Below, piece after piece: positions 1 through 64,000 of a DNA stretch of 64,000 nt; within the stretch, counting starts at the first letter, position 1; each line of letters starts with the position of its first letter. The translations under genes and the position numbers were made by a program. The notes under the pieces are model-generated. The model worked only from the letters and a program-made list of their open reading frames with translations, did not search any database and had not been told where the DNA came from. The DNA is from Candidatus Staskawiczbacteria bacterium. GTDB taxonomy: Bacteria; Patescibacteriota; Minisyncoccia; Minisyncoccales; Staskawiczbacteraceae. Location of the stretch: positions 28-64,027 of the forward strand of contig CAIYRH010000002.1 of assembly GCA_903928565.1 (NCBI GenBank), read 5' to 3'.

Positions 1-683
1 TTAAGTCTTCCGGCAGTTCTGACAAAAATTCTTTTGCCTCTCCGCTCGGTAATTGGATTTTAAGTTGTTTTGCGTGCAGGAATTGCCTTGTTAATCCTTC
101 TGGAATTTTGGAATTTTTAAAACCGTATAATTTGTCTCCTGCAATTGGATGCTGTAAATAAGAAAAATGACACCTTATTTGGTGGCGTCGGCCGGTTTTA
201 ATTTCTACTTCTACTAAAGTATAATCTTTGTAGCGTGTCAAAACTTTGTACAGCGTAATTGCTTCTCTTTTGCCTTTTGGGTTGGGGTCGCCTAGCGAAT
301 AAACTTTCTGTTTTCTTTTGTCGCTACGAGCTCGGCCAATTAAAGTTTCAATTCTTCCTTCGTTGGCGCTTATGGCTCCTTCAACCAAACATTCATATTT
401 CTTTTCTACCTCTCTATTTTTAAACTGTTTTTGCAAAAAAATCAAGGCCTCGTTGGTTTTTGCCACCAATAAAATGCCCGAAGTGTCTTTATCTAGCCGG
501 TGAACAATGCCGTACCGTGGGGGCTCGCCAACGTCTTTTAAGCTGGAAAATTGTTCTGTTAAATAATCTATCAGAGTTTTTTCTTCGTTTTTTAGAGTTT
601 GGCCTTCGGGAAAAACAACAATACCAGACGGCTTATCAACAACCAGCACATCATTATCTTCGTAAATGGTTTTTATATCCATG
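1..683 (-). CDS. RluA-family pseudouridine synthase (3' end runs off window edge)
   Basis: My translation of the minus strand from ATG (rc of cat 681-683) gives MDIKTIYEDNDVLVVDKPSG...GIVHRLDKDTSGILLVAKT...IKTGRRHQIRCH. HRLDKDTSG and GRxHQIR are RluA/RsuA core motifs. Absent from the ORF track, presumably because no in-window stop. Confidence 0.8.
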
Positions 684-757
684 GTGGGCGGTATAGGACT
701 CGAACCTATGACCCTCTACACGTCAAGTAGATGCTCTACCAACTGAGCTAACCGCCC
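683..757 (-). tRNA. tRNA-Val (anticodon GAC)
   Basis: Minus-strand cloverleaf. Acceptor GGGCGGT/ACCGCCC, anticodon stem TCTAC/GTAGA, loop TTGACGT, T-loop GGTTCGAGTCC, encoded CCA. Confidence 0.85.
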
Positions 758-809
758 TTGTTATCTGAAAGTCCTTCGACTTTGCTCAGCACACATTTCT
801 GCTGAAATG

Positions 810-882
810 TGGGCGCACTAGGACTCGAACCTAGGACCACGGAGGTATAAGCTCCGCGCTCTACCAACTGAGCTATGCGCCC
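810..882 (-). tRNA. tRNA-Ile (anticodon UAU)
   Basis: Minus-strand cloverleaf. Acceptor GGGCGCA/TGCGCCC, anticodon stem CGGAG/CTCCG, loop CTTATAC (anticodon TAT), T-arm CTAGG-TTCGAGT-CCTAG, no encoded CCA. Confidence 0.7.
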
Positions 883-897
883 TCGGCCTAGAGAAGT

Positions 898-2754
898 CTA
901 GGCTTTATTCTTTTTTATGTTTCCTGCATTTCCAATCAATTTTTCGTATTCTTCTCTTTCAATTATTTCTTTTTCAACCAAGGCTTTTGCAACTTTTTCC
1001 AACAATGGTTTTTGTTTTATCAAAATTATTTCGGCTTTCTTTTGAGCTTCTTTAATTACCATGTCTACTTCTTCGTCAATTCTTTCGGCAACTTTTTCAG
1101 AATAATTTCTTTGCTCGGAAATTTCTCGGCCCAAAAATACCATATCATCTTTATCGCCAAAAGCAATTAGTCCCAAAGAAGACATTCCATATTCTTTTAC
1201 CAATTTGCGGGCCATTTCCGAAGCTCTAATTAAGTCATTTGAAGCGCCGGTTGTCATCTCACCAAATTTTATTTTTTCGGCAGAACACCCGCCCAGCAAA
1301 GTAGCAATTTCAGAAATAAACCCTGTTTTTGTGCGCATTTTTCTTTCTTCACTTGGCACTTGTAAAGTGTAGCCCGCTGCCATTCCGCGCGCAATAATAG
1401 AAATTTTTCTAACTGGTTCTGTCTCTGGCATAAATGTTGAAACCAAAGCGTGACCGGCTTCGTGGTAGGCTGCAATTTCTTTTTCTTTTTTAGACAAAAT
1501 GTGCGACTTTCTTTCTGGCCCAAGCAACACTTTTTCAATTGCTTCTAAAAATTCTCGTTGGTCTATTTGGGTTTTGTTTTGGCGGGCGGCAAGAAGGGCG
1601 GCTTCGTTGGCAACGTTGGCTAAATCGGCCCCTGAAAACCCAGGAGTTCTTTCGGCAGTTTCTTTAAAGTTTATATCGCTTGCTAAAGGCTTGTCTTTTG
1701 AGTGAATTTTTAAAATTTCTTCTCGGTCGTGAACATCTGGTGGGTCTAAAACAATTTTTCTGTCAAACCGGCCCGGGCGCAATAGGGCAGGGTCTAAAAT
1801 GTCTGGCCTGTTTGTGGCAGCTAAAATTATCACGCCGGTTTCTTTTTCAAAACCGTCCATTTCAACTAAAATTTGGTTTAAAGTTTGCTCGCGTTCGTCG
1901 TGGCCTCCGCCAATGCCGGCTCCGCGGTGTCTTCCTATTGCGTCTAATTCGTCAATAAAAATTATAGAAGGCGAAGATTTTTTTGCAGTTGCAAACAAGT
2001 CGCGCACGCGGGCGGAACCAACTCCAACAAACATTTCCACAAATTCCGACCCCGAAACCGACAAAAATGGCACATTGGCTTCGCCAGCAACCGCTCGCGC
2101 TAACAAAGTTTTTCCAACTCCCGCACTTCCTACAAGTAAAACTCCTCTTGGAATTTTAGCTCCCATTGCCAAATATTTTTTAGGAAATTTTAAGAAATCT
2201 ACAATTTCAACTAATTCTTCTTTGGCTTCTTTTAATCCGGCAACATCTTTAAAAGTTATTTTTTCTTTGCTGTGGCCTTCGGCGCCAAATAATCTTGCTT
2301 TGGCTTTTGTAAAATCAAATGCTTGGCCAGCTCCGGTTTTTGCCTGTTTTATCATTGTCCAGAAGAAAAATCCAAACACAACCAGTGGCAAAATTCCAAA
2401 AACTAAAAGTGGTGTTAACCAGCTCCACAAATCTTGTTTTGCAACTTGGTTTGAAACATCAACTTTTGCCAAATTTTCTTTATTAACTCCCAAGTTTAGC
2501 AACAAGTCTGTTAAGCTTGTTCCACTTTCTTTCATTGAGGTGGCGGTTTTGTTGTCTGTGTAAGTAATGTTTAAAACGTCTCCGGCAGTTGTAATTTTTT
2601 TAACATTTCCGGCATTAACATCTGTAACTAATTTGGTTATGGAAATTTCGTTGGGGGTTGTGCTGGGGTAGTAAAGCAAGCTAAAAATTCCGCCAATTAC
2701 TAGCAAAATTAAAACCACAAAAATAAAGTTTTTTAACAAAGAATTATTTTTCAT
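898..2754 (-). CDS. ftsH: ATP-dependent zinc metalloprotease FtsH
   Basis: 618-aa ORF with N-terminal TM segments, Walker A GSAGVGKT, Walker B IIFIDELD and zinc site HEAGHA. Confidence 0.95.
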
Positions 2755-2830
2755 ATGTATATATATTTATATAACTAGTTTATCATAATTTTTAAATTAA
2801 TTCAAATGCCACATTGAGGTTACCCCGTAT

Positions 2831-2878
2831 AAAAAAAGAAGGGGACGCGCAGATGCTGTTATACATATGCACGTCCCC
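2831..2878 (-). terminator. Intrinsic terminator of the 554-aa high-GC gene
   Basis: Minus-sense GGGGACG...CGTCCCC stem (plus 2841-2878) followed by TTCTTTTTTT (plus 2831-2840), about 45 nt after the stop at 2923. Confidence 0.6.
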
Positions 2879-2922
2879 CCTGGTCCTAACCGACGGTTGT
2901 GTCGGGTTGGACATGGTTGACG

Positions 2923-4587
2923 TCAGGCGACGTCGTCGGTGGCCATTTCGGCGTCATCTTCCGGTTGCTCCGGAGTCGTCGCCTCGTGGGTCACCTTCGT
3001 TTGCCACCTTATTTTATCGAGGTACCAGCCAAGGCGGTGACTTGCCATGGTGACCGTTGCGGGGAATCGTTTTCCCTCGAACTCTGCAAGCACGGGCTTG
3101 AGGTTTGATGCAATTTCCATCACCTCGAGCTCACGCTTGCCATCTTCCGCAGGCACCCATTTGACAAGGAGCCCCGGATTGACTACATCCTCGCTGGTGA
3201 CGATTCCATCGAGGTGCAAGAGACACGGCTTGTTCAAGAGGTCGTCCTGAGACTTGCCGTTGAGCCCGAAGAACTCAACGGGCGACAGCTCGCTCACGCC
3301 TTGCATTAGGCGGATTTCCTCCGCCCGTTTTTCGGCGTCGATGGCTGCGACCCATGCCCTGTGGAACATGTACCAGAGCTTCGCCGCTTTGTCGGCCCTT
3401 TTGCGTGCATCTGGATAGGGACAGCGCAGTTTGGCCTTGATTGTATCGGCGAGGTCGAGTTTCTTTCTATCGACCTCCTCGAATTTCCACCCGGTCAGGG
3501 CTTTCCGTCCGAGGCGGACTTCCAACTTCACCATCTCGTCGATGGCGGCTTCCAAGGACCCAACGCCTTTCAAGGGAAAGACGGCGTTCCCGCTGAATTC
3601 CAGGAACAAGTTTCCCCCACCACGCCGGCGCCAAACCATTTTTGGTTTGCCGTCGACGACGATCACGTTGCCGTGGTCGTCGGTGTCTTTGGCGAGGTAG
3701 AACTCGGTGGGAACTGCGATACAGCACTTGCCGTCCGCGGCTTCCATGATCGCCTGCTTGGCCGTGATGTTGACCTCGCTGGTGATGCGAGTCAAGGCCG
3801 CGGAGCGCCGTTGGGCTTCTAAGCGGTCCGACAGGCGAGTCAGCTTGTTAGCAGCCGCGGTGAGGCGGCGAACTTGCCCGGGCAAGAAGCCCAGTTTCGC
3901 GGGAAACTGGAACAACCCGTACCCAACGCGGACCGTTGTGCGGTCTTGTTCCCGGTTGTCGACCGGGACCAACAAGCCTCGTTTGATGAGGCCCTTTGGG
4001 CCGTGGATGAGGTCCTTGATTTGTTTCGACGAGGACCAGGCCATCGTCAGAATCGCGTCAAGGAACCCGAGGGCGGCGGCAGTGAGATACACGCCCGTGC
4101 GAGCCAAAGCTTTGTCGATTTGCTCCTCGGCAGCAGCGATAACCGCCCCCGAGGTTTGCTTGACGGACTGCACGGCGATTTCGTCGCCGGTCGCTTCCGC
4201 ATCGGCGATGGCCTTGAGTGGCGAAAACATGAAAGCGACTGCGGCAGCCATTGCGGCCTCCACTTTCTTGGCGTTTTCCTGCAGTTTTTTCGGGTCGGCG
4301 TCGTCGCCGAGTACTGGGGCGACGAAATCGAAGCATTCTTCCTGTTGGGGAAGAGCAACGGTTTCGCCTTCGGCCGGTTTGGCAACCGAGGCCGCGACGA
4401 GGGCCTTGAGACTCGGCTTGACGGGTTCTTTGGGCCCTTTCTTGCCGCCCTTCTTTTCGGGAAGTGCCGGCTGTTGCGCTTGGGTGCCACCATTGACGGC
4501 GGCTTCCAACACATCGCCGAGGTTTGTTGTCGGCGGCGGGCTGGTGGGCGTCAATGTTAGCTTTTCTAGTTCTGGGGTTGGTTTCAT
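2923..4587 (-). CDS. Orphan high-GC protein, 554 aa, no recognised family
   Basis: Long uninterrupted ORF with strong GC3 codon bias, foreign to the AT-rich backbone. It has its own promoter and terminator. P/T/K-rich N-terminus, one hydrophobic stretch (TGVYLTAAALGFLDAILTMAW), no motif I recognise. Confidence 0.75.
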   Translation of the reverse strand: MKPTPELEKLTLTPTSPPPTTNLGDVLEAAVNGGTQAQQPALPEKKGGKKGPKEPVKPSLKALVAASVAKPAEGETVALPQQEECFDFVAPVLGDDADPKKLQENAKKVEAAMAAAVAFMFSPLKAIADAEATGDEIAVQSVKQTSGAVIAAAEEQIDKALARTGVYLTAAALGFLDAILTMAWSSSKQIKDLIHGPKGLIKRGLLVPVDNREQDRTTVRVGYGLFQFPAKLGFLPGQVRRLTAAANKLTRLSDRLEAQRRSAALTRITSEVNITAKQAIMEAADGKCCIAVPTEFYLAKDTDDHGNVIVVDGKPKMVWRRRGGGNLFLEFSGNAVFPLKGVGSLEAAIDEMVKLEVRLGRKALTGWKFEEVDRKKLDLADTIKAKLRCPYPDARKRADKAAKLWYMFHRAWVAAIDAEKRAEEIRLMQGVSELSPVEFFGLNGKSQDDLLNKPCLLHLDGIVTSEDVVNPGLLVKWVPAEDGKRELEVMEIASNLKPVLAEFEGKRFPATVTMASHRLGWYLDKIRWQTKVTHEATTPEQPEDDAEMATDDVA

Positions 4588-4690
4588 TGCGGTGTGCCCT
4601 TGCGGGCGGTGTTTGGTTTCAGTTGAGCCCCCTTTTTGGAGGCGTGGTTGTTTTAGTTGTGTTCCACCTTTAGTATCAAAGGACTGATTT

Positions 4691-4719
4691 AATTATACAT
4701 AAATTTAAGTATATGTCAA
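4691..4719 (-). promoter_or_regulatory. Sigma70-type promoter of the 554-aa gene
   Basis: Minus sense: TTGACA (plus 4714-4719) - 17 nt ending TGt - ATAATT (plus 4691-4696). Alternative reading is TATAAT with a 16-nt spacer. Confidence 0.6.
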
Positions 4720-4772
4720 TAGTTTGTAGGCAAAAAAAAGCAGGGTGAGGGTTCACACTGCAAGGCGAAAGG

Positions 4773-5402
4773 TTAAACCACTTGGTCTAACATAAAAAGT
4801 AATTTTTCCCCGGTAGCGGGGTCTACGTCAACCAGGTCGACAATCTCCTTATTCCAGGCCAGGGCTTCTTCGGTCGGCGGCGCAAGCGAAATGCGTATTC
4901 CGCATTCTCTTGCTTGTTTGAGCATTGGGATGTAGTCCTTATCTGCTGCGGCTAGGCAAATGTCTGTAACATTAGATTGGGAATGAATCATCGACAAAGT
5001 CCAATCAATAATGGCATCGTCAACGGTGTCAACAACATCTTTGTATAGACCAGATTTAGTGTCGAGCTTTGGTTCTGGAAGTTCTAGCTTGGGACATAGC
5101 TCCGTCGTAAAGTTCAACCCGACAATAATTCTGGAGTGCGGGGCGCTAAGATGCTCGGGCACGAAAATTCTCCCGTGACCTTCGGAAATTTTGCCATCTC
5201 TGGCCACGGTTCCGTGGCCCCAAAGTTTTCCATGGCTTTGCACCCACTCTTTTAGTTTTCTAAGCCGGTACTCAAGGTTAACGTCCTCAAAATTATTATC
5301 GTATTTGTCTGCGAGTGAGTAAAAAACATTTTCCCAATCTATGGGTAAAATGTAAACCCTGTTTTCCGGTGGGATTTCCGGCGGGCTGGTTGTTGTTTGC
5401 AT
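4773..5402 (-). CDS. NYN/LabA-like domain protein (putative RNase), 209 aa
   Basis: RVYILPIDWENVFY..., DVVDTVDDAIIDW... and ICLAAADKDYIPMLKQARECGIRISL match the three acidic blocks of the NYN fold. The ORF-track start (5483) is the TTG of a TTGACA -35 box, so I use ATG 5402. Confidence 0.6.
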   Translation of the reverse strand: MQTTTSPPEIPPENRVYILPIDWENVFYSLADKYDNNFEDVNLEYRLRKLKEWVQSHGKLWGHGTVARDGKISEGHGRIFVPEHLSAPHSRIIVGLNFTTELCPKLELPEPKLDTKSGLYKDVVDTVDDAIIDWTLSMIHSQSNVTDICLAAADKDYIPMLKQARECGIRISLAPPTEEALAWNKEIVDLVDVDPATGEKLLFMLDQVV

Positions 5403-5454
5403 GGCTGGCTGGCTGGTTTGATTATCAAAATTCAACTTGAGATTCGATGAATTC

Positions 5455-5483
5455 AATCTATCAATATATTCTAAAATTGTCAA
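5455..5483 (-). promoter_or_regulatory. Sigma70-type promoter of the NYN gene
   Basis: Minus sense: ccTTGACA (plus 5478-5483) - 17 nt ending TGa - TAGATT (plus 5455-5460). Confidence 0.5.
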
Positions 5484-5494
5484 GGGCTTTGCCC

Positions 5495-5524
5495 AAAAAA
5501 AATGGGCGGGTGCCCATTTTTTTT
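5495..5524 (-). terminator. Intrinsic (bidirectional-looking) terminator after the S1 gene
   Basis: AAAAAAAA-TGGGC-GGGT-GCCCA-TTTTTTTT, about 25 nt downstream of the stop at 5550 on the minus strand. Confidence 0.7.
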
Positions 5525-5549
5525 ATTTCTACAAACTACTCACGATAAA

Positions 5550-6623
5550 CTACTTAACTAGCTTAAGGCTCATTCTATGTTCTTTAGGTTCTATTAATAT
5601 AACCGTAAAGTTATAGGTTTTACCAATTTCAAGTTGTTCTTCCATTTTTTCTTTGCTTTCAAATTCTGAAATATGGCAAAGGCCTCTAATTTTTGGCGCA
5701 ATTTCCACAAAAGCTCCAAAAGTTGAAAACTTAGTAACTTTTCCTTTTATAACGTCGTCCTTTTTGTATTCTTTTTCAATTTCTTCCCAAGGATTTTTTT
5801 TCAAAGATTTTAACGAAAGAAAAACTTGGTTGTTGTTTATGTTGATAATTTGAGCTTTAACGGCTTCACCAACTTTTACAACTTCGGCAGGGTTTTCAAC
5901 CAATTGCCAATCTAATTCAGAAATGTGAATTAAGCCTTCAATTTGTTCGTTTTCATCTTCAACGGGGAAGGGGAATTTTATAAAAGCTCCAAAATCGGCA
6001 ATGCCGGTTATTTGGCCTTCTACAATGTCGCCCTTTTTATAATTCTTTAAAGTTTCTTTGGTTTTTTCTTCTGATTTTGCTTTTTCTGAAAGAATTAATT
6101 TATTTTCTTCGGCCAACAAGTCAAGAATTTTAACTTCTAAAGTTTTACCAATAAATTTTTGTAATTCTTTTAATATTTTTTGTTTGTCGGCGTCGGCTAC
6201 CCTGGGGTAGTGCTCGGCAGACAATTGCGAAACTGGCAAGAAGGCCTGAATGCCATCTAAACTTGTTAACAAGCCACCTTTGTTCACGCCAGTAACTCTA
6301 ACACTTAAAACTGTGCCGGCGTCGCGCAAATCTTTTAGTCTTTGCCAGCCAATTTCTTTGGTGGCGTCGCGCAACGAAAGTTCTTTATAGCCTTCGTCGT
6401 TTTCCATTTCAACAATTTTGGCAAAAACTTTGTCTCCTGTTTCAAGATTTTTAACAATGTCTTTTACATTGTAAAATTCTCTGCCATAAATTATGCCGGT
6501 GCCGTGAATTCCCAAGTCTATGTAAAGGGAAGACCTATCACGCGCAACAACTTTACCCTCTACTGTTGAACCAACGTTAAGGGGAGCTGAAGCGTCGTCA
6601 ATTTTTTTTGTATCTTTTAACAT
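5550..6623 (-). CDS. rpsA: 30S ribosomal protein S1-like (four S1 domains)
   Basis: 357 aa with four repeats of the S1 OB-fold pattern (G.VV/G.V...GAFV/GLIHISE). Confidence 0.8.
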   Translation of the reverse strand: MLKDTKKIDDASAPLNVGSTVEGKVVARDRSSLYIDLGIHGTGIIYGREFYNVKDIVKNLETGDKVFAKIVEMENDEGYKELSLRDATKEIGWQRLKDLRDAGTVLSVRVTGVNKGGLLTSLDGIQAFLPVSQLSAEHYPRVADADKQKILKELQKFIGKTLEVKILDLLAEENKLILSEKAKSEEKTKETLKNYKKGDIVEGQITGIADFGAFIKFPFPVEDENEQIEGLIHISELDWQLVENPAEVVKVGEAVKAQIININNNQVFLSLKSLKKNPWEEIEKEYKKDDVIKGKVTKFSTFGAFVEIAPKIRGLCHISEFESKEKMEEQLEIGKTYNFTVILIEPKEHRMSLKLVK

Positions 6624-6850
6624 ATTTATTTAGGGTTTTTCAAAAACCATAAAAAAAGACCGGTTTATTTTTCTCTCCTCTATAAAGAGGATTCTGCTGC
6701 CGCTCAGCAGTATTACTTATTAATGTATTCAATATACACTAAATATGGCGTTTTGCAATAGTTGACTAAATGTTTTTTATAATATAGGGTTTAAGTAGCT
6801 CATTGTCATTTCTAAAATGAGCAAAAATTTTAAACCGAAAGGAACACACA

Positions 6851-7138
6851 ATGAACACGCACAATTCTGTATATGAGGCTCCTAAGAAGCGCGAACCGGT
6901 AGATCTTGTGGGCAAGACTGTCCGCATTGTCGGTTGTTATGCAACGCACCACGAGCTTGATAATGGCGTTTGCCTTTGTAGGTTGAAAGGCCAAGTGCGA
7001 AAAGTTGTCAAAAACGTTGGCTTTGGGCTTTACAAAATTGAAGGCGTAGCGCGGTCAATTTCCGATGGAGAATTCCAATTGCTTGAGGTTCAACCAGCCA
7101 CACAAACAATCGGCGAAGTCGCTCAAAATGAAAAATAA
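6851..7138 (+). CDS. Hypothetical protein, 95 aa (intermediate GC)
   Basis: ATG ORF preceded by aaaggaacacaca and followed by a terminator. No recognisable motif. Visibly more GC-rich than its neighbours. Confidence 0.5.
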   Translation: MNTHNSVYEAPKKREPVDLVGKTVRIVGCYATHHELDNGVCLCRLKGQVRKVVKNVGFGLYKIEGVARSISDGEFQLLEVQPATQTIGEVAQNEK

Positions 7139-7168
7139 AAAGCCCGCTTTATGTCGGCTTCTTTTTTT
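7139..7168 (+). terminator. Intrinsic terminator
   Basis: AAGCC-CGCTTTATGTC-GGCTT hairpin followed by CTTTTTTT, directly after the stop at 7138. Confidence 0.55.
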
Positions 7169-7245
7169 ACAAATATTTTTGCAATACTTGTAGTTAAAAA
7201 TTGTTTGTGATAAAATTATATAAATTATATCGCCACGCTAAAACT

Positions 7246-7500
7246 ATGGAAAAGAGCTATACAAGAGATGTATTAGCGAAAGACAGAACCCATTTAGCCA
7301 ATGAGAGAACTTTTTTATCATATTTAAGAACATCACTGGCGCTGTTGGCTTTGGGATTTTTTCTGTTAAAATTTATACCTTCTAAGGCTATTGTGGCCTT
7401 TGGTGTGGCAATAATAATATCAGGATTTATATTATTTTTTTATGGCGTGAGAAGATTTTTTTCTGTTAAGAAAAAAATAAAGAGCGGACAAAATTTTTAG
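7246..7500 (+). CDS. DUF202/YidH-family membrane protein
   Basis: LANERTFLSYLRTSLALLALGF is the DUF202 signature, and there are two TM helices. I prefer ATG 7246 (MEKSY...) to the TTG at 7201. Confidence 0.7.
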   Translation: MEKSYTRDVLAKDRTHLANERTFLSYLRTSLALLALGFFLLKFIPSKAIVAFGVAIIISGFILFFYGVRRFFSVKKKIKSGQNF

Positions 7501-7523
7501 AAATTTAATTCAAAAAACCATTT

Positions 7524-8186
7524 ATGGCAAAAATTAGTTGGGCAGGGCAATCTTGCTTTCAAATTTCAGTTTCTAACTCAAGAGACCATTCAGCCGATAT
7601 TGTTATAGACCCATTTGAAGAAAAAATAGGGTTTAAACTTCCTAATATGTCTGCAGACATTGTTTTGGTTTCTCACGACCACTACGACCACAACAATGTA
7701 AAAGACATTAAGGGCGACCCATTTGTTATAACAGGCCCCGGTGAATACGAGGCCAAAGGAATTTTTATAAAAGGAATTCCTTCTTTTCACGACGACAAAG
7801 GTGGCAAAGAAAGGGGCAAAAACACAATTTATGTAATAGAAGCTGAAGATATGAAGTTTTGCCACTTGGGAGATTTAGGGCAACAACAATTAACAGACGA
7901 CCAGCTAGAACAAATTGACGGCATTGATGTTTTAATGATTCCCGTGGGTGGCGCCGGCTACACAATTGATTCGTCTGCGGCACAAAAAATAATTGCTGAA
8001 ATTGAACCGCGAATTGTAATTCCAATGCATTATGCATTGCCAAAATTAAAAGTAGATTTAGATGATGTTGCAAAATTTTTAAAAACAATGGGAAAACAAG
8101 CTATTGCTCCGCAAGATAAATTAGTTGTTAAAGAAAGTGCTTTGCCAAAAGAGGGGGCAATGGAAATAGTAGTTTTGCAACCATAA
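7524..8186 (+). CDS. MBL-fold metal-dependent hydrolase (UPF0173-like)
   Basis: 220 aa with the HDHYDH metal-binding motif and beta-lactamase-fold spacing. Confidence 0.8.
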   Translation: MAKISWAGQSCFQISVSNSRDHSADIVIDPFEEKIGFKLPNMSADIVLVSHDHYDHNNVKDIKGDPFVITGPGEYEAKGIFIKGIPSFHDDKGGKERGKNTIYVIEAEDMKFCHLGDLGQQQLTDDQLEQIDGIDVLMIPVGGAGYTIDSSAAQKIIAEIEPRIVIPMHYALPKLKVDLDDVAKFLKTMGKQAIAPQDKLVVKESALPKEGAMEIVVLQP

Positions 8187-8187
8187 G

Positions 8188-8282
8188 AACGCTCGGCAAC
8201 AAACTTTTTTCCGATGCAGGTAACTCCCTTTGCCTTTTCAGGCAAGTGGACCTGGGTCTACAAAAAGTTCATTGCCTCGCTT
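8188..8282 (+). repeat. 95-nt structured repeat, copy A (3'-UTR element or MITE-like)
   Basis: 90/95 identical (my alignment) to the reverse complement of 15857-15951. Starts 2 nt after the MBL stop. A 15-position outer helix (GGCAACAAACTTTTT/AAAAAGTTCATTGCC) encloses CAGGT/ACCTG and TTGCC/GGCAA helices. Confidence 0.75.
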
Positions 8283-8289
8283 CACGATT

Positions 8290-8451
8290 ATGAGCTTTAA
8301 AGATAAAATTACAAAATTGCAAAATTTGTCAGAAACCAAAAAAAAGGTTATCCTTTGGGTAATTGTAGCAATTTTAGGTTTAGTAATGGGATATTTTTGG
8401 GTTCGTGGGGCGTTAGACACCGTTTCTAATTTAGGGAATATAGTGAAATAA
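8290..8451 (+). CDS. Small membrane protein, 53 aa
   Basis: MSFKDKITKLQNLSETKKKVILWVIVAILGLVMGYFWV has a single TM. The ORF-track start at 8230 lies inside the repeat element, so ATG 8290 is preferred. Confidence 0.45.
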   Translation: MSFKDKITKLQNLSETKKKVILWVIVAILGLVMGYFWVRGALDTVSNLGNIVK

Positions 8452-8466
8452 TAAATAGTTAATTTT

Positions 8467-11022
8467 ATGGCTAAAGACGAAGATAAAAAAGAAAAACCAA
8501 AAGCGCACGAAGAAAGCAAATCAACAGACAACAACAGGGGAAATGTAAATCAGCGCGAAATGGTTACCGAACTAAAAGAATCATACATTGATTATGCAAT
8601 GTCGGTTATTGTGGCACGCGCTCTTCCCGATGTGAGAGACGGTTTAAAACCTGTTCACCGCAGAATTTTATTTGCAATGGCAGAATCGGGGTTGCGGTCT
8701 AACACAAAGCACAGAAAATCTATGGCGGTGGTTGGAGAAGTTTTGAAAAGTTATCACCCGCACGGAGACACCGCAGTTTACGAATCTTTAGTGCGCATGG
8801 CGCAAGATTTTAACATGAGATACACTTTGGTTGATGGCCAAGGAAACTTTGGTTCAATTGACGGCGACGGCGCTGCAGCTGCTAGGTACACAGAATGTAG
8901 GTTGTCAAAAATTGGTGACGAAATGTTAAAAGACATAGACAAAGACACCGTAAAATTTATTGACAACTACGACGGCATGACCACCGAGCCAACTGTTTTG
9001 CCAAGCCCATTGCCACAATTGCTTTTAAACGGTTCTTTGGGAATTGCTGTTGGAATGGCAACAAACATTCCGCCACACAACTTAACAGAAGTAATTGATG
9101 CTTCAATTCACATTCTAGAACACCCCAAGGCAGAAACAGAAGATTTATTTGAATTTGTGCAAGGCCCCGATTTTCCAACCGGTGGCATAATTTACGACCA
9201 AAAAGAAATAATTACCGCTTACTCTCAGGGCAAGGGCGCTATTTTAATGCGCGGGAAAGCCGATGTTGTTGAAAGAAAAGATGGCTCTGAGCAAATTATA
9301 ATTACAGAAATTCCATATCAAGTGTTAAAATCAACTTTGGTTGAACAAATGGCGGAATTAGTTTCTGAAAAAAAAGTGGAAGGAATAAAAGACATTAGGG
9401 ATTTGTCTGACAGGGAAGGAATGAGAATAGTAATTGACGTTAAAAAAAGCTACCAACCGCAAAGAATTTTAAACAGGCTTTATAAATTTACCAGTCTTCA
9501 AAAAACTTTTCATTTAAACTTGTTAGCATTAGTAGATGGCATTCAACCAGAAATTTTATCTTTGGCAGACGTTTTAAAATATTTTATAAAACACAGAGAA
9601 GAGGTTATTACCCGCCGAACAAAATTTGATTTAGAAAAGGCCAAAGAACGCGCTCACATTTTGGAAGGCTTAATGATTGCCTTAAAAAATATTGACGCGG
9701 TAATTCAAACAATTAAAAAATCTACAGACAAAGAAGAGGCCAGAATTAATTTAATTAAAAAATTTAAATTAACAGAAAGGCAAGCTGTGGCAATTCTTGA
9801 AATGAGATTGCAAACATTAGCTGGTTTAGAAAGAAAGAAAATAGAAGACGAATTAAAGGCAATTTTAGAAACCATAAAAGATTTAATGGCCATTTTAAAG
9901 AGCCCCGAAAAATTAAAAGCCATTATTAAAAAAGAACTTTTAGACATAAGAGAAAAATTTGGCGACAAAAGAAGAACAAAAGTTGTTAAAGGAAAATTAG
10001 GTGAAATTACCGAAGTTGATTTAGTGCCTCTTGAAGAAACAATTGTTACATTAACAACTGGTGGTTACATTAAAAGAATTAACCCAACAACTTACAAAAT
10101 TCAAAAACGCGGAGGTAAAGGAATTATGGGAATGAAAACAATGCAAGATGACATTGTTGAGCACTTTTTGACTGCCTCCACACACGACAATTTAATGTTT
10201 TTCACAGATTCTGGAAAAGTTTTCCAAACGCAGGTTTATGAAATTCCCGAGGGTAACAGGGTGGCGCGTGGCAGAGGTTTGTTAAACTTTTTGGAATTAT
10301 CTAGTGAAGAAAAAGTTTTGTCTTTAGTGCCAATGCCCGCCTCCGCTAAAGCTTCGGCAGGGCAAGCCCGGCAACAAAGCGAAGATAAGTATTTAGTAAT
10401 GATTACTAAAAATGGCAGAATTAAAAAAACTGCGTTGTCGGAATTTGAAAATGTTAGAAAAAGTGGAATTATTGCCATAAAACTTGAAAAAGGTGACGCC
10501 CTTAAAAAAGTTGTTAAAACAAGCGGCGAAGACGACATAATTTTGGCAACCAAAAATGGAACTTCAATTAGATTTAAAGAAAAAGACATTCGGCCAATGG
10601 GCAGAGGAGCTGCCGGCGTAAAAGGTTTGCGCTTAAAAGGTGGAGACGAAGTAATTGGAATGGATGTAATTACAAAAAAACCAACCAAACAATATTTATT
10701 AATTGTTATGGAAAATGGTTATGGCAAACGCACCGACATTTCGCAATATAAAACGCAAGGCCGAGGAGGTTCGGGAATTAAAACAGCAAAAATTACCAGC
10801 AAAACCGGCCACATTATTTTGTCTGCGGTTATAGACGAGCCTGCCACAGCACAAGGTTCTGGAGAAGCAACGGAAGATTTAATTGTTATTTCTCAGCATG
10901 GACAAGTTATTAGAACAAGTGTAAAATCAATATCTTTATTGGGTAGAGCCACTCAAGGAGTAAGAATTATGCGCTTAGACGATGGTGACAAGGTTGCCTC
11001 GGGGGCATGCTTAAAAGACTAG
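8467..11022 (+). CDS. gyrA: DNA gyrase subunit A
   Basis: 851 aa with [15 protein letters not shown], the active-site region [10 protein letters not shown], and C-terminal beta-pinwheel repeats. Confidence 0.95.
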
Positions 11023-11075
11023 GTTTATCCACAGCCAAAAACATTGCATATGTTTTGTGTAAAGATGTATAATAT

Positions 11076-11636
11076 ATGAATATGAAAAAGGGTTATGTTC
11101 TTAGCTTAAGTTTGTTTGTTGGGTTGTTTTGTGTAGCGCCATTAGCTTTGGGCCAAATTAAAAATCCTTCAAATTACAACGATTTCCCCGCACTCCTTGG
11201 TGGATTGGCAGACAAAATTGGAATGCTTTTGGCTTCATTGGGAGCAATAATGATTGTAATTGCGGGAATATTTTATTTGCTTTCTGCCGGTGTGCCAGAG
11301 CGCGTTAACACAGCTAAAAAAGCCCTAATGTATGCTGTTGGTGGAATTATTGTTGGTTCAACAGCTGTTGCCATTTCCACTTGGGTGCAACAAGTTGCAC
11401 AAGGCAACGATGTAAATACAATTATTAACCAAATAGCCAGTTGGGCAGGAACATTTGTGTCTGCATTGGGTGGAATAATGTTTATTGTTGCAGGAATGAT
11501 TTACTTGCTTGCAGGTGGAGACCCAACAAAAATTAAAATGGCCAAAACCGCCCTTATTTATGCAGTAGCCGGCATTGCCATTGGATTACTAGCTACCACC
11601 ATTGTAGGAATAATAAGAACAGCAGCCGGTTTTTAA
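11076..11636 (+). CDS. TrbC/VirB2-like mini-pilin, duplicated (two modules)
   Basis: Signal peptide, then two copies of the module AG(I/M)(F/I)YLL(S/A)(A/G)G.P..(V/I)..AK.AL.YAV.G, each flanked by hydrophobic helices. Confidence 0.55.
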   Translation: MNMKKGYVLSLSLFVGLFCVAPLALGQIKNPSNYNDFPALLGGLADKIGMLLASLGAIMIVIAGIFYLLSAGVPERVNTAKKALMYAVGGIIVGSTAVAISTWVQQVAQGNDVNTIINQIASWAGTFVSALGGIMFIVAGMIYLLAGGDPTKIKMAKTALIYAVAGIAIGLLATTIVGIIRTAAGF

Positions 11637-11663
11637 CATATCAGCCAATTTTATAAAGGTCGC

Positions 11664-11699
11664 CGCCCCAGAAGGGGCGAGCCTCGCCCAAAGGGCGGG
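11664..11699. repeat. GC-rich twin-hairpin mini-element (intergenic copy)
   Basis: CGCCCC-AGAA-GGGGCG followed by C(T)CGCCC-AAA-GGGCG(G)G in an otherwise AT-rich spacer. Confidence 0.6.
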
Positions 11700-11741
11700 T
11701 AAAAAAAGAAAAAAATTAAAACAACAAAGTAAATTAAAAAA

Positions 11742-12074
11742 ATGAAAAAAATTACATTAAGTTCAGTTGTAGTTAGTGCACTAACATTACCTTTTTTGGC
11801 ATTTGCCATTGATTCAAGCACACCTCCACAAGAAGCTTCAATAAGCGACTTCCCAACATTAATTGCCCTAATTGAAAAAGTTATGTGGTGGGTTTTTGGA
11901 GCCATTGCAGTTATTATGTTTGTGGTGGCAGGTATTTTGTTTTTAACAGCTCAAGGACAACCAGAAAAAGTTCAAGCAGCAAGAAGCGCCTTTATTTGGG
12001 GAATTGCCGGCGTGGTAGTTGGAATTATTGCCTATTCAATTTTGGCAATCATTGGAAACGGCCTAGGTGTATAG
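11742..12074 (+). CDS. TrbC/VirB2-like mini-pilin
   Basis: 110 aa. Signal peptide, then helix - AGILFLTAQGQPEKVQAARSA - helix. Paralog of its neighbours. Confidence 0.55.
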   Translation: MKKITLSSVVVSALTLPFLAFAIDSSTPPQEASISDFPTLIALIEKVMWWVFGAIAVIMFVVAGILFLTAQGQPEKVQAARSAFIWGIAGVVVGIIAYSILAIIGNGLGV

Positions 12075-12107
12075 TTAGAGTCTATTTATGAATTTTTGGT
12101 TTTTGTA

Positions 12108-12129
12108 CCCGCGGCCTTCGGGCCGCGGG
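12108..12129. repeat. GC-rich palindromic hairpin
   Basis: CCCGCGGCC-TTCG-GGCCGCGGG, a perfect 9-bp stem with no downstream U-tract. Confidence 0.55.
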
Positions 12130-12154
12130 GCAAAAACCTAGCAAACTTTTTAAA

Positions 12155-12478
12155 ATGAAAAAATTATCGCTTTTAACTTTGTTAGCGGGTTTAACTTTGC
12201 CTTTTGGTTTGGTTTCTGCTCAAAATTTAGGCAAATACGGAAACAGCATTTATCTTGGAGACATTTTGGCCAGTATTGAAACAACAACTTGGGTTATTTT
12301 CAGCTGTATTGTTGTGGTTTGTTTTGTAATTTCTGGCATTGCTTTTTTAACAGCGCAGGGTGCACCAGAAAAATTAAAATTAGCAAAAGCCGCCGTTTTG
12401 TGGGGAGGAGCAGGCGTGGTTGTTGGAATTATTGCCTATTCAATTGAAGTTATTATTGGCTCGGCGTTGGGAGTTTAA
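12155..12478 (+). CDS. TrbC/VirB2-like mini-pilin
   Basis: 107 aa with SGIAFLTAQGAPEKLKLAKAA between two hydrophobic helices, plus a signal peptide. Confidence 0.55.
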   Translation: MKKLSLLTLLAGLTLPFGLVSAQNLGKYGNSIYLGDILASIETTTWVIFSCIVVVCFVISGIAFLTAQGAPEKLKLAKAAVLWGGAGVVVGIIAYSIEVIIGSALGV

Positions 12479-12506
12479 ATTTTGCAAACAAAATATTTAA
12501 AATACT

Positions 12507-12824
12507 ATGAAGAATAAAAAATTTAAGTTTTTAATTTTATTATTGTCAGTTTTACTTTTGCCAGCAATGGCGTTTGCTGCTAATAATACTACCGTGCAGG
12601 GCATAGTTGATGCTGCTGTTGCAACAACTTTTTACATTGCCGACGGTGTGGTGGTAATTCTTTGGGTTGTTACTGGGTTTTTATTTTTAACAGCACAGGG
12701 CGCACCAGAAAAAGTTAAAGTAGCAAAAGCTGCTTTATTTGCTGCTGCTGTGGGCACGGTGGTGGTTATTGTGGCAAACTCGGCGGTTTACTTGGTAAGC
12801 GACGCCTTTAATCTTGGACTTTAA
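12507..12824 (+). CDS. TrbC/VirB2-like mini-pilin
   Basis: 105 aa with the TGFLFLTAQGAPEKVKVAKAA core and a signal peptide. Confidence 0.55.
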   Translation: MKNKKFKFLILLLSVLLLPAMAFAANNTTVQGIVDAAVATTFYIADGVVVILWVVTGFLFLTAQGAPEKVKVAKAALFAAAVGTVVVIVANSAVYLVSDAFNLGL

Positions 12825-12851
12825 ATTAAAATTTATTAATTAAAAAAAATC

Positions 12852-13181
12852 ATGAACAAAAAAATATTTTTAGCCTTAATAGCCGTTGCAGTGATTGCGC
12901 CGGTTATGTCTTATGCTGCTGGTACTAATAATGCTTGCGACGTTATTAATGCTTTTAAAACTATATTTGAGCAAGTTGGGTCCGCTGTTGTTATAATTGG
13001 TTGGATTATTACAGGGGTTCTTTATTTGTTGGCAGGTGGAGACCCAGGTAAAATTAAAACAGCAAAGGCGGCTTTAGTGGCTTGCGTTATTGGTACGGCT
13101 GTAATTGTTTTATCGGTAACAGCTTTTACTTTTGTGAATAGCGCTTTGAATTTAGGCGGTACTCAAGGATCTCAGTGTTAA
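12852..13181 (+). CDS. TrbC/VirB2-like mini-pilin
   Basis: 109 aa with the TGVLYLLAGGDPGKIKTAKAA core and a signal peptide. Confidence 0.55.
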   Translation: MNKKIFLALIAVAVIAPVMSYAAGTNNACDVINAFKTIFEQVGSAVVIIGWIITGVLYLLAGGDPGKIKTAKAALVACVIGTAVIVLSVTAFTFVNSALNLGGTQGSQC

Positions 13182-13199
13182 TATAAATATAAATAAAGA

Positions 13200-13235
13200 G
13201 GGCGCCCGCAAATTGCAGGGCGCCCTTTTGTTTTG
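13200..13235 (+). terminator. Intrinsic terminator of the mini-pilin array
   Basis: GGGCGCCC-GCAAATTGCA-GGGCGCCC followed by TTTTGTTTTG. Confidence 0.6.
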
Positions 13236-13258
13236 TCTCGCCCCATGTGGGCGAGACC

Positions 13259-13843
13259 CTATTGCCCGGTTGCTTCGGCCATTGTTCTATTGGCAACGGC
13301 CTCGGCGTCATGAGCAAGTTCCCAAGTGCGCTGGGCAGTATAGTCCTTGGCACCATAGCGAGCCTCGGCATCTTGGGCGTGGCTCCGAATCTCCTCGGCC
13401 TTTTTGACCAGTCGGTTCGCTTGTGCGATTCGATTGTTCCGTAGGTCCGCCAGTGTTATTGGCCGAACTGCGGGCTGTGGTGCCGTGGCGGGCGACGCTG
13501 GCGGTGGCATTGCTAGTGGTGGCGGTGATGCCGGTGGCGGATTTACTCCGGCCCGCATTTGCGCCATCGCCGACTTCATTGCCGACATTTCGGCGTTGAG
13601 GCCGTTGATGACGCTCGTCAGCCGGACGATTTCCGCCACTTCCTGCTGGCTTGCAGGAGCGGGCGTCGTCGTGGTTGCTGGTGCTGGTGCCGTCGCCGTG
13701 GCTGGGGCGGTCGTCTTCTTCTCGACGACCGTTTCAGTCGTCGTTGTCACGACTGTTGCCGGCTTGTAGCAGTTTCTTAGGCTGCATACAATTGCCAACA
13801 GCAAGACGCCGACTAACAGGGCTCCGAATTTCTTGATGTCCAT
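13259..13843 (-). CDS. Orphan high-GC membrane-anchored/secreted protein, 194 aa
   Basis: N-terminal anchor MDIKKFGALLVGVLLLAIV, T/A/P linker, amphipathic helix (EVAEIVRLTSVINGLNAEMSAMKSAMAQM), Pro-rich block, helical tail. Has its own promoter. Confidence 0.7.
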   Translation of the reverse strand: MDIKKFGALLVGVLLLAIVCSLRNCYKPATVVTTTTETVVEKKTTAPATATAPAPATTTTPAPASQQEVAEIVRLTSVINGLNAEMSAMKSAMAQMRAGVNPPPASPPPLAMPPPASPATAPQPAVRPITLADLRNNRIAQANRLVKKAEEIRSHAQDAEARYGAKDYTAQRTWELAHDAEAVANRTMAEATGQ

Positions 13844-13917
13844 ATGATTAGTCTGGTTTGGTTGGTGGGGTTGGGGAGTTAAGTTCTCAATGAGCGGTCA
13901 GGCTCATTCATACATTT

Positions 13918-13946
13918 ACTATATCATAGTAAAAACATACTGTCAA
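13918..13946 (-). promoter_or_regulatory. Sigma70-type promoter of the 194-aa gene
   Basis: Minus sense: ccTTGACA (plus 13941-13946) - 17 nt ending TGa - TATAGT (plus 13918-13923). Confidence 0.6.
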
Positions 13947-13957
13947 GGGTTTGCGCG

Positions 13958-14000
13958 AAAAAAAATGGCGGTGCACTCGAAATGAATCGAGAACACCGCC
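13958..14000 (-). terminator. Intrinsic terminator of the 484-aa gene
   Basis: Minus sense: GGCGGTGTTCTCGA-TTCATT-TCGAGTGCACCGCC (14-position stem, one mismatch, one G-U) followed by ATTTTTTTT. Confidence 0.75.
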
Positions 14001-14024
14001 CTTGGGTTTATTGTTTTGAGCTTG

Positions 14025-15479
14025 TTACCTTCCGCGGCCGCCTGAGCGACCGCCCGTTGAGCGCATTGGCGCCGAATGCTGCACTGGTGCAGAACGTTGC
14101 ATTTGGCGCGGTTGCGCCATTGGACGTTGCTGTACCGGAGCGCGTTGTTGCACGCGTTGTTGCATTTGGCGTGGCTGTTGCACGCGTTGTTGCTGGACGC
14201 GTTGGTTGCGGTACGTAGCAGACGGTGCCACGCGCTGCTGTGGCTGACGTGTCACAAAACGCGATGACTGCCGGTTCGGCTGGTTGCGGATGGTCTGTTG
14301 GTAGCCGTTGCGACTACCGTTCGAGTTTCCGCGGTTAGCCAAGTTGCCGTTGCCAGTTGGGCTCTGCGAGTGCCTGGCACTTTGCTGGCCACCGGTTGAA
14401 CCGGGGGAACGCGAGTGGCTCGCACTCTGCTGGCCACCGGTTGAACCCGGTGTTCGCGAGTGGTTGTTCGCAATTTTGGCGTTGTCGCCGTTGTTGTTGT
14501 GACGGCTCAAGGTGCTCGTCACGCCGGCATTGCTGCCAGTGCCGGTGGTGCCGTTGGTGCCGGTGTGGGCGTTGCGCCCAGTGCCGTTGTTGCCAACGGT
14601 TCCGGTGTTGCCTGTGTTGCCAGCGCCCGTGTTGCCGTTGGTCCCGGCTCCGGCATTCCTGCCGGTGCCATTCCCAACGAAATTTGGGTCATCTTGTGGG
14701 CCAGGGCCCCTTCCGTCGGGGCACGTTACCGTGCCACCGCCACCACCACCTCCGTGGTGGTTGCCGTGGTTGTTGCCACACTGCTGGCGCTGCTGTTGCC
14801 ATTGGCCACATTGCTGCGGCATGGGCGGGTAAAAGAACCCACCCTGTTGTTGCGACTGGCACTGCGTTTGCTGCTGTTGTTGGCACTGCACCACGGGTGG
14901 TTGGAAATTATATCCACCACCGGCACCGTAGGACTGAGTTTGCGGGTACATGAACCCGCTGCCGACCTGTGAGGTTTCGGCGGACAAGCTGACGGCGACG
15001 TTCACGTCGCTGCCGCTGCTGTACGGTTGCTGTTGGTAGTCGGTAGTAGTCCCAGTCGTATACAATGACTGACGTCCTTGATAGCACGACGGGCATGAAC
15101 GCGAATACGAACCGCGGGCGCCGTAACGGGTGTTGTCGGCGCACAGTTGTCCTTGTTGACCCAACGTATCCAGAAAACCCTTGAACTCGGCAGCCAAGTT
15201 TTTGACCTCGTCGGCCACGTTCTTGACCTGTTCCGAGATTGATACGACCTGGCCGGTTAGCCAAGTAACTTGTTCCCCTAAACGGTTGGTCATGGGGTCA
15301 CGAGCTAGCGGGATTGGTTGGACCGGCGCGGGGGCCGGGGTTACGGTTGTGGTTGTGGTGGTTTGTTTCTCGGTGGCTGTGACGCCACCGACCGGCTTGC
15401 CATCGTCTCCAGCGTAAAGCGGAGGCACGGCGAGAATCATCGAGGCGAAAAATGTCGCCATTGTTGCGATGGTTTTCAT
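14025..15479 (-). CDS. Orphan high-GC secreted low-complexity (Q/N/G/T-rich) protein, 484 aa
   Basis: From ATG 15479: signal peptide MKTIATMATFFASMILAVPPLYAG, T/P linker, amphipathic helix, Cys/Gln-rich core, G7 run, N/T/G block, 45-nt tandem repeats, QQRVQQ repeats. The ORF-track start 15602 lies inside the promoter. Confidence 0.7.
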   Translation of the reverse strand: MKTIATMATFFASMILAVPPLYAGDDGKPVGGVTATEKQTTTTTTVTPAPAPVQPIPLARDPMTNRLGEQVTWLTGQVVSISEQVKNVADEVKNLAAEFKGFLDTLGQQGQLCADNTRYGARGSYSRSCPSCYQGRQSLYTTGTTTDYQQQPYSSGSDVNVAVSLSAETSQVGSGFMYPQTQSYGAGGGYNFQPPVVQCQQQQQTQCQSQQQGGFFYPPMPQQCGQWQQQRQQCGNNHGNHHGGGGGGGTVTCPDGRGPGPQDDPNFVGNGTGRNAGAGTNGNTGAGNTGNTGTVGNNGTGRNAHTGTNGTTGTGSNAGVTSTLSRHNNNGDNAKIANNHSRTPGSTGGQQSASHSRSPGSTGGQQSARHSQSPTGNGNLANRGNSNGSRNGYQQTIRNQPNRQSSRFVTRQPQQRVAPSATYRNQRVQQQRVQQPRQMQQRVQQRAPVQQRPMAQPRQMQRSAPVQHSAPMRSTGGRSGGRGR

Positions 15480-15601
15480 GAGGTTGTTGGGGTTGGTTTG
15501 GGGTTGAGGGTTTGAGGTTGATGGTTCATCAACAGAAAGCTTCCTGACGCGAGTCAGAAAAAGGTAAAAGCTTCGAGATGTCAATGAACCACTGATATGC
15601 A

Positions 15602-15630
15602 AACCATATCATATATATGCCTTGCTGTCA
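15602..15630 (-). promoter_or_regulatory. Sigma70-type promoter of the 484-aa gene
   Basis: Minus sense: ccTTGACA (plus 15625-15630) - 17 nt ending TGa - TATGGT (plus 15602-15607). Confidence 0.6.
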
Positions 15631-15729
15631 AGGCTAATTCACATATTTTTCGTCACGATAATTATAATAAAAATTTATGAATTGAATATTAATTATTATT
15701 TTGTTATACTGGGGTAAAATTACAAATAA

Positions 15730-15811
15730 GCCGGCGTGGCGGAATTGGCATACGCGCATGCCTTAGAAGCATGTTTCGCAAGAATTGTGAGTTCGAGTCT
15801 CACCGCCGGCA
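15730..15811 (+). tRNA. tRNA-Leu (anticodon UAG)
   Basis: Acceptor GCCGGCG/CGCCGGC, anticodon stem CATGC/GCATG, loop CTTAGAA, long variable arm, T-arm GTGAG-TTCGAGT-CTCAC. Confidence 0.85.
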
Positions 15812-15815
15812 CACT

Positions 15816-15841
15816 AAAAAACCGCTTTAATGCGGTTTTTT
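15816..15841 (+). terminator. Intrinsic terminator after tRNA-Leu
   Basis: AAAAAACCGC-TTTAAT-GCGGTTTTTT. Confidence 0.7.
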
Positions 15842-15856
15842 AATTTGAGCGAGTTA

Positions 15857-15951
15857 AAGCGAGGCAATAAACTTTTTGTAGACCCAGGTCCACTTGCCCG
15901 AAGAGGCAAAGGGGGTAACCTGCATCGGAAAAAAGTTTGTTGCCGAGCGTT
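15857..15951 (-). repeat. 95-nt structured repeat, copy B
   Basis: Reverse complement is 90/95 identical to 8188-8282. It begins 2 nt after the hsp20 stop (15954-15956), in the same sense as that gene. Confidence 0.75.
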
Positions 15952-15953
15952 AT

Positions 15954-16442
15954 TTATGAAGTTTTTACGCCAATTTTTCCATTTCCGTTTGCGGGCCCGT
16001 TTTTTGGAATTTTAATTGTTAAAATTCCCTTGTCAATTTGTGCATCGGCGTTGTCTATGTCAACATTTTCTGGCAAAACAACTTTTCTGGAAAATGGCCC
16101 CCAATAACATTCTTGATAAAAATATTTTTTATCTGGGTGGTTGTGCGGGTCGCAACGGTTGCCTTTAATAACCATCATATCTTTTTCCAAAGAAATATCC
16201 ATGTCTTTTATTTGCACTCCGGCAATTGTGGCTAAAACCACAAAGTCTGCGTTGGTTTCATAAACATCAACAACAAGTTCGCCGTCTTGGTCAAAAATGT
16301 TGTCTGAATTTGTGGCAGGTTGAGCAGTTGTGGGTGCGGGCGCGGGAGCAGGAGCGGGTTCTGTTGTTGGCGGCTCTGGTTCAGTTGTTATTGGTTGTGG
16401 CTCGTCTGCTGTTAGAATTGCTTTTTTTGTTTTTCTTGGCAT
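15954..16442 (-). CDS. Hsp20/alpha-crystallin small heat-shock protein
   Basis: 162 aa with an alpha-crystallin domain (LVVDVYETNADFVVLATIAGVQIKDMDISL...GILTIKIPK) after a P/T/A-rich N-terminal extension. Confidence 0.85.
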   Translation of the reverse strand: MPRKTKKAILTADEPQPITTEPEPPTTEPAPAPAPAPTTAQPATNSDNIFDQDGELVVDVYETNADFVVLATIAGVQIKDMDISLEKDMMVIKGNRCDPHNHPDKKYFYQECYWGPFSRKVVLPENVDIDNADAQIDKGILTIKIPKNGPANGNGKIGVKTS

Positions 16443-16520
16443 ATTTTTAAAAAAATTAATAAATTAACTTTTAAATCCTTTAACTCATTATAGAAAAATC
16501 ATAAACTATTGCAAGTTTTT

Positions 16521-18587
16521 TTATGCTCCTTTGGGCCAGCTCTCTATCATTATGCATTTTTTTTTGTCTTTAATTGGCAGTTGTTGGTAAATTTCTTCTG
16601 TAATAAAAGGCATAAAGGGGTGTAAAATTTTTAAACACTCTAAAAGTAGTGTCATTAAAAGTTGTTGGCTAACCGTGCCTTTTTTATAATCTTCAATAAT
16701 TTTATCGCAGAATGTGTGCCAAAAATAATGGTAAATTTTTTCTGAAGCCACATAAAACTTAAACTCGTCCATTTCTTTTGTTATTTGTTTGGCAATTTTC
16801 TTAAAGTCGTTTAAAGCTTTTTTGTCATTTGAATTTAGACTTTGTTTCGAACTTCTAATTTCGTGCTTCGGATTTTCGGTTTGTAGCAAAACAAATCGGC
16901 TGGCGTTCCAAATTTTTGTGGCAAAATTTCTGTAGGCTTTTATTTTATTTTCATCTAACGGCAGGGAAGTGCCTGGGGTGTTGCCCACTACCAAACCCAT
17001 TCTTAAAGCATCGGTGCCAAATTTTTCTGTTAAATCTAGCGGGTTAATCACATTCCCTTTAGATTTAGACATTTTTTGCCCCTTAGCATCCATAACCAAG
17101 CCGTGCAAATAAACATTTTTAAATGGAATTTTCCCCGTGTTATAAAGCGAAAACATTATCATTCGGCTTACCCAAAAGAAAATTAAGTCGCCACCAGTTT
17201 CCATAACGTCGGTGGGGTAAAAAGTTTTCATGTCTTTGCCTTTTGTCTCCCTTCGGGAGATCCCCCGTAGGGGGAGAAATCCTAAAACAGCATATGGCCA
17301 TTGCCCAGAAGAAAACCAAGTATCAAAAGTGTCGCCAGAAGTGTCGCCGGGAATTGGAATGCCCCAAACAATTTGTCTTGAAATATTCCAATCAATAATA
17401 TTATTTAACCAGTGCAACGCAATTTTTTTATAATGTTCGGGAATAAATTTAATTTTTCCGTTCTTGATTGCTTTAATGGCGGGCGCAGCTAACGGTTTCA
17501 TTTTCAAAAACCACTGTTCTTTTATTTGTGGTTCAATTAACGTGTTGCATTTATAGCACGTTTTTACAACGTGTTTGTAATTTTCTTCAATTTTTTCAAC
17601 TAGTCCTTTTGCTTGTAATTTTTCAATAATTAAGGGGCGAGCTTCTGTAATTTTCATGCCTGCAAACTCGCCGGCAATTGGTAAAAGTTTGCCGTAAAAA
17701 TCTATGATTTGTTCTTTTTCTAGGTTGTGGCGTTCGGCAATGCCAAAGTCAATTGCATCGTGCCAGGGAGTAATTGTCATTACGCCAGTTCCAAAATCCA
17801 TATCAATGGCCTCGTCTTTTATAACGGTGGCGGTTATTGGACCGTTAATCCATTCTAAATCTATTTTTTGGCCGTCTTCATAATCTTTATAGCGCTTGTC
17901 TTTGGGGTGCATAACAACATATTTGTCGCCAAATTTTGTTTCTGGGCGAGCGGTGGCAATAATAAATGGGCCATATTTTAAATAATAAAATTTGTCGGTT
18001 TTTTCAACGTCTGCGGTTTCTAAATCGGAAAGGGAAGTTTGGTGTTTTGGACACCAATTGATAATTTTTTTACCGCGGTAAATTAAGTTGTCTTTTTTCA
18101 GTTTTTCAAAAGTGGCATAAACTGTTTTTACAATGTCTGCATCTAAAGTAAATTTTTCGCGGCTCCAATCGCAAGAAGCCCCCATTTTTTTAACTTGTGC
18201 GTTTATATTTTTTTTATTGTTGTTGGTAAATTCGGCAATTTCTTTGTATAGTTCTTTGGGCTCCATTTTAAACCTGCTTCTGCCTTCTTTTTCAAGTTGT
18301 TTTTCATAAACTACTTGTGTTTCAAAGCCGGCATGGTCTAATCCCGGAAGCCACAAAGTTTTAAAACCCTGCATTCTTTTGTAGCGTGTCATAATGTCTT
18401 CAATTGTCATAACCAAAGCGTGGCCGGCGTGCAAATTCCCGTTGGCATTTGTTGGAGGCATTATTATTGTAAAAGGCTTTTTGTAGCTTTTGTTTAAATT
18501 GTCGGGATTAAAAAAACCACTCTCTTCCCAAAGCTGGTAAATTTTATCTTCAACTTCTTTTGAATTGTAATTAGGTGATAATTCCAT
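16521..18587 (-). CDS. valS: Valine--tRNA ligase (short form, 688 aa)
   Basis: PPTNANGNLHAGHA (HIGH), LWLPGLDHAGFETQ, KMSKSKGN. I use ATG 18587 (MELSPNYNSKEVEDKIY...) and treat the 51-aa upstream extension in the ORF track as spurious. Confidence 0.9.
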   Translation of the reverse strand: MELSPNYNSKEVEDKIYQLWEESGFFNPDNLNKSYKKPFTIIMPPTNANGNLHAGHALVMTIEDIMTRYKRMQGFKTLWLPGLDHAGFETQVVYEKQLEKEGRSRFKMEPKELYKEIAEFTNNNKKNINAQVKKMGASCDWSREKFTLDADIVKTVYATFEKLKKDNLIYRGKKIINWCPKHQTSLSDLETADVEKTDKFYYLKYGPFIIATARPETKFGDKYVVMHPKDKRYKDYEDGQKIDLEWINGPITATVIKDEAIDMDFGTGVMTITPWHDAIDFGIAERHNLEKEQIIDFYGKLLPIAGEFAGMKITEARPLIIEKLQAKGLVEKIEENYKHVVKTCYKCNTLIEPQIKEQWFLKMKPLAAPAIKAIKNGKIKFIPEHYKKIALHWLNNIIDWNISRQIVWGIPIPGDTSGDTFDTWFSSGQWPYAVLGFLPLRGISRRETKGKDMKTFYPTDVMETGGDLIFFWVSRMIMFSLYNTGKIPFKNVYLHGLVMDAKGQKMSKSKGNVINPLDLTEKFGTDALRMGLVVGNTPGTSLPLDENKIKAYRNFATKIWNASRFVLLQTENPKHEIRSSKQSLNSNDKKALNDFKKIAKQITKEMDEFKFYVASEKIYHYFWHTFCDKIIEDYKKGTVSQQLLMTLLLECLKILHPFMPFITEEIYQQLPIKDKKKCIMIESWPKGA
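17246..17275. repeat. GC-rich twin-hairpin mini-element, in frame inside valS
   Basis: TCTCCC-TTC-GGGAGA directly followed by TCCCCC-GTA-GGGGGA (30 nt, 10 codons). It encodes part of ...GFLPLRGISRRETKG... in valS. Confidence 0.65.
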
Positions 18588-18730
18588 TGAGTTTATCTTA
18601 GCAAAATTGCGGTTTTTGGTAAATGGTGCATAACACCACTTGATTAAATATTTGATAAGCGTAAAAATTATATAACAGAAATAAATTTTTAGTTGTTTGA
18701 CAACCTTAACCTTTATGGAAGGGATTTGCC

Positions 18731-19033
18731 ATGAAAACAAAAAAATTTTGTTGCATGCTGGCGCTATCGCTTGCGTTCATGTTGTCTGGTTACAGTTTTC
18801 AGTATTTGATTTTACTGTTCTTGGGCGGTTTTATTCTTATTGCCGCAGGCGCTAGATTGGCCGCAAATTTATTGGTGGAAAGTGTTAAGACGGCACTTGC
18901 CTCAACGCCAGTAAAAAATAGTCGTGGGATATGTTATAAATGCAGTGCAGAATTTACTGCCGAGAATCCTTTCAAAGAGGGTGGCATGTGCCATCGTTGC
19001 TTCGAAGCATCGCAGCACCCAGAGACGTCGTAG
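18731..19033 (+). CDS. Small membrane-anchored zinc-ribbon-like protein, 100 aa
   Basis: Two N-terminal hydrophobic helices, then CYKC...(16 aa)...CHRC. Intermediate GC. No family recognised. Confidence 0.5.
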   Translation: MKTKKFCCMLALSLAFMLSGYSFQYLILLFLGGFILIAAGARLAANLLVESVKTALASTPVKNSRGICYKCSAEFTAENPFKEGGMCHRCFEASQHPETS

Positions 19034-19066
19034 ACCGCTAATTTCGCAAGATTTTGGCGGACTTTT

Positions 19067-20254
19067 TTATTCGCTAATTCTCAAATTACCGTTTGCGTTT
19101 ATTTTTTGCCAATCTTTTGTATTTTTCTTGTGATAAAATCCGGCGATGGCAATCATTAGACCATTATCGGTTGATAAGTTTGCTGGCGGAACCAGCAAAC
19201 TTAGTTTGTAGTTGGGGTGCCCTTTGGGCCATTGTAGTTTGTCAGCGAATTGTTTTCTTAATTCTTGGTTTGCAGAAACGCCACCGCCTAAAATTAAAGT
19301 TTTGGCATTATAATCTTTTACAGCCTTCATAGTTTTTTTTATTAAAACATCAATTATGGCTTGTTGAATTTCAATAGCCATTGCCGTTTTATATTTTTTT
19401 GTTTTATTTACAACTTTTCTGTCGGCATATAAAACGGCGGTTTTTAAACCTGAAAAAGAAAAATCGTAATCTTTTGTGTGCATCATTGGGCGAGGCAATT
19501 TAGTGGGTAGTTGGTAGTGAGTAGTGGGTAGTTGCAAAGCTAGTTTTGCAATTATGGGACCACCAGGATATCCTAGTCCTAAAATTTTTGCGCATTTATC
19601 AAAACATTCGCCGGCAGCGTCATCGCGAGTTTCACCAAGTACTTTATATTTACCAACTCCCTTAACTAAAATAATTTGCGTATGTCCGCCAGAAACTACC
19701 AGTGAAATTGCCGGGAAAAACTTAGTTTGTAGTTTGTAGTTTGTAGTTTGTAGAAAATTCACTAGAATATGTCCTTCAATATGATTTACCGGCACAACGG
19801 GAATGCCCCAAGCATAAGAAAGTGCTTTTGCAAAATTAACGCCAACCCAAAGGCAGGGTTCTAAGCCCGGGCCGTTTGTTACAGCAATTAAATCAACATC
19901 TGGTTTGCCGTATTTTTTCAAAAAAGAAACTAATTTTTTATATAACTCCGGTTCTCGTTCTAGTATTTTAGCGATGTCCATGTTTTTCGCGGCCGCGAAA
20001 TTTACGGACAAGTTTTTTAAAAGCTTACTTTCGCTTAGCGCCTTAACAAAAGTTGGCACCAAATTTTTTTGGTGTTCTCGTTTTGCCATTGCCGGGTAAA
20101 CTCCGCCATATTTTTGGTGTACCTTTATTTGCGAAGCAATAACATTTGCTAAAACAACAAAATTGTCTTCCCCCGCTTGGTGGGGTCCGTCTGGGGCGGA
20201 TAAAATGGCAATTCCAGTATCGTCGCAAGATGTTTCTATGGCTAATATTTTCAT
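19067..20254 (-). CDS. tsaD: tRNA N6-adenosine threonylcarbamoyltransferase TsaD
   Basis: MKILAIETSCDDTGIAIL, HIEGHIL, SGGHTQI, GGVSAN. Carries two in-frame repeat-derived loop segments. Confidence 0.9.
   Translation of the reverse strand: MKILAIETSCDDTGIAILSAPDGPHQAGEDNFVVLANVIASQIKVHQKYGGVYPAMAKREHQKNLVPTFVKALSESKLLKNLSVNFAAAKNMDIAKILEREPELYKKLVSFLKKYGKPDVDLIAVTNGPGLEPCLWVGVNFAKALSYAWGIPVVPVNHIEGHILVNFLQTTNYKLQTKFFPAISLVVSGGHTQIILVKGVGKYKVLGETRDDAAGECFDKCAKILGLGYPGGPIIAKLALQLPTTHYQLPTKLPRPMMHTKDYDFSFSGLKTAVLYADRKVVNKTKKYKTAMAIEIQQAIIDVLIKKTMKAVKDYNAKTLILGGGVSANQELRKQFADKLQWPKGHPNYKLSLLVPPANLSTDNGLMIAIAGFYHKKNTKDWQKINANGNLRISE
19501..19535. repeat. GTAGT(G/T)(G/T)GTAG-family repeat, in frame in tsaD
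   Basis: tagtgggtagttggtagtgagtagtgggtagttgc. The coding sense is C/A-rich and encodes LQLPTTHYQLPTK. Confidence 0.6.
19723..19753. repeat. Perfect 7-nt tandem repeat (TAGTTTG x4.4), in frame in tsaD
   Basis: tagtttg repeated at 19723, 19730, 19737 and 19744, plus a partial unit. Encodes LQTTNYKLQTK on the minus strand. Confidence 0.8.
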
Positions 20255-20320
20255 AGACCCTTTATACTATAGAACTTGCCTTTTTTCAATTTTTAAGCTA
20301 ATATTTATCTATATAGATAG

Positions 20321-20395
20321 GGCCCTATCGTCTAGCCTGGTCTAGGACGCGTGCTTTTCAAGCATAAAACCCGGGTTCAAATCCCGGTAGGGCCA
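20321..20395 (+). tRNA. tRNA-Glu (anticodon UUC)
   Basis: Acceptor GGCCCTA/TAGGGCC, D-arm TCGTCTAGCCTGGTCTAGGACG typical of tRNA-Glu, anticodon loop TTTTCAA, T-arm CCGGG-TTCAAAT-CCCGG. Confidence 0.8.
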
Positions 20396-20411
20396 CACTT
20401 AAATTTATTCA

Positions 20412-22025
20412 ATGTCAGATCTCAAAACTATATCTAAGGGTAAATTCATCTTTTTTATAGTTATTTTATTTGTCTTCTTATTGTCTATTGGTTTTTCTGT
20501 TACTTATAATGTAATAGACCCAGATTTTGGTTGGCACTTAAAAACTGGCCAGTTAATTTTAGAACGGGGAGTCCCCAAAACCGACTGGTACTCCTACACA
20601 ATGCCAAATTTCCCCTGGATAGACCACGAGTGGCTTACAGATGTTGCTATTTATAAAATGTTTTCGCACTTTGGTTCTGCGGGCACCTTAGTGCTTTTTT
20701 TATCTATTTTTATTTTGGCGTTTCTTGTTTTAATAAAAAGAGAAGCGTTTATTTATTTTTTGCCGGCAATTTTGTTAGGATATCTTGCTTCGTTTGATTT
20801 TTTAAGTATAAGGCCTCAAATGCTAACGGTTTTTTTTATTGCTATACTTTCAATTATTCTAAGCAAAATTTCTGAAGGGAAAATTTCAAAATGGGTTTAT
20901 TTATGCCCAGTATTATTTTTAATTTGGGCAAATTTGCACGGTGGGTTTGCAATAGGACTTTTGTTAATTTTTTTATATTTAGCCGTTGAAGTTGGTAAAA
21001 AAACAAAGTTATTTCAAAGAATAAAATCTTTGAAGTGGTTTGTAGGTTATAACATTCAAGAGCCGTCAAACAAAAAAATAATCATTTATTCGGTTTTATT
21101 TTTTTCTTCAATTATTTTTACCTTTATTAACCCTTATGGCCCAAGACTTTACGTAGAAATTTTTAGAACTTTTGGAGACAATTTTGCCAGATCTCACATT
21201 TCAGAATGGATGCCGTTATTTTCCACTTCTCCATTTTTGTATTCAATTTTTGAGATTTTTTACATTGGCGCCTTTTTGGGCTTGCTAATTATTTATTATA
21301 AAAAAATTGATTTTACAAAGCTAAGTATTTCTTTAATATTTTTGGCATTGGCATTTTTAGCACAGCGTAATTTTCTAATTTTTGTTATTTTTACCATTCC
21401 AATTCTTGCACAATTTTTTGCAATGTTAAACGCTGAAATTGGCCACAAATATAAATTTCTATTAGAAAAACAAACAATATTTATAACTTTCTTTATAATT
21501 TTTGAATTGCTAATGCTTGGCTTATTTCCATTTTTTATAAGTAACTTTAAAGCGCAAGAAAATTTTTCATATCCGGTAAAGGCTGTTAATTTCCTTAAAA
21601 CCCGGCCACTATCGGAAAACTTATTTAATGAATATAACTGGGGCGGTTATTTAATTTGGAAATTGCCAGAAAGGAAAGTTTTTATAGATGGCCGAATGCC
21701 ATGCTGGCAATTGGGTAATCAAGATATTTTTAAAGATTATATTAAAATGGCAAACAACCAGCCAGGAGCACTAGAACTTTTTAAAAAATATAATATTGGT
21801 ATTGCGTTGTTACAAAAAGAAAGGGAAAATTTAGCATTAAAATACATTAATTATCAGGGGAAAAAGCATCCGGAAAATTGGTTATCTAACTTTGTGAATA
21901 GTCATAAATGGATGTGCCAGGTTTTTGGAGTTTGCACACCAGAAAAAAACATCTACAATGAATTAATAACCTCGGGCTGGCATAAAGTTTTTGAAGACGA
22001 CCAAGCCGTTATTCTAGAAAAATAA
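20412..22025 (+). CDS. Polytopic membrane protein, GT-C-like glycosyltransferase candidate
   Basis: 537 aa with more than 10 predicted TM helices. First loop is DPDFGWHLKTGQ...DWYSYTMPNFPWIDHEWL, and there is a soluble C-terminal domain. Assignment rests on architecture only. Confidence 0.4.
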   Translation: MSDLKTISKGKFIFFIVILFVFLLSIGFSVTYNVIDPDFGWHLKTGQLILERGVPKTDWYSYTMPNFPWIDHEWLTDVAIYKMFSHFGSAGTLVLFLSIFILAFLVLIKREAFIYFLPAILLGYLASFDFLSIRPQMLTVFFIAILSIILSKISEGKISKWVYLCPVLFLIWANLHGGFAIGLLLIFLYLAVEVGKKTKLFQRIKSLKWFVGYNIQEPSNKKIIIYSVLFFSSIIFTFINPYGPRLYVEIFRTFGDNFARSHISEWMPLFSTSPFLYSIFEIFYIGAFLGLLIIYYKKIDFTKLSISLIFLALAFLAQRNFLIFVIFTIPILAQFFAMLNAEIGHKYKFLLEKQTIFITFFIIFELLMLGLFPFFISNFKAQENFSYPVKAVNFLKTRPLSENLFNEYNWGGYLIWKLPERKVFIDGRMPCWQLGNQDIFKDYIKMANNQPGALELFKKYNIGIALLQKERENLALKYINYQGKKHPENWLSNFVNSHKWMCQVFGVCTPEKNIYNELITSGWHKVFEDDQAVILEK

Positions 22026-22038
22026 ATTTTCTAATTAT

Positions 22039-22662
22039 ATGGAAAAAGACAATCATATTTATATGCCAGAAGATCATATGGAGAATCTTTATAATTCTAA
22101 AAATTTTTTAGTAAGATTTGTTCATTGCCAACGTTTAGACGTTATAGTAAATTCCGTTTGTTGCAACAATGGAATGAGGGTTTTAGACGCGGGATGTGGG
22201 GAAGGGCAACTTATCGAAAAATTATATGAGAAGAATAAGAGTAATTATTATGGTGCCGATATTACAGAAATAGCACTAAAAAAAGCAAAAGCCAGGTGCC
22301 CCTTTGCCAATTTTAGCGAAATGAATCTTGCCGACCTCAAATTTGAAGACGGTTTTTTTGATGTAATAATTATAACAGAAGTATTAGAACACGTTATAGA
22401 ATACAGGGCAGTTGTAGCAGAGCTTAAAAGAGTTTTAAAAAAGGGCGGATTTCTAATAGTAACTTTTCCAAATGAATTCCTTTGGACAGTAAGTAGATTT
22501 TTATTAGGCAGAAGGCCAATAAAAGTGCCAGACCATGTTAATTCATTTAATCCTTCAAAAATAAAAAAACTAATTGGCATGGAATTGATAACTCGTAAAA
22601 ATCTTCCTTTTGGTGGGCCGTTTTCATTTTCATTGGGTGGTTTTATGAATTTTAAAAAATAA
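22039..22662 (+). CDS. Class I SAM-dependent methyltransferase
   Basis: VLDAGCGEGQL (motif I), FDVIIITEVLEHV, LKKGGFLIVTFPN. Confidence 0.8.
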   Translation: MEKDNHIYMPEDHMENLYNSKNFLVRFVHCQRLDVIVNSVCCNNGMRVLDAGCGEGQLIEKLYEKNKSNYYGADITEIALKKAKARCPFANFSEMNLADLKFEDGFFDVIIITEVLEHVIEYRAVVAELKRVLKKGGFLIVTFPNEFLWTVSRFLLGRRPIKVPDHVNSFNPSKIKKLIGMELITRKNLPFGGPFSFSLGGFMNFKK

Positions 22663-22672
22663 GTACCAACAA

Positions 22673-24607
22673 ATGCATCTTTCAGTTATAATTCCAGCTT
22701 ACAACGAAGAAGAAATTATTGAAGAAACTCTTTTAGAGGTTGATAATTTTTTATCTAAAAAAAATTATGAATACGAAATAATTGTTGTAGATGATGGTTC
22801 TTTAGATAAAACCGTTGAGATTGTAGAGAGGTTTAAAGAATTCAATAAGAACACAATTCTTATAAAAAATGCAAGAAACCGGGGCAAGGGAGCAGTGGTT
22901 AGGCGGGGTTTATTGGCGGCAACGGGTGACTTTAGGTTATTCACTGACGCCGACAACTCCGCACCAATTGCGGAATTAGATAAATTGCTGCCCTGTATGA
23001 CAAGTTATGATATCGCAGTTGGTTCGCGTGCGTTAAAAAATTCAAAAATTATTAAACCTCAGGTTTTTTACAGGCGCGCGTTGGGGTATGTTTATAAATT
23101 TCTTATAAGAAATATTTCAGGAATAAAAGATATCCACGATACGCAATGCGGTTTTAAATTGTTTAGTGCCAAGGCCGTAAATAATGTTTTAACCAAATGC
23201 AAAACTAATGGTTTTTCTTTTGATTCTGAAATTTTAATTATTGCTAAAGAATTGGGCTATAATGTTAAAGAAGTCCCAATAAATTGGGCGGATAACCCTG
23301 CCTCAAAAGTAAAAATAAAGGGAATGATTGGGGCGGTTTACGATTTATTTTATATAAGAATAAGCTCAATTGTAAAAACAAATAAGGTTTTTATATGTCT
23401 TGGAATCCTATTGCTTAGTTTTGTTAATTTATTCATATTGTCTTTCTCTAGAAAAAATTATTTTATAGACTCAATTCAAAATATTGGATTAAACGGTGTT
23501 TCGGCGGTCTGCTTAACTTTTCTATACATTATTTTTAGTTATAGTTTCTTATTTCTTTACAACAAGAAAATAGCTCTAAATAGTAAAAATAAAATTGTTA
23601 TTGGCCTGTTGTTTTTAACTGCTTTTATAACGTTACCCCTACTATCTTTAGACGTTATCGCATATTTATTTGGCGCGAAAAATTTATTCTTGTTTCATAC
23701 GAACCCTTATATTGTGAATATAACTGGTGTTGAAACAAATAATTGGTTAAAAGATGTTGGTAAAATTTGGTGGTTTAATTGTCCATATGTTTATGGGCCA
23801 ATTTTTCTTTTTATTACCGCACCCGCACTTTTATTAAATTCCTTTGGACTTTTATGGACGACTTATCTATATAAAGTTATTGTTTTCGTCGCTTATTTGT
23901 TAACAATCTATATTTTTGCAAAAATAATTAAAATTTTAAAAAAAGATAGTTACTTAGCATGGTTATATGCTCTTAACCCCGCACTTTTAATTCATGTAGT
24001 AATGGACGGGCACAACGATATTTTTGTAATTTTGTTTTTGCTGTTAGCGTTGTTTATGATATTTAAAAATAAATGGGCAGGTGGCGTTTCTCTATTTTTA
24101 ACCAGTGTTTTTATAAAATACAACTCTTTAATTTTTTTACCAGTATTTTGGAAAAAAGATGGCAGGTTTTCTTTAAAAAGAATGCTTATTTCTGGGTTAG
24201 CGGTTGTTGCATCGTTCTTGGCAATGTTTTTTATTTTCAGGTTAAATTTATTTAATTTTTCATATCAAGTAAATACCGTCTTAGAAAATCGTTGTCTTTA
24301 CCACTGCTTTCCAACGATAATTTTCACGGATTTAATTTTTGGTAAATATGCTGTGCTTTCTAGGAGAGTTTTATTTATTATATTTTATTCATTTTTATTT
24401 TTTAAATTTTTATACAAAAAAAATAGATTATTGGAATTTATATTTTGGTCATATATTGGAATTTTGTTTATTTTAACTAAATGGCTAACCCCGTGGGCCA
24501 TGCTTCTAATTATTCCCGTAGGTTTACTCATTGACGAAGATTTTTATAAGTTGAGCGTCCTTAGCATTACAATATACTCACTTTTTTATTTCTTTTCGCC
24601 CTTTTAG
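22673..24607 (+). CDS. GT2 (dolichyl-phosphate hexosyltransferase-like) fused to a polytopic membrane domain
   Basis: N-terminus SVIIPAYNEEE...IIVVDDGSLDKT...FTDADNS is a GT2 DxD core. Residues from about 240 to 644 are multi-TM. Confidence 0.7.
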   Translation: MHLSVIIPAYNEEEIIEETLLEVDNFLSKKNYEYEIIVVDDGSLDKTVEIVERFKEFNKNTILIKNARNRGKGAVVRRGLLAATGDFRLFTDADNSAPIAELDKLLPCMTSYDIAVGSRALKNSKIIKPQVFYRRALGYVYKFLIRNISGIKDIHDTQCGFKLFSAKAVNNVLTKCKTNGFSFDSEILIIAKELGYNVKEVPINWADNPASKVKIKGMIGAVYDLFYIRISSIVKTNKVFICLGILLLSFVNLFILSFSRKNYFIDSIQNIGLNGVSAVCLTFLYIIFSYSFLFLYNKKIALNSKNKIVIGLLFLTAFITLPLLSLDVIAYLFGAKNLFLFHTNPYIVNITGVETNNWLKDVGKIWWFNCPYVYGPIFLFITAPALLLNSFGLLWTTYLYKVIVFVAYLLTIYIFAKIIKILKKDSYLAWLYALNPALLIHVVMDGHNDIFVILFLLLALFMIFKNKWAGGVSLFLTSVFIKYNSLIFLPVFWKKDGRFSLKRMLISGLAVVASFLAMFFIFRLNLFNFSYQVNTVLENRCLYHCFPTIIFTDLIFGKYAVLSRRVLFIIFYSFLFFKFLYKKNRLLEFIFWSYIGILFILTKWLTPWAMLLIIPVGLLIDEDFYKLSVLSITIYSLFYFFSPF

Positions 24608-24613
24608 AAGAAT

Positions 24614-25006
24614 ATGAAACAATTAATTGAAAAATTTTATTCAAGGGAGTTTGTAAAATATTTTGCTGTTGGCTGTAGTGCCGTTGTTTTAGACATAGGG
24701 AGTCTTTTTATTTTTAAGAATTATTTTGGTTTTTCGGCAATTTGGGCAGTTGTTGTTAACCAACTTATTATTTGTAATTATGTTTTTTTTCTAAATAAAA
24801 TATGGGTTTTTTCAAATAAAAAACAGGTTACAAAGCAAATTATAAAATATTATATTTTAGCATTGTTTAATTATTTAGTGGCTATAATTTGGATGTGGTT
24901 TTTCCATAATATTATGGGGCAAAACTATTTGTTGGTTAGAATTGCTAATATTGCGGTTTCTGTAGCATGGAATTTTTTAATTTATAAATTTTTTATTTAT
25001 ATTTAG
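24614..25006 (+). CDS. GtrA-family membrane protein
   Basis: 130 aa with 4 TM helices. FVKYFAVGCSAVVLDIGSLFIF and VSVAWNFLIYKFFIY match the GtrA pattern. Confidence 0.7.
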   Translation: MKQLIEKFYSREFVKYFAVGCSAVVLDIGSLFIFKNYFGFSAIWAVVVNQLIICNYVFFLNKIWVFSNKKQVTKQIIKYYILALFNYLVAIIWMWFFHNIMGQNYLLVRIANIAVSVAWNFLIYKFFIYI

Positions 25007-25019
25007 CAGTTTAAATTAT

Positions 25020-25736
25020 ATGGACTTTTTAGACTTACAAAAAAATAAATTAGCTTTTGAACATTTTTGGTATAGAGCCAAGAGAGAACTAATTGGTATT
25101 GTTTTTGTCAAACACAGCATTAAAAAAATGCTAATTTTAGAAGTTGGCTGTGGCGCAGGCGGGCAACTTGGCACGTTATCTATGCATGGTAATAAAGTTG
25201 TTGGCACCGACGTTAACACAAAAGCCCTCGATGAAGCAAAAAAAAGGGGTTTTGACGTGTTTTATCAAGACATTCAGGAAGAGGTTTCGGACGTCGGGCT
25301 TTATGATGTAGTTTGTGCTTTTGATGTTTTAGAACACATTGAAAACGACAACTTAGCACTTAAGAATATTTACAAATTACTAAAACCCGGTGGCTTGTTT
25401 GTTTTTACGGTGCCTGCCTTCAAGTTTTTGTTTAGTGGCCACGATAAATATTTACAGCACTATAGAAGATATTCTATGAAGGGATTAAAACAGCAATTAT
25501 TAAATAATAGATTAATATTAATAGATTCTAATTATTGGAATTTTATTTTGTTCCCATTTGTTGCATTAAAAAGAATTATAACTAAAAACGGTAAACCAAC
25601 TTCAGATATGAACAACTTGCCCAAATTACTAAATTTATTTTTAATTACAATTTTGCGACTTGAAAATTTATTAATTAAAATAAACACAAGACTACCTTTT
25701 GGTTTGAGCATTGTGGGCGTTGCAAAAAAAAGTTGA
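25020..25736 (+). CDS. Class I SAM-dependent methyltransferase
   Basis: ILEVGCGAGGQL (motif I), YDVVCAFDVLEHI, LKPGGLFVFTVP. Confidence 0.8.
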   Translation: MDFLDLQKNKLAFEHFWYRAKRELIGIVFVKHSIKKMLILEVGCGAGGQLGTLSMHGNKVVGTDVNTKALDEAKKRGFDVFYQDIQEEVSDVGLYDVVCAFDVLEHIENDNLALKNIYKLLKPGGLFVFTVPAFKFLFSGHDKYLQHYRRYSMKGLKQQLLNNRLILIDSNYWNFILFPFVALKRIITKNGKPTSDMNNLPKLLNLFLITILRLENLLIKINTRLPFGLSIVGVAKKS

Positions 25737-25777
25737 TTTTTTGCGGTTTTTGAGATAGATTAGACTTAAATGCAAAC

Positions 25778-27316
25778 ATGGACAAAAAAGACTACATAGA
25801 CATTTCTAAGGCTTCGGACATAAAAAATTCAAAAGATAGAAGGTTATACAGATTTTTTGAAATGATTCCGGGGTTTATAAGTTTGGGCACGCTGTTGGGC
25901 GTGTTGGTTTTTTCATGGCTGGCGCCCGCTGGAATTGCTATTTTTATAATTTGCTTTTGTTTTTATTATTTGTTTAGAATATTCTATTTTTCTTTGCAAC
26001 AAATTCTTGGATACTTTAGAGTTAAAAGCCACATGAAAAGAGATTGGTTAAAAGAGCTGAAGGGTAAAGATTGGAAAAAAATATATCATGTAATTATTTT
26101 GCCAACTTACACAGAGGGCAGAGCATTAATTGAAGAAAGTTTAGAAACCCTAATAAGTAGTAATTACCCTAAAGAAAAAATGATAGTTGTTTTGGCCGTT
26201 GAAAAAAGGGCAGGCCAAGAATTTGAGAATCAGGCTAAATTAATTGCCTCAAAATATACCAATAAATTTTATAAATTTATGGTTTCTGTGCACCCAGATA
26301 ACACGCCCGGAGAAATTGGGGGCAAGGGGTCTAACACAGCATTTGCCGGCAAAGAGGTGAAAGAAAAAATTATTGATGAGTTAAAAATGCCTTACGAAAA
26401 TATTTTAATTTCCACTTTTGACATAGACACCAAGATTTTTCCACAATATTTTTCTTGTTTAACTTGGTATTACCTAACACAAGATGATGCACAAAGTGCC
26501 AGTTACCAACCGGTGCCCGTTTATAACAATAATATTTGGTCTGCCAGTTTTTTCTCAAGAGTTGTTTCAACGTCTAATACTTTTTGGCAAATGATTCAAC
26601 AAGAACGTTCTGAAAAACTTACAACTTATTCATCGCATTCAACGCCGGCTAAAGTTTTTTTTGAAGTGGGCTACCCCTCAAATGTTGTTTGCGATGACTC
26701 GCGAATTTTTTGGCGCGCCTATTTGCACTACGACGGAAACTACAGGGTGGTGCCAATTTACTATTTGGTTTCTATGGATGCTGTTATGGCAAAGAATTTT
26801 TGGGTAACAACTTTAAACCAATACAAACAACAAAAACGCTGGGCGTGGGGCTGTGCTGAAATTCCGTATATTATGTTTGGATTTTTAAATAATAAGAAAA
26901 TACCTTTTAGAGCCAAGCTGGGGCACGTTTACACAATTTTAGACGGATTTTGGTCTTGGGCAACAGCAGCGCTTTTAATGTTTTTATTAGGGTGGTTGCC
27001 AATACTTTTGGGCGGAAGGAGTTTTAATTTTTCTGTGTTGTCTTTTAATTTGCCAATTTTAACCGGGCAAATAATGACTATTGGAATGACTGGTATGTTT
27101 GTTTCTGCAATTTTAAGTACAATGCTTTTGCCGCCAATTCCAAAAACAATAAAATGGTACAAAAGGTGGCTAAAACGATCTACGGTATTTCTTCAATGGA
27201 TATTTTTGCCCGTAACCTTAATTATATTTGGCTCTTTTCCCGCGCTTGATGCTCAAATTCGCTTAATGCTTGGCAAATATATGGGTTTCTGGGTAACTGA
27301 AAAAGTCCGTAAATAA
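25778..27316 (+). CDS. Membrane-embedded processive-type family 2 glycosyltransferase
   Basis: IILPTYTEG..., STFDIDT and the QQKRWAWG (QxxRW) motif, with TM helices at both ends. Confidence 0.7.
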   Translation: MDKKDYIDISKASDIKNSKDRRLYRFFEMIPGFISLGTLLGVLVFSWLAPAGIAIFIICFCFYYLFRIFYFSLQQILGYFRVKSHMKRDWLKELKGKDWKKIYHVIILPTYTEGRALIEESLETLISSNYPKEKMIVVLAVEKRAGQEFENQAKLIASKYTNKFYKFMVSVHPDNTPGEIGGKGSNTAFAGKEVKEKIIDELKMPYENILISTFDIDTKIFPQYFSCLTWYYLTQDDAQSASYQPVPVYNNNIWSASFFSRVVSTSNTFWQMIQQERSEKLTTYSSHSTPAKVFFEVGYPSNVVCDDSRIFWRAYLHYDGNYRVVPIYYLVSMDAVMAKNFWVTTLNQYKQQKRWAWGCAEIPYIMFGFLNNKKIPFRAKLGHVYTILDGFWSWATAALLMFLLGWLPILLGGRSFNFSVLSFNLPILTGQIMTIGMTGMFVSAILSTMLLPPIPKTIKWYKRWLKRSTVFLQWIFLPVTLIIFGSFPALDAQIRLMLGKYMGFWVTEKVRK

Positions 27317-27322
27317 AATATT

Positions 27323-27350
27323 AAAACACCCCGATTATCGGGGTGTTTTT
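27323..27350. terminator. Bidirectional hairpin between the GT2 gene and recG (convergent)
   Basis: AAAACACCCCGAT-T-ATCGGGGTGTTTTTTT. Confidence 0.65.
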
Positions 27351-29573
27351 TTATTCGAAGTGGATTCTTTTCTGAAATTCTTTTAGTCTTTCTTTTAATT
27401 CTGGATATTTATCAAGCTTAGGGTCTTTTTCTAAAATTTCTTTGGCGGCTGCTCGAGTTTTTTCAACTAAAAATATATTGCTTAAGCCTTGCATTGCCAT
27501 GTCGGGGATGCCCCATTGTTGTGTGCCATAAAGACTGCCCGGGCCCCGAATTTCTAAATCTTTTTCGGCAAGCTCAAAACCATTATTTGATTCAACCAAG
27601 GCCTTTAATCTTTTTCGGTTTAACATGCTTGGGTCTGTAGTAAATAAAAAACAATAAGATTGCATGTCGCTTCTGCCAACACGTCCACGGAATTGGTGTA
27701 ATTGGCTTAAGCCAAATCTTTCTGCGCCTTCTATCATCATTATGGTGGCGCGGGGCACATCAACACCAACTTCAACTACAGAAGTTGAAAGTAAAATATC
27801 AATTTCGCCTTTTTTAAAGTCTAACATAATGCGTTCTTTTTCTGGAGCCTTCATTTTTCCATGCAACATTGTTATTCGTAAATCGGGAAAAACTTCTTTT
27901 GATAATTTTTCATATTCTTCTTTTAAGGCTTTAACTTCGTTTATGGCTAGTGACGATAAAGAAAGCGGAGAGTAGTTTTGCGGCGCAAAGCCAACTGAAC
28001 CAACGACCCCACCCTTGGTTTTTATTGTTTCAGCAAGTTTTGAAGCGGCCGAATCAATTTTTGGGAAAATAACAAAAACTCCTTTGCCTTCTGCAACTTC
28101 ATTTTTTATAAATTCATAAGCTTCTTTTCTTTGTTGCGGTTCTACAATAATTGTTTTTATTTTTTTTCTGTTGGCGGGCATTTCATCAATTAAAGATAAA
28201 TCTAAGTCACCATAAGCTGTTAAGGCCAGCGTGCGGGGAATTGGTGTGGCCGTCATTGAAAGCAAGTGGGGGACAAGCTTTTTGTTTTTTATTAAATGAT
28301 CGCGTTGTTCTACGCCAAAACGGTGTTGTTCGTCTAAAATTACTAAAGCCAAATCTTTAAAAATAATTCCTTTTTGAATTAAAGAATGTGTGCCAATGGC
28401 AATATCAATTTGGCCGTTTTCTAGGTCGCCGGTAAAGCTTTTTTTGGAAACTTCAAATGTTTCGCCATCACGAAATATCCGAGCATCTTTGCCGGTTAAC
28501 ATTCCAACTGTAACTCCAAACGGTTTTAACATTTCGGACACCGATTTAAAATGTTGTTTTGCCAAAATTTCTGTTGGCGCCATAAAAGCTACTTGCTTTG
28601 GCTCGCCGGAGCCTTTGGCAGAGGCGGCAAAACCTTTCGTCACATTTAAGGCGGCCATTGCGGCAACAACTGTTTTGCCACTTCCAACATCACCTTCTAA
28701 CAACCGCGACATTGGTACTGTTTTTTCTAAATCTTTTAAAATTGCGTAGGCGCATTTTTTTTGCGAATTGGTAAGCTGGAATGGCAGGTCGTCTGTAAAT
28801 TTTTTCAACAAATTGGCATCCATGGGGCAGGCATGCGCTTTTTTTACCATTAACTTTATTTTTTCTTTTAAAACATTCAACTGAATTAAAAAAAGTTCCT
28901 CAAAAGAAAATCGAGCTTTGGCGGCATCGGCATGTTCAAAAGATTCTGGGAAATGCAATTGCCAAACCGCCTCTTGAATGGGCAAAAATTTATGTTGTTT
29001 TATTATTTCTTTTGGTAAGGACTCGGCAATTTGCTCGCAAAACCTGTAAAGTAATGGTTTTATTACGTATCGTAACCAGCGCGAAGTAACACCCCTTGTT
29101 TCGGCATAAACTGGCACAATACGGCCGGTGTGAGTTAGTTCTTCATTTTCGCCAATTCCATTAATTCTTTCATAGGCTGGCGAATTAAAATAAATTCCTT
29201 CTTTGCCCAAGCTTACTTTTCCCGCTACACAAATGAAGTCGTCCTCCTTAAATGATTTTGCTAAATAGGGTTGGTTAAACCAAACAACTCCAATTTCGGC
29301 GGTGTCGTCTTGAATAATAACTTGCGTTAAATTCATAAACTTTTTAAAAGTGTGAGTGCTTTCTATTTGAATTATTTGGCCTTGCACGCAAACCGTTTCG
29401 CCAAGTCTTTGTTTGGCTTCTTTAATTGAAACTATTTGTGAAAAGTCGTCGTATCTTGCGGGAAAATAAAAAAGCAAATCCTGCACAGTTTTTATGCCGA
29501 ATTTTTTCAGTTTTTTTGCGTAGGCTACGCCGACTCTTGGAATTTCTTCAATTTTTGTTGCAAGAGTAATCAT
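27351..29573 (-). CDS. recG: ATP-dependent DNA helicase RecG
   Basis: 740 aa with an N-terminal wedge/OB region, GDVGSGKT and DEQHRFG, plus helicase C motifs. Confidence 0.9.
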   Translation of the reverse strand: MITLATKIEEIPRVGVAYAKKLKKFGIKTVQDLLFYFPARYDDFSQIVSIKEAKQRLGETVCVQGQIIQIESTHTFKKFMNLTQVIIQDDTAEIGVVWFNQPYLAKSFKEDDFICVAGKVSLGKEGIYFNSPAYERINGIGENEELTHTGRIVPVYAETRGVTSRWLRYVIKPLLYRFCEQIAESLPKEIIKQHKFLPIQEAVWQLHFPESFEHADAAKARFSFEELFLIQLNVLKEKIKLMVKKAHACPMDANLLKKFTDDLPFQLTNSQKKCAYAILKDLEKTVPMSRLLEGDVGSGKTVVAAMAALNVTKGFAASAKGSGEPKQVAFMAPTEILAKQHFKSVSEMLKPFGVTVGMLTGKDARIFRDGETFEVSKKSFTGDLENGQIDIAIGTHSLIQKGIIFKDLALVILDEQHRFGVEQRDHLIKNKKLVPHLLSMTATPIPRTLALTAYGDLDLSLIDEMPANRKKIKTIIVEPQQRKEAYEFIKNEVAEGKGVFVIFPKIDSAASKLAETIKTKGGVVGSVGFAPQNYSPLSLSSLAINEVKALKEEYEKLSKEVFPDLRITMLHGKMKAPEKERIMLDFKKGEIDILLSTSVVEVGVDVPRATIMMIEGAERFGLSQLHQFRGRVGRSDMQSYCFLFTTDPSMLNRKRLKALVESNNGFELAEKDLEIRGPGSLYGTQQWGIPDMAMQGLSNIFLVEKTRAAAKEILEKDPKLDKYPELKERLKEFQKRIHFE

Positions 29574-29580
29574 TAGTTTT

Positions 29581-30309
29581 TTAGCGGGGCATGGTGACTT
29601 GGAAGTCGCCGGCGGCGCCGTAGGCTACTTGATATTGCGGGAAGTAAAAAGTAATTGTGTTATTGGAATTTATTAAAAAATATTGGAAGTTTTCGGCAAC
29701 GGGACCAGCACCGTCTTGAATTGTTGTGCCGTCTAAATTGCCCAAGGCTTTAGTAAGTTGTTTTGTTAAATCGGCAATGCAATAATTAGAAATTTTTTGT
29801 AAATAATTTGGTTGGTTTGGAAACAAGTCGGCTAGTGCAATTTCCTTTTTATTTTTAACGTCGTAATTTAGTGAAATAAAATAACTTGCACCATGGGCGC
29901 CACCTTCAAAATTGTAAACATTAAAAATTACGCTGGCAATGTTGTTGTCTATTTCGCCTTTTGTGTAAGTAATGTCTAATTCGTAAGTTCTTGGGTATTT
30001 TGCGTAATCTGCGGGGTCTGTAGCTTTTACTGCCGCGTCGTTGGCCAGCGAATTATTTTTAAAGTCTGCTATTTCTTTGTCTACAATTGCTTTTGCTTTT
30101 TGGTTAAAGTCAGTGAGGCCGGCAATTTGCGGGTAGGTAATTTTTATTGTAAAAGGTTTTGTGTTGTCATTTATTATTTTGTCTTGAACGCTGGCAATTG
30201 GGGGAGCTGTAACAACCGCCGGCTTCTTTTGAAAATAAAAATAACCAATGGCGCAGGCCACTACAATAATTAATATTATAATTACAGAAATTATTTTTTT
30301 TGAGTTCAT
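29581..30309 (-). CDS. DUF3298/DUF4163 (RsiV/PdaC-like) domain lipoprotein-like protein
   Basis: N-terminal TM, then ITYPQI...FNQKAKAIVDKEI and EGGAHGASYFISLNYD...ADLF, typical of the DUF4163+DUF3298 pair. Confidence 0.65.
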   Translation of the reverse strand: MNSKKIISVIIILIIVVACAIGYFYFQKKPAVVTAPPIASVQDKIINDNTKPFTIKITYPQIAGLTDFNQKAKAIVDKEIADFKNNSLANDAAVKATDPADYAKYPRTYELDITYTKGEIDNNIASVIFNVYNFEGGAHGASYFISLNYDVKNKKEIALADLFPNQPNYLQKISNYCIADLTKQLTKALGNLDGTTIQDGAGPVAENFQYFLINSNNTITFYFPQYQVAYGAAGDFQVTMPR

Positions 30310-30331
30310 AATTTTGAGATTATTTTAAGTG

Positions 30332-30403
30332 TGCCCTCAGTAGGAGTTGAACCTGCATTTCAACCTTCGCAGGGTTGCGCTCTATCCATTGAGCTATGAG
30401 GGC
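30332..30403 (-). tRNA. tRNA-Arg (anticodon GCG)
   Basis: Acceptor GCCCTCA/TGAGGGC, D-arm GCTC-AATGGATA-GAGC, anticodon stem CAACC/GGTTG, loop CTGCGAA. The T-stem has one C-A mismatch. Confidence 0.7.
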
Positions 30404-30430
30404 TTAAGTTATGCGACGAGATTTTGTCGG

Positions 30431-30512
30431 CGGAGGGCAGAGGATTCGAACCTCTAAAAGCTTGCGCTTGCCGCTTTTCAAGAGCGGTGCCATACCATTA
30501 GGCGAGCCCTCC
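30431..30512 (-). tRNA. tRNA-Ser (anticodon UGA)
   Basis: Acceptor GGAGGGC/GCCCTCC, anticodon stem CCGCT/AGCGG, loop CTTGAAA, long variable arm, T-arm AGAGG-TTCGAAT-CCTCT. Confidence 0.8.
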
Positions 30513-30590
30513 TTGTTCTTTATTTTTTATCACATAACTCATAAATAATCAACTGCTGTATATTCCATTGTTTTATAGTATTATGGAATA

Positions 30591-31598
30591 ATGGCAGATA
30601 GAATATATAAAAAAAGAATTATATTCCCAAAGGGCGAGCAAACTAAATTTTTGTTTGTTCAAATAAAAAGAGCTAATATCTCTTGGTCTAAATTAGCAGA
30701 AAAAATAAACATTAATATAAGAACATTAAATGACTGGAAAAGAGAAAACTACTCAATACCCGTTGATAAACTAGAAAAAATTTGTAAGATTTCTGGTTCA
30801 AAAATGCCTAAAAATATTAAATTAAAAAATCCCTTTTGGTATACTTTTAAGGGCGCTAAATTAGGAGCAATTGTTACTTTAAATAAATATGGTAGAGTGG
30901 GTGGTGATCAGGCCTACCAAAAAAAGAAATGGTATGAATGGTGGAATAAAAAAGGTAAATACAGAAAAACAGGGTGTATAATAAAACCATTACCCATAAA
31001 AATTCCTCGCTTCTCTAAAAATCTTGCAGAATTTACGGGAATTATGATAGGAGATGGCGGGATGACTAAAGGGCAAATAACGATTTCTACAAATAGCGTA
31101 GACGATAGACAATATGGATATTTTGTAAGAAAATTAATAAAAAAATTATTTAATTTAAATGCTTCAATTTATTATGTGGAGGGCGTGCGAGTGATGACGA
31201 TTGCGGTTTCACGAAAAAAGTTGGTTGAATTTTGTAGTAAAAAATTAGGATTGCATATAGGAAATAAATTAAAGCAAGGATTAGATATCCCAAGATGGGT
31301 TAGAAAAAATCCTGAATTTGAAAGGGCATGTGTAAGAGGAATTATGGATACAGATGGAAGTATATTTAATGAATGTCATAATATTAAGGGTAAAAAATAT
31401 AGTTATAAAAAATTGTGTATTGTGAGTGCATCACCCGAGTTGAGACAATCTATTTTTAGAATTTTGGAAAAAAATAGCTTGTCACCAAAAATCAAAAGTG
31501 GTAGGTGTGTGCAAATAGAAGCCAGAATAAATATTGATAAATATTTTAAAATTATTGGCACAAGCAATCCTAAGCACTTGAAAAGATACTATAAATAA
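30591..31598 (+). CDS. Free-standing LAGLIDADG-family endonuclease-like protein with N-terminal HTH region
   Basis: Two LAGLIDADG motifs, LAEFTGIMIGDGGM and CVRGIMDTDGSI. No flanking intron or intein context seen. Confidence 0.7.
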   Translation: MADRIYKKRIIFPKGEQTKFLFVQIKRANISWSKLAEKININIRTLNDWKRENYSIPVDKLEKICKISGSKMPKNIKLKNPFWYTFKGAKLGAIVTLNKYGRVGGDQAYQKKKWYEWWNKKGKYRKTGCIIKPLPIKIPRFSKNLAEFTGIMIGDGGMTKGQITISTNSVDDRQYGYFVRKLIKKLFNLNASIYYVEGVRVMTIAVSRKKLVEFCSKKLGLHIGNKLKQGLDIPRWVRKNPEFERACVRGIMDTDGSIFNECHNIKGKKYSYKKLCIVSASPELRQSIFRILEKNSLSPKIKSGRCVQIEARINIDKYFKIIGTSNPKHLKRYYK

Positions 31599-31623
31599 GG
31601 CATTATGATAATAAGTTCATTGG

Positions 31624-31709
31624 GGAGAGGTGGCTGAGCGGTTTAAAGCAGCAGGTTGCTAACCTGCGCCCATTATGTGGGCTCGTGGGTTCAAATCCCA
31701 CCCTCTCCG
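31624..31709 (+). tRNA. tRNA-Ser (anticodon GCU)
   Basis: Acceptor GGAGAGG/CCTCTCC, anticodon stem GCAGG/CCTGC, loop TTGCTAA, long variable arm, T-arm GTGGG-TTCAAAT-CCCAC. Confidence 0.85.
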
Positions 31710-31716
31710 CATTTTA

Positions 31717-31745
31717 TAAAAATTGCCATTTTGGCAATTTTTTTG
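31717..31745 (+). terminator. Intrinsic terminator after tRNA-Ser
   Basis: AAAAATTGCC-ATTTT-GGCAATTTTTTT. It overlaps the ORF-track 5' extension of recQ, which supports the later recQ start. Confidence 0.65.
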
Positions 31746-31758
31746 TTACAATAAGTTC

Positions 31759-33264
31759 ATGGAAAATTTACTGAAAAAATATTTTGGCTACGACACCTTT
31801 CGTCCGCTTCAGAAAGAAATTATTGAGCGGGTTTTGATGGGGGAAGACTCTTTGGTTTTAATGCCCACCGGTGGGGGCAAATCGTTGTGTTTTCAGCTGC
31901 CAGCTTTAATTCTTGAAGGCGTTGCAGTTGTGATCTCTCCGCTTATTTCATTAATGAAAGACCAGGTGGATTCGTTGGTGACAAATGGCATTCCGGCAGA
32001 TTTTATTAATAGTAGTCTTACCCCAAAAAAAATTGTCGAAGTTATGGAAAGCGCGCTTGCGGGGAAATTAAAAATTATTTATATAGCGCCAGAAAGACTT
32101 AGCGTTCCTGGATTTGAAGATTTTTTGCATTCACTTTGCATTAATGTTATTGCAATAGATGAGGCACATTGTATTTCGCAATGGGGCCACGATTTTAGAC
32201 CCGACTACCGTAATTTAACAGTATTGCGCAAAAATTTTCCCAACATTCCTATTATTGCTTTAACAGCAACCGCCACCGAAGAAGTGCGGGAAGATATTAT
32301 AAAACAACTTTCATTGGAAAAGCATAAAATGTTTATTTCTAGTTTTAATCGTCCAAATTTAAGTTATGAAGTTTTGCCCAAAAAAGATTCATTTTTTTCA
32401 ATTCTTAATCTTGTTAGAAGCTATAAGAATGAAAGCGTAATTATTTATTGTTTTTCACGCAACGACACAGAAGCAATGGTTGAAAAACTAAAGAAGCGCG
32501 GTTTAAAAGCCCTTGCATATCATGCGGGTTTGAATGCTAAAATTAGAAAAGAAAATCAAGAAAAATTTATTAAGGATGAGGTTAATATTATAGTTGCCAC
32601 CATTGCTTTTGGTATGGGAATTGATAAGCCAGATGTGCGGTTGGTTGTCCACCATAGTTTGCCAAAATCCATTGAGGGGTATTATCAAGAAACTGGGCGC
32701 GCAGGAAGAGATGGGCTACCCGCCAGGTGCGTGTTGTTCTTTTCATATGCCGATAAATTTAAGCAAGATTATTTTATTAATAATATAATCGATGATGATG
32801 AGCGAGAAAAGGCGCAAGAAAATCTTTCCCATGTTTTGCATTACGGAGATTTGCAAAGTTGCAGACGTAAATTTTTACTAAATTATTTTAATGAACATTA
32901 TAATGAGAAAAACTGCGGAAACTGTGATATGTGTGCAGAAAAACCTGCACTCAAAATTAGCAGTGGTTTGACTTCTTTTATTAGCGGAGTAAGAAGCAGA
33001 TTGTCAGAGAAAATTAGTGTTGAAAATGAAGTTTATGACAAATTATTGTTTGAAAAATTAAAAATATTAAGAACAAAAGAAGCCCAGCGTTTACATGTGC
33101 CACCTTACGTGGTTTTTGGTGATAGGGCTTTAATTCAAATGGCTAAAGATATGCCAAAAACCTCGGAAGCCTTTTTGGAAATTTACGGCGTGGCTGACCG
33201 CAAATTAGAACAATTCGGCAAGCAATTTATAAAAGTCATCCGTGAGCATGCCGAGAATTTATAG
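31759..33264 (+). CDS. recQ: ATP-dependent DNA helicase RecQ
   Basis: MPTGGGKSLCFQLPA, DEAHCISQWGHDFRP, a Zn-binding Cys cluster (CRRK...CGNCDMC), and a C-terminal HRDC-like region. Confidence 0.9.
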   Translation: MENLLKKYFGYDTFRPLQKEIIERVLMGEDSLVLMPTGGGKSLCFQLPALILEGVAVVISPLISLMKDQVDSLVTNGIPADFINSSLTPKKIVEVMESALAGKLKIIYIAPERLSVPGFEDFLHSLCINVIAIDEAHCISQWGHDFRPDYRNLTVLRKNFPNIPIIALTATATEEVREDIIKQLSLEKHKMFISSFNRPNLSYEVLPKKDSFFSILNLVRSYKNESVIIYCFSRNDTEAMVEKLKKRGLKALAYHAGLNAKIRKENQEKFIKDEVNIIVATIAFGMGIDKPDVRLVVHHSLPKSIEGYYQETGRAGRDGLPARCVLFFSYADKFKQDYFINNIIDDDEREKAQENLSHVLHYGDLQSCRRKFLLNYFNEHYNEKNCGNCDMCAEKPALKISSGLTSFISGVRSRLSEKISVENEVYDKLLFEKLKILRTKEAQRLHVPPYVVFGDRALIQMAKDMPKTSEAFLEIYGVADRKLEQFGKQFIKVIREHAENL

Positions 33265-33344
33265 TATAATCAATAAATATTATTATAAAAGTCGTCTTTT
33301 CGACGTTTCTTTGGTAGAATAACTTATAAATATAATTTTTTAAA

Positions 33345-33905
33345 ATGGCGAAAAGAAAATATTATGCATATTTGGTGGATGGTGAAAGTGGTATTATTGA
33401 TAATTGGCCCGAATGCCAAGCCATTGTTGCCGGCAAGAATGGAGCCAAATTTAAAGGTTTTGAGAGCGAAGCGGACGCTGAAGCCTGGTTGAATGCGGGG
33501 GCAGATTATAAAATAAAAAATATTGCCCTTGAAGATGGAATTTATTTTGATGCGGGAACGGGCTCGGGAGAAGGGGTTGAAATTCAAGTGGCAGACAAAA
33601 ATGGCAAAAGTTTTTTACGGGAAAATTTGGGGCACGAAGTTACAAATAATTTTGGTGAACTTTTGGCTTGTAAAAAAGCTTTGGAATTGGCAATGAAGAA
33701 TGGAGAGAAGTTTATCTTTGGTGACAGTAAACTAGTTGTTGAATATTGGTCTAAGGGACATGTTAAATATGAAGTGGGCGAGGAAACAGTAAATCTTGCC
33801 GTTGAAGTTAAAAAATTAAGAAAAGAATTTGAAAGCAAGGGCGGGAAAATTATTTTAATTTCCGGTGGAAACAACCCCGCCGATTTGGGCTTTCACAAAG
33901 GTTAA
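33345..33905 (+). CDS. rnhA: RNase H1-like protein with N-terminal hybrid-binding (viroplasmin-type) domain
   Basis: KYYAYLV...FKGFESEADAEAWL is the N-terminal duplex-RNA/hybrid-binding fold. The C-terminal half (YFDAGTG..., NNFGELLACKKALELA, GDSKLVV) is RNase H-like. Confidence 0.6.
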   Translation: MAKRKYYAYLVDGESGIIDNWPECQAIVAGKNGAKFKGFESEADAEAWLNAGADYKIKNIALEDGIYFDAGTGSGEGVEIQVADKNGKSFLRENLGHEVTNNFGELLACKKALELAMKNGEKFIFGDSKLVVEYWSKGHVKYEVGEETVNLAVEVKKLRKEFESKGGKIILISGGNNPADLGFHKG

Positions 33906-33925
33906 ATAATTTAAAAATAAAAAAT

Positions 33926-34318
33926 ATGGAAAATAAAAAAACATTTGCGTGTGCAATAAATTGTATGGACGGCAGGGTGCAAGACGCTGTTAAAAATTAT
34001 ATGAAAGAAAATTATGGTGTTGATTGGGTTGACCAAATTACCGAGCCTGGTCCAAACAAAATATTATGCGAACATAACGATTGCGACCTTGCAGTTATTG
34101 AAGATATTAAAAAAAGAGTTGAAATTTCGGTTGGTCACCATGGTTCAAAACAAATAGCTATTGTTGGGCATTTTGGGTGCGCGGGCAACCCAGCTTCAAA
34201 AGAAGAACAAATTGAGCAACTTAAAAAGTGTAGGGGAGTTATTGATTCATTTGGTTTTCCGGTTGAAGTTGTTTTATTATGGGTTGACGGCGACTGGACA
34301 ACAGTGGAAAAAATTTAG
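33926..34318 (+). CDS. Small beta-carbonic-anhydrase-like protein (CxDxR / HxxC motifs)
   Basis: CMDGRV and VGHFGCAGN reproduce the beta-CA zinc-ligand spacing, but 130 aa is shorter than canonical enzymes. Confidence 0.4.
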   Translation: MENKKTFACAINCMDGRVQDAVKNYMKENYGVDWVDQITEPGPNKILCEHNDCDLAVIEDIKKRVEISVGHHGSKQIAIVGHFGCAGNPASKEEQIEQLKKCRGVIDSFGFPVEVVLLWVDGDWTTVEKI

Positions 34319-34354
34319 TTTGTAGTTTCATTTTGTTAGTTGTATAATAAATAA

Positions 34355-35680
34355 ATGAAAAAAATATTATTCGTAATATTTCTACTAACCACTGTTTTAA
34401 CGTTTCAACCCGCGCATGTTTTTGCTGTTGATAATAAGGCTCAGCCAAACGGCATAACAAATTGTTTTGATTATTATCACTTTCAAAGTGTTCAAACAAT
34501 CATAGTTGCTGAAAACCATAATATTTCAGCTGGCGATAAAATAACTTTCTCTGGAAAAATAAATAACCAAAATAATTACCCAATTGTTTCGGGCACTCTT
34601 TACGTAAAAATTATGCGAAGTGCTGGTTTTTCAATGGCAAATGGTTTTGATGTTGTTGACCAATTTGTAGCAAAAGAAAATGTTATAATTCCTGCCAATG
34701 GAAGTACTAATGTTTCTTTTCCATGGAAAGTGCCGGTGGCCACAACTTCGGGAACGTACAAATTAGTTAGTTATTTTGTAGTTGATAATAAGTTTAATTT
34801 ATTGGGCTTAAGTTTTACAGACGACATTACTGGAAACATTTCTGAATTTATTGTTGCGGGGCAAAAAAACAATGTGCAGTTTGATAAAGCGGGTGTTGTT
34901 GTAAATAAAAACCCGTATGGAGTTGCCAGTTTTGCACCAATGATTCCTAATAAAGAGGCCGCAGATGTTTCATTAAAAATAAAAAACACAACTGCCGAAG
35001 ACGAAAATGTTAAAGTAGATTACAGCTTGTATGAATGGGACAGCATGAACCCAGCTAATTTTGTGCGAACAACTTCACAAAATGTAAATGTAAAAGCCAA
35101 TTCAACTGCCACAACAGAAATTACTATAAACGACAACACCGCTTCAGTTTATTATTTAATTGCAACGTTAAATTATAAAGATTCAAAATCTATTGTGGGC
35201 ATTAGGTTTGTTAGGCCAGAAAATAATAGGTTAAGACTTAACTTCCCTTCAATAAATAATTTTCCAATAAAAAAGGGAGAAAACTCTACTGTATTTAGTT
35301 GTTTTCACAATGGTTCGGCAAGCGTGCAACCGGTTAATGGAAAATTAGAACTGCAGGTTTTAGATAGTTTGGGAAAAGTTGTAAGCAATTTCACATATGC
35401 GGGGCCAATTAGTGGAGCAATGACAGCTGCTAAAAAAGATTTTGTTTCAAAAACAACTTTAGACCATTTTTATGTTTTGGCAAAATTGTATGACGGAAAT
35501 AAATTAGTTGACCAATCTAAATTGGAATATGACTGCCAAAAAATAGACCCAAAAACTTGCAACCCAAAACCAAATGTTTGGGTGTATGTTATTTTAGTTA
35601 TTATTATATTGTTGGCAATAATTATTCCGCGAGTTATTAGTGCAAAGAAAAAAGTTGTAGAAAAAACAAATGAAATTTAA
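34355..35680 (+). CDS. Secreted beta-rich protein with C-terminal TM anchor, 441 aa
   Basis: Signal peptide MKKILFVIFLLTTVLTFQPAHVFA and C-terminal anchor VWVYVILVIIILLAIIIP-RVISAKKK. No family recognised. Confidence 0.7.
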   Translation: MKKILFVIFLLTTVLTFQPAHVFAVDNKAQPNGITNCFDYYHFQSVQTIIVAENHNISAGDKITFSGKINNQNNYPIVSGTLYVKIMRSAGFSMANGFDVVDQFVAKENVIIPANGSTNVSFPWKVPVATTSGTYKLVSYFVVDNKFNLLGLSFTDDITGNISEFIVAGQKNNVQFDKAGVVVNKNPYGVASFAPMIPNKEAADVSLKIKNTTAEDENVKVDYSLYEWDSMNPANFVRTTSQNVNVKANSTATTEITINDNTASVYYLIATLNYKDSKSIVGIRFVRPENNRLRLNFPSINNFPIKKGENSTVFSCFHNGSASVQPVNGKLELQVLDSLGKVVSNFTYAGPISGAMTAAKKDFVSKTTLDHFYVLAKLYDGNKLVDQSKLEYDCQKIDPKTCNPKPNVWVYVILVIIILLAIIIPRVISAKKKVVEKTNEI

Positions 35681-37313
35681 TTTAAAAATAATTTTCATCG
35701 TTGCCCTTACGGCTGTTTTGTTGACTCCACAAATATCTTCTGCCTATGCTGTACCGCAAAGCAAGAGCCTTAGTATACCTTTTAATTGGAGTAATTTAAA
35801 CATTACTATAAATAGTACTACGCCGTGGGAGGGGTATAATTTGAATGGCCTAAGTTACCAAGCAGCATACGGAGTGGGAGCTGCCACTATAAGTGGGGGC
35901 GTTGTAGGGTCAACAATTAATGATCAGGGCAATGTTACCTGTAACCAACAAGTTATTTTTAAAACTACTAAATCTGCAGTTTGGAACCAAACCGGTAATG
36001 TTTACGGCACGCCATATGCAGAATGGGGTACGGGAACGCCCATATTTCCATATGCAAATTTATTATTTTCTTATATTCCATCTTATACGGGTGCCCCATC
36101 TTGTCCAAGCCAGTCAAGGAAGTTTTATGTAAGCTCTGTTGTAACGCCACCGCAAGTTTCTTATTCTGTAAGCGGACTTAGAAATTGCACTAGTGGCACA
36201 GACGCTGACGGAGAATCTTATGTAATATGCACAACGTCTGGCGTAGAAAGTACCAATAGCATAACCTTTACTTTTACATCAGCCAATGCTGCCGCCACCT
36301 TTTATCAGGCATATTCAGATTATTACGATGGAACCAGCTGTTGTATTAACCTTGGCGGTGGTTCAACTTGCCACACAACCCCTGGCGCAACTTATCTTTA
36401 TCAAGCCAGTGTTAATCACATAGACAGCATGACATATAGTATGCATGTTGCTGTAGTAAACGGTGCGTGTGGAACAGCCGCTAATACTAGTGCAACTACC
36501 GGCTCTTATGTGTGGCACAATGGTGGCCAAACAGATACTTTTTCCGCCGCACAAATGTGTTCTTCTGGCGACACGCCAGCGGGTGTTAATAGTGTAATTC
36601 TTGGCGGTAACGTGGGTGATCAGGCTACGTGGACTTGTAATGGTCCTTGTGGCACGCCATCAACTTGTACCATAACAAGAACACCAACTGGTCCTGGTGT
36701 TTGCGACCCTACCAGTACAATACAATATGGCGACACCGCTAGCAGTTTTGCTGGTAATCTTTGCACTACGGGGATTTCAGTACAATCTAATTCTTCACAA
36801 ACAGCATGGACCCCAACATTCCCAACATCGGGGCACTCGGTAAGCTGGTGGTGTTATAAGGTTGGCGGAAGTTGGTCTGCCCAATGTACGGCCTCAAAAG
36901 CTGGCCCGGGCGCTTGTGGCCCGGCATCAACAGCAACATACAATAGTTGTTCAAGCAATTACTCAGGCGATTATTGCAGTTCGGGAATTCCTGTTACATC
37001 AACTTCATCAACTACATTAGGTTATCCAACGTTTCCTGCACACTGGTGGTGTTATGGCACTAATGGAGTTTACTCACCCGAATGTCATATTACAATTCCC
37101 CCGCCAACTAATGGAGCTTGCAACACAGCAGTGGGAAGTTACCCTTATCCTGGAGTGGCATATGCATTACATGCAACATTTCCAACCAGTGGTTTTTGCT
37201 CGTCTGGAGTGGTTAGGTTAAAATCTACATATTATTACAGGGTTCGCGCCACCAACGCCGGCGGACAAACAAGCGCTCCATCTGATGCTGTTGGTGTAAC
37301 AACGCCGCCATAA
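35670..37313 (+). CDS. Secreted Cys-rich repeat protein ending in an Fn3 F-G strand fragment, 547 aa
   Basis: Signal peptide, about 4 copies of the G.C...(L/F)C..G...W.C...C...(R/K) module, then an abrupt STYYYRVRATNAGGQTSAPS tail. Confidence 0.75.
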   Translation: MKFNLKIIFIVALTAVLLTPQISSAYAVPQSKSLSIPFNWSNLNITINSTTPWEGYNLNGLSYQAAYGVGAATISGGVVGSTINDQGNVTCNQQVIFKTTKSAVWNQTGNVYGTPYAEWGTGTPIFPYANLLFSYIPSYTGAPSCPSQSRKFYVSSVVTPPQVSYSVSGLRNCTSGTDADGESYVICTTSGVESTNSITFTFTSANAAATFYQAYSDYYDGTSCCINLGGGSTCHTTPGATYLYQASVNHIDSMTYSMHVAVVNGACGTAANTSATTGSYVWHNGGQTDTFSAAQMCSSGDTPAGVNSVILGGNVGDQATWTCNGPCGTPSTCTITRTPTGPGVCDPTSTIQYGDTASSFAGNLCTTGISVQSNSSQTAWTPTFPTSGHSVSWWCYKVGGSWSAQCTASKAGPGACGPASTATYNSCSSNYSGDYCSSGIPVTSTSSTTLGYPTFPAHWWCYGTNGVYSPECHITIPPPTNGACNTAVGSYPYPGVAYALHATFPTSGFCSSGVVRLKSTYYYRVRATNAGGQTSAPSDAVGVTTPP

Positions 37314-37317
37314 AAAA

Positions 37318-40300
37318 ATGCATAAAGTATTCAAAATAACATTTTTAAATAAAAAAATAAAATTTGCAATATTTTTTGCAGTAATTTTTATTTGTGTTTT
37401 TATTCTTCCAAAACAAGTTTATGCGCAAGTTGCAACGCCAACTTTAACGAGTATCTCTGCTTCACCTAGTTCTGTTTCGGTGGGGTCTACAATAACAATC
37501 ACGCCAACTTTATCAAGTGGCCAAAGCTCGCTATCTTTTAAATGTAACGAAGATAATAATTTTGGTATAGGCGGCACAAATTTATGCACTCAGGCAGGCA
37601 CAAATTATTCAAGCCCATATACTTCAATGACGTGTACTTATGCGGCGCCAAGCGGAAGTATTTCTAGAACCGTGTACTGCAAAGTTTATAATGGCACTTA
37701 TTTTTCAACACCAGCAAAACAAGCTACGTATGCCCTAATTACCTCAGCGCCAAGTAAGCCACAGAATTTAATTGTTACTCCATATGTAGACACTACAAAT
37801 CTTTATTTAACTTGGGATGCCCCTTCTAGTAATGGAGGAACTGCAATAAACGGTTACAAAATTGAAAGGTGCAAACCAACATTTGAAGACGCTTTATGTC
37901 AAGATGAAAGTAATTGGGCGTCTTTAGATACGGCAACCGGTTTGACTTATACAGACCCGAATTTAACAACAATGCCAATGCTTGAAGATGCTGAAGGTGC
38001 AGTTACTACTTGGTTTTGTCAAAGCCCAGATTGTGGAACAAATGCAACTTGTATGGCAAAAAGAATTACAGTGCCGGTTGATGGCGTTTGTAGTTCTTCT
38101 TATAATAATCAAAATTTTTATACTTTAGCTTCCAGCTCCTCGCTTTGTTCAACGGGAAATGTTTTAAACTTTACAACAACCGCAACTGGTTGGACATGGC
38201 AATGTTCAAATCAATATAATGGAGCAATTCCAAATTGTTTAGCTAATAAAAAAATAGATGGCGTTTGTGGAGCAGCGGCGCCCCCGCCAACAAATACCAA
38301 AACTTATGATTATACCGGCTCAGTAAATACTTTTTCAGTCTCGGCTTCAGATAATTCTCAATTATGCGCTGCGGGAAGCCCGTCAGTGCAAACTGTAACG
38401 CTTGGGATTAGCGGGCCAGATGCAACATGGACTTGTATAGGTACAAGTGGGGGAGTTACTAGCCCAACCTGCACGGTGAAAAGAGGACCTGCTTGCGCGA
38501 CTGTAGCACGTTCCACCACGCAACCAATTTGTAATAGTAGTCTTTGCTTAAGTGGGTCATGTGTTTCCAACAATGATACCGCCTACAATAATAGTACTAA
38601 CGAAAAATGGTCTTGGAAATGTCAGGGCGATACGGGCACAGATCCTGTAATATGTTACGCCGATTTAAAAGGTGATTGCGGAACAGCAAATGGGCATGAG
38701 TATGCGTATTCTACAACAGCAGATCCCTTTTTCGCTAGTTCAACGGGTCTTTTAACTCTTTGCAGAACAACATTGGGCACAAATCCAACTACTCTTGCCG
38801 GACCAACTTCAACCACATCAGCAACTTGGTATTGCAAGGGCACTACCGGAGACAGTTTAAGCCAAAGCGACCAATGTTCGGCAACAAGAACAGCCGCCCC
38901 GGTTCCTGGCGCTTGTGGACCAGTAGTAACGAATCCACCAGATCCTGCAACGACAGTGGGATCAACTATTGCAATATATCCATACACTGGTTCAGATAAT
39001 ACTTTTTCAGGTGTTTCGCAATTATGCGCTTCTGGAAGTCTCTATGACAGCACGGGAAATACAGCACTTTCATCATCAGCAACAATGACGCTTAATGCAA
39101 CAGGTCCAAATGTGTCATGGATGTGCAAGGGCCAAAATGGAAGCGCCACAAATGCAACCTGCACGGTGAAAAGGGCCCCTGCTTGCGCACCAGCAGACCC
39201 CACCGCTACACAACCAATTTGTAATAGTAGCCTTTGTTTAAGCGGATCATGCACCGCTAATAGTGATACAAATTTTAATAATCATATTAATCAACAATGG
39301 TCTTGGAAATGCACAGGTGACACAGGAGCTGGCACAACAATATGTTACTCGCCTTTAAATGGTACTTGTGGAGATTACACATATAACCTCACCAGTTACC
39401 AATATCTCAACACCGCTTCAGCTTGGCATACTATTTCAACTACATATTGCGCCACGGGCTCGCCAAGTAATTCGCCTTTATTTTCTTCGCTTACCAGCAA
39501 CAACCCATTAAGCTGGACATGTAACGGTGTGGGCACGGGATACAACTCCCAGTCTTGTCAAGCAACAAAAGCGGGCAGTATCAACGGTGTATGCGGAGCA
39601 AACGGTTCTGGCTATCTTGGTTCTGCAACCGTTAGGCATTATGCCTCCGCTTCTTACAGCGCCTGGCCAGGAATTGGTGCAACAGATTTTTGTACCTCTG
39701 GTAGCCTTAGCATTGATGGCACATCTGCTTTAACCCCAGTTAATTCAACTACTGTTCCCGGTTTTCCTTCTCCATCAAGCTCATCGCTATTTACAACTTG
39801 GTATTGTCTGGGTTCTGGAACGGGAGCAACAACTCCTACGTGTTATGCATATCTTGATGTTGACGGTGCTTGTAATACAAATGTTGCAAAAACTTATGAT
39901 TATAATTCTGGAAATTCAAACGCCCTTACGCCGCTGTGTAATTCAGGAGACCCATATAATATTGACACCAGCGGCGTGCTAACCACATCAATTTCGAGTG
40001 GAAGTTTGACGCTTTCTGGAACTGCAGGCCAAACAGCAAATTGGAAATGTAAAGGTAAAAATAACGGGGCTAATAGTGCGACTTGCACTGCAACAAGAAA
40101 TTACCCCGATGTTACTGCATTGTGCGCGGTTTTATCACCAACATCAGCTATAGCTAATATAGGAGATTCTGTAACGTTCAGAGCAACTCCCGGCGGAGGC
40201 CGAGGTGTTGGCACATATTCATATAGCTGGTCGGGAGACAACGGTCTTTCTGGAACAACATCGACTACTTCAGCAATATCTTACACATCATCGGGCGTGA

Positions 40301-42180
40301 AAAATGCATATGTCACGGTAACCTCAAACAGCGCTTCAACAACCAGCACCAGTTGTCCAGTGACAATTAGGCCCCAATGTGGCACAAAAGGCACAACTGC
40401 AGGTAGATATTATGTCGCGGGCACTTCTGGCTGGCCAACCGGTACTTCAGAAACATTTTGTGACGCTGGTTCATATCCAGTTCTCGATTCTAGTTCTGGC
40501 TCTACTGCCCAAATTACTCCAGGATTTCCATCTGGTGGTAGCACATCAGCGACCTGGTCTTGTTATAATTTAAGTGGAAATATGCATTCGGATTTATGTT
40601 CCGCTTATCTTGTTGTAAATCCTGCTTGTGGTGATGCAGGCAGTGCTGGCACGTTAGCTAATGGCGTTGTAACTTCTGGAGGTGTTTCATACCCGCAAGT
40701 GGGCTCAACGGGAGATACTTTTCCAGCTGGAAATTATTGCGGGTCATTATCGGCTGCGCGTGTATGGCTCCACCCTACAACTCAAAATACCCTTGGCACA
40801 ACAGGTGGGTCATATTCAAGTTGGAGTTGTGGAGGAATAAATACTACAAATACTGTTACCTGTTATGCAAAAAGATCATACAGTGCTGTTGGTGCAAGTT
40901 GCTCTGGTACTTCTAGTGGTTCTTCTGGCCCTATAAATTTACCGGTTGGTGGAAGTGTAAGTGTTTTATGGTCAGCTGTTGGTGTTACTGGCGGCGTATC
41001 ACCATATTCTTACAGTTGGTCTGAAGTAAGCTCTATGTCTAATCCTTTTAGTTCTTATAGCTCTGCAACAAAAAACTATACAACAACTGGAACCAAGACA
41101 GTATATTTTAAAGTAACTGATTCTGCTTCTAGCACTGTTACTCCTTTGCCATCTTGTAGTATAGATATAAAACAAGATGGTGCTTGTGGTTCGGCACAAA
41201 CGAATTCACCATACTCATATAATGGCATGTCTACGCCTTTCAATGCGTCTCAATTATGCAATTCTGGGGTTGCATATAATTCATCGGGGGTATCTGTTGC
41301 CGATTCATCTATAGCGCTTTCGGCCAACAGCGGTGCATCGCTCAACTGGCAGTGCAGAGGACTAAATGGTGGCACTACACCTTCAGATTGCACCGCCACT
41401 CGATTGTCTCCACCAGTTGTTGACAGCTTGGTGGCAAACGAGACGGATTGTGGTTTTAACGGGAACAGTACCTTGAAATTAAATTGGAAATATTCTAGTG
41501 CTGGAGGTTTTGCTGAGAAAAAATTTGACTTAGAAATTGCTCACTCAAATACCTTTTCATCCTCTACGACAGATTTTTCAAGAACAATTATCAGCGCTGC
41601 AGTCAGCCAGTCGTTTTACATAAGATCAAGATTATTAAACGATGGTTCAAATGAAATACTTTTTAATTCAGCAAACCTCCCTGCTGGTACAAAATATTAT
41701 TGGAGAATAAGAGTTTACGATACTCAAGATCAAAATTCAGGTTGGGTTTACTATGGTGGAACTTCTACCACTACAGATGCGAATGGAAATAAAATTTATT
41801 CTGGCACGATTCTGTCTTCGTCGGCAATTACATTTAACCCACCTTTGCACGCTTGGCCTTATGCGGTAATTAGCCTTACGCCACCCGAGCCAGTAGCTAA
41901 ACAACAGGTTACGTTTTCGGGACTTGGCTCATCTTGTTATAATGCCAGTGGGGCTGTTACGTGCCCAAGTAATGCCTATCAATGGTACAACTTAGATACA
42001 AACCCAAAAACCACAGGATCCTCAGCCCCAACCTTTGTGACCACTTACCCTGTGCTAGGTTCACATAGTGAACAACTGGTAGTTACCGACTTAGAGGGAA
42101 ATAGTTGCTCTGCTACAACTTCCTTTACTGTGAAAAGTCCTTCAGACGTGCCTCAATGGAAAGAAATTTCGCCATTCTAG
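37318..42180 (+). CDS. Giant secreted Cys-rich repeat protein (Ig-like N-domain, partial Fn3, about 13 Cys-repeat modules, PKD-like domains), 1620 aa
   Basis: Signal peptide. Fn3 A-E strands PSKPQNLIVT...LTWDAPSSNGGTAINGYKIER. Repeated modules end in CTVKR/CSATR/CTATR. PKD-like segments (YSYSWS...) and a C-terminal PKD. Confidence 0.8.
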   Translation: MHKVFKITFLNKKIKFAIFFAVIFICVFILPKQVYAQVATPTLTSISASPSSVSVGSTITITPTLSSGQSSLSFKCNEDNNFGIGGTNLCTQAGTNYSSPYTSMTCTYAAPSGSISRTVYCKVYNGTYFSTPAKQATYALITSAPSKPQNLIVTPYVDTTNLYLTWDAPSSNGGTAINGYKIERCKPTFEDALCQDESNWASLDTATGLTYTDPNLTTMPMLEDAEGAVTTWFCQSPDCGTNATCMAKRITVPVDGVCSSSYNNQNFYTLASSSSLCSTGNVLNFTTTATGWTWQCSNQYNGAIPNCLANKKIDGVCGAAAPPPTNTKTYDYTGSVNTFSVSASDNSQLCAAGSPSVQTVTLGISGPDATWTCIGTSGGVTSPTCTVKRGPACATVARSTTQPICNSSLCLSGSCVSNNDTAYNNSTNEKWSWKCQGDTGTDPVICYADLKGDCGTANGHEYAYSTTADPFFASSTGLLTLCRTTLGTNPTTLAGPTSTTSATWYCKGTTGDSLSQSDQCSATRTAAPVPGACGPVVTNPPDPATTVGSTIAIYPYTGSDNTFSGVSQLCASGSLYDSTGNTALSSSATMTLNATGPNVSWMCKGQNGSATNATCTVKRAPACAPADPTATQPICNSSLCLSGSCTANSDTNFNNHINQQWSWKCTGDTGAGTTICYSPLNGTCGDYTYNLTSYQYLNTASAWHTISTTYCATGSPSNSPLFSSLTSNNPLSWTCNGVGTGYNSQSCQATKAGSINGVCGANGSGYLGSATVRHYASASYSAWPGIGATDFCTSGSLSIDGTSALTPVNSTTVPGFPSPSSSSLFTTWYCLGSGTGATTPTCYAYLDVDGACNTNVAKTYDYNSGNSNALTPLCNSGDPYNIDTSGVLTTSISSGSLTLSGTAGQTANWKCKGKNNGANSATCTATRNYPDVTALCAVLSPTSAIANIGDSVTFRATPGGGRGVGTYSYSWSGDNGLSGTTSTTSAISYTSSGVKNAYVTVTSNSASTTSTSCPVTIRPQCGTKGTTAGRYYVAGTSGWPTGTSETFCDAGSYPVLDSSSGSTAQITPGFPSGGSTSATWSCYNLSGNMHSDLCSAYLVVNPACGDAGSAGTLANGVVTSGGVSYPQVGSTGDTFPAGNYCGSLSAARVWLHPTTQNTLGTTGGSYSSWSCGGINTTNTVTCYAKRSYSAVGASCSGTSSGSSGPINLPVGGSVSVLWSAVGVTGGVSPYSYSWSEVSSMSNPFSSYSSATKNYTTTGTKTVYFKVTDSASSTVTPLPSCSIDIKQDGACGSAQTNSPYSYNGMSTPFNASQLCNSGVAYNSSGVSVADSSIALSANSGASLNWQCRGLNGGTTPSDCTATRLSPPVVDSLVANETDCGFNGNSTLKLNWKYSSAGGFAEKKFDLEIAHSNTFSSSTTDFSRTIISAAVSQSFYIRSRLLNDGSNEILFNSANLPAGTKYYWRIRVYDTQDQNSGWVYYGGTSTTTDANGNKIYSGTILSSSAITFNPPLHAWPYAVISLTPPEPVAKQQVTFSGLGSSCYNASGAVTCPSNAYQWYNLDTNPKTTGSSAPTFVTTYPVLGSHSEQLVVTDLEGNSCSATTSFTVKSPSDVPQWKEISPF

Positions 42181-42971
42181 CCCTCTCTGGCGATGGCAAT
42201 TCCCCAAACTTGTTTGGCGCCATTTGCGTATAAAGTTTTTGCGCATTCTTCCATTGTAGAACCGGTTGTATAAACGTCGTCAACCAAAAAAACCTTAGAA
42301 AATTTTGTGAAGTCGGACTTAACAAAATTTTTGTTTATACTAAATGCACCAACTAAATTTTTTTCTCTTTCCTCTTTTTTTAATTTCATTTGTGCCTCGG
42401 TCTGTTTTATCTTTATTAAATTATTTAAAATTACAGGAACTTTTATTATTTTTGATAATTCTTTTGCCAATTCTTCAGATTGGTTGTAGCCACGGCTTTT
42501 TAGTTTCTTTTTATCTGTGGGCACGGGAATTAAAACTGAATTTTGCCAAATATTTTCGGTATTTTTTTTCGCCAAAACAAAATGTTCAACAATAACACTG
42601 GCTAAAGTTTTTGATAAATCTTTTAAGTAGGGCTTATATTTAAATTGGTAAATTAATTTTTTGGTCAAATTATGTTTGTAGGGGAGGGCACAATAAAGCC
42701 CAAAAAGGATTTTATTTTGGCACCGGTGGCACTTGCCCTGAGTTGGTACATAAATTTGAATGGGCTTATTACTACACAAACAATAATCAAATTCATTAAT
42801 ATCTAAAAGGTGCCGGCAATCGTCGCATAAATAGGTGCCTTCTTTTTGGCAACCTAAGCAAAATTTAGGAAATAGAATGTCTAAAATGGGGTTATCCACA
42901 GTGTTGTTTTGTTTATTACATTGTATAATAAAATTGAGTATGGCATCAAATCCACTGCAAGATTTTAACAT
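42177..42971 (-). CDS. comF: ComF-family protein (phosphoribosyltransferase domain)
   Basis: N-terminal Cys pairs FPKFCLGCQKEGTYLCDDC and the PRTase motif VFLVDDVYTTGST. Start is uncertain; I chose ATG 42971 to avoid overlap with pilM. Confidence 0.7.
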   Translation of the reverse strand: MLKSCSGFDAILNFIIQCNKQNNTVDNPILDILFPKFCLGCQKEGTYLCDDCRHLLDINEFDYCLCSNKPIQIYVPTQGKCHRCQNKILFGLYCALPYKHNLTKKLIYQFKYKPYLKDLSKTLASVIVEHFVLAKKNTENIWQNSVLIPVPTDKKKLKSRGYNQSEELAKELSKIIKVPVILNNLIKIKQTEAQMKLKKEEREKNLVGAFSINKNFVKSDFTKFSKVFLVDDVYTTGSTMEECAKTLYANGAKQVWGIAIAREG

Positions 42972-43005
42972 AAGTAAGTTGAATATTTTCTCCAACCCCT
43001 TGAAG

Positions 43006-44055
43006 ATGTTTTTTCCTAAAAAAATGATAGGAATAGACATTGGAACGGCCTCAATTAAGGCAGTTGAATTATCAAGGTGGGGCCAAGGAAAAACCCTAGA
43101 AAATTACGGAGAAATAAAATCATCTTCGCTTTACAAAGAGCCCTTCATAAATGGTGATAGAGGTGGTTATTTGTTGTCTAATTATTTTGTCGCACGAGCA
43201 ATTAGGGCAATTTTAGATGAATCAAAAATAAGAACCAAAGCTGCAATTTTTTCTATTCCAGATTTTTCAACATTTTGCACATCTTTTGAATTGCCCCCAA
43301 TGAACCCCAATGAATTAAAAGATGCAGTTTATTATAATGCTTCGCAATACATTCCATTGCCGGTGGCAGAAACAACTTTAGATTGGCAATTAATTGGCGG
43401 AGTTCCCGGTGACAAACAATCGGCTTTAAAAATATTTTTGGTGGCAATTCCAAACCAAATAATTCAAGATTATCAAAAAGTAGCGCAATTAGCCGGCTTA
43501 GAACTTTATGCGGTTGAAGCTGAAGTTTTGGGACTGGTAAGGGCGCTGGTTAGAGGAAAAAGAAATTGCATTTGCATGGTAGATGTGGGCGTGCAAAGCA
43601 CAACAATTAACATTGTTGACAACGGAGTTTTGAAAAAGAGCTATAGTTTTGATTTTGCCGGCAGTCAGCTTACTTACAGTATTGCCTCGGCGTTAGATTT
43701 GGGGCACCAACAAGCTGAGGAATTAAAAAATAAAGAAGGGCTAACTTCTTCCAGAGAAGAAATTTCCAAAACATTATATTTATTAATTGACCCACTTGTA
43801 ATTGAAGTAAAAAAAATATTATCAGATTATTACCAGCAAGAAGGCAAAGACCCAGACGAAATTTATTTAACCGGCGGTACTTCCAATTTGCCTGGTCTTA
43901 AAGAGTATTTTTCAGAAGTTTTAAAAAGAAAAGTGGAAATTCCAAATTGTTTTTCCGAACTTTTATACCCGCCAATTTTGGGTGATACTATTGAAAAAAT
44001 AGCACCAAGTTTTGCTGTGGCAACAGGCGTGGCATTGGGGGGATTAGAAACATAG
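43006..44055 (+). CDS. pilM: Type IV pilus assembly protein PilM (actin-like ATPase fold)
   Basis: MFFPKKMIGIDIGTASIKAVEL..., ...LTGGTSNLPGL. An alternative start at 42940 is possible. Confidence 0.8.
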   Translation: MFFPKKMIGIDIGTASIKAVELSRWGQGKTLENYGEIKSSSLYKEPFINGDRGGYLLSNYFVARAIRAILDESKIRTKAAIFSIPDFSTFCTSFELPPMNPNELKDAVYYNASQYIPLPVAETTLDWQLIGGVPGDKQSALKIFLVAIPNQIIQDYQKVAQLAGLELYAVEAEVLGLVRALVRGKRNCICMVDVGVQSTTINIVDNGVLKKSYSFDFAGSQLTYSIASALDLGHQQAEELKNKEGLTSSREEISKTLYLLIDPLVIEVKKILSDYYQQEGKDPDEIYLTGGTSNLPGLKEYFSEVLKRKVEIPNCFSELLYPPILGDTIEKIAPSFAVATGVALGGLET

Positions 44056-44084
44056 TGGTATAATGAAATAATTAATTAAATTAG

Positions 44085-45167
44085 ATGGATCTTTCTGTAA
44101 TTTTTCAACTAAGAACAAAAAAATTCTGGTGGATGGATGTCATCTTCTATTTTGTGGTTTCATTATTGGTGGCCACGGTGTTTTGTTATCTTGTTTTTAT
44201 GTTTAAAAACGGAATGATTAAAGACCAAATTAGCAAAGAATCGGCTAAAATGGAATCTGTGGGCACGCAAGACCAAAAAAATCGTGAGACTAATGTAATG
44301 GGTTACCAACAAAAGATTGGTGACTTTACGGTGTTGTTAAAAAATCACGAATTTGCTTCAAATGTTTTTGCTTTTATGCAGGCACAAACCATGCCAAACA
44401 TTTGGTTTAGTCAGTTTAGTTTAGACGAAAAAAACAGCGCCATTCAATTAAACGGAGAATCAGATAATTTAGATGCTTTTTCCAGACAGGTGGCAGTTCT
44501 TGAAAAAAATAAATATGTTAAAAGTATAACTTCTTTTAATTCTTCATTGGGTGAAGCCGCCCGAACAGAATTTAATATTGGGCTCGTTTTAGACGATAGC
44601 ATTTTTGGTTATTTGCCAAATATATCTGCAGACACAACTACAAACCAGCCCATAGCGTCAACAATGCCAGATCAAACTGCCAGTACAACGCAGGATAGTC
44701 AAACCAGCCAAACCGCAACCGCAACCAGTGACGCGACACAAAACTCAGCTGTAAACAGTCAGCTTGTCACGGGTCAAAAATTAATAGTTTCCTTTCATCT
44801 TCTTTTAGACCCGGAAGTTCAAGGAGTTTTAGACCAAACAAACTTTACTGTCACGTCAACTGTTCCATATGGTACAGATGTTACCAATTTAACGCCGGCA
44901 ATTGTAACTTCGCCAGGAACATCAATTAATCCAACTTCGCTTGCCCCGCAAAATTTCAGCAATCCTGTAATGTATAAAGTTATTAGTGAAGATGGTTCGG
45001 TGCAAAATTATCAGGTAAGTGTTGAAGTGGCGCCTGCTCCATTGCCACCTAAAAAACCCGGTTTTCCGTGGACCACATTGTTAGTTGTTATTGGAGTAAT
45101 TGCAGTTATAATTATTGTAGTGGTTATTGTGCTGTCGCGAATAAGAAATAGAAGTAAAAAAACATAA
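44085..45167 (+). CDS. PilN-like bitopic protein with extra Ig-like domain and second C-terminal TM
   Basis: Position after pilM, N-terminal TM (VIFYFVVSLLVATVFCYLVFMF) and a PilN-like periplasmic segment. Unusual T/Q linker, beta-sandwich-like segment and C-terminal anchor. Confidence 0.45.
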   Translation: MDLSVIFQLRTKKFWWMDVIFYFVVSLLVATVFCYLVFMFKNGMIKDQISKESAKMESVGTQDQKNRETNVMGYQQKIGDFTVLLKNHEFASNVFAFMQAQTMPNIWFSQFSLDEKNSAIQLNGESDNLDAFSRQVAVLEKNKYVKSITSFNSSLGEAARTEFNIGLVLDDSIFGYLPNISADTTTNQPIASTMPDQTASTTQDSQTSQTATATSDATQNSAVNSQLVTGQKLIVSFHLLLDPEVQGVLDQTNFTVTSTVPYGTDVTNLTPAIVTSPGTSINPTSLAPQNFSNPVMYKVISEDGSVQNYQVSVEVAPAPLPPKKPGFPWTTLLVVIGVIAVIIIVVVIVLSRIRNRSKKT

Positions 45168-45168
45168 A

Positions 45169-45699
45169 ATGAGAATAGACCGCCCCATTACCATAGCCAT
45201 TTTTATTATCATCATTATTGTGTTGGTGTCATTTTTGGTAATGCCAGAATACAATAAATTTCAACTTCTTCAGACGCAATTGGGCGAAAAACGGGCAGAA
45301 TATGTTGGACAGCACGATTATTATGCCGCAGTAGACAAAATTTATTATGATTTAAACGACAGAAAAGACGATATTAAAAAAATTGATGATGCCTTGTCTG
45401 CCGATCCAACCCTTGGTAAAACGGTTTATTATTTGCAGGAAATGGCTCAAAAGAACGGTCTAATTGTAAAAAATCTTTTCTTATCTAAATCTTCCAGAAC
45501 AGAAAACGCAGCCAATGCCAGCCAAGTTAAAAATATTATTTTTTCTGTAGATTTGTTGGGTGATTATCCGTCGCTAGAAGGGTTTATTATTTCTTTGGAA
45601 AATTCGTCGCGTATTTTTGAAGTTACCAGCATTGCTTTTGGAACCGCAACGGCCCCGCCATATAGTTTCAGTTTACAAATAAAAACTTACTCATATTAA
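45169..45699 (+). CDS. PilO-like pilus assembly protein
   Basis: N-terminal TM, then coiled-coil (YNKFQLLQTQLGEKRAEY) and a ferredoxin-like C-terminal part. Follows the PilN-like gene. Confidence 0.5.
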   Translation: MRIDRPITIAIFIIIIIVLVSFLVMPEYNKFQLLQTQLGEKRAEYVGQHDYYAAVDKIYYDLNDRKDDIKKIDDALSADPTLGKTVYYLQEMAQKNGLIVKNLFLSKSSRTENAANASQVKNIIFSVDLLGDYPSLEGFIISLENSSRIFEVTSIAFGTATAPPYSFSLQIKTYSY

Positions 45700-45705
45700 A
45701 ACAAA

Positions 45706-46206
45706 ATGGCAGTTGTATTTATATCACCAAAAAAGAGGCAAAGAATGTTTTTCCTAGTTATAACACTAATGTTTGTGTTGTTTTTGGTGTTTGTTTTCCT
45801 TGGAGTAATTTTTTCTGCGCCAAAAGAAGTGCCGCCAATTGTGGTTTTAAATACTTCAAAAGTTAACATAGATATGACTATTTTTGATTCTGTAAAATTT
45901 AAAAACCTTCAGGCATTTCCGGAAATGGGCGACCAATATAGATACAAAGCTACCGCCCGAAACAAAACCGTGCAAGAAGGTTTTATAGCAGCAGATTCGG
46001 CAACTTCGGCAGTGCAAATTTTACAAAAAATGGGGTTTACAAATCCAAGTTTGCAAAAAGTTGAAGCCGGTAGAGAAAATCCTTTTATTAAATATTATAC
46101 TGTTCCGCCACCTCCTGCAGAAACTACTACAACCACAACCCAAACAACAACCGCCGCAGACGGCTCGGCAACACCACCCCCTGCAGGGCAAAACACCGTG
46201 CAATAA
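45706..46206 (+). CDS. Membrane-anchored hypothetical protein of the pilus operon
   Basis: 166 aa with an N-terminal TM and a T/P-rich tail. No family recognised. Confidence 0.5.
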   Translation: MAVVFISPKKRQRMFFLVITLMFVLFLVFVFLGVIFSAPKEVPPIVVLNTSKVNIDMTIFDSVKFKNLQAFPEMGDQYRYKATARNKTVQEGFIAADSATSAVQILQKMGFTNPSLQKVEAGRENPFIKYYTVPPPPAETTTTTTQTTTAADGSATPPPAGQNTVQ

Positions 46207-46234
46207 AAAATAATAAAATATAAAAGTTAAATTT

Positions 46235-47977
46235 ATGAAACAATTATTACAGGAATTATTTGCACAAGGCTTAATGTCTGAAGACCAAATGAATGATTTG
46301 AAAAAGCAGGCGAAAAAACTTGGTAAAACCGAAGAGGAAATTATTTTAGACAATAATATTGTTTCAGAAGCAACTTTATTTGAATTGAAAAGCAAAATTG
46401 GTGGCATTTCTTTAAGAAAAATTGATGTAGATAAGGTGCCAACAAACATTTTAGAATTAATCCCTGAAGAAGCATCTGTAAATTATAAAATGATGGCTGT
46501 GGCAAGCGGAGAAGACGGAAAGAAAAACTCAGTTATTATGGGAATGGTTTATCCTGAAGACATTGTGGCTCAAAATGCATTAAGATTTTTGGCCAATCAA
46601 GAAAATTTTACTTATCAGGTGTGCCTAATTACTCCCGGAGATTTGTCTAAGCTTTTAAAACAGCGCGAAAATTTATCCACTGAAACAAGAAAAGTTTTAG
46701 ATAAATTGCCCGAAGAATCTAAGGTAATTTTGGGAAATTTATCGGACAATAATTTAGATGAAACCATAACCGAAGAAGCGCCAATTATAAAAATGGTTAT
46801 GGTTATTTTACGGCATGCGGTTGAAAGTGGGGCATCTGACATTCACATAGAACCCAACAGAGATAAACTAGTTGTAAGGTTTCGTATTGGTGGAATTTTG
46901 TATTCTAACTTATCTTTGCCATTAAAAGTTCATCTGGCAATTGCAGCTAGAATTAAAATACTTTCCGGTTTGAAAATAGATGAAAATAGAATTCCTCAAG
47001 ATGGTCGATTTTCTACAAAAATAGACGGCCAAGATATAGACTTTAGGGTTTCAACTTTTCCAACACTTTATGGCGAAAAAACAGAGCTTAGGGTATTAGA
47101 CCCGTCTACAGGATTAAAAACTTTTGAAGATTTGGGTTTGTCTAAAAGAAGTTTGGAAGTTGTTAAAGTTGCAATAAAAAAACCGTATGGAATGATTTTA
47201 TTTACCGGGCCAACGGGGTCAGGAAAAACTACAACGCAATATGCAATTTTAAGAATTTTGAATCAGGAATCAGTGAACATTGTTACCGTTGAAGACCCGG
47301 TGGAATATTCAATTGATGGAATAAACCAGTCGCAAATTAGGCCCGAAATAGGATATACTTTTGCTCACGGTTTAAGGCAAATTTTAAGACAAGACCCAAA
47401 CGTAATTATGGTTGGAGAAATTAGAGATGAAGAAACCGCAAATTTGGTTATTAACGCCGCGCTAACAGGACACGTTGTCTTATCTACCTTGCACACAAAT
47501 TCATCAACCGGCGTAATTCCCAGATTAATAGACATGGGCGTAAAACCATTTTTAATTCCGTCCACCCTTCGGGTGGTTATTTCGCAAAGATTGGTGCGGA
47601 CTTTGTGCCAAAAATGCAAAATAAAAATTAATCCATCGGAAAAAATAAAGACTTACATTTTAGAAAGAATAAAAAGTTTACCGGCTTCGGAAAAGAAAAA
47701 CGTGAAAATTGAAGACCCGCTTTTGGTGTATTCGGCCAAAGGTTGTGAAGCTTGCGGGTTTATTGGTTATGCAGGCCGAGTTGGATTATATGAAGTTTTA
47801 TCAATGAACGATGAATTAGCCGCGCTTATTCAAAGCAACCCCTTGGAAAGTTTAATTTTTAAAACTGCGCAAAAACAAGGCATGCTTACAATGGAACAAG
47901 AAGGAATATTAAAAGTTTTAGCCGGTCAAACAACCATTGAAGAAGTTGTACGGGTTACTGAAGAAAGAGACATCTAA
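46235..47977 (+). CDS. pilB: Type IV pilus assembly ATPase PilB (GspE family)
   Basis: 580 aa with an N-terminal GspE_N-like domain, Walker A GPTGSGKTT, Asp/His boxes and a tetracysteine motif (CQKC...CEAC). Confidence 0.9.
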   Translation: MKQLLQELFAQGLMSEDQMNDLKKQAKKLGKTEEEIILDNNIVSEATLFELKSKIGGISLRKIDVDKVPTNILELIPEEASVNYKMMAVASGEDGKKNSVIMGMVYPEDIVAQNALRFLANQENFTYQVCLITPGDLSKLLKQRENLSTETRKVLDKLPEESKVILGNLSDNNLDETITEEAPIIKMVMVILRHAVESGASDIHIEPNRDKLVVRFRIGGILYSNLSLPLKVHLAIAARIKILSGLKIDENRIPQDGRFSTKIDGQDIDFRVSTFPTLYGEKTELRVLDPSTGLKTFEDLGLSKRSLEVVKVAIKKPYGMILFTGPTGSGKTTTQYAILRILNQESVNIVTVEDPVEYSIDGINQSQIRPEIGYTFAHGLRQILRQDPNVIMVGEIRDEETANLVINAALTGHVVLSTLHTNSSTGVIPRLIDMGVKPFLIPSTLRVVISQRLVRTLCQKCKIKINPSEKIKTYILERIKSLPASEKKNVKIEDPLLVYSAKGCEACGFIGYAGRVGLYEVLSMNDELAALIQSNPLESLIFKTAQKQGMLTMEQEGILKVLAGQTTIEEVVRVTEERDI

Positions 47978-47998
47978 TATAAGTAAAACCTAAAAGTT

Positions 47999-49063
47999 AT
48001 GGATTATTTAAATTATTTAAAAAAACTATTAGATTCTGTAGTTGCACAAGAGGCTTCAGACTTAGATATTTCTGTTGGACACGTGCCAAATATTCGTATT
48101 ACGGGCCAACTTGTTCCGTTAACGCAAGAAAAAACAGTTACTCCCGAAGATGCTGAAGCCATGGCTTATGCCTTAATGTCTCCATTGCAGAAGAAGAAAT
48201 TTTTAGAAGAAAAAGAAATTGACTTTTCTTATCAACACGAAGACAAAGGCAGATTTAGAGTTAACATTTTTTTCCAAAGGGGCAGTATAAGTTTGGCTTT
48301 GCGTTTTATTCCTTCAAAAATTAGAACAATTGAAGAATTGAATTTGCCAACGGTATTGCACGATTTCTTGGCACGTCCGCAAGGTCTTTTCTTAGTAACG
48401 GGAGCCACTAGCCAAGGAAAATCTACAACGTTGGCGGCAATGATAGACGAAATTAATCACACAAGGTCTGTACACATTATTACTGTTGAAGACCCAATTG
48501 AATACACTTACCCTGTAGACAGAGCAATTATAGACCAAAGAGAGGTTTTAATAGACACTTTAAATTTTAACAACGCATTAAGGTCTACACTTCGTCAAAA
48601 CCCCGATGTTATTATGGTGGGTGAAATGCGCGACCTTGAAACAATTGCCACAACCATTACCGCCGCCGAAACCGGCCACCTTGTTTTTGCAACACTCCAC
48701 ACCAATTCGGCTGCTCAAACTATTCACAGAATTGTAGATGTTTTTCCGGCAGAACAGCAAGACCAAATTAAATTTCAGTTGTCTTCATCTTTGTTGGGAA
48801 TTGTTTCTCAGCGGTTAATTCCAAGAATTAAGGGCGGGTTTATTCCTGTTTGTGAAATTTTAATTTGCAATAATGCGGTTTCTAATTTAATTAGAGAAAA
48901 TAAAATACACGAAATTCCTGCAGTTATTGAAACATCTGCCAAAGAGGGAATGGTTTCATTAAATAGAGCAATGGTGGATTTGGTAAGAAGAAAAGAAATA
49001 TCTTTAAAGAATGCCATGGATTATTCGCTAGATCCTTCCGAGATTAGAAACCTACTACGTTAA
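47999..49063 (+). CDS. pilT: Type IV pilus retraction ATPase PilT
   Basis: 354 aa with Walker A GATSQGKST, VIMVGEMRD and ATLHTNSA. No N-terminal GspE_N domain. Confidence 0.9.
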   Translation: MDYLNYLKKLLDSVVAQEASDLDISVGHVPNIRITGQLVPLTQEKTVTPEDAEAMAYALMSPLQKKKFLEEKEIDFSYQHEDKGRFRVNIFFQRGSISLALRFIPSKIRTIEELNLPTVLHDFLARPQGLFLVTGATSQGKSTTLAAMIDEINHTRSVHIITVEDPIEYTYPVDRAIIDQREVLIDTLNFNNALRSTLRQNPDVIMVGEMRDLETIATTITAAETGHLVFATLHTNSAAQTIHRIVDVFPAEQQDQIKFQLSSSLLGIVSQRLIPRIKGGFIPVCEILICNNAVSNLIRENKIHEIPAVIETSAKEGMVSLNRAMVDLVRRKEISLKNAMDYSLDPSEIRNLLR

Positions 49064-49068
49064 AACGA

Positions 49069-49145
49069 GTGAGTAGTTTGTAGTGAGTAGTTTGTAGATT
49101 TTTTCAAAGTATTTCTACCAACTACCAACTACCAACTACCAACTA
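49069..49145 (+). repeat. Long imperfect inverted repeat of the GTAGTTTGTAG/CTACCAACTAC family (pilT-pilC spacer)
   Basis: Left arm gtgagtagtttgtagtgagtagtttgtag (49069-49097), 17-nt loop, right arm ctaccaactaccaactaccaactaccaacta (49115-49145). It ends 2 nt before the pilC TTG start. Confidence 0.75.
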
Positions 49146-49147
49146 AA

Positions 49148-50356
49148 TTGAAATATTTATATCAGGCTAGAAGCAAAGAGGGCAAATTGGAAACGGGCAC
49201 AGTTGAGGCATCTTCCCGCGAGGCAGCCGCTTTACTTCTGCAAAAATACAATATTTTTGTTACATCAATAAAAGAGCAAAGCCCTTTAATTTTTCGTACA
49301 GAAAATATAAGTTTTTTAAACAAGGTTTCAAAAAAAGATTTAGCAATTTTCTCAAGAGAATTGGCGGTAATGTTGCAGTCAAGAGTTCCTGTAACACAAA
49401 GCTTGAAAAGCTTGTCTGTGCAAACAAAAAATCCGGTATTTAAAGAAAAAGTTTTTAAAGTTTCGCAGTTAGTTGAAGAGGGGAGCCCCTTGTCTGAAGC
49501 CATGGCAACTTTCCCGGATGTTTTTAATGTTTTTTATGTAAGCTTAATTAAAACTGGAGAGGCTTCGGGAAGAATTTCCGAGTCCCTTTCGTACCTTTCA
49601 GACCACTTAGAGAGAGAGGCCGACATTGCTTCACAAATAACGGGCGCTATGATTTACCCGGCTTTTGTAATAATAGTAATGCTTGTGGTACTCCCTGTTG
49701 TTGTGTTGTTTGTTATGCCAAAGCTTGTAGATTTGTTAAAAGAAACAACATCTAAACCGCCCGCCTTTACTCAAGCAATGATTGGTTTTTACGGTTTTCT
49801 GGGAAGTTATGGTTGGATTTTAATGGCGGGAGCCTTTCTTTTTATATTATTTATAATTTATTACTTTAGAACAAAAACGGGCAAAAAAACATGGGACGAA
49901 ATATCTTTAAAAATTCCGTTCTTTGGTGGGTTTTTAAAGAAAACTTTTTTAATTAAATTTGCAGAAAACATTTCAACGCTAATTAGTGCTGGGCTTTCAA
50001 TAAACAACGCCTTGAAAATTACTAAAGATATTGTTGGAAATTCTGTTTACGAAAGAATTTTATCCGAAACAGAAGAAAGGGTTTCCCAAGGAGAAAAAAT
50101 AAGTGCGGTTTTGGTGCGCTACCCAGACTATGCTCCGGCCTTTGTAGTGCAAATGATTCAGGTGGGCGAAGAAACCGGTACTTTAGACAAAAATTTAATG
50201 CAAATAGTTAATTTTTACAATAAAGAGGTGCAACGCGCCATTGCCACATTTACGTCGCTGTTAGAGCCAATTTTAATAGTAATTATGGGCATTGGAGTTG
50301 CCTTGTTGGCAATTTCTGTAATAGAGCCATTATATGGCGCCCTAGGCTCAATTTAA
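49148..50356 (+). CDS. pilC: Type IV pilus platform protein PilC (GspF family)
   Basis: 402 aa with two GspF repeats and 3 TM helices. TTG start per the ORF track. Confidence 0.85.
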   Translation: MKYLYQARSKEGKLETGTVEASSREAAALLLQKYNIFVTSIKEQSPLIFRTENISFLNKVSKKDLAIFSRELAVMLQSRVPVTQSLKSLSVQTKNPVFKEKVFKVSQLVEEGSPLSEAMATFPDVFNVFYVSLIKTGEASGRISESLSYLSDHLEREADIASQITGAMIYPAFVIIVMLVVLPVVVLFVMPKLVDLLKETTSKPPAFTQAMIGFYGFLGSYGWILMAGAFLFILFIIYYFRTKTGKKTWDEISLKIPFFGGFLKKTFLIKFAENISTLISAGLSINNALKITKDIVGNSVYERILSETEERVSQGEKISAVLVRYPDYAPAFVVQMIQVGEETGTLDKNLMQIVNFYNKEVQRAIATFTSLLEPILIVIMGIGVALLAISVIEPLYGALGSI

Positions 50357-50360
50357 ATTT

Positions 50361-50873
50361 ATGAAAAAAGGTTTCACATTAATTGAATTGATAGTTGTGG
50401 TTGCAATAATTGCTGTTTTGTCTACTATAATTTTGTTTACAGTTTCGCAATATATAAACAGAGGCAAGGATTCCAATGTGGCGGGCAATATGGCAATTTT
50501 AATTCCGGCAGGTGAAATTGTTTACAACGCTAGTGGCGCCACTTACATAGATTTTTGTGACCCACAAAAGAATAATGTTATAAAAAATGTCATTGCGCAA
50601 ATGCCTCAGCCAAATGTTAATGGGTATTGCTACGATAACCCACTTGTTGGAGCGGGCACCCAAGACAGCTCGCAATGGAAAGCGTCGGGGTCTGGCGCTG
50701 GGGTTGGCAACCCTGCGGGCATTTGCTGTTATGCTACAGAGCAGGCGTGGGTTGCATGGGCTAGAGACTTTTCAACACCGGCAAATGTTTATTGTGTAGA
50801 CAGCAGGGGCATGAAGGAAGACGTGCCATATGATGCAGCTAAATTTGTTTCAACTGCCACAAAATGCCCGTAA
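50361..50873 (+). CDS. Type IV pilin (prepilin-type N-terminal cleavage/methylation domain)
   Basis: MKKG|FTLIELIVVVAIIAVL class III signal, with C-terminal Cys residues. Confidence 0.85.
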   Translation: MKKGFTLIELIVVVAIIAVLSTIILFTVSQYINRGKDSNVAGNMAILIPAGEIVYNASGATYIDFCDPQKNNVIKNVIAQMPQPNVNGYCYDNPLVGAGTQDSSQWKASGSGAGVGNPAGICCYATEQAWVAWARDFSTPANVYCVDSRGMKEDVPYDAAKFVSTATKCP

Positions 50874-51048
50874 CTAGTCATTTAACAATGCAAGAGTTAT
50901 TCACATTATTGCTATTGCGCCGTTTCCTTTAATTTTGTAAAATAGAGTAAACATAATCATCCCGGTTAAATTTTGTTTAACCGGATTGGTCGACTTTATT
51001 ACTTAAAAATTAAAAATATTAATAAAAAATTAAAAAAATAAAAATATT

Positions 51049-51513
51049 ATGAATAAACAAAAAGGTTTTACAATCATTGAGTTAATTGTGGTTATTGCCA
51101 TTATTGCCGTGTTGGCAGGAATAGTGTTGTTAAACGTAACAGGTTATATTAACAAAGGCAAAAACGCCGCAGTGCAAGGAAATTTAGCTAATATAATAAC
51201 AAATGCTGCCGACTATTTCTCTACTAATCCAACCAATTCTGGATCCACTTATATCGCCCAGGGGATCGCCATGTCAGCTAGGACAGCTGCAGATAATGCT
51301 GTAAAGATAACAAGCGGTAATACGCCTACTTATGCAGGTGATGGCTCAACACAGGCTTGGTGTGCATGCAATGCTTTGCTTTCGCCTGTTGGGACCACCT
51401 GTGTAGCTGGATCAACCTGTTCTTTCTGTGTTGACTCCACAGGAAACAAGAAAGTTATTTCAAATGCCTGTTCTTCAGAGTGTTCTTCGTCAACTAGCTA
51501 TGCATGTATGTAG
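51049..51513 (+). CDS. Type IV pilin, second paralog
   Basis: MNKQKG|FTIIELIVVIAIIAVLAGI, with a Cys-rich C-terminal head. Confidence 0.85.
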   Translation: MNKQKGFTIIELIVVIAIIAVLAGIVLLNVTGYINKGKNAAVQGNLANIITNAADYFSTNPTNSGSTYIAQGIAMSARTAADNAVKITSGNTPTYAGDGSTQAWCACNALLSPVGTTCVAGSTCSFCVDSTGNKKVISNACSSECSSSTSYACM

Positions 51514-51572
51514 CTTGCGCAGATTAATAGCATAAATTTATTATAAATAAATTTAAAACAGGGCTCTTTATT

Positions 51573-51610
51573 GGGCTCTGTTTTTTTTTTGGAGTCATTT
51601 TAAATAGTAT
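51573..51610 (+). terminator. Intrinsic terminator after the second pilin
   Basis: AACAGGGCTC-TTTATT-GGGCTCTGTT (with G-U pairs) followed by a T-run of about 10. Confidence 0.55.
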
Positions 51611-51637
51611 ATTTCCCCCTAGAATCCAAAATGAATT

Positions 51638-51673
51638 TATGCGTCTTTTTGGCGTACGCCAAAAAGACGCATA
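51638..51673. repeat. Perfect palindrome, left copy (flanks PaaX-like gene)
   Basis: tATGCGTCTTTTTGGCGTACGCCAAAAAGACGCATa. The 34-nt core is its own reverse complement and is identical to the core at 52374-52407. Confidence 0.85.
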
Positions 51674-51743
51674 TTTAACGCCGATAATTTTTGTTATATA
51701 ATATAATAATCATTGTTATAATAATAAAGTAACAAGATAGAAC

Positions 51744-52370
51744 ATGAAAACAATTTCAACGGAGATTAAGAAATTACAAAGAAAAATAAATTATTCGAAG
51801 CACGACATAACCCAAAAAATTATATTGCATTTAGCCAATTGCATGGATTTTAGTTTTTCTTATACTCTTAATAAGAAATTAGGTCTTCCACAATTTCCCG
51901 GCAGAGTGTTAAGAGATTTGCTGAAAGCTGATGACAGAGATTTTGGAGATAGCATTACAGAGTTGAAAAGATTACATCTTATAGAGAAAAAAGTAAACTA
52001 TGACGGTTCCATTTTAATTTCTCTAACTAGCAGAGGTAAATTAAGGGCACTTAACATGCGCTTTAAGCATTTAGAAAGAGTGCACAAGAATGAAAAATGG
52101 GATGGGAAGTGGCGCATGGTGGCCTATGATATCCCTGACGAATTTAAACGGGGACGCGACGCATTAAGATATAGGGCACACATTGCCGGATTTTATGAAC
52201 TCCAGAAGAGTCTATTTTTGTACCCCTATGACTGCCAGAAAGAAATAGAAGATTTTGTGCAATTGTTTAAATTAGAAAAATATGTACGTTTCGCATTATT
52301 AGATTTCATAGACAATCAAGATTTTCTACTGCGAAAATTTAAATTAAATTGCAGGGAAGTAGCGCAATAA
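51744..52370 (+). CDS. PaaX-like transcriptional regulator (wHTH + Cas2-like middle domain)
   Basis: WDGKWRMVAYDIPDEFKRGRDALRYRAHIAGFYELQKSLFLYPYDC matches the PaaX-family W.G.W..V.F.IPE..R..R..LR..L...GF pattern. Confidence 0.6.
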   Translation: MKTISTEIKKLQRKINYSKHDITQKIILHLANCMDFSFSYTLNKKLGLPQFPGRVLRDLLKADDRDFGDSITELKRLHLIEKKVNYDGSILISLTSRGKLRALNMRFKHLERVHKNEKWDGKWRMVAYDIPDEFKRGRDALRYRAHIAGFYELQKSLFLYPYDCQKEIEDFVQLFKLEKYVRFALLDFIDNQDFLLRKFKLNCREVAQ

Positions 52371-52411
52371 AATATGCGTCTTTTTGGCGTACGCCAAAAA
52401 GACGCATATTT
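52370..52411. repeat. Perfect palindrome, right copy
   Basis: aaatATGCGTCTTTTTGGCGTACGCCAAAAAGACGCATattt. Palindromic over 42 nt, starting at the last base of the PaaX-like stop codon. Confidence 0.85.
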
Positions 52412-52461
52412 AATGTTTTTGGATGGTTTTAAAGAGTATATAAAAATGGTAAAATAATTTA

Positions 52462-53316
52462 ATGAATTTGAATTTAATAAATGAGATTTTTGCCCCGACT
52501 TCGTCGTGGGTCCTCGACAGCCTTTTAGCTGTCGGGATTTTCATTTTTGGGGCCTGTATTGGCAGTTTTTTGAATTGCGTAATTTATAGGTTAGAAGAAG
52601 AAAAAAGTTTAAAAGGCAGAAGTTTTTGCCCACATTGCAAGCATATGTTGGCGTGGCACGATTTATTTCCAGTGTTTAGTTTTTTATTTTTAGGGGGGAA
52701 ATGCCGGTATTGTAAGGCCAAAATTTCGGTGCAATACCCGCTAGTAGAAATATCAACGGGCTTGATATTCCTATTAATTTTTAATTTTAAATTTTTCCCG
52801 ATAGCCTCGCTATCGAGGATCCTCGACGGATCTGCCGTCGGGACAATTTTAAATTTGTTTTTTCTTTTTTATATTGCAAGTACTTTAATTATAATTTTCA
52901 TTTACGATTTAAAGCATTATTTAATTCCCGAAGTAGTTTTGCTTCCGGCTGTTGCAATAACATTTATATACCAGTTGTTAAATTTTAAATTGCAAATTTT
53001 ACCTTATTTACTGGCTACTTTTATTGCTGGTGGAATATTTTATTTAATGTATTGGTTGTCAAAAGAAAAAGCAATGGGTTTTGGCGATGTTGAGCTGGTT
53101 GTTTTAATGGGCTTTTTGTTAAGCTGGCCCAATTTAATTTTAGCGCTATTTTTGGCTTTTTTCTTTGGTGCTATAATAGGGCTAGCATTAATGATATTTG
53201 AGGGGAAAAAATTGAAAAGTTTAATTCCTTTTGGACCATTTTTAATTGCGGGCACTTTTATTGCAATGTTTTTTGGAAATTATATAATTCAATGGTATTT
53301 AAATTTAGTAATATGA
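52462..53316 (+). CDS. pilD: Prepilin peptidase PilD (A24 family)
   Basis: N-terminal Zn-finger CPHC...CRYC, polytopic, catalytic Asp contexts (IYDLKHY..., GFGDVEL). Confidence 0.85.
   Translation: MNLNLINEIFAPTSSWVLDSLLAVGIFIFGACIGSFLNCVIYRLEEEKSLKGRSFCPHCKHMLAWHDLFPVFSFLFLGGKCRYCKAKISVQYPLVEISTGLIFLLIFNFKFFPIASLSRILDGSAVGTILNLFFLFYIASTLIIIFIYDLKHYLIPEVVLLPAVAITFIYQLLNFKLQILPYLLATFIAGGIFYLMYWLSKEKAMGFGDVELVVLMGFLLSWPNLILALFLAFFFGAIIGLALMIFEGKKLKSLIPFGPFLIAGTFIAMFFGNYIIQWYLNLVI
52493..52534. repeat. GC-rich twin-hairpin element, in frame in pilD (copy 1)
   Basis: ccccgacttcgtcgtggg plus CGACAGC-CTTTTA-GCTGTCG. Shares (g/a)tcctcgac(a/g)g...gtcggga with copy 2. Encodes SSWVLDSLLAVG. Confidence 0.6.
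52799..52840. repeat. GC-rich twin-hairpin element, in frame in pilD (copy 2)
   Basis: CGATAGC-CTC-GCTATCG plus CGACGG-ATCTG-CCGTCG. Encodes IASLSRILDGSAVG. Confidence 0.6.
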
Positions 53317-53978
53317 CTGGCTTAAAGAAAGGAATAACATTAGTTGAAATTGTGGTTGTAATTTTTATTATTTCAATGTTTATGGTTATTTTAATTTCTG
53401 ATTTTCCCAAAATGCTAAGGCAATTTGCTCTTTCAAGAGTAGTTTATAATTTTGCGCAAGATTTACGAAAAGCCCAAGATTTGGGGTTGTCTGGCGTTAG
53501 ATTAAACGATAAAACAGGAAAGGCAATTACTGTTAAGGGTTATGGAATTTATGTTAATTATTCAAAAAACCCCACAAAGTATTTATTGTACGCAGATGTT
53601 GCCGCGGCAGCAGATATAAATGGGCCAGGAAAGAGTGACCAAAAATACGATGACCCTGTAAGCCCTCTTTATTGTAGTGAAGTTGACCAACCGGGCGGGG
53701 GCGCGAATATTGTTAATGGGGTGCTTGTTGTAGATTGCATTGTTTCGGAGGTAGATATAAGTAAAGAAAGCTCAAGTTTATCTATAGATTCTATTACCAA
53801 TACAGCCGGTTCAAGTAACACTAGTATTAATTTTACTCCGCCAGACCCAATTACAACCATTGATAATTTAGATACTACTATTACTAATAATAATCAAGTT
53901 GGAATTGTTTTTAAAAATACAGACGGCGCTAAAAGAACGGTTTATGTAAACACATCGGGGTTAATTAGCATACCATAA
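53313..53978 (+). CDS. Minor pilin (GspH/FimT-like), prepilin-type N-terminus
   Basis: MTGLKKG|ITLVEIVVVIFIISMF. The ATG overlaps the pilD stop (ATGA). Confidence 0.75.
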   Translation: MTGLKKGITLVEIVVVIFIISMFMVILISDFPKMLRQFALSRVVYNFAQDLRKAQDLGLSGVRLNDKTGKAITVKGYGIYVNYSKNPTKYLLYADVAAAADINGPGKSDQKYDDPVSPLYCSEVDQPGGGANIVNGVLVVDCIVSEVDISKESSSLSIDSITNTAGSSNTSINFTPPDPITTIDNLDTTITNNNQVGIVFKNTDGAKRTVYVNTSGLISIP

Positions 53979-53979
53979 T

Positions 53980-54882
53980 ATGAAAAAAGGGTTTACTATT
54001 ATTGAATTAGTTATTTCCATTTTTGTTTTAGCCATTGCCGTGGTGGGAATTTTTAGTGCGCTTTCTATTATAATGATTTTAACTGCAGATTCCGCAGACC
54101 GGTTTACCGCAACTTATTTAGCTCAAGAAGGAATGGAGATTGTAAGAAACATTAGAGATACAAATTGGTTAAATATGAACGTTCCTCCTGTCTCTGGCAC
54201 GGCATATTCGTGGGCAGACGGGTTGACAAATGATGCAACTCAAAATTCTATAGACTGCACCGAGAATAATCCTAGTTGGTGTGAAGCAGATTACGCCGCC
54301 GTTTCACTGTCTCACGGGAAAGACCCGCTGGAATTAAACAGTAATGGTTTTTATGTTTATAATACAAAAGATATAAATCCAGTTGAAACTAAATTTAAAA
54401 GAAGAATTATAATTGAACCCATTGTTGATGTAGACGGCAACTCTTCGCCGTATCATATATTAAAAGCAAAAATTGAAGTGTCGTGGAAAAGAAAGGCAAC
54501 AATTTTAGATGCAGGAGCTTCAGCAGATGAATGTGGAAAGAACAATTGTATAACCACAATAGGCACATTATATAATTGGTACACGGCGTTTGTTGCAGTT
54601 AAAAGCGTAAAAATTATTGATAACAACCCAGCAGGGAAAAATTATGGTACTCTTCATTATAATAATAACGAAACAGCCCAGCTTACTGTAGATGTTGAGC
54701 CAACGTACGCCACAATTAAAGACGTAGTTTGGTCGTCTGACAAAGCCTGTGCCACAGTTGATTCTACCGGTCTGGTAACGGCAGTGAGCTCTTGCCTTGG
54801 CGACACGGTGACTATTAGCGTCACTAGCGCCTCGAATAGTAATATACATGACGAAGATACATTTACCATTGTTAATCGATAA
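53980..54882 (+). CDS. Minor pilin (PilV-like) with C-terminal Big_2-type Ig domain
   Basis: MKKG|FTIIELVISIFVLAIAVVGIF. The C-terminus ...AQLTVDVEPTYATIKDVVWSSDKACATVDSTGLVTAVS is Big_2-like. Confidence 0.7.
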   Translation: MKKGFTIIELVISIFVLAIAVVGIFSALSIIMILTADSADRFTATYLAQEGMEIVRNIRDTNWLNMNVPPVSGTAYSWADGLTNDATQNSIDCTENNPSWCEADYAAVSLSHGKDPLELNSNGFYVYNTKDINPVETKFKRRIIIEPIVDVDGNSSPYHILKAKIEVSWKRKATILDAGASADECGKNNCITTIGTLYNWYTAFVAVKSVKIIDNNPAGKNYGTLHYNNNETAQLTVDVEPTYATIKDVVWSSDKACATVDSTGLVTAVSSCLGDTVTISVTSASNSNIHDEDTFTIVNR

Positions 54883-54885
54883 TTT

Positions 54886-55557
54886 ATGAAATTATTTATA
54901 GCTAAAAAAAGGGGATTTACATTAATAGAAATGGCTGTTGTTATGGGTGTATTTTTGTTTATTATTGGAGCGGCCATTAGTATTTTTATTTCTGTGGTTC
55001 AAAACCAAAAAAAAGTTTTGGCTGAGCAACAATTAATAAACCAGGTGAGTTATGTTGAAGAATATATGTCAAAAGCTTTAAGAATGGCAGCCGCTGACAC
55101 TGCTGGAAATTGTATTCCTTTGGGAACTGGCGGAGTAAAATATATTTATTCATTAACAAGATACGACAGCGAAGTAAATTTATTTAGGGGAATAGTATTT
55201 TATAATCAATCTAGCGGAGATTGTCAGGAATTCTTTTTAGACCCAACAAATTCGGCGTACCCTGTTTTAAAAGAATTAAAGGGCGCTCTTGGAACAAGAA
55301 ATAATGATATTGAAACGGCAACTGCTATTACTTCAACTAATTTACAAATTACTGACTTAAAGTTTGCCATAAACGGGTCCAACGGTTCAGTGGGCTCTAC
55401 GTATTGCCCTAATTCTTCATTGTGTGCAATTTCTTCGGCTGATCCGGTGCAACCTAAAGTTACAATGCTTTTTAAAATTAAAGTTGCCGGAGACCCGCAA
55501 GACCCAATTAGAACAATTCAAACAACTGTTTCGCAAAGGAACCTTAATGTAAAATAA
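54886..55557 (+). CDS. Minor pilin (PilW-like)
   Basis: KKRG|FTLIEMAVVMGVFLFIIGAAISIF. Confidence 0.7.
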   Translation: MKLFIAKKRGFTLIEMAVVMGVFLFIIGAAISIFISVVQNQKKVLAEQQLINQVSYVEEYMSKALRMAAADTAGNCIPLGTGGVKYIYSLTRYDSEVNLFRGIVFYNQSSGDCQEFFLDPTNSAYPVLKELKGALGTRNNDIETATAITSTNLQITDLKFAINGSNGSVGSTYCPNSSLCAISSADPVQPKVTMLFKIKVAGDPQDPIRTIQTTVSQRNLNVK

Positions 55558-56493
55558 ATGAACTTCTTTTTAATTAAAAATTTAAAATTAAAAATTAGAA
55601 ATTCCGAGAAGGGTGTTTCGTTAATTATTACCGTTTTTATAATGATTATAATTTTGGCGGTGGTTTTGTCTATTAGCACAATTTTGTATAGCGAAATAAA
55701 AGTTTTACGAAATATAGGGAATTCCGTAGTTGGACTTTATGCCGCTGACAGCGGAATTGAAAAGGTTCTTTTTTTTGACAGGCAGGTAAGGCCGGCGAAT
55801 GCAGTAAGGGGTTTGTGTTCAATGTATAAATTTGATGTTGTGAATAACCCAAATGCTTGTACGGAAGATTCAACTCCAGACAACCCAACTGTTGAGCATA
55901 GCATTTATTGTAATAACCAAGCGACTCTTAAGGTGGGAACTGCCGATGCAACAAATGGGTGCGACCCTGCAGTTTGTGACGATTGTACAATTTCTTTTGA
56001 TACGGTTTTAGATACGGGTATTACATATTCAACCACTGCAGTAGTGGCTGATAACAAAAATTTTAAAAATTTTGAAATTGATTCTAAGGGTGTTTTTGGT
56101 GGTGCAGGAAGACAAATTCAAATAGTTATAAAAACGTCTGTCACCGGTCCTGATAGCAGGAATCTTTATAATCTTCCGTCAACTTCTTTAGGCGGGCCTA
56201 TTATAGATAATGGACTTGCTGTTTGCACAGACAACAATAAAATAACTTTTTCGGCAGATGTAATTACAACAGCATTAGGAGCAAGCATAAGTAGTGTAAT
56301 GGTTTTTGACGATAATGCAGCAGATGATAATTTTTCCCAGGCAGGTTTGCAGTTGCAATATCAGGGAGACCAAAATTATAGCAAGCCGTGGAACGGCGCT
56401 GTTAGTGGTGTAGCTTACACTTTCAAAATTAGAGCATTTGACGACCTGGGGAATTCTGCAGAAGTTAGTTTAGTCCCTATAACTTGCCAATAA
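55558..56493 (+). CDS. PilX-like minor pilin / pilus tip-associated protein
   Basis: EKGVSLIITVFIMIIILAVVLSIS hydrophobic N-terminus without the canonical G|F site. Last gene of the pilin operon. Confidence 0.55.
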   Translation: MNFFLIKNLKLKIRNSEKGVSLIITVFIMIIILAVVLSISTILYSEIKVLRNIGNSVVGLYAADSGIEKVLFFDRQVRPANAVRGLCSMYKFDVVNNPNACTEDSTPDNPTVEHSIYCNNQATLKVGTADATNGCDPAVCDDCTISFDTVLDTGITYSTTAVVADNKNFKNFEIDSKGVFGGAGRQIQIVIKTSVTGPDSRNLYNLPSTSLGGPIIDNGLAVCTDNNKITFSADVITTALGASISSVMVFDDNAADDNFSQAGLQLQYQGDQNYSKPWNGAVSGVAYTFKIRAFDDLGNSAEVSLVPITCQ

Positions 56494-56500
56494 ATTTTAA

Positions 56501-58561
<2,061 letters not shown>

Positions 58562-58563
58562 CT

Positions 58564-59568
58564 ATGCCAGAACCAGGATTTAGAGAAGACGAGCCACAAC
58601 CAACGCAAGAAACACAAGTACCTGAACAAAAAGTTGAGGCTGAGCTTTCGCAGGAAATTATTGAAAAAATAATGGCAAAAGTACAGGATATAAATGAATA
58701 TGGAACAGCTTTTAGCGTTGTTAGTTCTGAATATCCAACACCCAAGATTGAGACAGGGGAATCTAAATTAGAAAGCATTTTTAAATATGGTTTATTGGGT
58801 GTTTCGCCGGACCAGCCCGGCGTGAATCGTGCTGGATTTTCTAATAAAACAGATAAGCATGCCTATGTTGAGCAAATAAAAGAGAAGAATGCTCCAGAAG
58901 TATTTTTTTCTATTGTTGGAAGAGTTAAGGAGAATTATAGTGGCTCAGTTGCAAGTTATGGATATTATTTTCGTAATCATGGTGATAATGTTGCCGTTAT
59001 GTTTGATCTTCGTCATTATAAAGAAGCGCCAGTTTCCGAAGATGACAAATTAGATAGAAATACATTCTGGCCCCATCAAAACACCAATACAGAGTTCACT
59101 TCTGAACGGATGAAGAGTTTTTTTACAAATTCTAGAGGGGAGATTGTCTCTGCAGTAGAATATGGTTTTAGGCTTTCATCTAGGGTGCCACCGCGAAATT
59201 TTAATGGAGCTATATTTCAGATGAGAGGGGTTCTTAGTGAAGATGCACTTACTGAAAAAATTAGAGTTAAAATTGAGGAAAATAGTTATCCTGGACAAAA
59301 CCTAGATTATCTAAAAGACGAGAGTTTTTGGAGGACGGTAGAGAGTGTAATATATGAAGATGAAAAAAGGCCAGAGGAGTTAACAGGAAGAGCGAAAAAA
59401 ATTGCTACAGAAATGATGGTTGCTGATAAAGAAAAACTAGATTTATTAGTTCCAATTTATGATATTCATGGAAATTTGTGGTGGCCTAAGCAAATGAGTT
59501 ATGAGGAAGTGAAAAAGCTTGTGGCAGAGCGAGAAGAAAAAACAAAAGAACCAAAACAAGAAAAATAA
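58564..59568 (+). CDS. Hypothetical protein, 334 aa, translationally coupled between ligA and ftsW
   Basis: Starts 2 nt after the ligA stop, and its stop overlaps the ftsW ATG (TAATG). Acidic N- and C-termini. No family recognised. Confidence 0.6.
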   Translation: MPEPGFREDEPQPTQETQVPEQKVEAELSQEIIEKIMAKVQDINEYGTAFSVVSSEYPTPKIETGESKLESIFKYGLLGVSPDQPGVNRAGFSNKTDKHAYVEQIKEKNAPEVFFSIVGRVKENYSGSVASYGYYFRNHGDNVAVMFDLRHYKEAPVSEDDKLDRNTFWPHQNTNTEFTSERMKSFFTNSRGEIVSAVEYGFRLSSRVPPRNFNGAIFQMRGVLSEDALTEKIRVKIEENSYPGQNLDYLKDESFWRTVESVIYEDEKRPEELTGRAKKIATEMMVADKEKLDLLVPIYDIHGNLWWPKQMSYEEVKKLVAEREEKTKEPKQEK

Positions 59569-60659
59569 TGGGGGGTTTTACTAATCAATTAAAGAAATTG
59601 GATTGGGGGTTGATTGTGCCGGCAATTATGCTGGTTTGTTTTGGGTTGGTGTCGCTTTATAGTGTGGCAATTGCTAAAAGTGATTTTTCTGATTTAACAA
59701 AGCAAATTGTATTTTTTGCGGTGGGGTTGTTACTTATGTATTTAGTAAGTTTTTTTGATTACAGAATTTTAAGAAACAATTCTTATTTAATTTTAATTTT
59801 ATATGGTATTTGTTTGTTGTTGTTGGCGGGGCTTCATTTTTTTGCACCCAACATTAGGGGGACGCACGGCTGGTACAAAATAGGATTTTTATCTTTAGAC
59901 CCAATTGAGCCGGCAAAAATTATTTTAATAGTTTTGTTGGCAAAATATTTTTCAATGCGGCACGTTGAAATGTATAAGTTTAGGCATATTATTTATTCGG
60001 GGCTTTATGTGGCAATTCCGGCTTTTTTTGTTTTTATTAAGCCCGACCTTGGAGGCACATCCGTTTTAGTGTTAATTTGGCTGGGAATTTTATTAGTGTC
60101 GGGCATTAAGTTAAAGCATTTTATTATTTTATCGTTATGTTTTTTAATGGTGGCGGGCGTTGCCTGGGGGTTTTTCTTAAAAGATTATCAAAAAGAGCGC
60201 ATTACTTCATTTTTATTTCCATATGACTATTTAGGCGCTTCGTGGAGCCAAAACCAAACAAAAATTTCTGTTGGCTCGGGACAAATTTTTGGTGAGGGCT
60301 TGGCTAAAGGAAGCCAAGTGCAATATGGCTTTTTGCCCGAACCTCACACAGATTTTATTTTTTCCGTTATTGCCGAAGAGTGGGGAATAATTGGAGTTTT
60401 AATCTTATTTATTACTTATGGCGCCTTGGTTTGGAATGTTTTGCGAATTGCTATTTTGTCTAGTTCTAATTTCCCGCGGTTGTTTGCCACCGGTTTTGCG
60501 GTTATTTTAATTGCTCAATTTTTTATAAACATTGGAATGAATTTGTCTTTGTTGCCGGTTGTGGGAATTTATTTGCCATTTATTTCTTATGGTGGCTCGG
60601 GCTTAATTGGAAACTTTGTTTCCCTTGGCATTTTACAAAGCATCAAAATGCAAAGATAG
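59568..60659 (+). CDS. ftsW: SEDS-family peptidoglycan glycosyltransferase (FtsW/RodA)
   Basis: 363 aa, polytopic, with GSGQIFGEGLAKG, LPEPHTDFIFSVIAEEWG and PFISYGGS. Confidence 0.85.
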   Translation: MGGFTNQLKKLDWGLIVPAIMLVCFGLVSLYSVAIAKSDFSDLTKQIVFFAVGLLLMYLVSFFDYRILRNNSYLILILYGICLLLLAGLHFFAPNIRGTHGWYKIGFLSLDPIEPAKIILIVLLAKYFSMRHVEMYKFRHIIYSGLYVAIPAFFVFIKPDLGGTSVLVLIWLGILLVSGIKLKHFIILSLCFLMVAGVAWGFFLKDYQKERITSFLFPYDYLGASWSQNQTKISVGSGQIFGEGLAKGSQVQYGFLPEPHTDFIFSVIAEEWGIIGVLILFITYGALVWNVLRIAILSSSNFPRLFATGFAVILIAQFFINIGMNLSLLPVVGIYLPFISYGGSGLIGNFVSLGILQSIKMQR

Positions 60660-60677
60660 CCTGTGCATAGATGTCCG

Positions 60678-60706
60678 TTGACATGGCTGTTGGTCAGCGA
60701 TAAAAT
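60678..60706 (+). promoter_or_regulatory. Sigma70-type promoter of the R-M gene
   Basis: TTGACA - 17 nt - TAAAAT, 40 nt upstream of ATG 60746. Confidence 0.5.
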
Positions 60707-60745
60707 TAAATGTCAATTACAATAATAATTTGATATAATAAAAAT

Positions 60746-63211
60746 ATGGTAAATGAACGTAAAAATGAGACCCAAAAAGACATCAATTTATTTAATTTCA
60801 TAAAGGAAAATAGGGTTTTTAGCAACAACTGGAGAGTTCAAAAACAGGATAATTTATACATCCAAGATGTTTTAGATAAAACAAGCAAAAAAGAAACCGG
60901 CAATAACGGTTATCCAGATTTAATTTATGTTAACGAGAGAAAAAAGTTGCTAATTTTAATTGAGAACAAAGATAAAATTAAAAATCATATTTCAAAAAAT
61001 GAAGATAATCCAGTTAATTTTGCGGTTGACGGAGTAAGGCATTATTTGTCATTTTTTACAGATAAAAATTTGAATAAAGAAAAAGAGACTACCAAAAAAT
61101 ATATGAAAGGCTGGAAAATTATTGGCATTGCTTTTTCTGGAGATATCTATGATGAATATAATCACAGGTTAGACACTTTTGTTGTTGATAATGATGTAAT
61201 TCAAAATATTAATAAAAGTGAGATTTTAGATGAGGATGATTATTTGGCATTTTTCGAGAATATAGATTTAGAAAAAATATCTAACGATATCTCAAAATCA
61301 TCTAGTAAGATCAATAGATTATTAAGGAATTTAGATTCTCAAAAAAGGCCAATTTTGCTAAGCGCTTTGATGATTTGCCTCTATCCCGAAGAAAGCGGTG
61401 CTGATTTTAAGAACAACTATGTTTCTTGGAGCCCACAGACAATTATTCACAACATCCCCACTACAGTAAGCGAAATTTTGGAAAGTGAAAAGGTTGATAA
61501 ATCAAAAATTGAAGTGTTGATAAACGAATTGTCATTCATAAAAACAGAAAATGACTTAACTTCTACGGATATACTTAAAAATATCTTAACGGAACTTGAA
61601 AATAAAGTTATTCCGTTGTTTTCTAGGAAAACCTCGTATGATATAATCGGAAAATTTTATGAGGAATTTTTAAGGTATGCTGGGATAACAAATGTTAAGA
61701 AGGGGATTGTTTTGACTCCAAATCATATTACGACTTTGTTCGCATGCTTAATTGATATAAAAATAAATGACGTGATTTTTGATCCTGCCTGTGGGACAGG
61801 GGCATTTTTAATTGCTGGAATGAATAAGTTGATAGAAAAAATAGAGAAATCAGAATTGCATGATAAAAAAGAAAGAATTAAAAATATAAAAAATAATCAG
61901 CTCATTGGATTTGAAAAAAATAGTACAATGTATTCTTTGGCTATTTCAAATATGCTTTTTAGGGGAGACGGTAAATCTCAGATTTTTAATGAAGATTTTT
62001 TTTCTGAAAAAGCAAATAGCATTTTAGATAATCTGTCCAGCAAGCCAACTATAGGATTTATCAACCCGCCATACGGTGGCTCCGATAATGCAACGAATCC
62101 TACGAAAAAAGAAATTCAGTTTTTAGAAAGAATGTTAGATAAATGTAGTAGATACGGAATTATTATCGCTCCGCTCTCAACATATTTTAAAGATGATGTT
62201 GATCGAAATAGGATTTTGTCTAAACATACGTTAAAATATGTTATTAATATGCCGAGTGAATTATTTCAGCCGAACGCATTGACTCATACGGCGATTGCAG
62301 TTTTTGAAACGAATAAGCCTCATAATAATAGCAAGGTCGTCTTTTATGATTTAAAAGACGATGGATTCGTGCTATCAAAGAATAGGGGCAGAACTGATGC
62401 TTTAAATAAGTGGAATGATATTAAAAAAGATTTATTGGTGAAACTTGAAAATCCTATAAAAAATCAAGATTTCATAAATTTAGTATATAAAGAAATAAAA
62501 GGAAACGATGAATGGATAATTCAGGCTCATTCTAAAATAAATTACAAAGAGTTGTCATGTAAAGATTTTTTGGATGTTATTAAGATACATATAATTTTTT
62601 CCATAAAAAAAGATCTTGGTATATTACATAAGAGTATAGATGAATTGACATTTTCTGAAATACTTAATAAGCAACAGATTGTGGCGAGAGCGCAAACGAG
62701 CAAAAAAATGATGCTAAATGCAGAAAAATGGAAAGAATTCAAAGTAAGAGATATTTTTTCTCCTATACAAAAAGGAGAGCGCCTTGTTGTTATTGATAGA
62801 ATCGATGGAGAGACTCCATTGCTGACTGCATCATCTATAAACAATGGAATTACAAGTTTTATAAGTAGAGATGTATTTGAAACAAAAAAGAAAATTTTTG
62901 TAAATAAAATAACCGTTGATATGTTCTGCAATGTTTTTTATCAAGAATTCGAATATTTTAGTGACGATAATATTCATACGTTATTATTTAAGAATGCGGA
63001 ATATGGAATGTATTATGCAAATAGATATGTCAATTTATTTATGGTCGCAATTTTAAAGCAATTATCTAAAAAATATGATTATGGTAGACAGGTGAGGTTA
63101 AAAAGGTTCGAAGACGAGACTATCAAATTGCCGACTACCGCAGACAACAAATTAGATTTCTCTTTTATGGAAAGCTATATAAAATCTTTGCCCTATTCTA
63201 GCTCTATATAA
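60746..63211 (+). CDS. Single-chain restriction-modification enzyme (PD-ExK nuclease + gamma-class N6-adenine MTase + one TRD; Type IIG-like)
   Basis: N-terminus YPDLIYV...LLILIENKD (PD...ExK), FDPACGTGAFL (motif I), FINPPYGG (motif IV), and a C-terminal HsdS-like target-recognition domain (WKEFKVRDIF...LLTASSINNG). Confidence 0.65.
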   Translation: MVNERKNETQKDINLFNFIKENRVFSNNWRVQKQDNLYIQDVLDKTSKKETGNNGYPDLIYVNERKKLLILIENKDKIKNHISKNEDNPVNFAVDGVRHYLSFFTDKNLNKEKETTKKYMKGWKIIGIAFSGDIYDEYNHRLDTFVVDNDVIQNINKSEILDEDDYLAFFENIDLEKISNDISKSSSKINRLLRNLDSQKRPILLSALMICLYPEESGADFKNNYVSWSPQTIIHNIPTTVSEILESEKVDKSKIEVLINELSFIKTENDLTSTDILKNILTELENKVIPLFSRKTSYDIIGKFYEEFLRYAGITNVKKGIVLTPNHITTLFACLIDIKINDVIFDPACGTGAFLIAGMNKLIEKIEKSELHDKKERIKNIKNNQLIGFEKNSTMYSLAISNMLFRGDGKSQIFNEDFFSEKANSILDNLSSKPTIGFINPPYGGSDNATNPTKKEIQFLERMLDKCSRYGIIIAPLSTYFKDDVDRNRILSKHTLKYVINMPSELFQPNALTHTAIAVFETNKPHNNSKVVFYDLKDDGFVLSKNRGRTDALNKWNDIKKDLLVKLENPIKNQDFINLVYKEIKGNDEWIIQAHSKINYKELSCKDFLDVIKIHIIFSIKKDLGILHKSIDELTFSEILNKQQIVARAQTSKKMMLNAEKWKEFKVRDIFSPIQKGERLVVIDRIDGETPLLTASSINNGITSFISRDVFETKKKIFVNKITVDMFCNVFYQEFEYFSDDNIHTLLFKNAEYGMYYANRYVNLFMVAILKQLSKKYDYGRQVRLKRFEDETIKLPTTADNKLDFSFMESYIKSLPYSSSI

Positions 63212-63465
63212 TGAAGTCGCATCTTAACTATTGACACTTTTTATAAAATAGAATAAGATAGATTTACTAAGACCTGTCTGATCAACGGGTCGTTAAAAAG
63301 CAGTGGCCACACAAAATTTACTATAAGGAAAATCAAACCCCTCATTTTCGGTTATTTATAATGCCGAATTTTTTGTTGTAAGAGCCGATAATTTTTTAAA
63401 TAGTTTTATATTTTAAATAATAACTTAATTTGTAGAGTTGAACTTTCTCTACAGCAATTTTATAA

Positions 63466-64000
63466 ATGGCAGAAATTATAAGCAAGGTAAAGAATTTTTC
63501 AAAATCTAAACTTCAGTATTCAACACCTCATCTTTTGACAATGCAAAAAGAGGCGTATGAAGATTTCTGGGAAGTTAGAGTAAAAGAACTTTTAGAAGAA
63601 ATTTCACCAATTAGAGACTACACAGGAAAAGAATTTGAGTTATTTTTTGGTGACTACAAACTTTCAAAACCAAATTATAAAAACGGCTTAGACGCTAAAA
63701 AAAATAATGGCTCTCTTGAGGCGTCTTTGCGAGCAAAAATTAAATTAGTAAACCTTAAAACTAAAGAAGTTAAAGAGCAAGAGGTTTATTTGGCAGATTT
63801 CCCAATTATGACAGAAAGGGCTACTTTTGTTGTAAATGGAGTGGAGCGTGTTATTGTTTCACAACTTATTAGAAGCCCTGGAGCCTTTTTTACAAACCGC
63901 ACATGGCGTGGTAGAAATTATTTTGGCTCAAAAATTATTCCAAACCGCGGGGCATGGCTTGAATTTGAAACAGAAGAATCTGGGTTTATTGGAGTTAAAA
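63466..64000 (+). CDS. rpoB: DNA-directed RNA polymerase beta subunit, N-terminal fragment (continues beyond window)
   Basis: My translation from ATG 63466 gives MAEIISKVKNFSK...LLTMQKEAYEDFW...ISPIRDYTGKEFEL...FVVNGVERVIVSQLIRSPGAFF, a typical RpoB N-terminus. Confidence 0.9.
   Translation, partial: MAEIISKVKNFSKSKLQYSTPHLLTMQKEAYEDFWEVRVKELLEEISPIRDYTGKEFELFFGDYKLSKPNYKNGLDAKKNNGSLEASLRAKIKLVNLKTKEVKEQEVYLADFPIMTERATFVVNGVERVIVSQLIRSPGAFFTNRTWRGRNYFGSKIIPNRGAWLEFETEESGFIGVK

What the first reader, a model, noticed from the sequence alone, without database searches (positions are those of the whole stretch)
13236..15630. High-GC orphan island 2: two secreted low-complexity proteins between the mini-pilin array and tRNA-Leu
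Seen: the backbone is AT-rich (line 9721-9780 has 15/60 G+C by my count), but 13259-15479 is extremely GC-rich (line 14521-14580 has 43/60) with GC-biased third codon positions. The island holds only two minus-strand genes. Both start with a signal/anchor peptide, then a Thr/Ala/Pro linker (TTTTETVVEKKTTAPATATAPAPATTTTPAPA versus TATEKQTTTTTTVTPAPAPVQP), then an amphipathic helix. The larger one continues into Q/C-rich, G7, N/T/G-rich and QQRVQQ-repeat tracts ending in an RGG-like tail. Each gene has its own near-consensus promoter. The upstream gene has a strong intrinsic terminator, and a 9-bp hairpin (13235-13257) sits 1 nt after the downstream stop. I recognise no protein family. Inference: a recently acquired or compositionally isolated pair of secreted, intrinsically disordered/prion-like surface or matrix proteins. 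They converge on the TrbC-like array and could be functionally linked to it.
Basis: partly seen in the sequence, partly recalled or inferred. Interest (0 to 1): 0.8.

Follow-up and report, generated by a model that had tools for sequence, protein, structure and literature searches.

The report
GC-rich envelope-gene slot in a Staskawiczbacterium
Two fast-evolving, probably cell-surface proteins sit in an old, inherited insertion slot of a tiny AT-rich bacterium, and they belong to a wider set of GC-rich orphan genes that share one near-perfect promoter and a structured RNA leader, which nobody seems to have described.

Summary
Window 13259-15479 is 59% GC against a 37% backbone. It holds two minus-strand genes, A (194 aa) and B (484 aa), with GC3 of 0.63-0.64 against 0.21-0.36 elsewhere. 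Each has its own extended -10 consensus promoter and a strong terminator.

It is not a chimera, because three independent assemblies and a syntenic 738-kb contig reproduce the junctions. It is not a recent acquisition. All 10 members of the window's Staskawiczbacteria clade carry an insert between the T4SS-pilin array and tRNA-Leu(tag). Most other Paceibacteria have 9-265 bp there.

Promoters and leaders are 70-80% conserved with the nearest relative. The coding sequences are unalignable, apart from a 24-nt perfect hairpin.

A is a membrane-anchored helical protein with one distant homolog. B is an exported helix followed by about 360 predicted-disordered residues and a basic Q/R tail.

All four GC-elevated genes in the window, and 75% of the strict-consensus promoter matches in 1.33 Mb (relatives plus this window), show the same pairing of consensus promoter and GC-rich gene. 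Many also have a boxA-like, covarying 5' stem-loop.

Function (envelope or coat proteins) and the cause of the persistent GC-richness are inferred, not shown.

The parts
14025..15479 (-). Gene B, 484 aa. It has a Sec-type signal peptide (MKTIATMATFFASMILAVPPLYA|GDD), a Thr/Pro linker and a long helix (residues 62-120). About 360 low-complexity residues follow (Q/G/S/Y with 8 Cys, G7, N/G/T repeats, S/G/Q repeats). The tail (396-484) is Q/R-rich with net charge +18 and ends GGRSGGRGR.
   Evidence: ORF and translation; GC1/2/3 0.59/0.55/0.64 for the ORF as listed, 14025-15602; segment composition, charge and Cys positions; AF2; only a self hit among 5.8e9 proteins; P(no stop) 2e-7.
13259..13843 (-). 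Gene A, 194 aa. It has an N-terminal TM anchor (3-24), a Thr/Ala/Pro linker, a helix (66-97), a Pro-rich linker and a conserved C-terminal helical hairpin (131-191).
   Evidence: ORF; AF2 with pLDDT about 80-84 in the C-terminal hairpin; distant homolog P0004 with the same architecture (z 9.9); no fold or PDB match.
15603..15631 (-). Promoter of gene B: TTGACA, 14 nt, TGATATGGT (extended -10).
   Evidence: same design in all counterpart genes.
15480..15596 (-). 5' leader of gene B. The conserved box GUUCAUUGACA (15589-15579) forms the 5' arm of a long stem-loop (15592-15521; P0/P1/P2). A 41-nt C/A-rich, G-free, SD-less tract (15520-15480) runs up to the AUG.
   Evidence: Fold -28.5 kcal/mol, z -4.9; nhmmer leader-family hit E 2e-10; 69% identical to L004 over 305 nt, including the tRNA.
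13958..14000 (-). Intrinsic terminator of gene B (GGGCGGUG...CACCGCC followed by U8).
   Evidence: -25 kcal/mol, z -5.6.
13918..13946 (-). Promoter of gene A: TTGACA, 14 nt, TGATATAGT.
13844..13911 (-). 5' leader of gene A (short type). The hairpin AAUGAGC-cugacc-GCUCAUU (13908-13889) has a 3' arm that begins the box GCUCAUUGAGAA (13895-13884). A C/A-rich SD-less tract follows.
   Evidence: Fold z -3.2; exact box match; 80% identical over 71 nt to the L004 gene-2 upstream region.
13191..13257 (.). Two hairpins after gene A's stop. The first is the 9-bp hairpin at 13235-13257. The second is GGGCGCCC...GGGCGCCC at 13191-13234, flanked by A- and T-runs. It is a bidirectional terminator shared with the plus-strand pilin array.
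   Evidence: I6; -41.5 kcal/mol, z -6.7.
14646..14669 (-). A 24-nt hairpin inside gene B: GGC-a-CCGGCA[GGAA]UGCCGG-a-GCC, coding for part of the NGTGRNAGA motif. It is 100% identical in L004, although the flanks cannot be aligned.
   Evidence: fold -19.9 kcal/mol, z -2.9. Function unknown.
14366..14647 (-). Internal tandem repeats of gene B: 45-nt x2.2 at 14366-14463 and 42-nt x2.7 at 14536-14647. Further short repeats lie in the tail.
12852..13181 (+). Left boundary of the slot: the last of five T4SS-type pilin genes (PF18895).
15730..15812 (+). Right boundary of the slot: tRNA-Leu(tag). The insert lies on its 5' (promoter) side.

Best explanation
The region is the occupied state of an old, vertically inherited, variable gene slot between the T4SS-pilin array and tRNA-Leu(tag) in one clade of Candidatus Staskawiczbacteria (Paceibacteria, CPR). 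It holds two autonomous expression cassettes.

Each cassette has the same parts: a near-consensus sigma-70 promoter with an extended -10; a 5' leader that starts with a conserved boxA-like 12-mer embedded in a stem-loop; an unstructured C/A-rich tract (no SD) before the AUG; a GC-rich ORF; and a strong intrinsic terminator.

The products are most likely abundant envelope proteins. A is a bitopic membrane protein that holds a helical hairpin away from the membrane on Thr/Ala/Pro and Pro-rich spacers. B is an exported helix followed by a long disordered Q/G/N/T-rich, cysteine-containing region and a strongly basic Q/R tail that could bind anionic wall polymers or nucleic acid. In related genomes the B counterpart is a lipoprotein.

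Their primary sequences drift at about the neutral rate. Only architecture and composition are retained, whereas the promoters and leaders are under purifying selection.

The GC-richness is not a mark of recent transfer. It is a property of a whole class of consensus-promoter cassettes in these genomes.

Shown: the anatomy, the synteny, the conservation pattern, leader covariation and the class association. Inferred: high expression, surface location, the role of the leader (Nus-type antitermination and/or mRNA stabilisation) and the reason for the composition.
For: Not a chimera: contigs from other assemblies cover window 13067-15805 and 13008-15384 at 99.96% identity. The two mismatches lie outside the genes.

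Slot: tRNA-Leu(tag) lies 9-265 bp from the pilin array in 25 loci. There is a 1.5-3.5 kb insert in WIN, L004, L005, L007, L012, L035, L063, L073 and L083, and truncated inserts in L047, L016, L006, L048, L010, L011 and L009. An NJ tree of ValRS puts 10 of 10 members of the window's clade in the occupied state.

Orthology with L004: promoter and leader regions are 69-80% identical, and a 24-nt block is 100% identical. The proteins are nearly unrecognisable (E 0.06 and 1.6; z 3.2 and -0.2). Four-fold sites of the flanking ValRS and HSP20 are 50-60% identical against about 30% at saturation, so neutral-rate drift is enough to explain the loss of alignment.

Architecture is conserved. Gene-1 counterparts have a lipobox or signal peptide, a coiled coil, Y/G/Q/S low complexity and an RGG/SR tail. 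Gene-2 counterparts have a TM anchor, a P/A/T linker and coiled coils. Partial BLASTP links run from 3e-9 to 6e-4.

A has a homolog at the same locus in another population.

Leader family: nhmmer finds the roughly 120-nt module before 18 or more such genes. Leader stem-loops fold with z -3.2 to -4.9. For P1/P2, 84.5% of cells are paired against 27-61% when slid, 8 of 13 pairs show double changes, and 0 of 500 shuffles reach the covariation score.

Class association: 75% of 32 strict consensus promoters precede DNA at least 8 GC points above the locus mean, against 3.8% of random positions, p 1e-16. In the window, 3 of the 4 matches to the 14-nt-spaced pattern are at GC-elevated genes. The fourth such gene, island 1, has the same design with one base less before the -10.
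Against: No expression, localisation or abundance data exist.

Signal-peptide and disorder calls rest on sequence inspection and single-sequence AF2. WIN_B lacks the lipobox that its counterparts have.

Homology of WIN_A and WIN_B to most positional counterparts is not statistically demonstrable, so replacement by unrelated genes of similar style cannot be excluded. L047 and L012 show that slot content can change.

The class also includes apparently cytoplasmic proteins (the 554-aa island-1 protein, an NYN-like protein, a metallophosphoesterase and a DHH hydrolase). The cassette grammar therefore does not itself imply a surface role.

The persistence of GC3 at 0.63-0.73 under an AT-biased background has no demonstrated cause.
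Confidence: 0.55

Rival explanations
1. Ancient horizontal transfer from a very GC-rich donor into the ancestor of the clade. Since then the genes have undergone passive, still incomplete amelioration. The GC-richness is a fading relic and nothing maintains it.
For: The codon dialect is typical of a GC-rich genome: both C3 and G3 are raised, and AGA, TTA and ATT are avoided. 14 of 25 cassettes carry an SD motif that native genes lack. GC varies among descendants from 0.42 to 0.57 for the insert. A rough decay estimate from 4-fold divergence allows it if the ancestral GC3 was about 0.9.
Against: No donor homolog exists among 5.8e9 proteins for A, B or the globular 554-aa island-1 protein. Descendants of equal age range from GC3 0.41 to 0.73. 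The same promoter and leader precede many unrelated GC-rich genes at other sites and in distant Paceibacteria, which a single transfer does not explain.
Confidence: 0.2
2. The cassettes are exchanged laterally among Paceibacteria, for example by transformation and recombination in conserved flanks or through the conserved promoter/leader module. The slot is therefore repeatedly refilled from a GC-richer shared pool rather than evolving in place.
For: GC-enriched inserts occur at the same slot in distant lineages (L048, L063 and L073; ValRS 45-60% identical), and L048 and L063 carry closely similar leaders. Slot content and orientation differ in L047 and L012. The proteins are orphans.
Against: There are no mobility genes, target duplications or viral or plasmid matches. 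WIN, L004 and L035 share subclade-specific leader features (the C/A tract and the short gene-2 leader), as expected for vertical descent. The assemblies that cover the island are identical within it.
Confidence: 0.15
3. Recent horizontal acquisition of a genomic island next to a tRNA gene.
For: Sharp compositional boundaries, adjacency to a tRNA gene and orphan proteins.
Against: The slot is occupied in all 10 clade members with conserved regulatory DNA. The insert is on the 5' side of the tRNA. There is no integrase and there are no flanking direct repeats.
Confidence: 0.04
4. Assembly chimera, or ORFs that are an artefact of GC-rich non-coding DNA.
For: GC-rich DNA yields many spurious ORFs in other frames. 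The other assemblies break near the island (13067 and 15805).
Against: The junctions are reproduced by independent assemblies and by synteny in a 738-kb contig from another site. ORF B is improbable by chance (2e-7). Promoter, leader, signal peptide and terminator are all in register. A has a homolog with conserved residues.
Confidence: 0.02
5. Targeted diversification, such as a diversity-generating retroelement or another hypermutation system, acts on gene B. The conserved GC-rich hairpin with a GGAA loop would be the target-recognition element.
For: The perfectly conserved hairpin lies inside an otherwise scrambled ORF. The flanking sequence is rich in Asn (AAC) codons. From memory, DGRs are common in CPR.
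Against: No template-repeat copy occurs in 13-16 kb, only internal low-complexity repeats. No reverse transcriptase was seen near the locus. Assemblies from several samples are identical across the genes. The hairpin is mid-gene, not at the C-terminal end.
Confidence: 0.03

Closest known systems
Phage 'morons' and other autonomous accessory transcription units
   Same: A single gene is bracketed by its own sigma-70 promoter and a factor-independent terminator. It is inserted between unrelated genes and its base composition differs from its neighbours.
   Different: It is not in a prophage and has no viral or plasmid relatives. It is inherited vertically in a fixed chromosomal slot. The cassettes share a conserved structured leader.
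Nus-factor/boxA processive antitermination leaders (rrn operons, lambda nut, CRISPR-array and suhB leaders; PMC5725501, PMC7665894)
   Same: A strong promoter is followed within about 10-25 nt by a 12-mer, G(Y)TCATTGA(A/C/G)A. This matches 9 of 11 positions of the gamma-proteobacterial consensus GYTCTTTAANA, and a hairpin lies next to it. In metagenome contig L310 the identical box, and in two others a looser CATTGAAA-type box, lies between a strong promoter and a 16S rRNA gene. The downstream RNA is C-rich and G-poor, which from general knowledge is the kind of RNA Rho prefers.
   Different: The box is usually base-paired in the predicted fold (P0 or a small upstream hairpin), and its pairing partner covaries. 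It may therefore be a stem arm rather than a single-stranded protein site. The organism's own rrn leader, nusB, nusE and rho were not available for checking.
5' stem-loop mRNA stabilisers and leaders of very abundant envelope protein genes (ompA, lpp, S-layer genes)
   Same: Monocistronic genes with a very strong promoter, a stable stem-loop a few nucleotides from the predicted 5' end, a strong terminator, an exported structural-looking product and fast sequence divergence between relatives.
   Different: The proteins have no S-layer or Lpp-type domains. B is mostly low-complexity and disordered. Abundance is untested.
Mycoplasma variable surface lipoprotein loci (Vlp, Vsp, Vsa)
   Same: A minimal-genome, host-associated lineage. 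The 5' regulatory region and signal peptide are conserved ahead of highly divergent, repetitive, low-complexity surface (lipo)protein bodies.
   Different: There is no multigene array, no homopolymer or invertible switch, and no within-population variation in the available assemblies. WIN_B lacks a lipobox. The GC-rich composition has no parallel.

Membership tests
tRNA-associated genomic island (recent HGT) | Deviant base composition and codon usage | tested here: met
   GC 0.59 vs 0.37 and GC3 0.63-0.64 vs 0.21-0.36, with a different codon dialect.
tRNA-associated genomic island (recent HGT) | Integration at the 3' end of a tRNA gene with a flanking direct repeat, plus an integrase or other mobility gene | tested here: not met
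   The insert lies 5' of tRNA-Leu. There are no flanking repeats, and only two ORFs, neither with a mobility domain.
tRNA-associated genomic island (recent HGT) | Absent from close relatives | tested here: not met
   All 10 genomes of the clade are occupied, and L004 shares the promoter and leader DNA.
boxA / Nus-factor antitermination leader | boxA consensus sequence in the transcribed leader, close to the promoter | tested here: inconclusive
   GUUCAUUGACA (gene B) and GCUCAUUGAGA (gene A) match 9 of 11 positions of GYTCTTTAANA (PMC5725501). They lie about 10-25 nt downstream of the -10 element. [quoted passage not shown]
boxA / Nus-factor antitermination leader | The same motif in the organism's own rRNA leader, with nusB, nusE (and rho) present | not testable with these tools
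   No rRNA operon or Nus gene is present in the window or the fetched loci. Only unrelated contigs (L310, L247, L286) show the box upstream of 16S.
boxA / Nus-factor antitermination leader | NusB/NusE binding and read-through of terminators | not testable with these tools
   This needs biochemistry or reporter assays.
Structured cis-regulatory leader RNA (new motif) | Recurrent in independent genes and genomes, with compensatory base changes | tested here: met
   nhmmer and CM hits precede 11-18 genes. 8 of 13 pairs show double changes, and 84.5% of cells are paired against 27-61% when slid (the alignment was fitted to the model). There is no Rfam match. The CM did not recover gene B's leader at E<=1. 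Its membership rests on nhmmer (E 2e-10) and on its fold.
Variable surface lipoprotein system (Mycoplasma type) | Lipoprotein signal peptide (lipobox Cys) | tested here: not met
   WIN_B has no Cys before residue 113. Counterparts in L004, L035, L012 and L063 do have lipobox-like LxGC or IASC motifs.
Variable surface lipoprotein system (Mycoplasma type) | Phase-variation switch (homopolymer tract in the promoter spacer, or an invertible segment) and a multigene array | tested here: not met
   No such tracts or inverted repeats flank the promoters. Assemblies from several samples are identical in the genes.
Diversity-generating retroelement target | A template/variable repeat pair with a reverse transcriptase | tested here: not met
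   No TR-like copy occurs in 13-16 kb. The search for an RT was limited to inspection of the window ORFs, not a full domain scan.
T4SS pilin (PF18895), neighbouring array | Pfam T4SS_pilin domain | tested here: not met
   A and B have no hit, whereas two of the neighbouring pilin genes scanned as controls do.

The most novel reading that the evidence does not exclude
Paceibacteria possess a dedicated expression module. It consists of an rRNA-like consensus promoter and a boxA-like, covarying 5' stem-loop leader. It is often followed by a Shine-Dalgarno site in genomes whose ordinary genes have none. The module specifically drives a class of GC-rich, rapidly evolving orphan genes, including the envelope pair studied here. 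The module, through Nus-type antitermination and/or mRNA stabilisation, together with the U-poor GC-rich coding sequence, would be a selected way to express these genes in an AT-rich, SD-less, ribosome-poor cell. On this reading the GC-richness is actively maintained rather than a trace of foreign origin.
Probability: 0.3. Interest if true: 0.8.

Novelty: new variant of a known kind. Interest (0 to 1): 0.62.

Why it matters
CPR bacteria are thought to live attached to other cells, and very little is known about their surface molecules or their gene regulation. This locus offers three things.

1. Candidate abundant, fast-evolving envelope proteins at a defined, comparable genomic slot.
2. A previously undescribed conserved promoter-and-leader RNA module that marks a whole class of orphan genes. 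It can be searched for in any CPR genome.
3. A clean natural case in which extreme GC and codon deviation persists in a vertically inherited locus. This challenges the routine reading of compositional islands as recent horizontal transfer.

All three can be tested with existing lake metatranscriptomes and with simple reporter assays.

Tried and rejected
- **Protein family and structure searches.** Pfam, PHROGs, NCBIfam, PADLOC, PDB sequence search and Foldseek on the A model gave nothing meaningful. The only results were a compositional 'New_glue' hit at E 0.004 and generic helical hairpins at E>0.7.
- **Word-indexed searches of 5.8e9 proteins** for A, B and the island-1 protein returned self hits only.
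- **Profile-profile comparison** of A and B with alignments of their positional counterparts was not significant.
- **Rfam**, at gathering and at permissive thresholds, found only tRNAs and noise.
- **Promoter-plus-box pattern scans** of viral and metagenome contigs were too unspecific. They gave 240 matches, mostly unrelated strong promoters, though they yielded the true members L208 and L269 and the rRNA-leader examples.
- **A stricter leader pattern and protein A against viral contigs**, and the island DNA against phage and plasmid collections, found nothing.
- **Leader attenuator (terminator) reading.** It was weakened when the U-run proved to pair with the A-run of the box (P0).
- **Covariance model R1** did not recover the gene-B or L004 leaders at E<=1.
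- **Other ideas dropped.** A second promoter in the box, a CodY-like operator, an integron attC site and IS200/IS605-type end hairpins were considered by eye. They were dropped for lack of matching features.
- **Literature searches** for GC-rich islands or SD usage in CPR found nothing relevant.


Full report
**1. Observation.** The window is an AT-rich genome fragment of 38% GC overall, or 36.6% without the two islands. It carries ftsH, rpsA, gyrA, a five-gene T4SS-type pilin array, tRNA-Leu(tag), hsp20, valS and a type IV pilus cluster.

The valS scan of species-representative genomes identifies the organism as Candidatus Staskawiczbacteria (Paceibacteria, CPR). The sample names point to the Buck et al. 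stratified-lake metagenomes.

GC3 is 0.63 for gene A (13259-13843, minus, 194 aa) and 0.64 for gene B (14025-15479, minus, 484 aa; GC values computed on the ORF as listed, 14025-15602). Every ordinary gene has 0.21-0.36. Codon choice is that of a different dialect: ATC 0.76 vs 0.03, GTC 0.46 vs 0.02, AGA 0.04 vs 0.48.

**2. Not an artefact.** Contigs from other assemblies, including a MEGAHIT-style contig and a Logan contig, cover window 13067-15805, 13008-15384 and 13258-14399 at 99.96-100% identity. The two single mismatches lie in the tRNA and in a terminator loop. A 738-kb contig from a different study has the same gene order with a GC-rich insert at the same place. ORF B is not a by-product of GC-richness, since the chance of 484 stop-free codons is 2e-7.

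**3. What the locus is.** In 25 Paceibacteria loci, tRNA-Leu(tag) follows the last pilin gene after only 9-265 bp. That spacer holds the pilin terminator and the tRNA promoter.
- In WIN, L004, L005, L007, L012, L035, L063, L073 and L083 a 1.5-3.5 kb insert sits exactly there.
- L047, L016, L006, L048, L010, L011 and L009 show truncated versions of it.

On a ValRS neighbour-joining tree all ten members of the window's clade are occupied. Sister lineages are mixed, and a few distant lineages are occupied sporadically. The insert is therefore old in this clade, not a recent arrival. It lies on the 5' side of the tRNA and has no integrase and no flanking repeats.

**4. Conservation pattern.** Against the close relative L004, blastn aligns the following:
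- hsp20 at 85%;
- the tRNA plus the promoter and leader of gene B at 69% over 305 nt;
- the promoter and leader of gene A at 80% over 71 nt;
- a single 28-nt block inside gene B.

The rest of both coding regions is unalignable. The proteins are barely related by BLASTP (E 0.06 and 1.6). A block-shuffle test still gives z 3.2 for B against its L004 counterpart and nothing for A.

Four-fold degenerate sites of the flanking valS and hsp20 are 50-60% identical, against about 30% expected at saturation. Sequence under no positional constraint would thus already be beyond alignment. The island proteins appear to evolve at roughly the neutral rate, whereas their regulatory DNA is under purifying selection.

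An exhaustive HMMER search of 1.84e9 representatives found one homolog of A. This is P0004, with 34% identity over residues 55-190 and pairwise E 1e-14. It lies on an 822-bp contig from another lake sample. It has the same promoter, box, C/A-rich leader and terminators, and what appears to be (not checked) the 3' end of a pilin gene on the opposite strand.

**5. The proteins.**
- Protein A: AF2 (single sequence, mean pLDDT 69) gives a TM helix (3-24), a disordered Thr/Ala/Pro linker, a helix (66-97), a Pro-rich linker and a helical hairpin (131-191, pLDDT about 80-84). The hairpin is the part conserved in P0004.
- Protein B: it has a Sec-type signal peptide and a confident helix (62-120). Everything beyond residue 123 is below pLDDT 50. 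It has 8 Cys, and its tail (396-484) has net charge +18.

Positional counterparts keep the same designs. Gene 1 is a lipoprotein or secreted protein with a coiled coil, Y/G/Q/S low complexity and an RGG/SR tail. Gene 2 is TM-anchored with a P/A/T linker and coiled coils. Only some pairs are detectably homologous.

I infer extracytoplasmic envelope proteins, a membrane-anchored stalk and a matrix or coat component. This is inference from architecture only.

**6. The unexpected part: a shared expression module.** All slot genes in all loci have TTGACA, 14-15 nt, then TGnTATAAT. Within about 10-25 nt there follows a conserved 12-mer, G(Y)TCATTGA(A/C/G)A. An nhmmer profile of the roughly 120-nt module finds it before at least 18 such genes, including gene B (E 2e-10), and in no viral locus.

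In the long form (gene B) the box pairs with a segment about 55 nt downstream (P0). This encloses two further helices, P1 and P2. In the short form (gene A) the box pairs with a partner just upstream.
- All leaders tested fold far better than shuffles, with z -3.2 to -4.9.
- P1 and P2 covary (CAGCUG/CAGCUG, CAGUUG/CAACUG, AAGCUU/AAGCUU; CUGAC/GUCAG, GGCGC/GCGCC, CUUUGCC/GGCAAAG). Of the cells, 84.5% are paired against 27-61% in slid controls. 8 of 13 pairs show changes on both sides, and 0 of 500 shuffles reach the score. The caveat is that the alignment was fitted to the model.
- P0 also covaries by eye: GAACAU/AUGUUC in L006 and GCCC/GGGC in L063.
- Rfam has no match.

The box matches 9 of 11 positions of the gamma-proteobacterial boxA consensus GYTCTTTAANA (PMC5725501). 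In the metagenome contig L310 the identical box, and in two others (L247, L286) a looser CATTGAAA-type box, lies between a strong promoter and a 16S rRNA gene. A Nus-factor loading site, as used for rRNA and CRISPR arrays to resist Rho (PMC7665894), is therefore the best available reading. A 5' stabilising stem-loop or an RNase III site are equally compatible. None of these is tested.

**7. A gene class, not a single island.** In the window, three of the four matches to the 14-nt-spaced consensus pattern sit in front of GC-elevated genes: A, B and the NYN-like gene at 4773-5402. The fourth GC-elevated gene, the 554-aa island-1 gene at 2923-4587, carries the same design with one base less before the -10. 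The island-1 protein is also a strict orphan.

Across 1.33 Mb (the related loci plus this window), 32 strict promoter matches were found. Of these, 75% precede DNA at least 8 GC points above the locus mean, against 3.8% of random positions (p 1e-16).

Native genes of these genomes have essentially no Shine-Dalgarno motif (2 of 42 in the window). By contrast, 14 of 25 cassettes do. The WIN, L004 and L035 subclade (and, by eye, the L323 contig) uses a G-free C/A-rich tract instead. Most cassette proteins lack any Pfam domain.

**8. Why GC-rich?** This is unresolved.
- A recent transfer is excluded.
- A single ancient transfer with passive decay would need an ancestral GC3 near 0.9. It does not explain the spread of 0.41-0.73 among descendants of equal age, or the many unrelated cassettes elsewhere.
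- Recurrent replacement from a shared GC-richer pool is suggested by distant occupied lineages and by changed content in L047 and L012. However, there are no mobility signatures and no viral or plasmid relatives.
- Active maintenance, meaning selection for U-poor stable mRNA or a biased repair process, is compatible with the data but unsupported by any direct test.

**9. Verdict.** This is a real and unusual locus. The 'recently acquired island' reading is wrong, and 'secreted disordered proteins' is reasonable. The link to the pilin array is positional only, since most genomes with the array have no insert.

The main value lies elsewhere: a conserved promoter/leader module that marks GC-rich orphan genes in Paceibacteria, and a vertically inherited locus that keeps a foreign-looking composition.

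Noticed in passing
window 2923-4587 (minus), promoter about 4692-4719: This is 'island 1', a 554-aa non-repetitive protein with GC 0.59 and GC3 0.71. It has the same consensus promoter, a box-like hairpin (GUCCUUUGAUAC) and a C/A-rich leader, followed by a terminator. It is a strict orphan among 5.8e9 proteins and hits no family in Pfam, PHROGs, NCBIfam or PADLOC.
   Followed up: partly
window 4773-5402 (minus), promoter 5455-5483: A 209-aa protein of intermediate GC (GC3 about 0.46) has a faint NYN/PIN-like signal (E 0.06, seen only for the longer TTG-start ORF 4773-5483; the 209-aa version had no Pfam hit). Its promoter is of the same type, and its leader is C/A-rich (aaccagccagccagcc). It looks like a partly ameliorated member of the same cassette class.
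   Followed up: partly
window 14646-14669 (minus); L004 14239-14262: A 24-nt hairpin with a GGAA loop lies inside gene B. It is 100% identical between two genomes whose flanking coding sequence is unalignable. This suggests selection at the RNA or DNA level. It is absent from the L035 and L007 counterparts.
   Followed up: partly
whole window, gene starts: Ordinary genes have A/T-rich upstream regions with no Shine-Dalgarno motif (2 of 42). Several have TATAAT only 6-8 nt before the ATG (for example 11076 and 34355), which suggests leaderless mRNAs.
   Followed up: partly
window 11076-13181 (plus): An array of five T4SS-type pilin (PF18895) paralogs, the first of which is a two-domain fusion. 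The array is conserved next to tRNA-Leu(tag) across many Paceibacteria. The last paralog is only 39% identical between WIN and L004, while the second is 74% identical.
   Followed up: partly
window 35670-42180 (plus): Two large proteins with signal peptides (547 and 1620 aa) have GC2 of 0.60 but normal GC3 (about 0.30). This is a compositional bump (0.44-0.46 GC) caused by amino-acid content and not by codon usage. It is a useful contrast to the islands.
   Followed up: no
L012 14354-15334 (minus): In one relative the slot also contains an AT-rich gene with a Fic/DOC motif (HPFKDGNGRTGR) between two GC-rich cassettes.
   Followed up: no
L047 13452-16053: In another relative the slot holds different GC-rich genes. 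These are a 433-aa TM-anchored protein on the opposite strand (GC3 0.73) and a 307-aa HEAT-repeat protein (PF13646, E 3e-7). They have divergent back-to-back promoters of the same type.
   Followed up: partly
L008 about 12200-13016 (minus): A cassette with the same promoter encodes a DHH-family hydrolase that matches PADLOC candidate defence models (PDLC01071, E 1e-32).
   Followed up: no
L048 15135-15632: A cassette with a textbook long leader encodes an extreme repeat protein (PARPVVVR/APVARAPVA units, GC 0.71), truncated by the contig end.
   Followed up: no

What the first reader, a model, noticed from the sequence alone, without database searches (positions are those of the whole stretch)
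37212..37968. Reciprocal split of an Fn3 domain and a Cys-repeat at the junction of two giant surface-protein genes
Seen: the 547-aa gene ends with the first half of a Cys-repeat (NGACNTAVGSYPYPGVAYALHATFPTSGFCSSGV) fused abruptly to the F-G strands of a fibronectin type III domain (VRLKSTYYYRVRATNAGGQTSAPSDAVGVTTPP, stop; 37212-37313). Four nt later the 1620-aa gene starts with its own signal peptide and an Ig-like domain. Then come only the A-E strands of an Fn3 (PSKPQNLIVT..LTWDAPSSNGGTAINGYKIER..GLTYTDPNL; 37750-37968), fused to the second half of a Cys-repeat (..TTWFCQSPDCGTNATCMAKR). Conceptually removing about 37212-37968 rejoins one Cys-repeat, and circularising the removed piece rejoins one Fn3. 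Inference: a circular cassette (signal peptide + Ig + Fn3), opened within its Fn3, integrated into a repeat of one ancestral giant gene. This split it into two separately secreted proteins. Alternatively it reflects module shuffling by recombination.
Basis: inference. Interest (0 to 1): 0.6.

Follow-up and report, generated by a model that had tools for sequence, protein, structure and literature searches.

The report
Surface-protein gene split by permuted insert
In an uncultured Candidatus Staskawiczbacteria genome, a repeat-rich surface-protein gene appears to have been cut in two by a 0.76-kb piece carrying a rearranged small secreted-protein gene, leaving matching half-domains on either side; this is a neat but single, unreplicated scar of gene evolution.

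Summary
Gene 1 (35670-37313, 547 aa) ends with the N-terminal half of a four-Cys repeat fused to Fn3 strands F-G. Four nt later, gene 2 (37318-42180, 1620 aa) starts with a signal peptide, a complete Ig-like domain and Fn3 strands A-E, fused to the C-terminal half of a Cys repeat.

- **Cys repeat:** a profile of the 15 intact repeats matches the two halves at nodes 2-41 and 44-75.
- **Fn3:** the rejoined Fn3 passes Pfam's threshold (33.7 bits). Neither natural protein does.
- **Reading frames:** deleting 37212-37968 in silico gives one 1917-aa ORF. Circularising that piece gives a 250-aa ORF.
- **Common origin:** both Cys halves are closest to the same intact repeat.

The three-gene block is lineage-specific. 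It sits in a variable spot that is empty or holds other cargo in the related genomes where both flanking genes are seen. No homologue, unsplit allele, recombination site or recombinase was found, and structure prediction was uninformative.

The most likely reading is an illegitimate-recombination scar that split one adhesin-like gene into two co-transcribed secreted proteins. The circular intermediate is unproven. Reassembly of the split halves is possible but untested.

The parts
34355..35680 (+). Upstream gene (441 aa). It has a signal peptide, an Ig/CBM-like domain and a C-terminal TM anchor. It overlaps the gene-1 start by 11 nt and is the likely first gene of the operon.
   Evidence: Mannosidase_ig 24.7 bits; hydrophobic C-terminus read from the translation
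35670..37313 (+). Gene 1 (547 aa): signal peptide, orphan N-domain, 3 intact Cys repeats, then the chimeric tail.
   Evidence: no Pfam or NCBIfam hit; only itself in the protein database
36456..37100 (+). Three intact four-Cys repeats of gene 1 (residues 263-477).
   Evidence: repeat HMM domains of 62.1, 52.1 and 56.9 bits
37107..37211 (+). N-terminal half of a Cys repeat (C1 at residue 484, C2 at 510), ending ..FCSSGV.
   Evidence: matches HMM nodes 2-41 only; closest intact repeat is gene 1 267-333
37212..37313 (+). Fn3 strands F-G (VRLKSTYYYRVRATNAGGQTSAPSDAVGVTTPP) plus the TAA stop.
   Evidence: adds about 11 bits and extends the PF00041 match to profile position 80 when joined to A-E; collinear with 1023 Fn3 instances
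37314..37317 (+). 4-nt spacer AAAA between stop and start. No terminator is predicted here.
   Evidence: A-rich starts without a Shine-Dalgarno motif are the rule in this genome
37318..37425 (+). Signal peptide of gene 2 (..ILPKQVYA|QVA).
   Evidence: read from the translation; local GC drops to 26-31%
37426..37743 (+). Complete four-Cys Ig-like domain.
   Evidence: three homologous copies in the unrelated 1412-aa protein P0098, E 1e-12 to 1e-15, covering query residues 4-98 of 106
37744..37968 (+). Fn3 strands A-E, with a Cys-Cys insertion in the C-C' loop.
   Evidence: PF00041 profile 1-38 at 22.8 bits alone; 3249 Fn3-type hits in the exhaustive search
37969..38067 (+). Atypical linker (TMPMLEDAEGAV) plus the C-terminal half of a Cys repeat (TTWFCQSPDCGTNATCMAKR).
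   Evidence: matches HMM nodes 44-75 only; closest intact repeat is again gene 1 267-333
38077..41406 (+). Twelve intact Cys repeats of gene 2 with two PKD-like domains interspersed. Includes an internal duplication of a three-repeat block.
41464..41745 (+). Intact Fn3/Ig-like domain near the gene-2 C-terminus.
   Evidence: PF25788 Ig_Rha78A_N, 28.3 bits
37318..42180 (+). Gene 2 (1620 aa) as a whole. Its stop overlaps the convergent comF-like gene by 4 nt.

Best explanation
This is a genuine rearrangement scar in a fast-evolving, lineage-specific surface-protein operon (p441, gene 1, gene 2) of a Candidatus Staskawiczbacteria (CPR) chromosome.

A segment of about 0.75 kb lies in frame inside the variable loop of one unit of a Cys-repeat array. 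Its order is Fn3 F-G, stop, AAAA, start, signal peptide, Ig-like domain, Fn3 A-E. That is a circular permutation of a 250-codon SP-Ig-Fn3 reading frame.

Consequences (shown):
- The upstream part of the array now terminates as a 547-aa protein with a CysN/F-G chimeric tail.
- The downstream part is translated from the segment's own start and exported with its signal peptide, as a 1620-aa protein beginning Ig / Fn3 A-E / CysC.

Origin (inferred): one illegitimate, non-site-specific recombination event. It could be integration of a circularised copy opened in the E-F turn, or, equivalently, copying of a unit-length stretch out of a tandem pair of such genes. In either case, if the break in the ORF and the break in the target have the same codon phase, both junctions are in frame together.

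Function (inferred): the two genes are co-transcribed and both products are secreted. They are probably adhesin-like. The four half-domains are most simply unfolded or loosely packed remnants of a recent event.
For: - The halves are complementary in both domain types.
- The virtual excision gives a 1917-aa ORF and the virtual circle a 250-aa ORF.
- Both Cys halves have the same nearest intact repeat. Chance expectation is about 1 in 15, and only 7 of 15 intact repeats pass this test themselves.
- The C-half at the head of gene 2 is closest to a repeat of gene 1, which links the two arrays.
- The rejoined Fn3 is undecayed, above Pfam's threshold.
- The Ig-like domain is complete.
- There is no terminator between the genes, and the 4-nt spacing is like other gene starts in this genome.
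- The locus is a recombination-prone spot. p441, gene 1 and gene 2 are absent from all 29 related loci. The p130-comF interval is 3-22 nt in 7 of them and holds unrelated cargo in others.
- A second sample's contigs diverge exactly around the gene 1-gene 2 block.
- Assembly artefact is unlikely.
Against: - No unsplit allele, no relative of either gene and no free-standing SP-Ig-Fn3 homologue were found.
- As a circle, the segment would have only 4 non-coding nt. That is oddly tidy for a random excision.
- There is no recombination site and no recombinase.
- The rejoined E-F turn is 1-2 residues too long.
- The linker TMPMLEDAEGAV is unlike the other repeat loops.
- Similarity of outside Fn3 domains to A-E does not predict their similarity to F-G (rho 0.06). 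The two pieces therefore cannot be shown to come from one domain.
- Junction 2 rests on a single assembly.
Confidence: 0.5

Rival explanations
1. Stepwise decay of a collinear ancestor. One long gene once read ..Cys-Fn3a-Ig-Fn3b-Cys.. . A stop, a start and a signal peptide arose or were inserted in the Fn3a-Ig linker. Two separate in-frame deletions then removed CysC+A-E of Fn3a and F-G+CysN of Fn3b. On this view F-G and A-E come from two different Fn3 domains and nothing was ever circular.
For: - The order F-G / Ig / A-E is collinear with an Fn3-Ig-Fn3 layout.
- The tight 4-nt stop-start spacing is natural for fission inside an ORF.
- The signal-peptide stretch is a distinct AT-rich block.
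- A-E and F-G cannot be tied to one domain.
- Gene 2 shows other internal duplications, so the array is recombinationally active.
Against: - It needs three or more events, with deletion end-points that happen to be complementary in both domain types.
- Both Cys halves resemble the same intact repeat, whereas this model derives them from two different units.
- The only homologues of the Ig-like domain found (P0098) alternate with a non-Fn3 domain.
Confidence: 0.2
2. Functional split-domain clasp. After secretion, the gene-1 tail (CysN + F-G hairpin) docks onto the gene-2 head (A-E + CysC). This rebuilds one Fn3 sandwich and one Cys repeat, possibly disulfide-locked, so the two chains form a single long surface fibre. 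This concerns function and is compatible with any origin.
For: - The halves are exactly complementary and their hallmark residues are undecayed.
- The genes are adjacent, co-oriented and without a terminator, and each has a signal peptide.
- An A-E fragment lacks the central F strand and cannot fold alone (established Fn3 architecture).
- Engineered FN3/monobody fragments do reassemble non-covalently, although the cut there was in the CD loop (PMC11666773, citing Dutta et al. 2005).
Against: - There is no direct evidence.
- No relatives exist to test for conservation.
- Lack of decay is equally explained by a recent event.
Confidence: 0.12
3. Assembly or binning chimera: the junctions do not exist in any real genome.
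For: - This is a metagenome-assembled contig.
- Junction 2 is seen in one assembly only.
- Contigs from another sample break or diverge at 35665 and 41726.
Against: - No k-mer of 17 nt or more is shared near either junction.
- Junction 1 and the gene boundary are identical in an independent ENA assembly.
- Both junctions are in frame and domain-complementary, which a random misjoin would not produce.
Confidence: 0.05

Closest known systems
Circular permutation and gene fission in multidomain proteins (duplication-then-truncation, or fission/fusion models; from my own knowledge of the protein-evolution literature, e.g. Weiner and Bornberg-Bauer 2006)
   Same: A reading frame appears in permuted order (F-G before SP-Ig-A-E), and one gene has become two adjacent genes.
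   Different: - The break lies inside domains, not between them.
- The permuted unit sits inside another domain.
- Two reciprocal half-domain pairs result.
- The new downstream gene gains a ready-made signal peptide.
Integron gene cassettes (circular, promoterless ORFs integrated by IntI at attI/attC)
   Same: The idea of a small circular ORF-sized element integrating into a chromosome.
   Different: - There is no attC; only 4 nt are non-coding.
- No IntI or other recombinase was found among the 33 ORFs scanned.
- The opening point lies inside the ORF and the target lies inside a coding repeat.
Partial domains / domain atrophy (from my own knowledge: Prakash and Bateman 2015; Triant and Pearson 2015)
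   Same: Truncated Fn3 and truncated repeat units sit in otherwise intact proteins.
   Different: Most reported partial domains are annotation artefacts or one-sided losses. Here the missing part of each domain is present in the neighbouring gene.
Donor-strand complementation in chaperone-usher pili, and engineered FN3 fragment complementation (PMC11666773; Dutta et al. 2005 as cited there)
   Same: An incomplete beta-sandwich could be completed by strands supplied from another chain.
   Different: - Two strands (F-G) would be donated rather than one.
- A second half-domain pair sits alongside.
- There is no chaperone or usher.
- Nothing here shows that complementation occurs.

Membership tests
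Fibronectin type III domain (PF00041) | Match over the whole seven-strand profile above the gathering score (25 bits) | tested here: not met
   Neither natural protein hits fn3. A-E alone scores 22.8 bits over profile 1-38, and the gene-1 tail alone gives no hit. Only the artificial join reaches 33.7 bits over profile 1-80 of 84.
Cys-repeat family of this locus (no public family) | All four conserved Cys/Trp positions (C1, C2, WxC, C4) in one unit | tested here: not met
   The gene-1 tail has C1 and C2 only (nodes 2-41). The gene-2 head has WxC and C4 only (nodes 44-75). The join has all four. The repeat has no Pfam, NCBIfam or PDB match, and a word-based database search found nothing.
Integron gene cassette | attC recombination site downstream of the ORF | tested here: not met
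   Only AAAA lies between stop and start. The inverted repeats found nearby are AT-rich matches of 72-80% inside the signal-peptide coding region.
Integron gene cassette | IntI tyrosine recombinase and attI nearby | tested here: not met
   No recombinase, integrase or transposase domain was found in the 33 ORFs scanned across the window. ORFs at 50-60 kb were not scanned.
Insertion sequence / transposon | Transposase gene, terminal inverted repeats, target-site duplication | tested here: not met
   The segment encodes only SP-Ig-Fn3 parts. There are no terminal inverted repeats. The only shared junction sequence is TTAA, at 37218 and 37963, which is not distinguishable from chance in an AT-rich genome.
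Donor-strand complementation (chaperone-usher type) | Incomplete Ig-like fold completed by a strand of a partner subunit, with chaperone and usher genes | not testable with these tools
No chaperone or usher family appeared in the scanned neighbours.
Circular permutation of an ORF | Joining the 3' piece behind the 5' piece restores a collinear, in-frame, full-length homologue | tested here: met
   The virtual circle gives a 250-aa ORF. Its Fn3 aligns collinearly with 1023 Fn3 instances and passes Pfam. No natural unpermuted homologue of the whole SP-Ig-Fn3 unit was found.

The most novel reading that the evidence does not exclude
The two proteins form a natural split-domain heterodimer. The CysN + F-G tail of gene 1 and the A-E + CysC head of gene 2 reassemble outside the cell into one complete Fn3 and one complete, disulfide-bonded Cys repeat. 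A single insertion event would then have turned one fibre protein into a two-chain fibre carrying an extra Ig-Fn3 branch. That would be a natural counterpart of engineered fragment complementation, and a two-strand relative of donor-strand complementation.
Probability: 0.12. Interest if true: 0.75.

Novelty: new variant of a known kind. Interest (0 to 1): 0.4.

Why it matters
If the single-event reading is right, this locus is an unusually legible snapshot of how a long repeat adhesin gene can be split. One small insertion supplies a stop, a start and a signal peptide. It leaves complementary half-domains that could, in principle, keep the two products associated.

That would give a concrete, testable route for gene fission without loss of function in the fast-evolving surface proteins of CPR bacteria. 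These proteins are thought to mediate attachment to host cells.

As it stands this is one case in one metagenome-assembled genome, with no relatives. Its value is as a lead, not a result.

Tried and rejected
1. **Homologue searches for an unsplit form.**
   - Gene 1 against the 5.8-billion-protein index found only itself.
   - Gene 2 residues 36-320 and a profile of the 15 Cys repeats found nothing. Gene 2 is itself hidden in that index, because its cluster representative is a 169-aa fragment.
   - JGI metagenome scans with gene 1 and gene 2 found nothing.
   - A viral-contig scan with the virtual cassette found nothing.
2. **Synteny.** 29 related loci were fetched through PilM. None holds any relative of p441, gene 1 or gene 2.
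3. **Exhaustive HMMER with Ig + A-E.** It returned 3249 hits, but nearly all are generic multi-Fn3 giants. Only P0098 shares the Ig-like domain.
4. **Same-origin test for A-E and F-G.** Score correlation over 1023 outside Fn3 domains gave rho 0.06, so the test is uninformative.
5. **Structure prediction.** Both native pieces gave pLDDT 32-34 from single sequences.
6. **Junction repeats.** 13-14-nt similarities between the gene-1 3' end and the junction-2 linker looked suggestive (D2 and D11; protein DAVG-VTT versus DAEGAVTT). I rejected them as compositional, because the same tail scores as high or higher against other repeats.
7. **Read-through or frameshift fusion.** Gene 2 is in the +1 frame and an A7 run follows the stop. 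However, the P-site codon CCA cannot re-pair in the +1 frame, and a fusion would bury a signal peptide. I did not pursue this.
8. **PDB and NCBIfam searches for the Cys repeat.** No match.
Full report
**What is there.**
The window is a chromosomal stretch of a Candidatus Staskawiczbacteria (Parcubacteria/CPR) genome. The closest syntenic loci all carry that name, with PilM 61-85% identical. Three co-oriented genes lie between a Pro_CA_2-type gene (33926-34318) and a convergent comF-like gene (42177-43040):
- p441 (34355-35680): signal peptide, Ig/CBM-like domain, C-terminal membrane anchor.
- Gene 1 (35670-37313, 547 aa).
- Gene 2 (37318-42180, 1620 aa).

Gene 1 overlaps p441 by 11 nt. Gene 2 starts 4 nt (AAAA) after the gene-1 stop, in the +1 frame. 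No terminator-like site lies between them. A-rich starts without a Shine-Dalgarno motif are the norm in this genome. The three genes are therefore most likely one transcript.

**Checking the observation.**
The text of the finding is correct at the stated coordinates.

*Fn3.*
- Pfam finds no fn3 in either whole protein.
- The A-E stretch alone gives 22.8 bits over profile positions 1-38, below the 25-bit cutoff. The gene-1 tail alone gives nothing.
- A-E followed by the gene-1 tail gives 33.7 bits (E=4e-8) over profile 1-80 of 84.
- The join aligns collinearly with 1023 near-full-length Fn3 instances taken from 150 unrelated proteins. Its E-F turn is 1-2 residues longer than usual.

*Cys repeat.*
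- The unit is C1 (GxCG), C2 (LCxxG), WxC, C4 (CxAxR). There are 3 intact copies in gene 1 and 12 in gene 2.
- In a 76-node HMM of those 15 copies, the gene-1 tail matches nodes 2-41 (17.8 bits). The gene-2 head matches nodes 44-75 (13.3 bits). The join matches 2-75 (25.7-30.5 bits).

*Frames and assembly.*
- Deleting 37212-37968 (757 nt) in silico gives an open 1917-codon frame. Circularising that piece gives a 250-codon frame: SP, Ig, complete Fn3, stop.
- Nothing of 17 nt or more around the junctions recurs in the window.
- An independent ENA contig is identical across junction 1 and the gene boundary, window 35278-37623.
- Junction 2 is seen only in the window's own contig.

**Internal evidence on origin.**
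- Among the 15 intact repeats, the N-half in gene 1 is most similar to gene 1 residues 267-333 (score 59).
- The C-half in gene 2 is also most similar to that same repeat (57; next best 51).
- Intact repeats show the same agreement between their halves in 7 of 15 cases. Chance agreement is about 1 in 15.
- This is modest support that the halves were once one unit. It also ties the head of gene 2 to the gene-1 array.
- The Ig-like domain is complete. Three homologous copies (E 1e-12 to 1e-15) occur in one unrelated 1412-aa surface protein, P0098, where they alternate with a non-Fn3 domain.
- I could not show that A-E and F-G come from one Fn3. Across outside Fn3 domains, similarity to A-E does not predict similarity to F-G (rho 0.06).

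**Junction sequence.**
There are no meaningful direct or inverted repeats at the junctions. Both junctions can be slid onto a shared TTAA (37218 and 37963), which keeps both frames. Four AT-rich bases are not evidence. Two short similarities between the gene-1 3' end and the linker after junction 2 looked interesting. They are compositional, because the tail scores as well or better against other repeats.

**Comparative context.**
- None of the 29 related loci has any relative of p441, gene 1 or gene 2.
- In 7 of them, the Pro_CA_2-type gene and comF are 3-22 nt apart. In others the gap holds unrelated genes: a CDP-alcohol-transferase-like membrane protein, a response regulator, a pilin-like protein, a GIY-YIG-like protein, and a 686-aa secreted protein.
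- The 7.8-kb block is therefore lineage-specific cargo in a variable spot beside the type IV pilus / competence genes.
- No relatives were found in JGI metagenomes, in viral contigs or in the protein indexes.
- The Cys repeat has no Pfam, NCBIfam or PDB match.
- No recombinase was found among the 33 ORFs scanned.

**Structure.**
Single-sequence AlphaFold2 of gene 2 residues 36-320 and gene 1 residues 410-547 gave mean pLDDT 34 and 32, which is uninformative.

**Interpretation.**
The fewest-event explanation is that a roughly 0.75-kb segment, a circular permutation of an SP-Ig-Fn3 reading frame, entered the variable loop of one Cys repeat by illegitimate recombination.
- With equal codon phase at the two breaks, one reciprocal event makes both junctions in frame.
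- The segment's stop ends the upstream protein. Its start and signal peptide rescue export of the downstream part.
- A circular intermediate and a unit-length copy from a tandem gene pair are formally equivalent, and I cannot choose between them.
- The tidy 4-nt non-coding content of the would-be circle counts against a random excision.

The main rival is stepwise decay of a collinear Cys-Fn3-Ig-Fn3-Cys ancestor, by fission plus two deletions. It explains the tight spacing. It needs more events and coincident end-points, and it fits the same-repeat result less well.

An assembly chimera is unlikely.

Whether the half-domains are inert remnants or re-associate is undecided. An A-E fragment lacks the central F strand and cannot fold alone (established Fn3 architecture). 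Engineered FN3 fragments can reassemble (PMC11666773, citing Dutta et al. 2005). The hallmark residues are undecayed, but a recent event explains that equally well.

**Verdict.**
- The underlying processes (illegitimate recombination, gene fission, permutation) are known. The reciprocal two-domain split with a donated signal peptide is an unusual variant.
- Interest is moderate. It would be high only if the split halves are shown to reassemble.

Noticed in passing
window 35665 and 41726; L032 1852-1884; L031 1-105: Contigs from a second sample of the same study match the window perfectly up to 35664 and again from 41726, then continue with unrelated sequence. On the left, a different ORF start (MKYERSFVRVR..) replaces gene 1. 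On the right, there are stops in gene 2's frame. This suggests a co-occurring strain in which gene 1 and most of gene 2 are replaced or deleted, or else chimeric contig tips.
   Followed up: partly
window 34318-42177; L002-L025 (interval between the p130 and comF homologues): The interval between the Pro_CA_2-type gene and comF is a variable spot in Staskawiczbacteria. It is 3-22 nt in 7 genomes. In others it spans 0.4-3.4 kb of unrelated cargo: a CDP-alcohol-transferase-like protein, a response regulator, a pilin-like protein, a GIY-YIG-like protein and a 686-aa secreted protein.
   Followed up: partly
window 38266-39558 (gene 2 residues 317-747): A block of three Cys repeats (317-385, 393-446, 454-520) is duplicated as 533-615, 623-676, 684-747. 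The middle units share the motif QPICNSSLCLSGSC. This is an internal segmental duplication within gene 2.
   Followed up: partly
window 37308-37320: The gene-1 stop is followed by an A7 run (CCA TAA AAA AAT G), and gene 2 lies in the +1 frame. Skipping the T of TAA would read straight into gene 2. A programmed shift seems unlikely, because there is no re-pairing P-site codon and a signal peptide would be buried.
   Followed up: no
window 37426-37743; P0098 residues 641-736, 851-944, 1057-1150: The four-Cys Ig-like domain of gene 2 has no Pfam family. It recurs three times in an unrelated 1412-aa membrane-anchored surface protein, so it is an undescribed domain family.
   Followed up: partly
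window 30591-31598: An ORF combining an HTH (Cro/C1-type) domain with a weak LAGLIDADG-like match lies just upstream of recQ.
   Followed up: no
whole window (gene starts): None of 39 gene starts examined has a Shine-Dalgarno motif within 25 nt; only 4 show a bare 4-nt partial match (AAGG/GAGG). Upstream regions are A/T-rich, so this genome appears to use initiation that does not depend on a Shine-Dalgarno sequence.
   Followed up: partly
window 42835-44055: The mechanical PilM ORF starts at a GTG that overlaps comF by about 200 nt. The conserved protein begins near 43024 (MFFPKKMIGIDIG..), so the long ORF start is probably wrong.
   Followed up: partly

What the first reader, a model, noticed from the sequence alone, without database searches (positions are those of the whole stretch)
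51638..52411. PaaX-like regulator gene bracketed by two identical perfect palindromes in the middle of the pilus operon
Seen: the 34-nt perfect palindrome ATGCGTCTTTTTGGCGTACGCCAAAAAGACGCAT occurs twice, at 51639-51672 and 52374-52407. The identical stretch spans about 40 nt (tatgcg...catatttaa), and the right copy is palindromic over 42 nt. The two copies flank one gene, with the right copy starting at the last base of its stop codon. The gene encodes a PaaX-family-like protein (WDGKWRMVAYDIPDEFKRGRDALRYRAHIAGFYELQKSLFLYPYDC) and interrupts the otherwise contiguous pilin-pilin-[X]-pilD-minor pilin series. Inference: (a) paired operator sites for the dimeric regulator, giving an autoregulated insulated cassette that controls read-through from the pilins into pilD and the minor pilins; (b) bidirectional terminator/insulator hairpins (15-bp stems); or (c) the ends of a small inserted cassette.
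Basis: partly seen in the sequence, partly recalled or inferred. Interest (0 to 1): 0.6.

Follow-up and report, generated by a model that had tools for sequence, protein, structure and literature searches.

The report
Palindrome-bracketed mini-PaaX regulator gene cassette
A small DNA-binding protein gene sitting between the pilin and prepilin-peptidase genes of a candidate-phyla-radiation bacterium is flanked by two identical perfect palindromes. The same layout recurs across many relatives of the gene, which makes it look like a self-contained, self-regulating accessory cassette rather than a built-in pilus regulator.

Summary
An exact 41-nt repeat lies at 51638-51678 and 52373-52413. Its core is a 36-nt perfect palindrome, 42 nt in the right copy. 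The two copies bracket one 208-aa gene (51744-52370).

The protein is a "mini-PaaX": a winged helix plus a Cas2-like PaaX_M domain, with no ligand-binding C-domain.

The layout is family-wide. Of 72 related loci, 58 have a long perfect palindrome beside the gene and 39 have one on both sides. This holds in pilus loci and in at least five housekeeping contexts. The two copies at a locus are alike (81%), while copies from different loci differ (45%).

The upstream copy ends 4-21 nt before an extended -10 element in 42 of 52 loci, which is an operator position. The downstream copies have no U-tract, so they are not canonical terminators.

The cassette is accessory. The closest pilD locus lacks it, and another locus carries an AbiE-type (AbiEii) toxin-antitoxin module in the same slot.

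Best reading: these are dyad operators of about 36-40 bp, the same span as E. coli PaaX operators, giving autoregulation and insulation. A mobile or recombination origin is not excluded.

The parts
51555..51594 (+). Canonical intrinsic terminator of the second pilin gene (stem CAGGGCTC...GGGCTCTG followed by T10). It marks the left border of the variable slot.
   Evidence: -17 kcal/mol, z -5. An orthologous terminator is present in L003, L004, L110 and in the cassette-less locus L190.
51638..51678 (.). Left copy of the 41-nt repeat. It holds a 36-nt perfect palindrome, TATGCGTC-TTTTT-GGCGT|ACGCC-AAAAA-GACGCATA (51638-51673), and is the proposed upstream operator.
   Evidence: Hairpin -25.6 kcal/mol, z -7. 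Family-wide counterpart.
51675..51722 (+). Promoter region of the cassette gene: TTAACG-16 nt-TATAAT (51675-51702), plus a second extended -10, TGTTATAAT (51714-51722). The -35 hexamer overlaps the last bases of the 41-nt repeat.
   Evidence: and direct reading. Across the family, TGnTAnnnT lies 4-21 nt after the upstream palindrome in 42 of 52 loci, against 3 of 51 in the control.
51744..52370 (+). Gene for a 208-aa mini-PaaX protein: N-terminal helix, winged helix-turn-helix, and Cas2-like PaaX_M domain, with no C-terminal ligand domain.
   Evidence: AF2 model pLDDT 85. Best PDB fold match is E. coli PaaX 8a39. Per-member Pfam scan.
52370..52413 (.). Right copy. A 42-nt perfect palindrome (52370-52411) starts at the last base of the stop codon, and the 41-nt repeat spans 52373-52413. 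It is the proposed second operator or roadblock.
   Evidence: Hairpin -28.9 kcal/mol.
52447..52464 (+). pilD's own extended -10 promoter (TGGTAAAAT), with the ATG 6 nt later, so the mRNA is probably leaderless. It marks the right border of the variable slot.
   Evidence: and direct reading. The same sequence precedes pilD in L001, L004 and the cassette-less L190.

Best explanation
The region 51638-52413 is a self-contained accessory cassette. It encodes a homodimeric DNA-binding protein of the PaaX lineage: a winged helix plus a Cas2-like dimerisation domain, with no effector domain. The two flanking palindromes are most likely that protein's dyad-symmetric binding sites.

The upstream site abuts or overlaps the -35 zone of the gene's own promoter, so the bound protein represses its own transcription. 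The downstream site, placed at the stop codon, would act as a second operator. It could loop with the upstream site or act as a protein roadblock, which would seal the unit off from the pilin transcript upstream and the independently promoted pilD downstream.

The proposed binding geometry puts the Cas2-like dimer core over the GC-rich centre and T5/A5 tracts, with the two winged helices reaching the variable outer arms about 14-20 bp from the dyad.

Shown here:
- The anatomy of the cassette.
- Its family-wide recurrence.
- The promoter spacing of the upstream palindrome.
- The accessory status of the cassette.

Inferred only:
- That this protein binds these sites.
- Whether it represses or activates.
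- The looping or roadblock role of the downstream copy.
For: (1) The protein is a PaaX-type DNA-binding fold. It hits PaaX_M. The AF2 model shows a wHTH plus a Cas2-like fold, and its best PDB match is PaaX 8a39, followed by MarR-type regulators.

(2) Palindromes are tied to this gene family. There are 91 perfect palindromes with arms of at least 14 nt in 86.5 kb around family genes, against 6 in 391.7 kb elsewhere in the same loci. Of 72 loci, 39 have both copies, 10 only the upstream one, and 9 only the downstream one. In the window, sites occur only at the gene's flanks.

(3) The position fits an operator. An extended -10 lies 4-21 nt after the upstream palindrome in 42 of 52 loci, against 3 of 51 in the control. 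The upstream palindrome is also present where the upstream gene is divergent.

(4) The inner half-site is conserved at fixed spacing: T5-6, G at +1 (77%), C at +3 (71%), 4-5 nt from the dyad.

(5) The copies at one locus are alike (81% arm identity) while copies from different loci are 45% identical.

(6) The 34-42-bp span equals the 39-bp span of the E. coli PaaX operator TGATTC-N27-GAATCA, and PaaX represses its own promoter by steric hindrance (PMC9493321).

(7) Outer-arm bases 14-20 nt from the dyad co-vary most with recognition-helix and wing residues (67, 71, 73, 76, 77, 95). Central bases co-vary most with helix alpha1 of the Cas2-like domain (132, 135, 139, 142).
Against: No binding data exist.

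The palindromes are perfect over 17-26 nt per arm (14 mismatches in 1786 pairs). Where the two copies of one locus differ, each copy stays perfect on its own (L004, L001, L109, L113). That is more symmetry than a dimeric regulator normally imposes, and it points to an added hairpin, cruciform or template-switch constraint.

Orthologues with near-identical recognition helices have different GC cores.

The co-variation signal is confounded by phylogeny and by matching of evolutionary rates.

Fourteen of 72 loci keep the gene without palindromes, including the pilus-locus orthologue L006.

A protein that regulates only itself has no obvious benefit to the host.
Confidence: 0.55

Rival explanations
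1. The palindromes are the ends or recombination sites of a mobile or formerly mobile cassette. Two identical palindromes are at once direct and inverted repeats, so the roughly 775-bp unit has the layout of a minimal insertion sequence: the promoter sits in the left end and the stop codon in the right end. On this reading the wHTH-Cas2-like protein acts on hairpin or cruciform ends. Binding at its own ends would also autoregulate it, as in many insertion sequences, so this explanation overlaps with the best one.
For: The exact unit palindrome-gene-palindrome recurs in at least 6 unrelated contexts: pilin|pilD, rpoC|ftsK, fusA|tuf, map|tpiA, PBP2|lysS and trpS|RNase J.

The unit shows presence/absence in orthologous pilus loci, and the same slot holds an AbiE-type toxin-antitoxin module in L190.

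In L154 an extra GC-rich small ORF is bracketed by a third copy of the same palindrome.

A solo related palindrome in the 738-kb Staskawiczbacteria contig lies inside prmC. It coincides with a 9-codon insertion relative to a 64%-identical orthologue.

The central dinucleotide is flipped between copies in some loci.

There is Watson-Crick-only perfection and rich double-sided variation.

The Cas2-type 'YDIP' aspartate is nearly invariant, and 5 of 30 members weakly hit the Cas2 Pfam family.
Against: No known transposase or recombinase motif is present, and the protein hits nothing in PADLOC or PHROGs.

I saw no target-site duplication.

Paralogues are old (about 45-60% identity), and each keeps its genomic position across genomes.

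The identical protein P0017 sits in the same neighbourhood on 24 contigs.

Only 2-3 related palindromes occur in a 738-kb contig, and none in the remaining 63 kb of the window.

The family is absent from viral contigs.
Confidence: 0.2
2. The palindromes work as RNA hairpins: terminators, insulators, RNase III sites or stabilisers that bracket the mRNA. They are independent of the encoded protein, and the similarity of the two copies is kept by gene conversion.
For: The predicted hairpins are very stable (-25.6 and -28.9 kcal/mol, z about -7).

The consensus scan flags the right copy on the + strand and the left copy on the - strand as terminator-like.

Some downstream copies have A-run...T-run outer ends (L108, L115, L170).

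Twenty of 58 downstream neighbours are convergent.
Against: The upstream copy lies upstream of the gene's own -10 element, so it is not in its own mRNA. It also occurs between divergent genes.

The T content after downstream copies is at background, with no strand bias (3.7 against 3.6; background 3.2).

There is no excess of G:T over A:C mismatches and few GU pairs.

Canonical terminators of a different design are used in the same loci.

There is no Rfam match.

Hairpin function does not explain the conserved TTTTTGnC grammar at fixed distance from the dyad.
Confidence: 0.12
3. The pair is an integral, pilus-specific regulatory device: the regulator tunes the pilin to pilD/minor-pilin expression ratio.
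For: Six orthologous pilus loci keep the gene at pilin|pilD, at 57-70% protein identity.
Against: The closest pilD relative (68%) has pilin directly followed by pilD. Another locus (66%) has a toxin-antitoxin module in that slot, with the pilD promoter unchanged.

There are no further sites anywhere in the 64-kb window, including the other pilus promoters.

Most family members are in non-pilus contexts.
Confidence: 0.08

Closest known systems
PaaX, the phenylacetyl-CoA-responsive repressor of E. coli and Pseudomonas (PDB 8a39; TIGR02277)
   Same: Both have a wHTH followed by a Cas2-like central dimerisation domain. PaaX's operator is dyad-symmetric with a very long span (TGATTC-N27-GAATCA, 39 bp). 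PaaX represses its own promoter by steric hindrance.
   Different: This protein has no C-terminal ligand-binding domain and no paa genes nearby. It scores 24 bits against the equivalog cutoff of 264. Its sites are perfect palindromes over the whole span, present on both sides of the gene. It belongs to a large family of about 180-aa proteins centred on Parcubacteria.
Insertion sequences whose transposase promoter lies in the left inverted repeat and whose stop codon lies in or near the right one, with autoregulation by end binding. This comparison rests on general knowledge of IS organisation, not on a test made here.
   Same: The unit is compact, about 775 bp. Identical terminal repeats bracket one gene. 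The promoter abuts the left repeat and the stop codon overlaps the right repeat. The unit shows presence/absence among relatives.
   Different: There is no transposase fold or motif and no target duplication. There are no multiple identical copies, and positions are conserved over deep divergence.
REP/RAYT pairs and Rickettsia palindromic elements. This comparison is from general knowledge.
   Same: A gene is flanked by hairpin-forming palindromes. One solo palindrome is inserted in-frame in a coding gene, prmC in L037.
   Different: There is no HUH/Y1 transposase. The palindromes are not dispersed at high copy: 2 in 64 kb, and 2 hits to the core pattern (3 related palindromes) in 738 kb.
Rho-independent bidirectional terminators
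   Same: Both form a stable GC-containing hairpin. The window's right copy is followed by TGTTTTTG.
   Different: The T-run lies inside the 5' arm rather than after the stem. Across the family there is no U-tract enrichment. The upstream copy is promoter-associated.

Membership tests
PaaX family repressor (TIGR02277 / COG3327) | Central Cas2-like domain (Pfam PF20803 PaaX_M) | tested here: met
   E 4.2e-18, residues 117-185. All 30 of 30 family members hit it.
PaaX family repressor (TIGR02277 / COG3327) | N-terminal winged helix DNA-binding domain | tested here: inconclusive
   There is no Pfam PaaX_N hit. The AF2 model has a wHTH at about residues 52-94 and matches PaaX and MarR-type regulators. 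Eight of 30 members give weak HTH_27 hits.
PaaX family repressor (TIGR02277 / COG3327) | C-terminal helical effector (phenylacetyl-CoA) domain and full-length equivalog score | tested here: not met
   The protein ends about 20 residues after the Cas2-like domain. The NCBIfam score is 24.3 against a cutoff of 264.55. No C-domain hit appears.
PaaX family repressor (TIGR02277 / COG3327) | Association with paa catabolic genes | tested here: not met
   Neighbours are type IV pilus genes here and housekeeping genes elsewhere.
PaaX family repressor (TIGR02277 / COG3327) | Binds a long-span dyad operator overlapping its own promoter | not testable with these tools
   The geometry is compatible: the span is 34-42 bp against 39 bp, and the site sits next to the -35 zone. 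Binding itself was not measured.
Intrinsic (Rho-independent) terminator | Stable stem-loop | tested here: met
   -25.6 and -28.9 kcal/mol, z about -7.
Intrinsic (Rho-independent) terminator | U-tract immediately after the stem on the transcribed strand | tested here: not met
   Across the family, T content after downstream copies equals background and shows no strand bias. The window's right copy has a partial tract. The orthologous copies in L003 and L004 have none.
Insertion sequence / MITE-like mobile element | Terminal inverted repeats bracketing the element | tested here: met
   Identical palindromes lie at both ends.
Insertion sequence / MITE-like mobile element | Encoded transposase or recombinase of a known catalytic class | tested here: not met
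   Only PaaX_M and weak wHTH or Cas2 hits were found. Nothing appeared in PADLOC or PHROGs. PDB sequence hits were negligible.
Insertion sequence / MITE-like mobile element | Several near-identical copies, or the same element in different neighbourhoods | tested here: not met
   P0017 sits in the same neighbourhood on 24 contigs. Paralogues in one genome are only about 50% identical.
Insertion sequence / MITE-like mobile element | Presence/absence polymorphism at orthologous sites | tested here: met
   L189 and L190 lack the cassette at pilin|pilD.
REP/RAYT | HUH/Y1 transposase and many dispersed REP copies | tested here: not met
   No such domain was found. There are 2 copies in 64 kb and 2 core matches in a 738-kb contig.

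The most novel reading that the evidence does not exclude
The palindrome-bracketed mini-PaaX units are living or fossil members of an undescribed class of small selfish or mobile cassettes in candidate-phyla-radiation bacteria. Their wHTH-Cas2-like protein would recognise and process hairpin or cruciform ends. Their palindromes could seed new cassette insertions, as with the extra ORF in L154. They could also land in-frame inside genes, as with prmC in L037.
Probability: 0.15. Interest if true: 0.85.

Novelty: new variant of a known kind. Interest (0 to 1): 0.6.

Why it matters
Candidate-phyla-radiation bacteria have very few recognisable transcription factors, and almost nothing is known about how they regulate genes.

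This work gives a large family a concrete, testable cis-element. At least 2,284 clusters at 50% identity match the family profile. The palindrome architecture itself was seen only in the clade close to this gene (about 43% identity or more to the window protein). The cis-element model includes a defined promoter, often leaderless, and a predicted binding geometry.

The work also shows that the 'regulator in the pilus operon' is an accessory insert in a variable slot. Annotators should not assume it controls piliation.

The unusually perfect, co-varying palindromes on both sides of the gene are not explained by ordinary operator logic. One related palindrome is inserted in-frame in a coding gene, and one extra gene is bracketed by a third copy. 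Together these could point to a new kind of DNA-level mechanism.

Tried and rejected
- **Genome-wide terminator or REP-like repeat: rejected.** The core pattern scan of 185,579 genomes returned mostly unrelated short hairpins. It found only two sites in the one related 738-kb contig.
- **Known RNA family: none found**.
- **Defence or phage protein: no hits**. The family is absent from viral contigs.
- **Recent insertion: rejected.** Six orthologous pilus loci carry the gene at 57-70% identity.
- **Canonical terminator: rejected by the U-tract statistics**.
- **Simple recognition code between the recognition helix and the GC core: not seen by eye**. Mutual-information analysis gave a suggestive domain partition, but it is confounded by phylogeny and rate matching.
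- **Distant family member P0126:** it has no palindromes, so the architecture is a feature of a clade, not of the whole superfamily.
- **Literature:** five searches (PaaX with CPR, Cas2-like, pili, or structure terms; perfect palindrome with Parcubacteria) found nothing describing this architecture.
- **Source organism:** Candidatus Staskawiczbacteria is inferred from the nearest homologues.
Full report
**1. The observation**

ATGCGTCTTTTTGGCGTACGCCAAAAAGACGCAT occurs at 51639-51672 and 52374-52407 and nowhere else in the window, even with three mismatches. None is expected in shuffles.

The exact repeat is 41 nt: TATGCG...GCATATTTAA at 51638-51678 and 52373-52413, 735 nt apart. The perfect palindrome is 36 nt on the left (51638-51673). 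On the right it is 42 nt (52370-52411), starting with the last A of the TAA stop codon.

The two copies flank one ORF, 51744-52370, of 208 aa. The gene order around it is pilB, pilT, pilC, two pilins, this gene, prepilin peptidase pilD, four minor-pilin-like genes, then ligA.

**2. The protein**

Pfam detects only the central Cas2-like domain of PaaX (PaaX_M, E 4e-18, residues 117-185). The NCBIfam PaaX equivalog scores 24 bits against a cutoff of 264.

An AlphaFold2 model built on 30 homologues has pLDDT 85 and pTM 0.76. It shows a long N-terminal helix, a winged helix-turn-helix (about residues 52-94), a connecting helix, and a ferredoxin-like Cas2 fold (123-186). There is no C-terminal domain.

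The best PDB fold match is E. coli PaaX (8a39). It is followed by RbkR, Rv0674 and many MarR-type regulators, and Cas2 proteins match the C-terminal half. The protein is therefore a 'mini-PaaX': the DNA-binding and dimerisation parts without the effector domain.

The family is large. A profile search finds 2,284 clusters at 50% identity with E of 1e-10 or better; the best 150 listed are 98-282 aa long, mostly about 180-200 aa. The nearest named homologues are from Candidatus Staskawiczbacteria (Parcubacteria).

**3. The layout is a property of the gene family, not of this locus**

Orthologues at 63-70% identity sit at the same pilin|pilD position in other metagenomic contigs. Each is again flanked by two perfect palindromes with the same inner sequence and different outer arms:
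- Window: TATGCGTC|TTTTTGGCGTACGCCAAAAA|GACGCATA.
- L003: TGTCCTGC|...|GCAGGACA, with both copies identical.
- L004: TAGTCTGC|...|GCAGACTA upstream and AGTCGTC|...|GACGACT downstream.
- L001: a 50-nt palindrome upstream, and TAGGCGCG-TTTTTGACGGCCGTCAAAAA-CGCGCCTA downstream.

I then fetched 80 further loci through a profile of the family and scanned all of them.
- Of 72 loci with both flanks available, 39 have a long palindrome on both sides, 10 only upstream, 9 only downstream and 14 none. A few near-duplicate contigs remain in this set.
- Perfect palindromes with arms of at least 14 nt are about 70 times denser next to family genes than in the rest of the same loci: 91 in 86.5 kb against 6 in 391.7 kb.
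- The arms are essentially perfect, with 14 mismatches in 1,786 pairs, and show no excess of G:T over A:C.
- Arm identity between the two copies of a locus is 81%, against 45% between loci.
- In a gap-free alignment of 32 palindromes of identical geometry, positions 9-14 of the arms show 2-5 different Watson-Crick pair types each, with 1-2 unpaired cases out of 32.
- That alignment has 157 cells with double-sided change, against 77 +/- 6 in shuffles. The covariation score is 0.487 against 0.166, and 0.06-0.14 when partners are slid.
- Pairing decays beyond about 17 nt from the dyad.
- One caveat applies: the sequences were selected for being palindromic, so the informative part is the variety of pairs, not the pairing itself.

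**4. Grammar of the palindrome**

The palindromes share a common design. A variable outer arm carries recurrent motifs such as TAGTAGCG, TGGTAGCG or (A)TACGGC. It is followed by a run of 5-6 T, then G (77%) at +1 and C (71%) at +3. The end of the T-run is 5 nt (66%) or 4 nt (24%) from the dyad, and the other arm is the mirror image.

This design differs from the ordinary terminators in the same loci. Those have an A-run, a GC stem, a 5-6-nt loop and a T-run, as in 51555-51594 after the pilin and its orthologues in L003, L004, L110 and L190.

**5. Relation to transcription signals**

An extended -10 element (TGnTAnnnT) lies 4-21 nt after the end of the upstream palindrome (mode 16) in 42 of 52 loci. 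In the 60 nt before the palindrome it occurs in 3 of 51. In many loci the ATG follows the -10 by 6-8 nt, so the mRNA is probably leaderless.

The upstream palindrome is therefore centred at roughly -44 to -54, its right arm reaches the -35 zone, and it is not part of the gene's own transcript. In the window the -35-like TTAACG (51675-51680) overlaps the end of the 41-nt repeat. TATAAT follows at 51697-51702, and a second TGTTATAAT lies at 51714-51722.

Upstream palindromes also occur where the upstream gene is divergent (L115, L141, L150). There they cannot be terminating anything.

Downstream palindromes start between -9 and +52 nt of the stop codon, mostly within about 20 nt. They are not followed by a U-tract. 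The T count equals background, with no strand asymmetry. Only 18 of 52 have an extended -10 motif within 60 nt, at scattered distances. Canonical intrinsic termination is therefore not their general role.

**6. The cassette is accessory and its slot is variable**

Only the closest relatives of the gene are in pilus loci. Other groups of the family sit at conserved positions in housekeeping regions:
- secY-adk-map-x-[gene]-tpiA.
- rpoC-[gene]-ftsK.
- fusA-[gene].
- PBP2-x-[gene]-lysS/asnS.
- trpS/tyrS...[gene]...RNase J.
- [gene]-rmuC-rplU.

I searched with PilD rather than with the cassette protein and found two orthologous pilus loci without the gene.
- In L189 (PilD 68% identical, the closest relative) the last pilin is followed directly by pilD.
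- In L190 (66%) the pilin and the same CAGGGCTC terminator are followed by a 66-aa ORF plus an AbiEii toxin gene. pilD follows with the same promoter string, TGGTAAAATAATTTAATG.

The region between the pilin terminator and the pilD promoter is thus a slot that holds different small modules. pilD does not depend on the cassette for its promoter.

Active mobility is not supported. The identical protein P0017 is found on 24 contigs, always in the same neighbourhood. Paralogues within one genome are only about 50% identical. The family is absent from viral contigs.

**7. Observations that ordinary operator logic does not explain**

- (a) Where the two copies in one locus differ, each stays perfectly symmetric on its own (L004, L001, L109, L113).
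- (b) The central dinucleotide is sometimes flipped between the copies (L107, L116, L140, L150) and sometimes not.
- (c) In L154 a third copy of the palindrome and a GC-richer 107-aa membrane ORF lie between rpoC and the cassette. This gives palindrome-ORF-palindrome-gene-palindrome.
- (d) In the 738-kb Staskawiczbacteria contig the core pattern occurs twice. One copy is at the pilus cassette. The other is a perfect 34-nt palindrome, AGTCGCGTTTTTGGCGAACGCCAAAAACGCGACT, inside the prmC coding sequence. It coincides with a 9-codon insertion relative to a 64%-identical orthologue.
- (e) The Cas2-type aspartate of the 'YDIP' strand is nearly invariant.

These points keep a DNA-structure or recombination component on the table. 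One known mutational route could keep long palindromes perfect without selection: template-switch correction of quasi-palindromes. I offer it from general knowledge, and it was not tested here.

**8. Why I still favour operators**

The review PMC9493321 reports that E. coli PaaX binds TGATTC-N27-GAATCA, a dyad site spanning 39 bp. It also reports that PaaX represses its own promoter by hindering RNA polymerase. The palindromes here span 34-42 bp and sit beside the -35 zone of the gene's own promoter.

A mutual-information scan over 58 protein/site pairs gave a suggestive partition. Bases 14-20 nt from the dyad co-vary most with residues of the recognition helix and wing (67, 71, 73, 76, 77, 95). 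Central bases co-vary most with helix alpha1 of the Cas2-like domain (132, 135, 139, 142).

That pattern fits a dimer whose core sits on the dyad with its two winged helices far apart. Shared ancestry and matching of fast-evolving with fast-evolving positions could produce a similar pattern, so I treat it as suggestive only.

**9. Verdict**

- **Observation:** confirmed.
- **Interpretation (a), paired operators of an autoregulated, insulated cassette:** the best-supported mechanism (confidence about 0.55). It should be read as a self-contained accessory module rather than a pilus-operon regulator.
- **Interpretation (b), terminators:** not supported as a general function.
- **Interpretation (c), ends of an inserted cassette:** true in the sense of an old, accessory unit whose boundaries are the palindromes. 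Active mobility is not supported.
- **Prior description:** I found none in the searchable literature.

Noticed in passing
window 52447-52464; also L001, L004 and L190 upstream of pilD: pilD appears to be transcribed from a conserved extended -10 promoter (TGGTAAAAT) with the ATG only 6 nt downstream. That implies a leaderless mRNA. Many cassette genes show the same TGnTATAAT + 6-8 nt + ATG arrangement.
   Followed up: partly
L037 7565-7598 (contig JBAZUH010000001.1, Candidatus Staskawiczbacteria): A perfect 34-nt palindrome related to the pilus-cassette palindromes of the same genome lies inside the prmC/hemK-like coding sequence. It coincides with a 9-codon insertion relative to the orthologue in L140.
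   Followed up: partly
L190 4100-4932 (GCA_026395175.1): An AbiE-type toxin-antitoxin module (a 66-aa ORF plus an AbiEii nucleotidyltransferase gene), with its own promoter and terminator, occupies the pilin|pilD slot that holds the mini-PaaX cassette in the window.
   Followed up: partly
L154 2557-3203: Between rpoC and the cassette gene lies a GC-richer 107-aa predicted membrane ORF. It is bracketed by a further copy of the same palindrome (TTTTTTGCCTCGAGGCAAAAAA core), which gives the region the look of a cassette array.
   Followed up: partly
window 52783-52856 (inside pilD): A GC-rich imperfect palindrome (two adjacent small hairpins, 73% complementary over 41-nt arms) lies in the AT-rich pilD coding sequence. 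It coincides with a 7-residue insertion (FPIASLS) in a variable loop relative to six orthologues.
   Followed up: partly
L113 3513-3563 and 5107-5155: A second, different pair of related long palindromes (CGGCTCACAC...GTGTGAGCCG with A/T-rich ends) brackets the cassette together with the next gene. That gene is a PD-(D/E)XK/Cas4-like nuclease.
   Followed up: no
L185, about 3620-3740, downstream of the cassette: More than 20 tandem copies of the pentamer GTTTA lie between the downstream palindrome and rmuC.
   Followed up: no
L177 compared with L169 and L150: The downstream palindrome of L177 carries the GCCACGTGGC centre typical of the fusA-context paralogues. Its upstream copy keeps GCCGAACGGC. 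This hints at exchange between palindromes of different cassettes.
   Followed up: no
window 45706-46206: The ORF upstream of pilB ends in a low-complexity Pro/Thr-rich tail (PPPPAETTTTTTQTTTAADGSATPPPAGQ).
   Followed up: no
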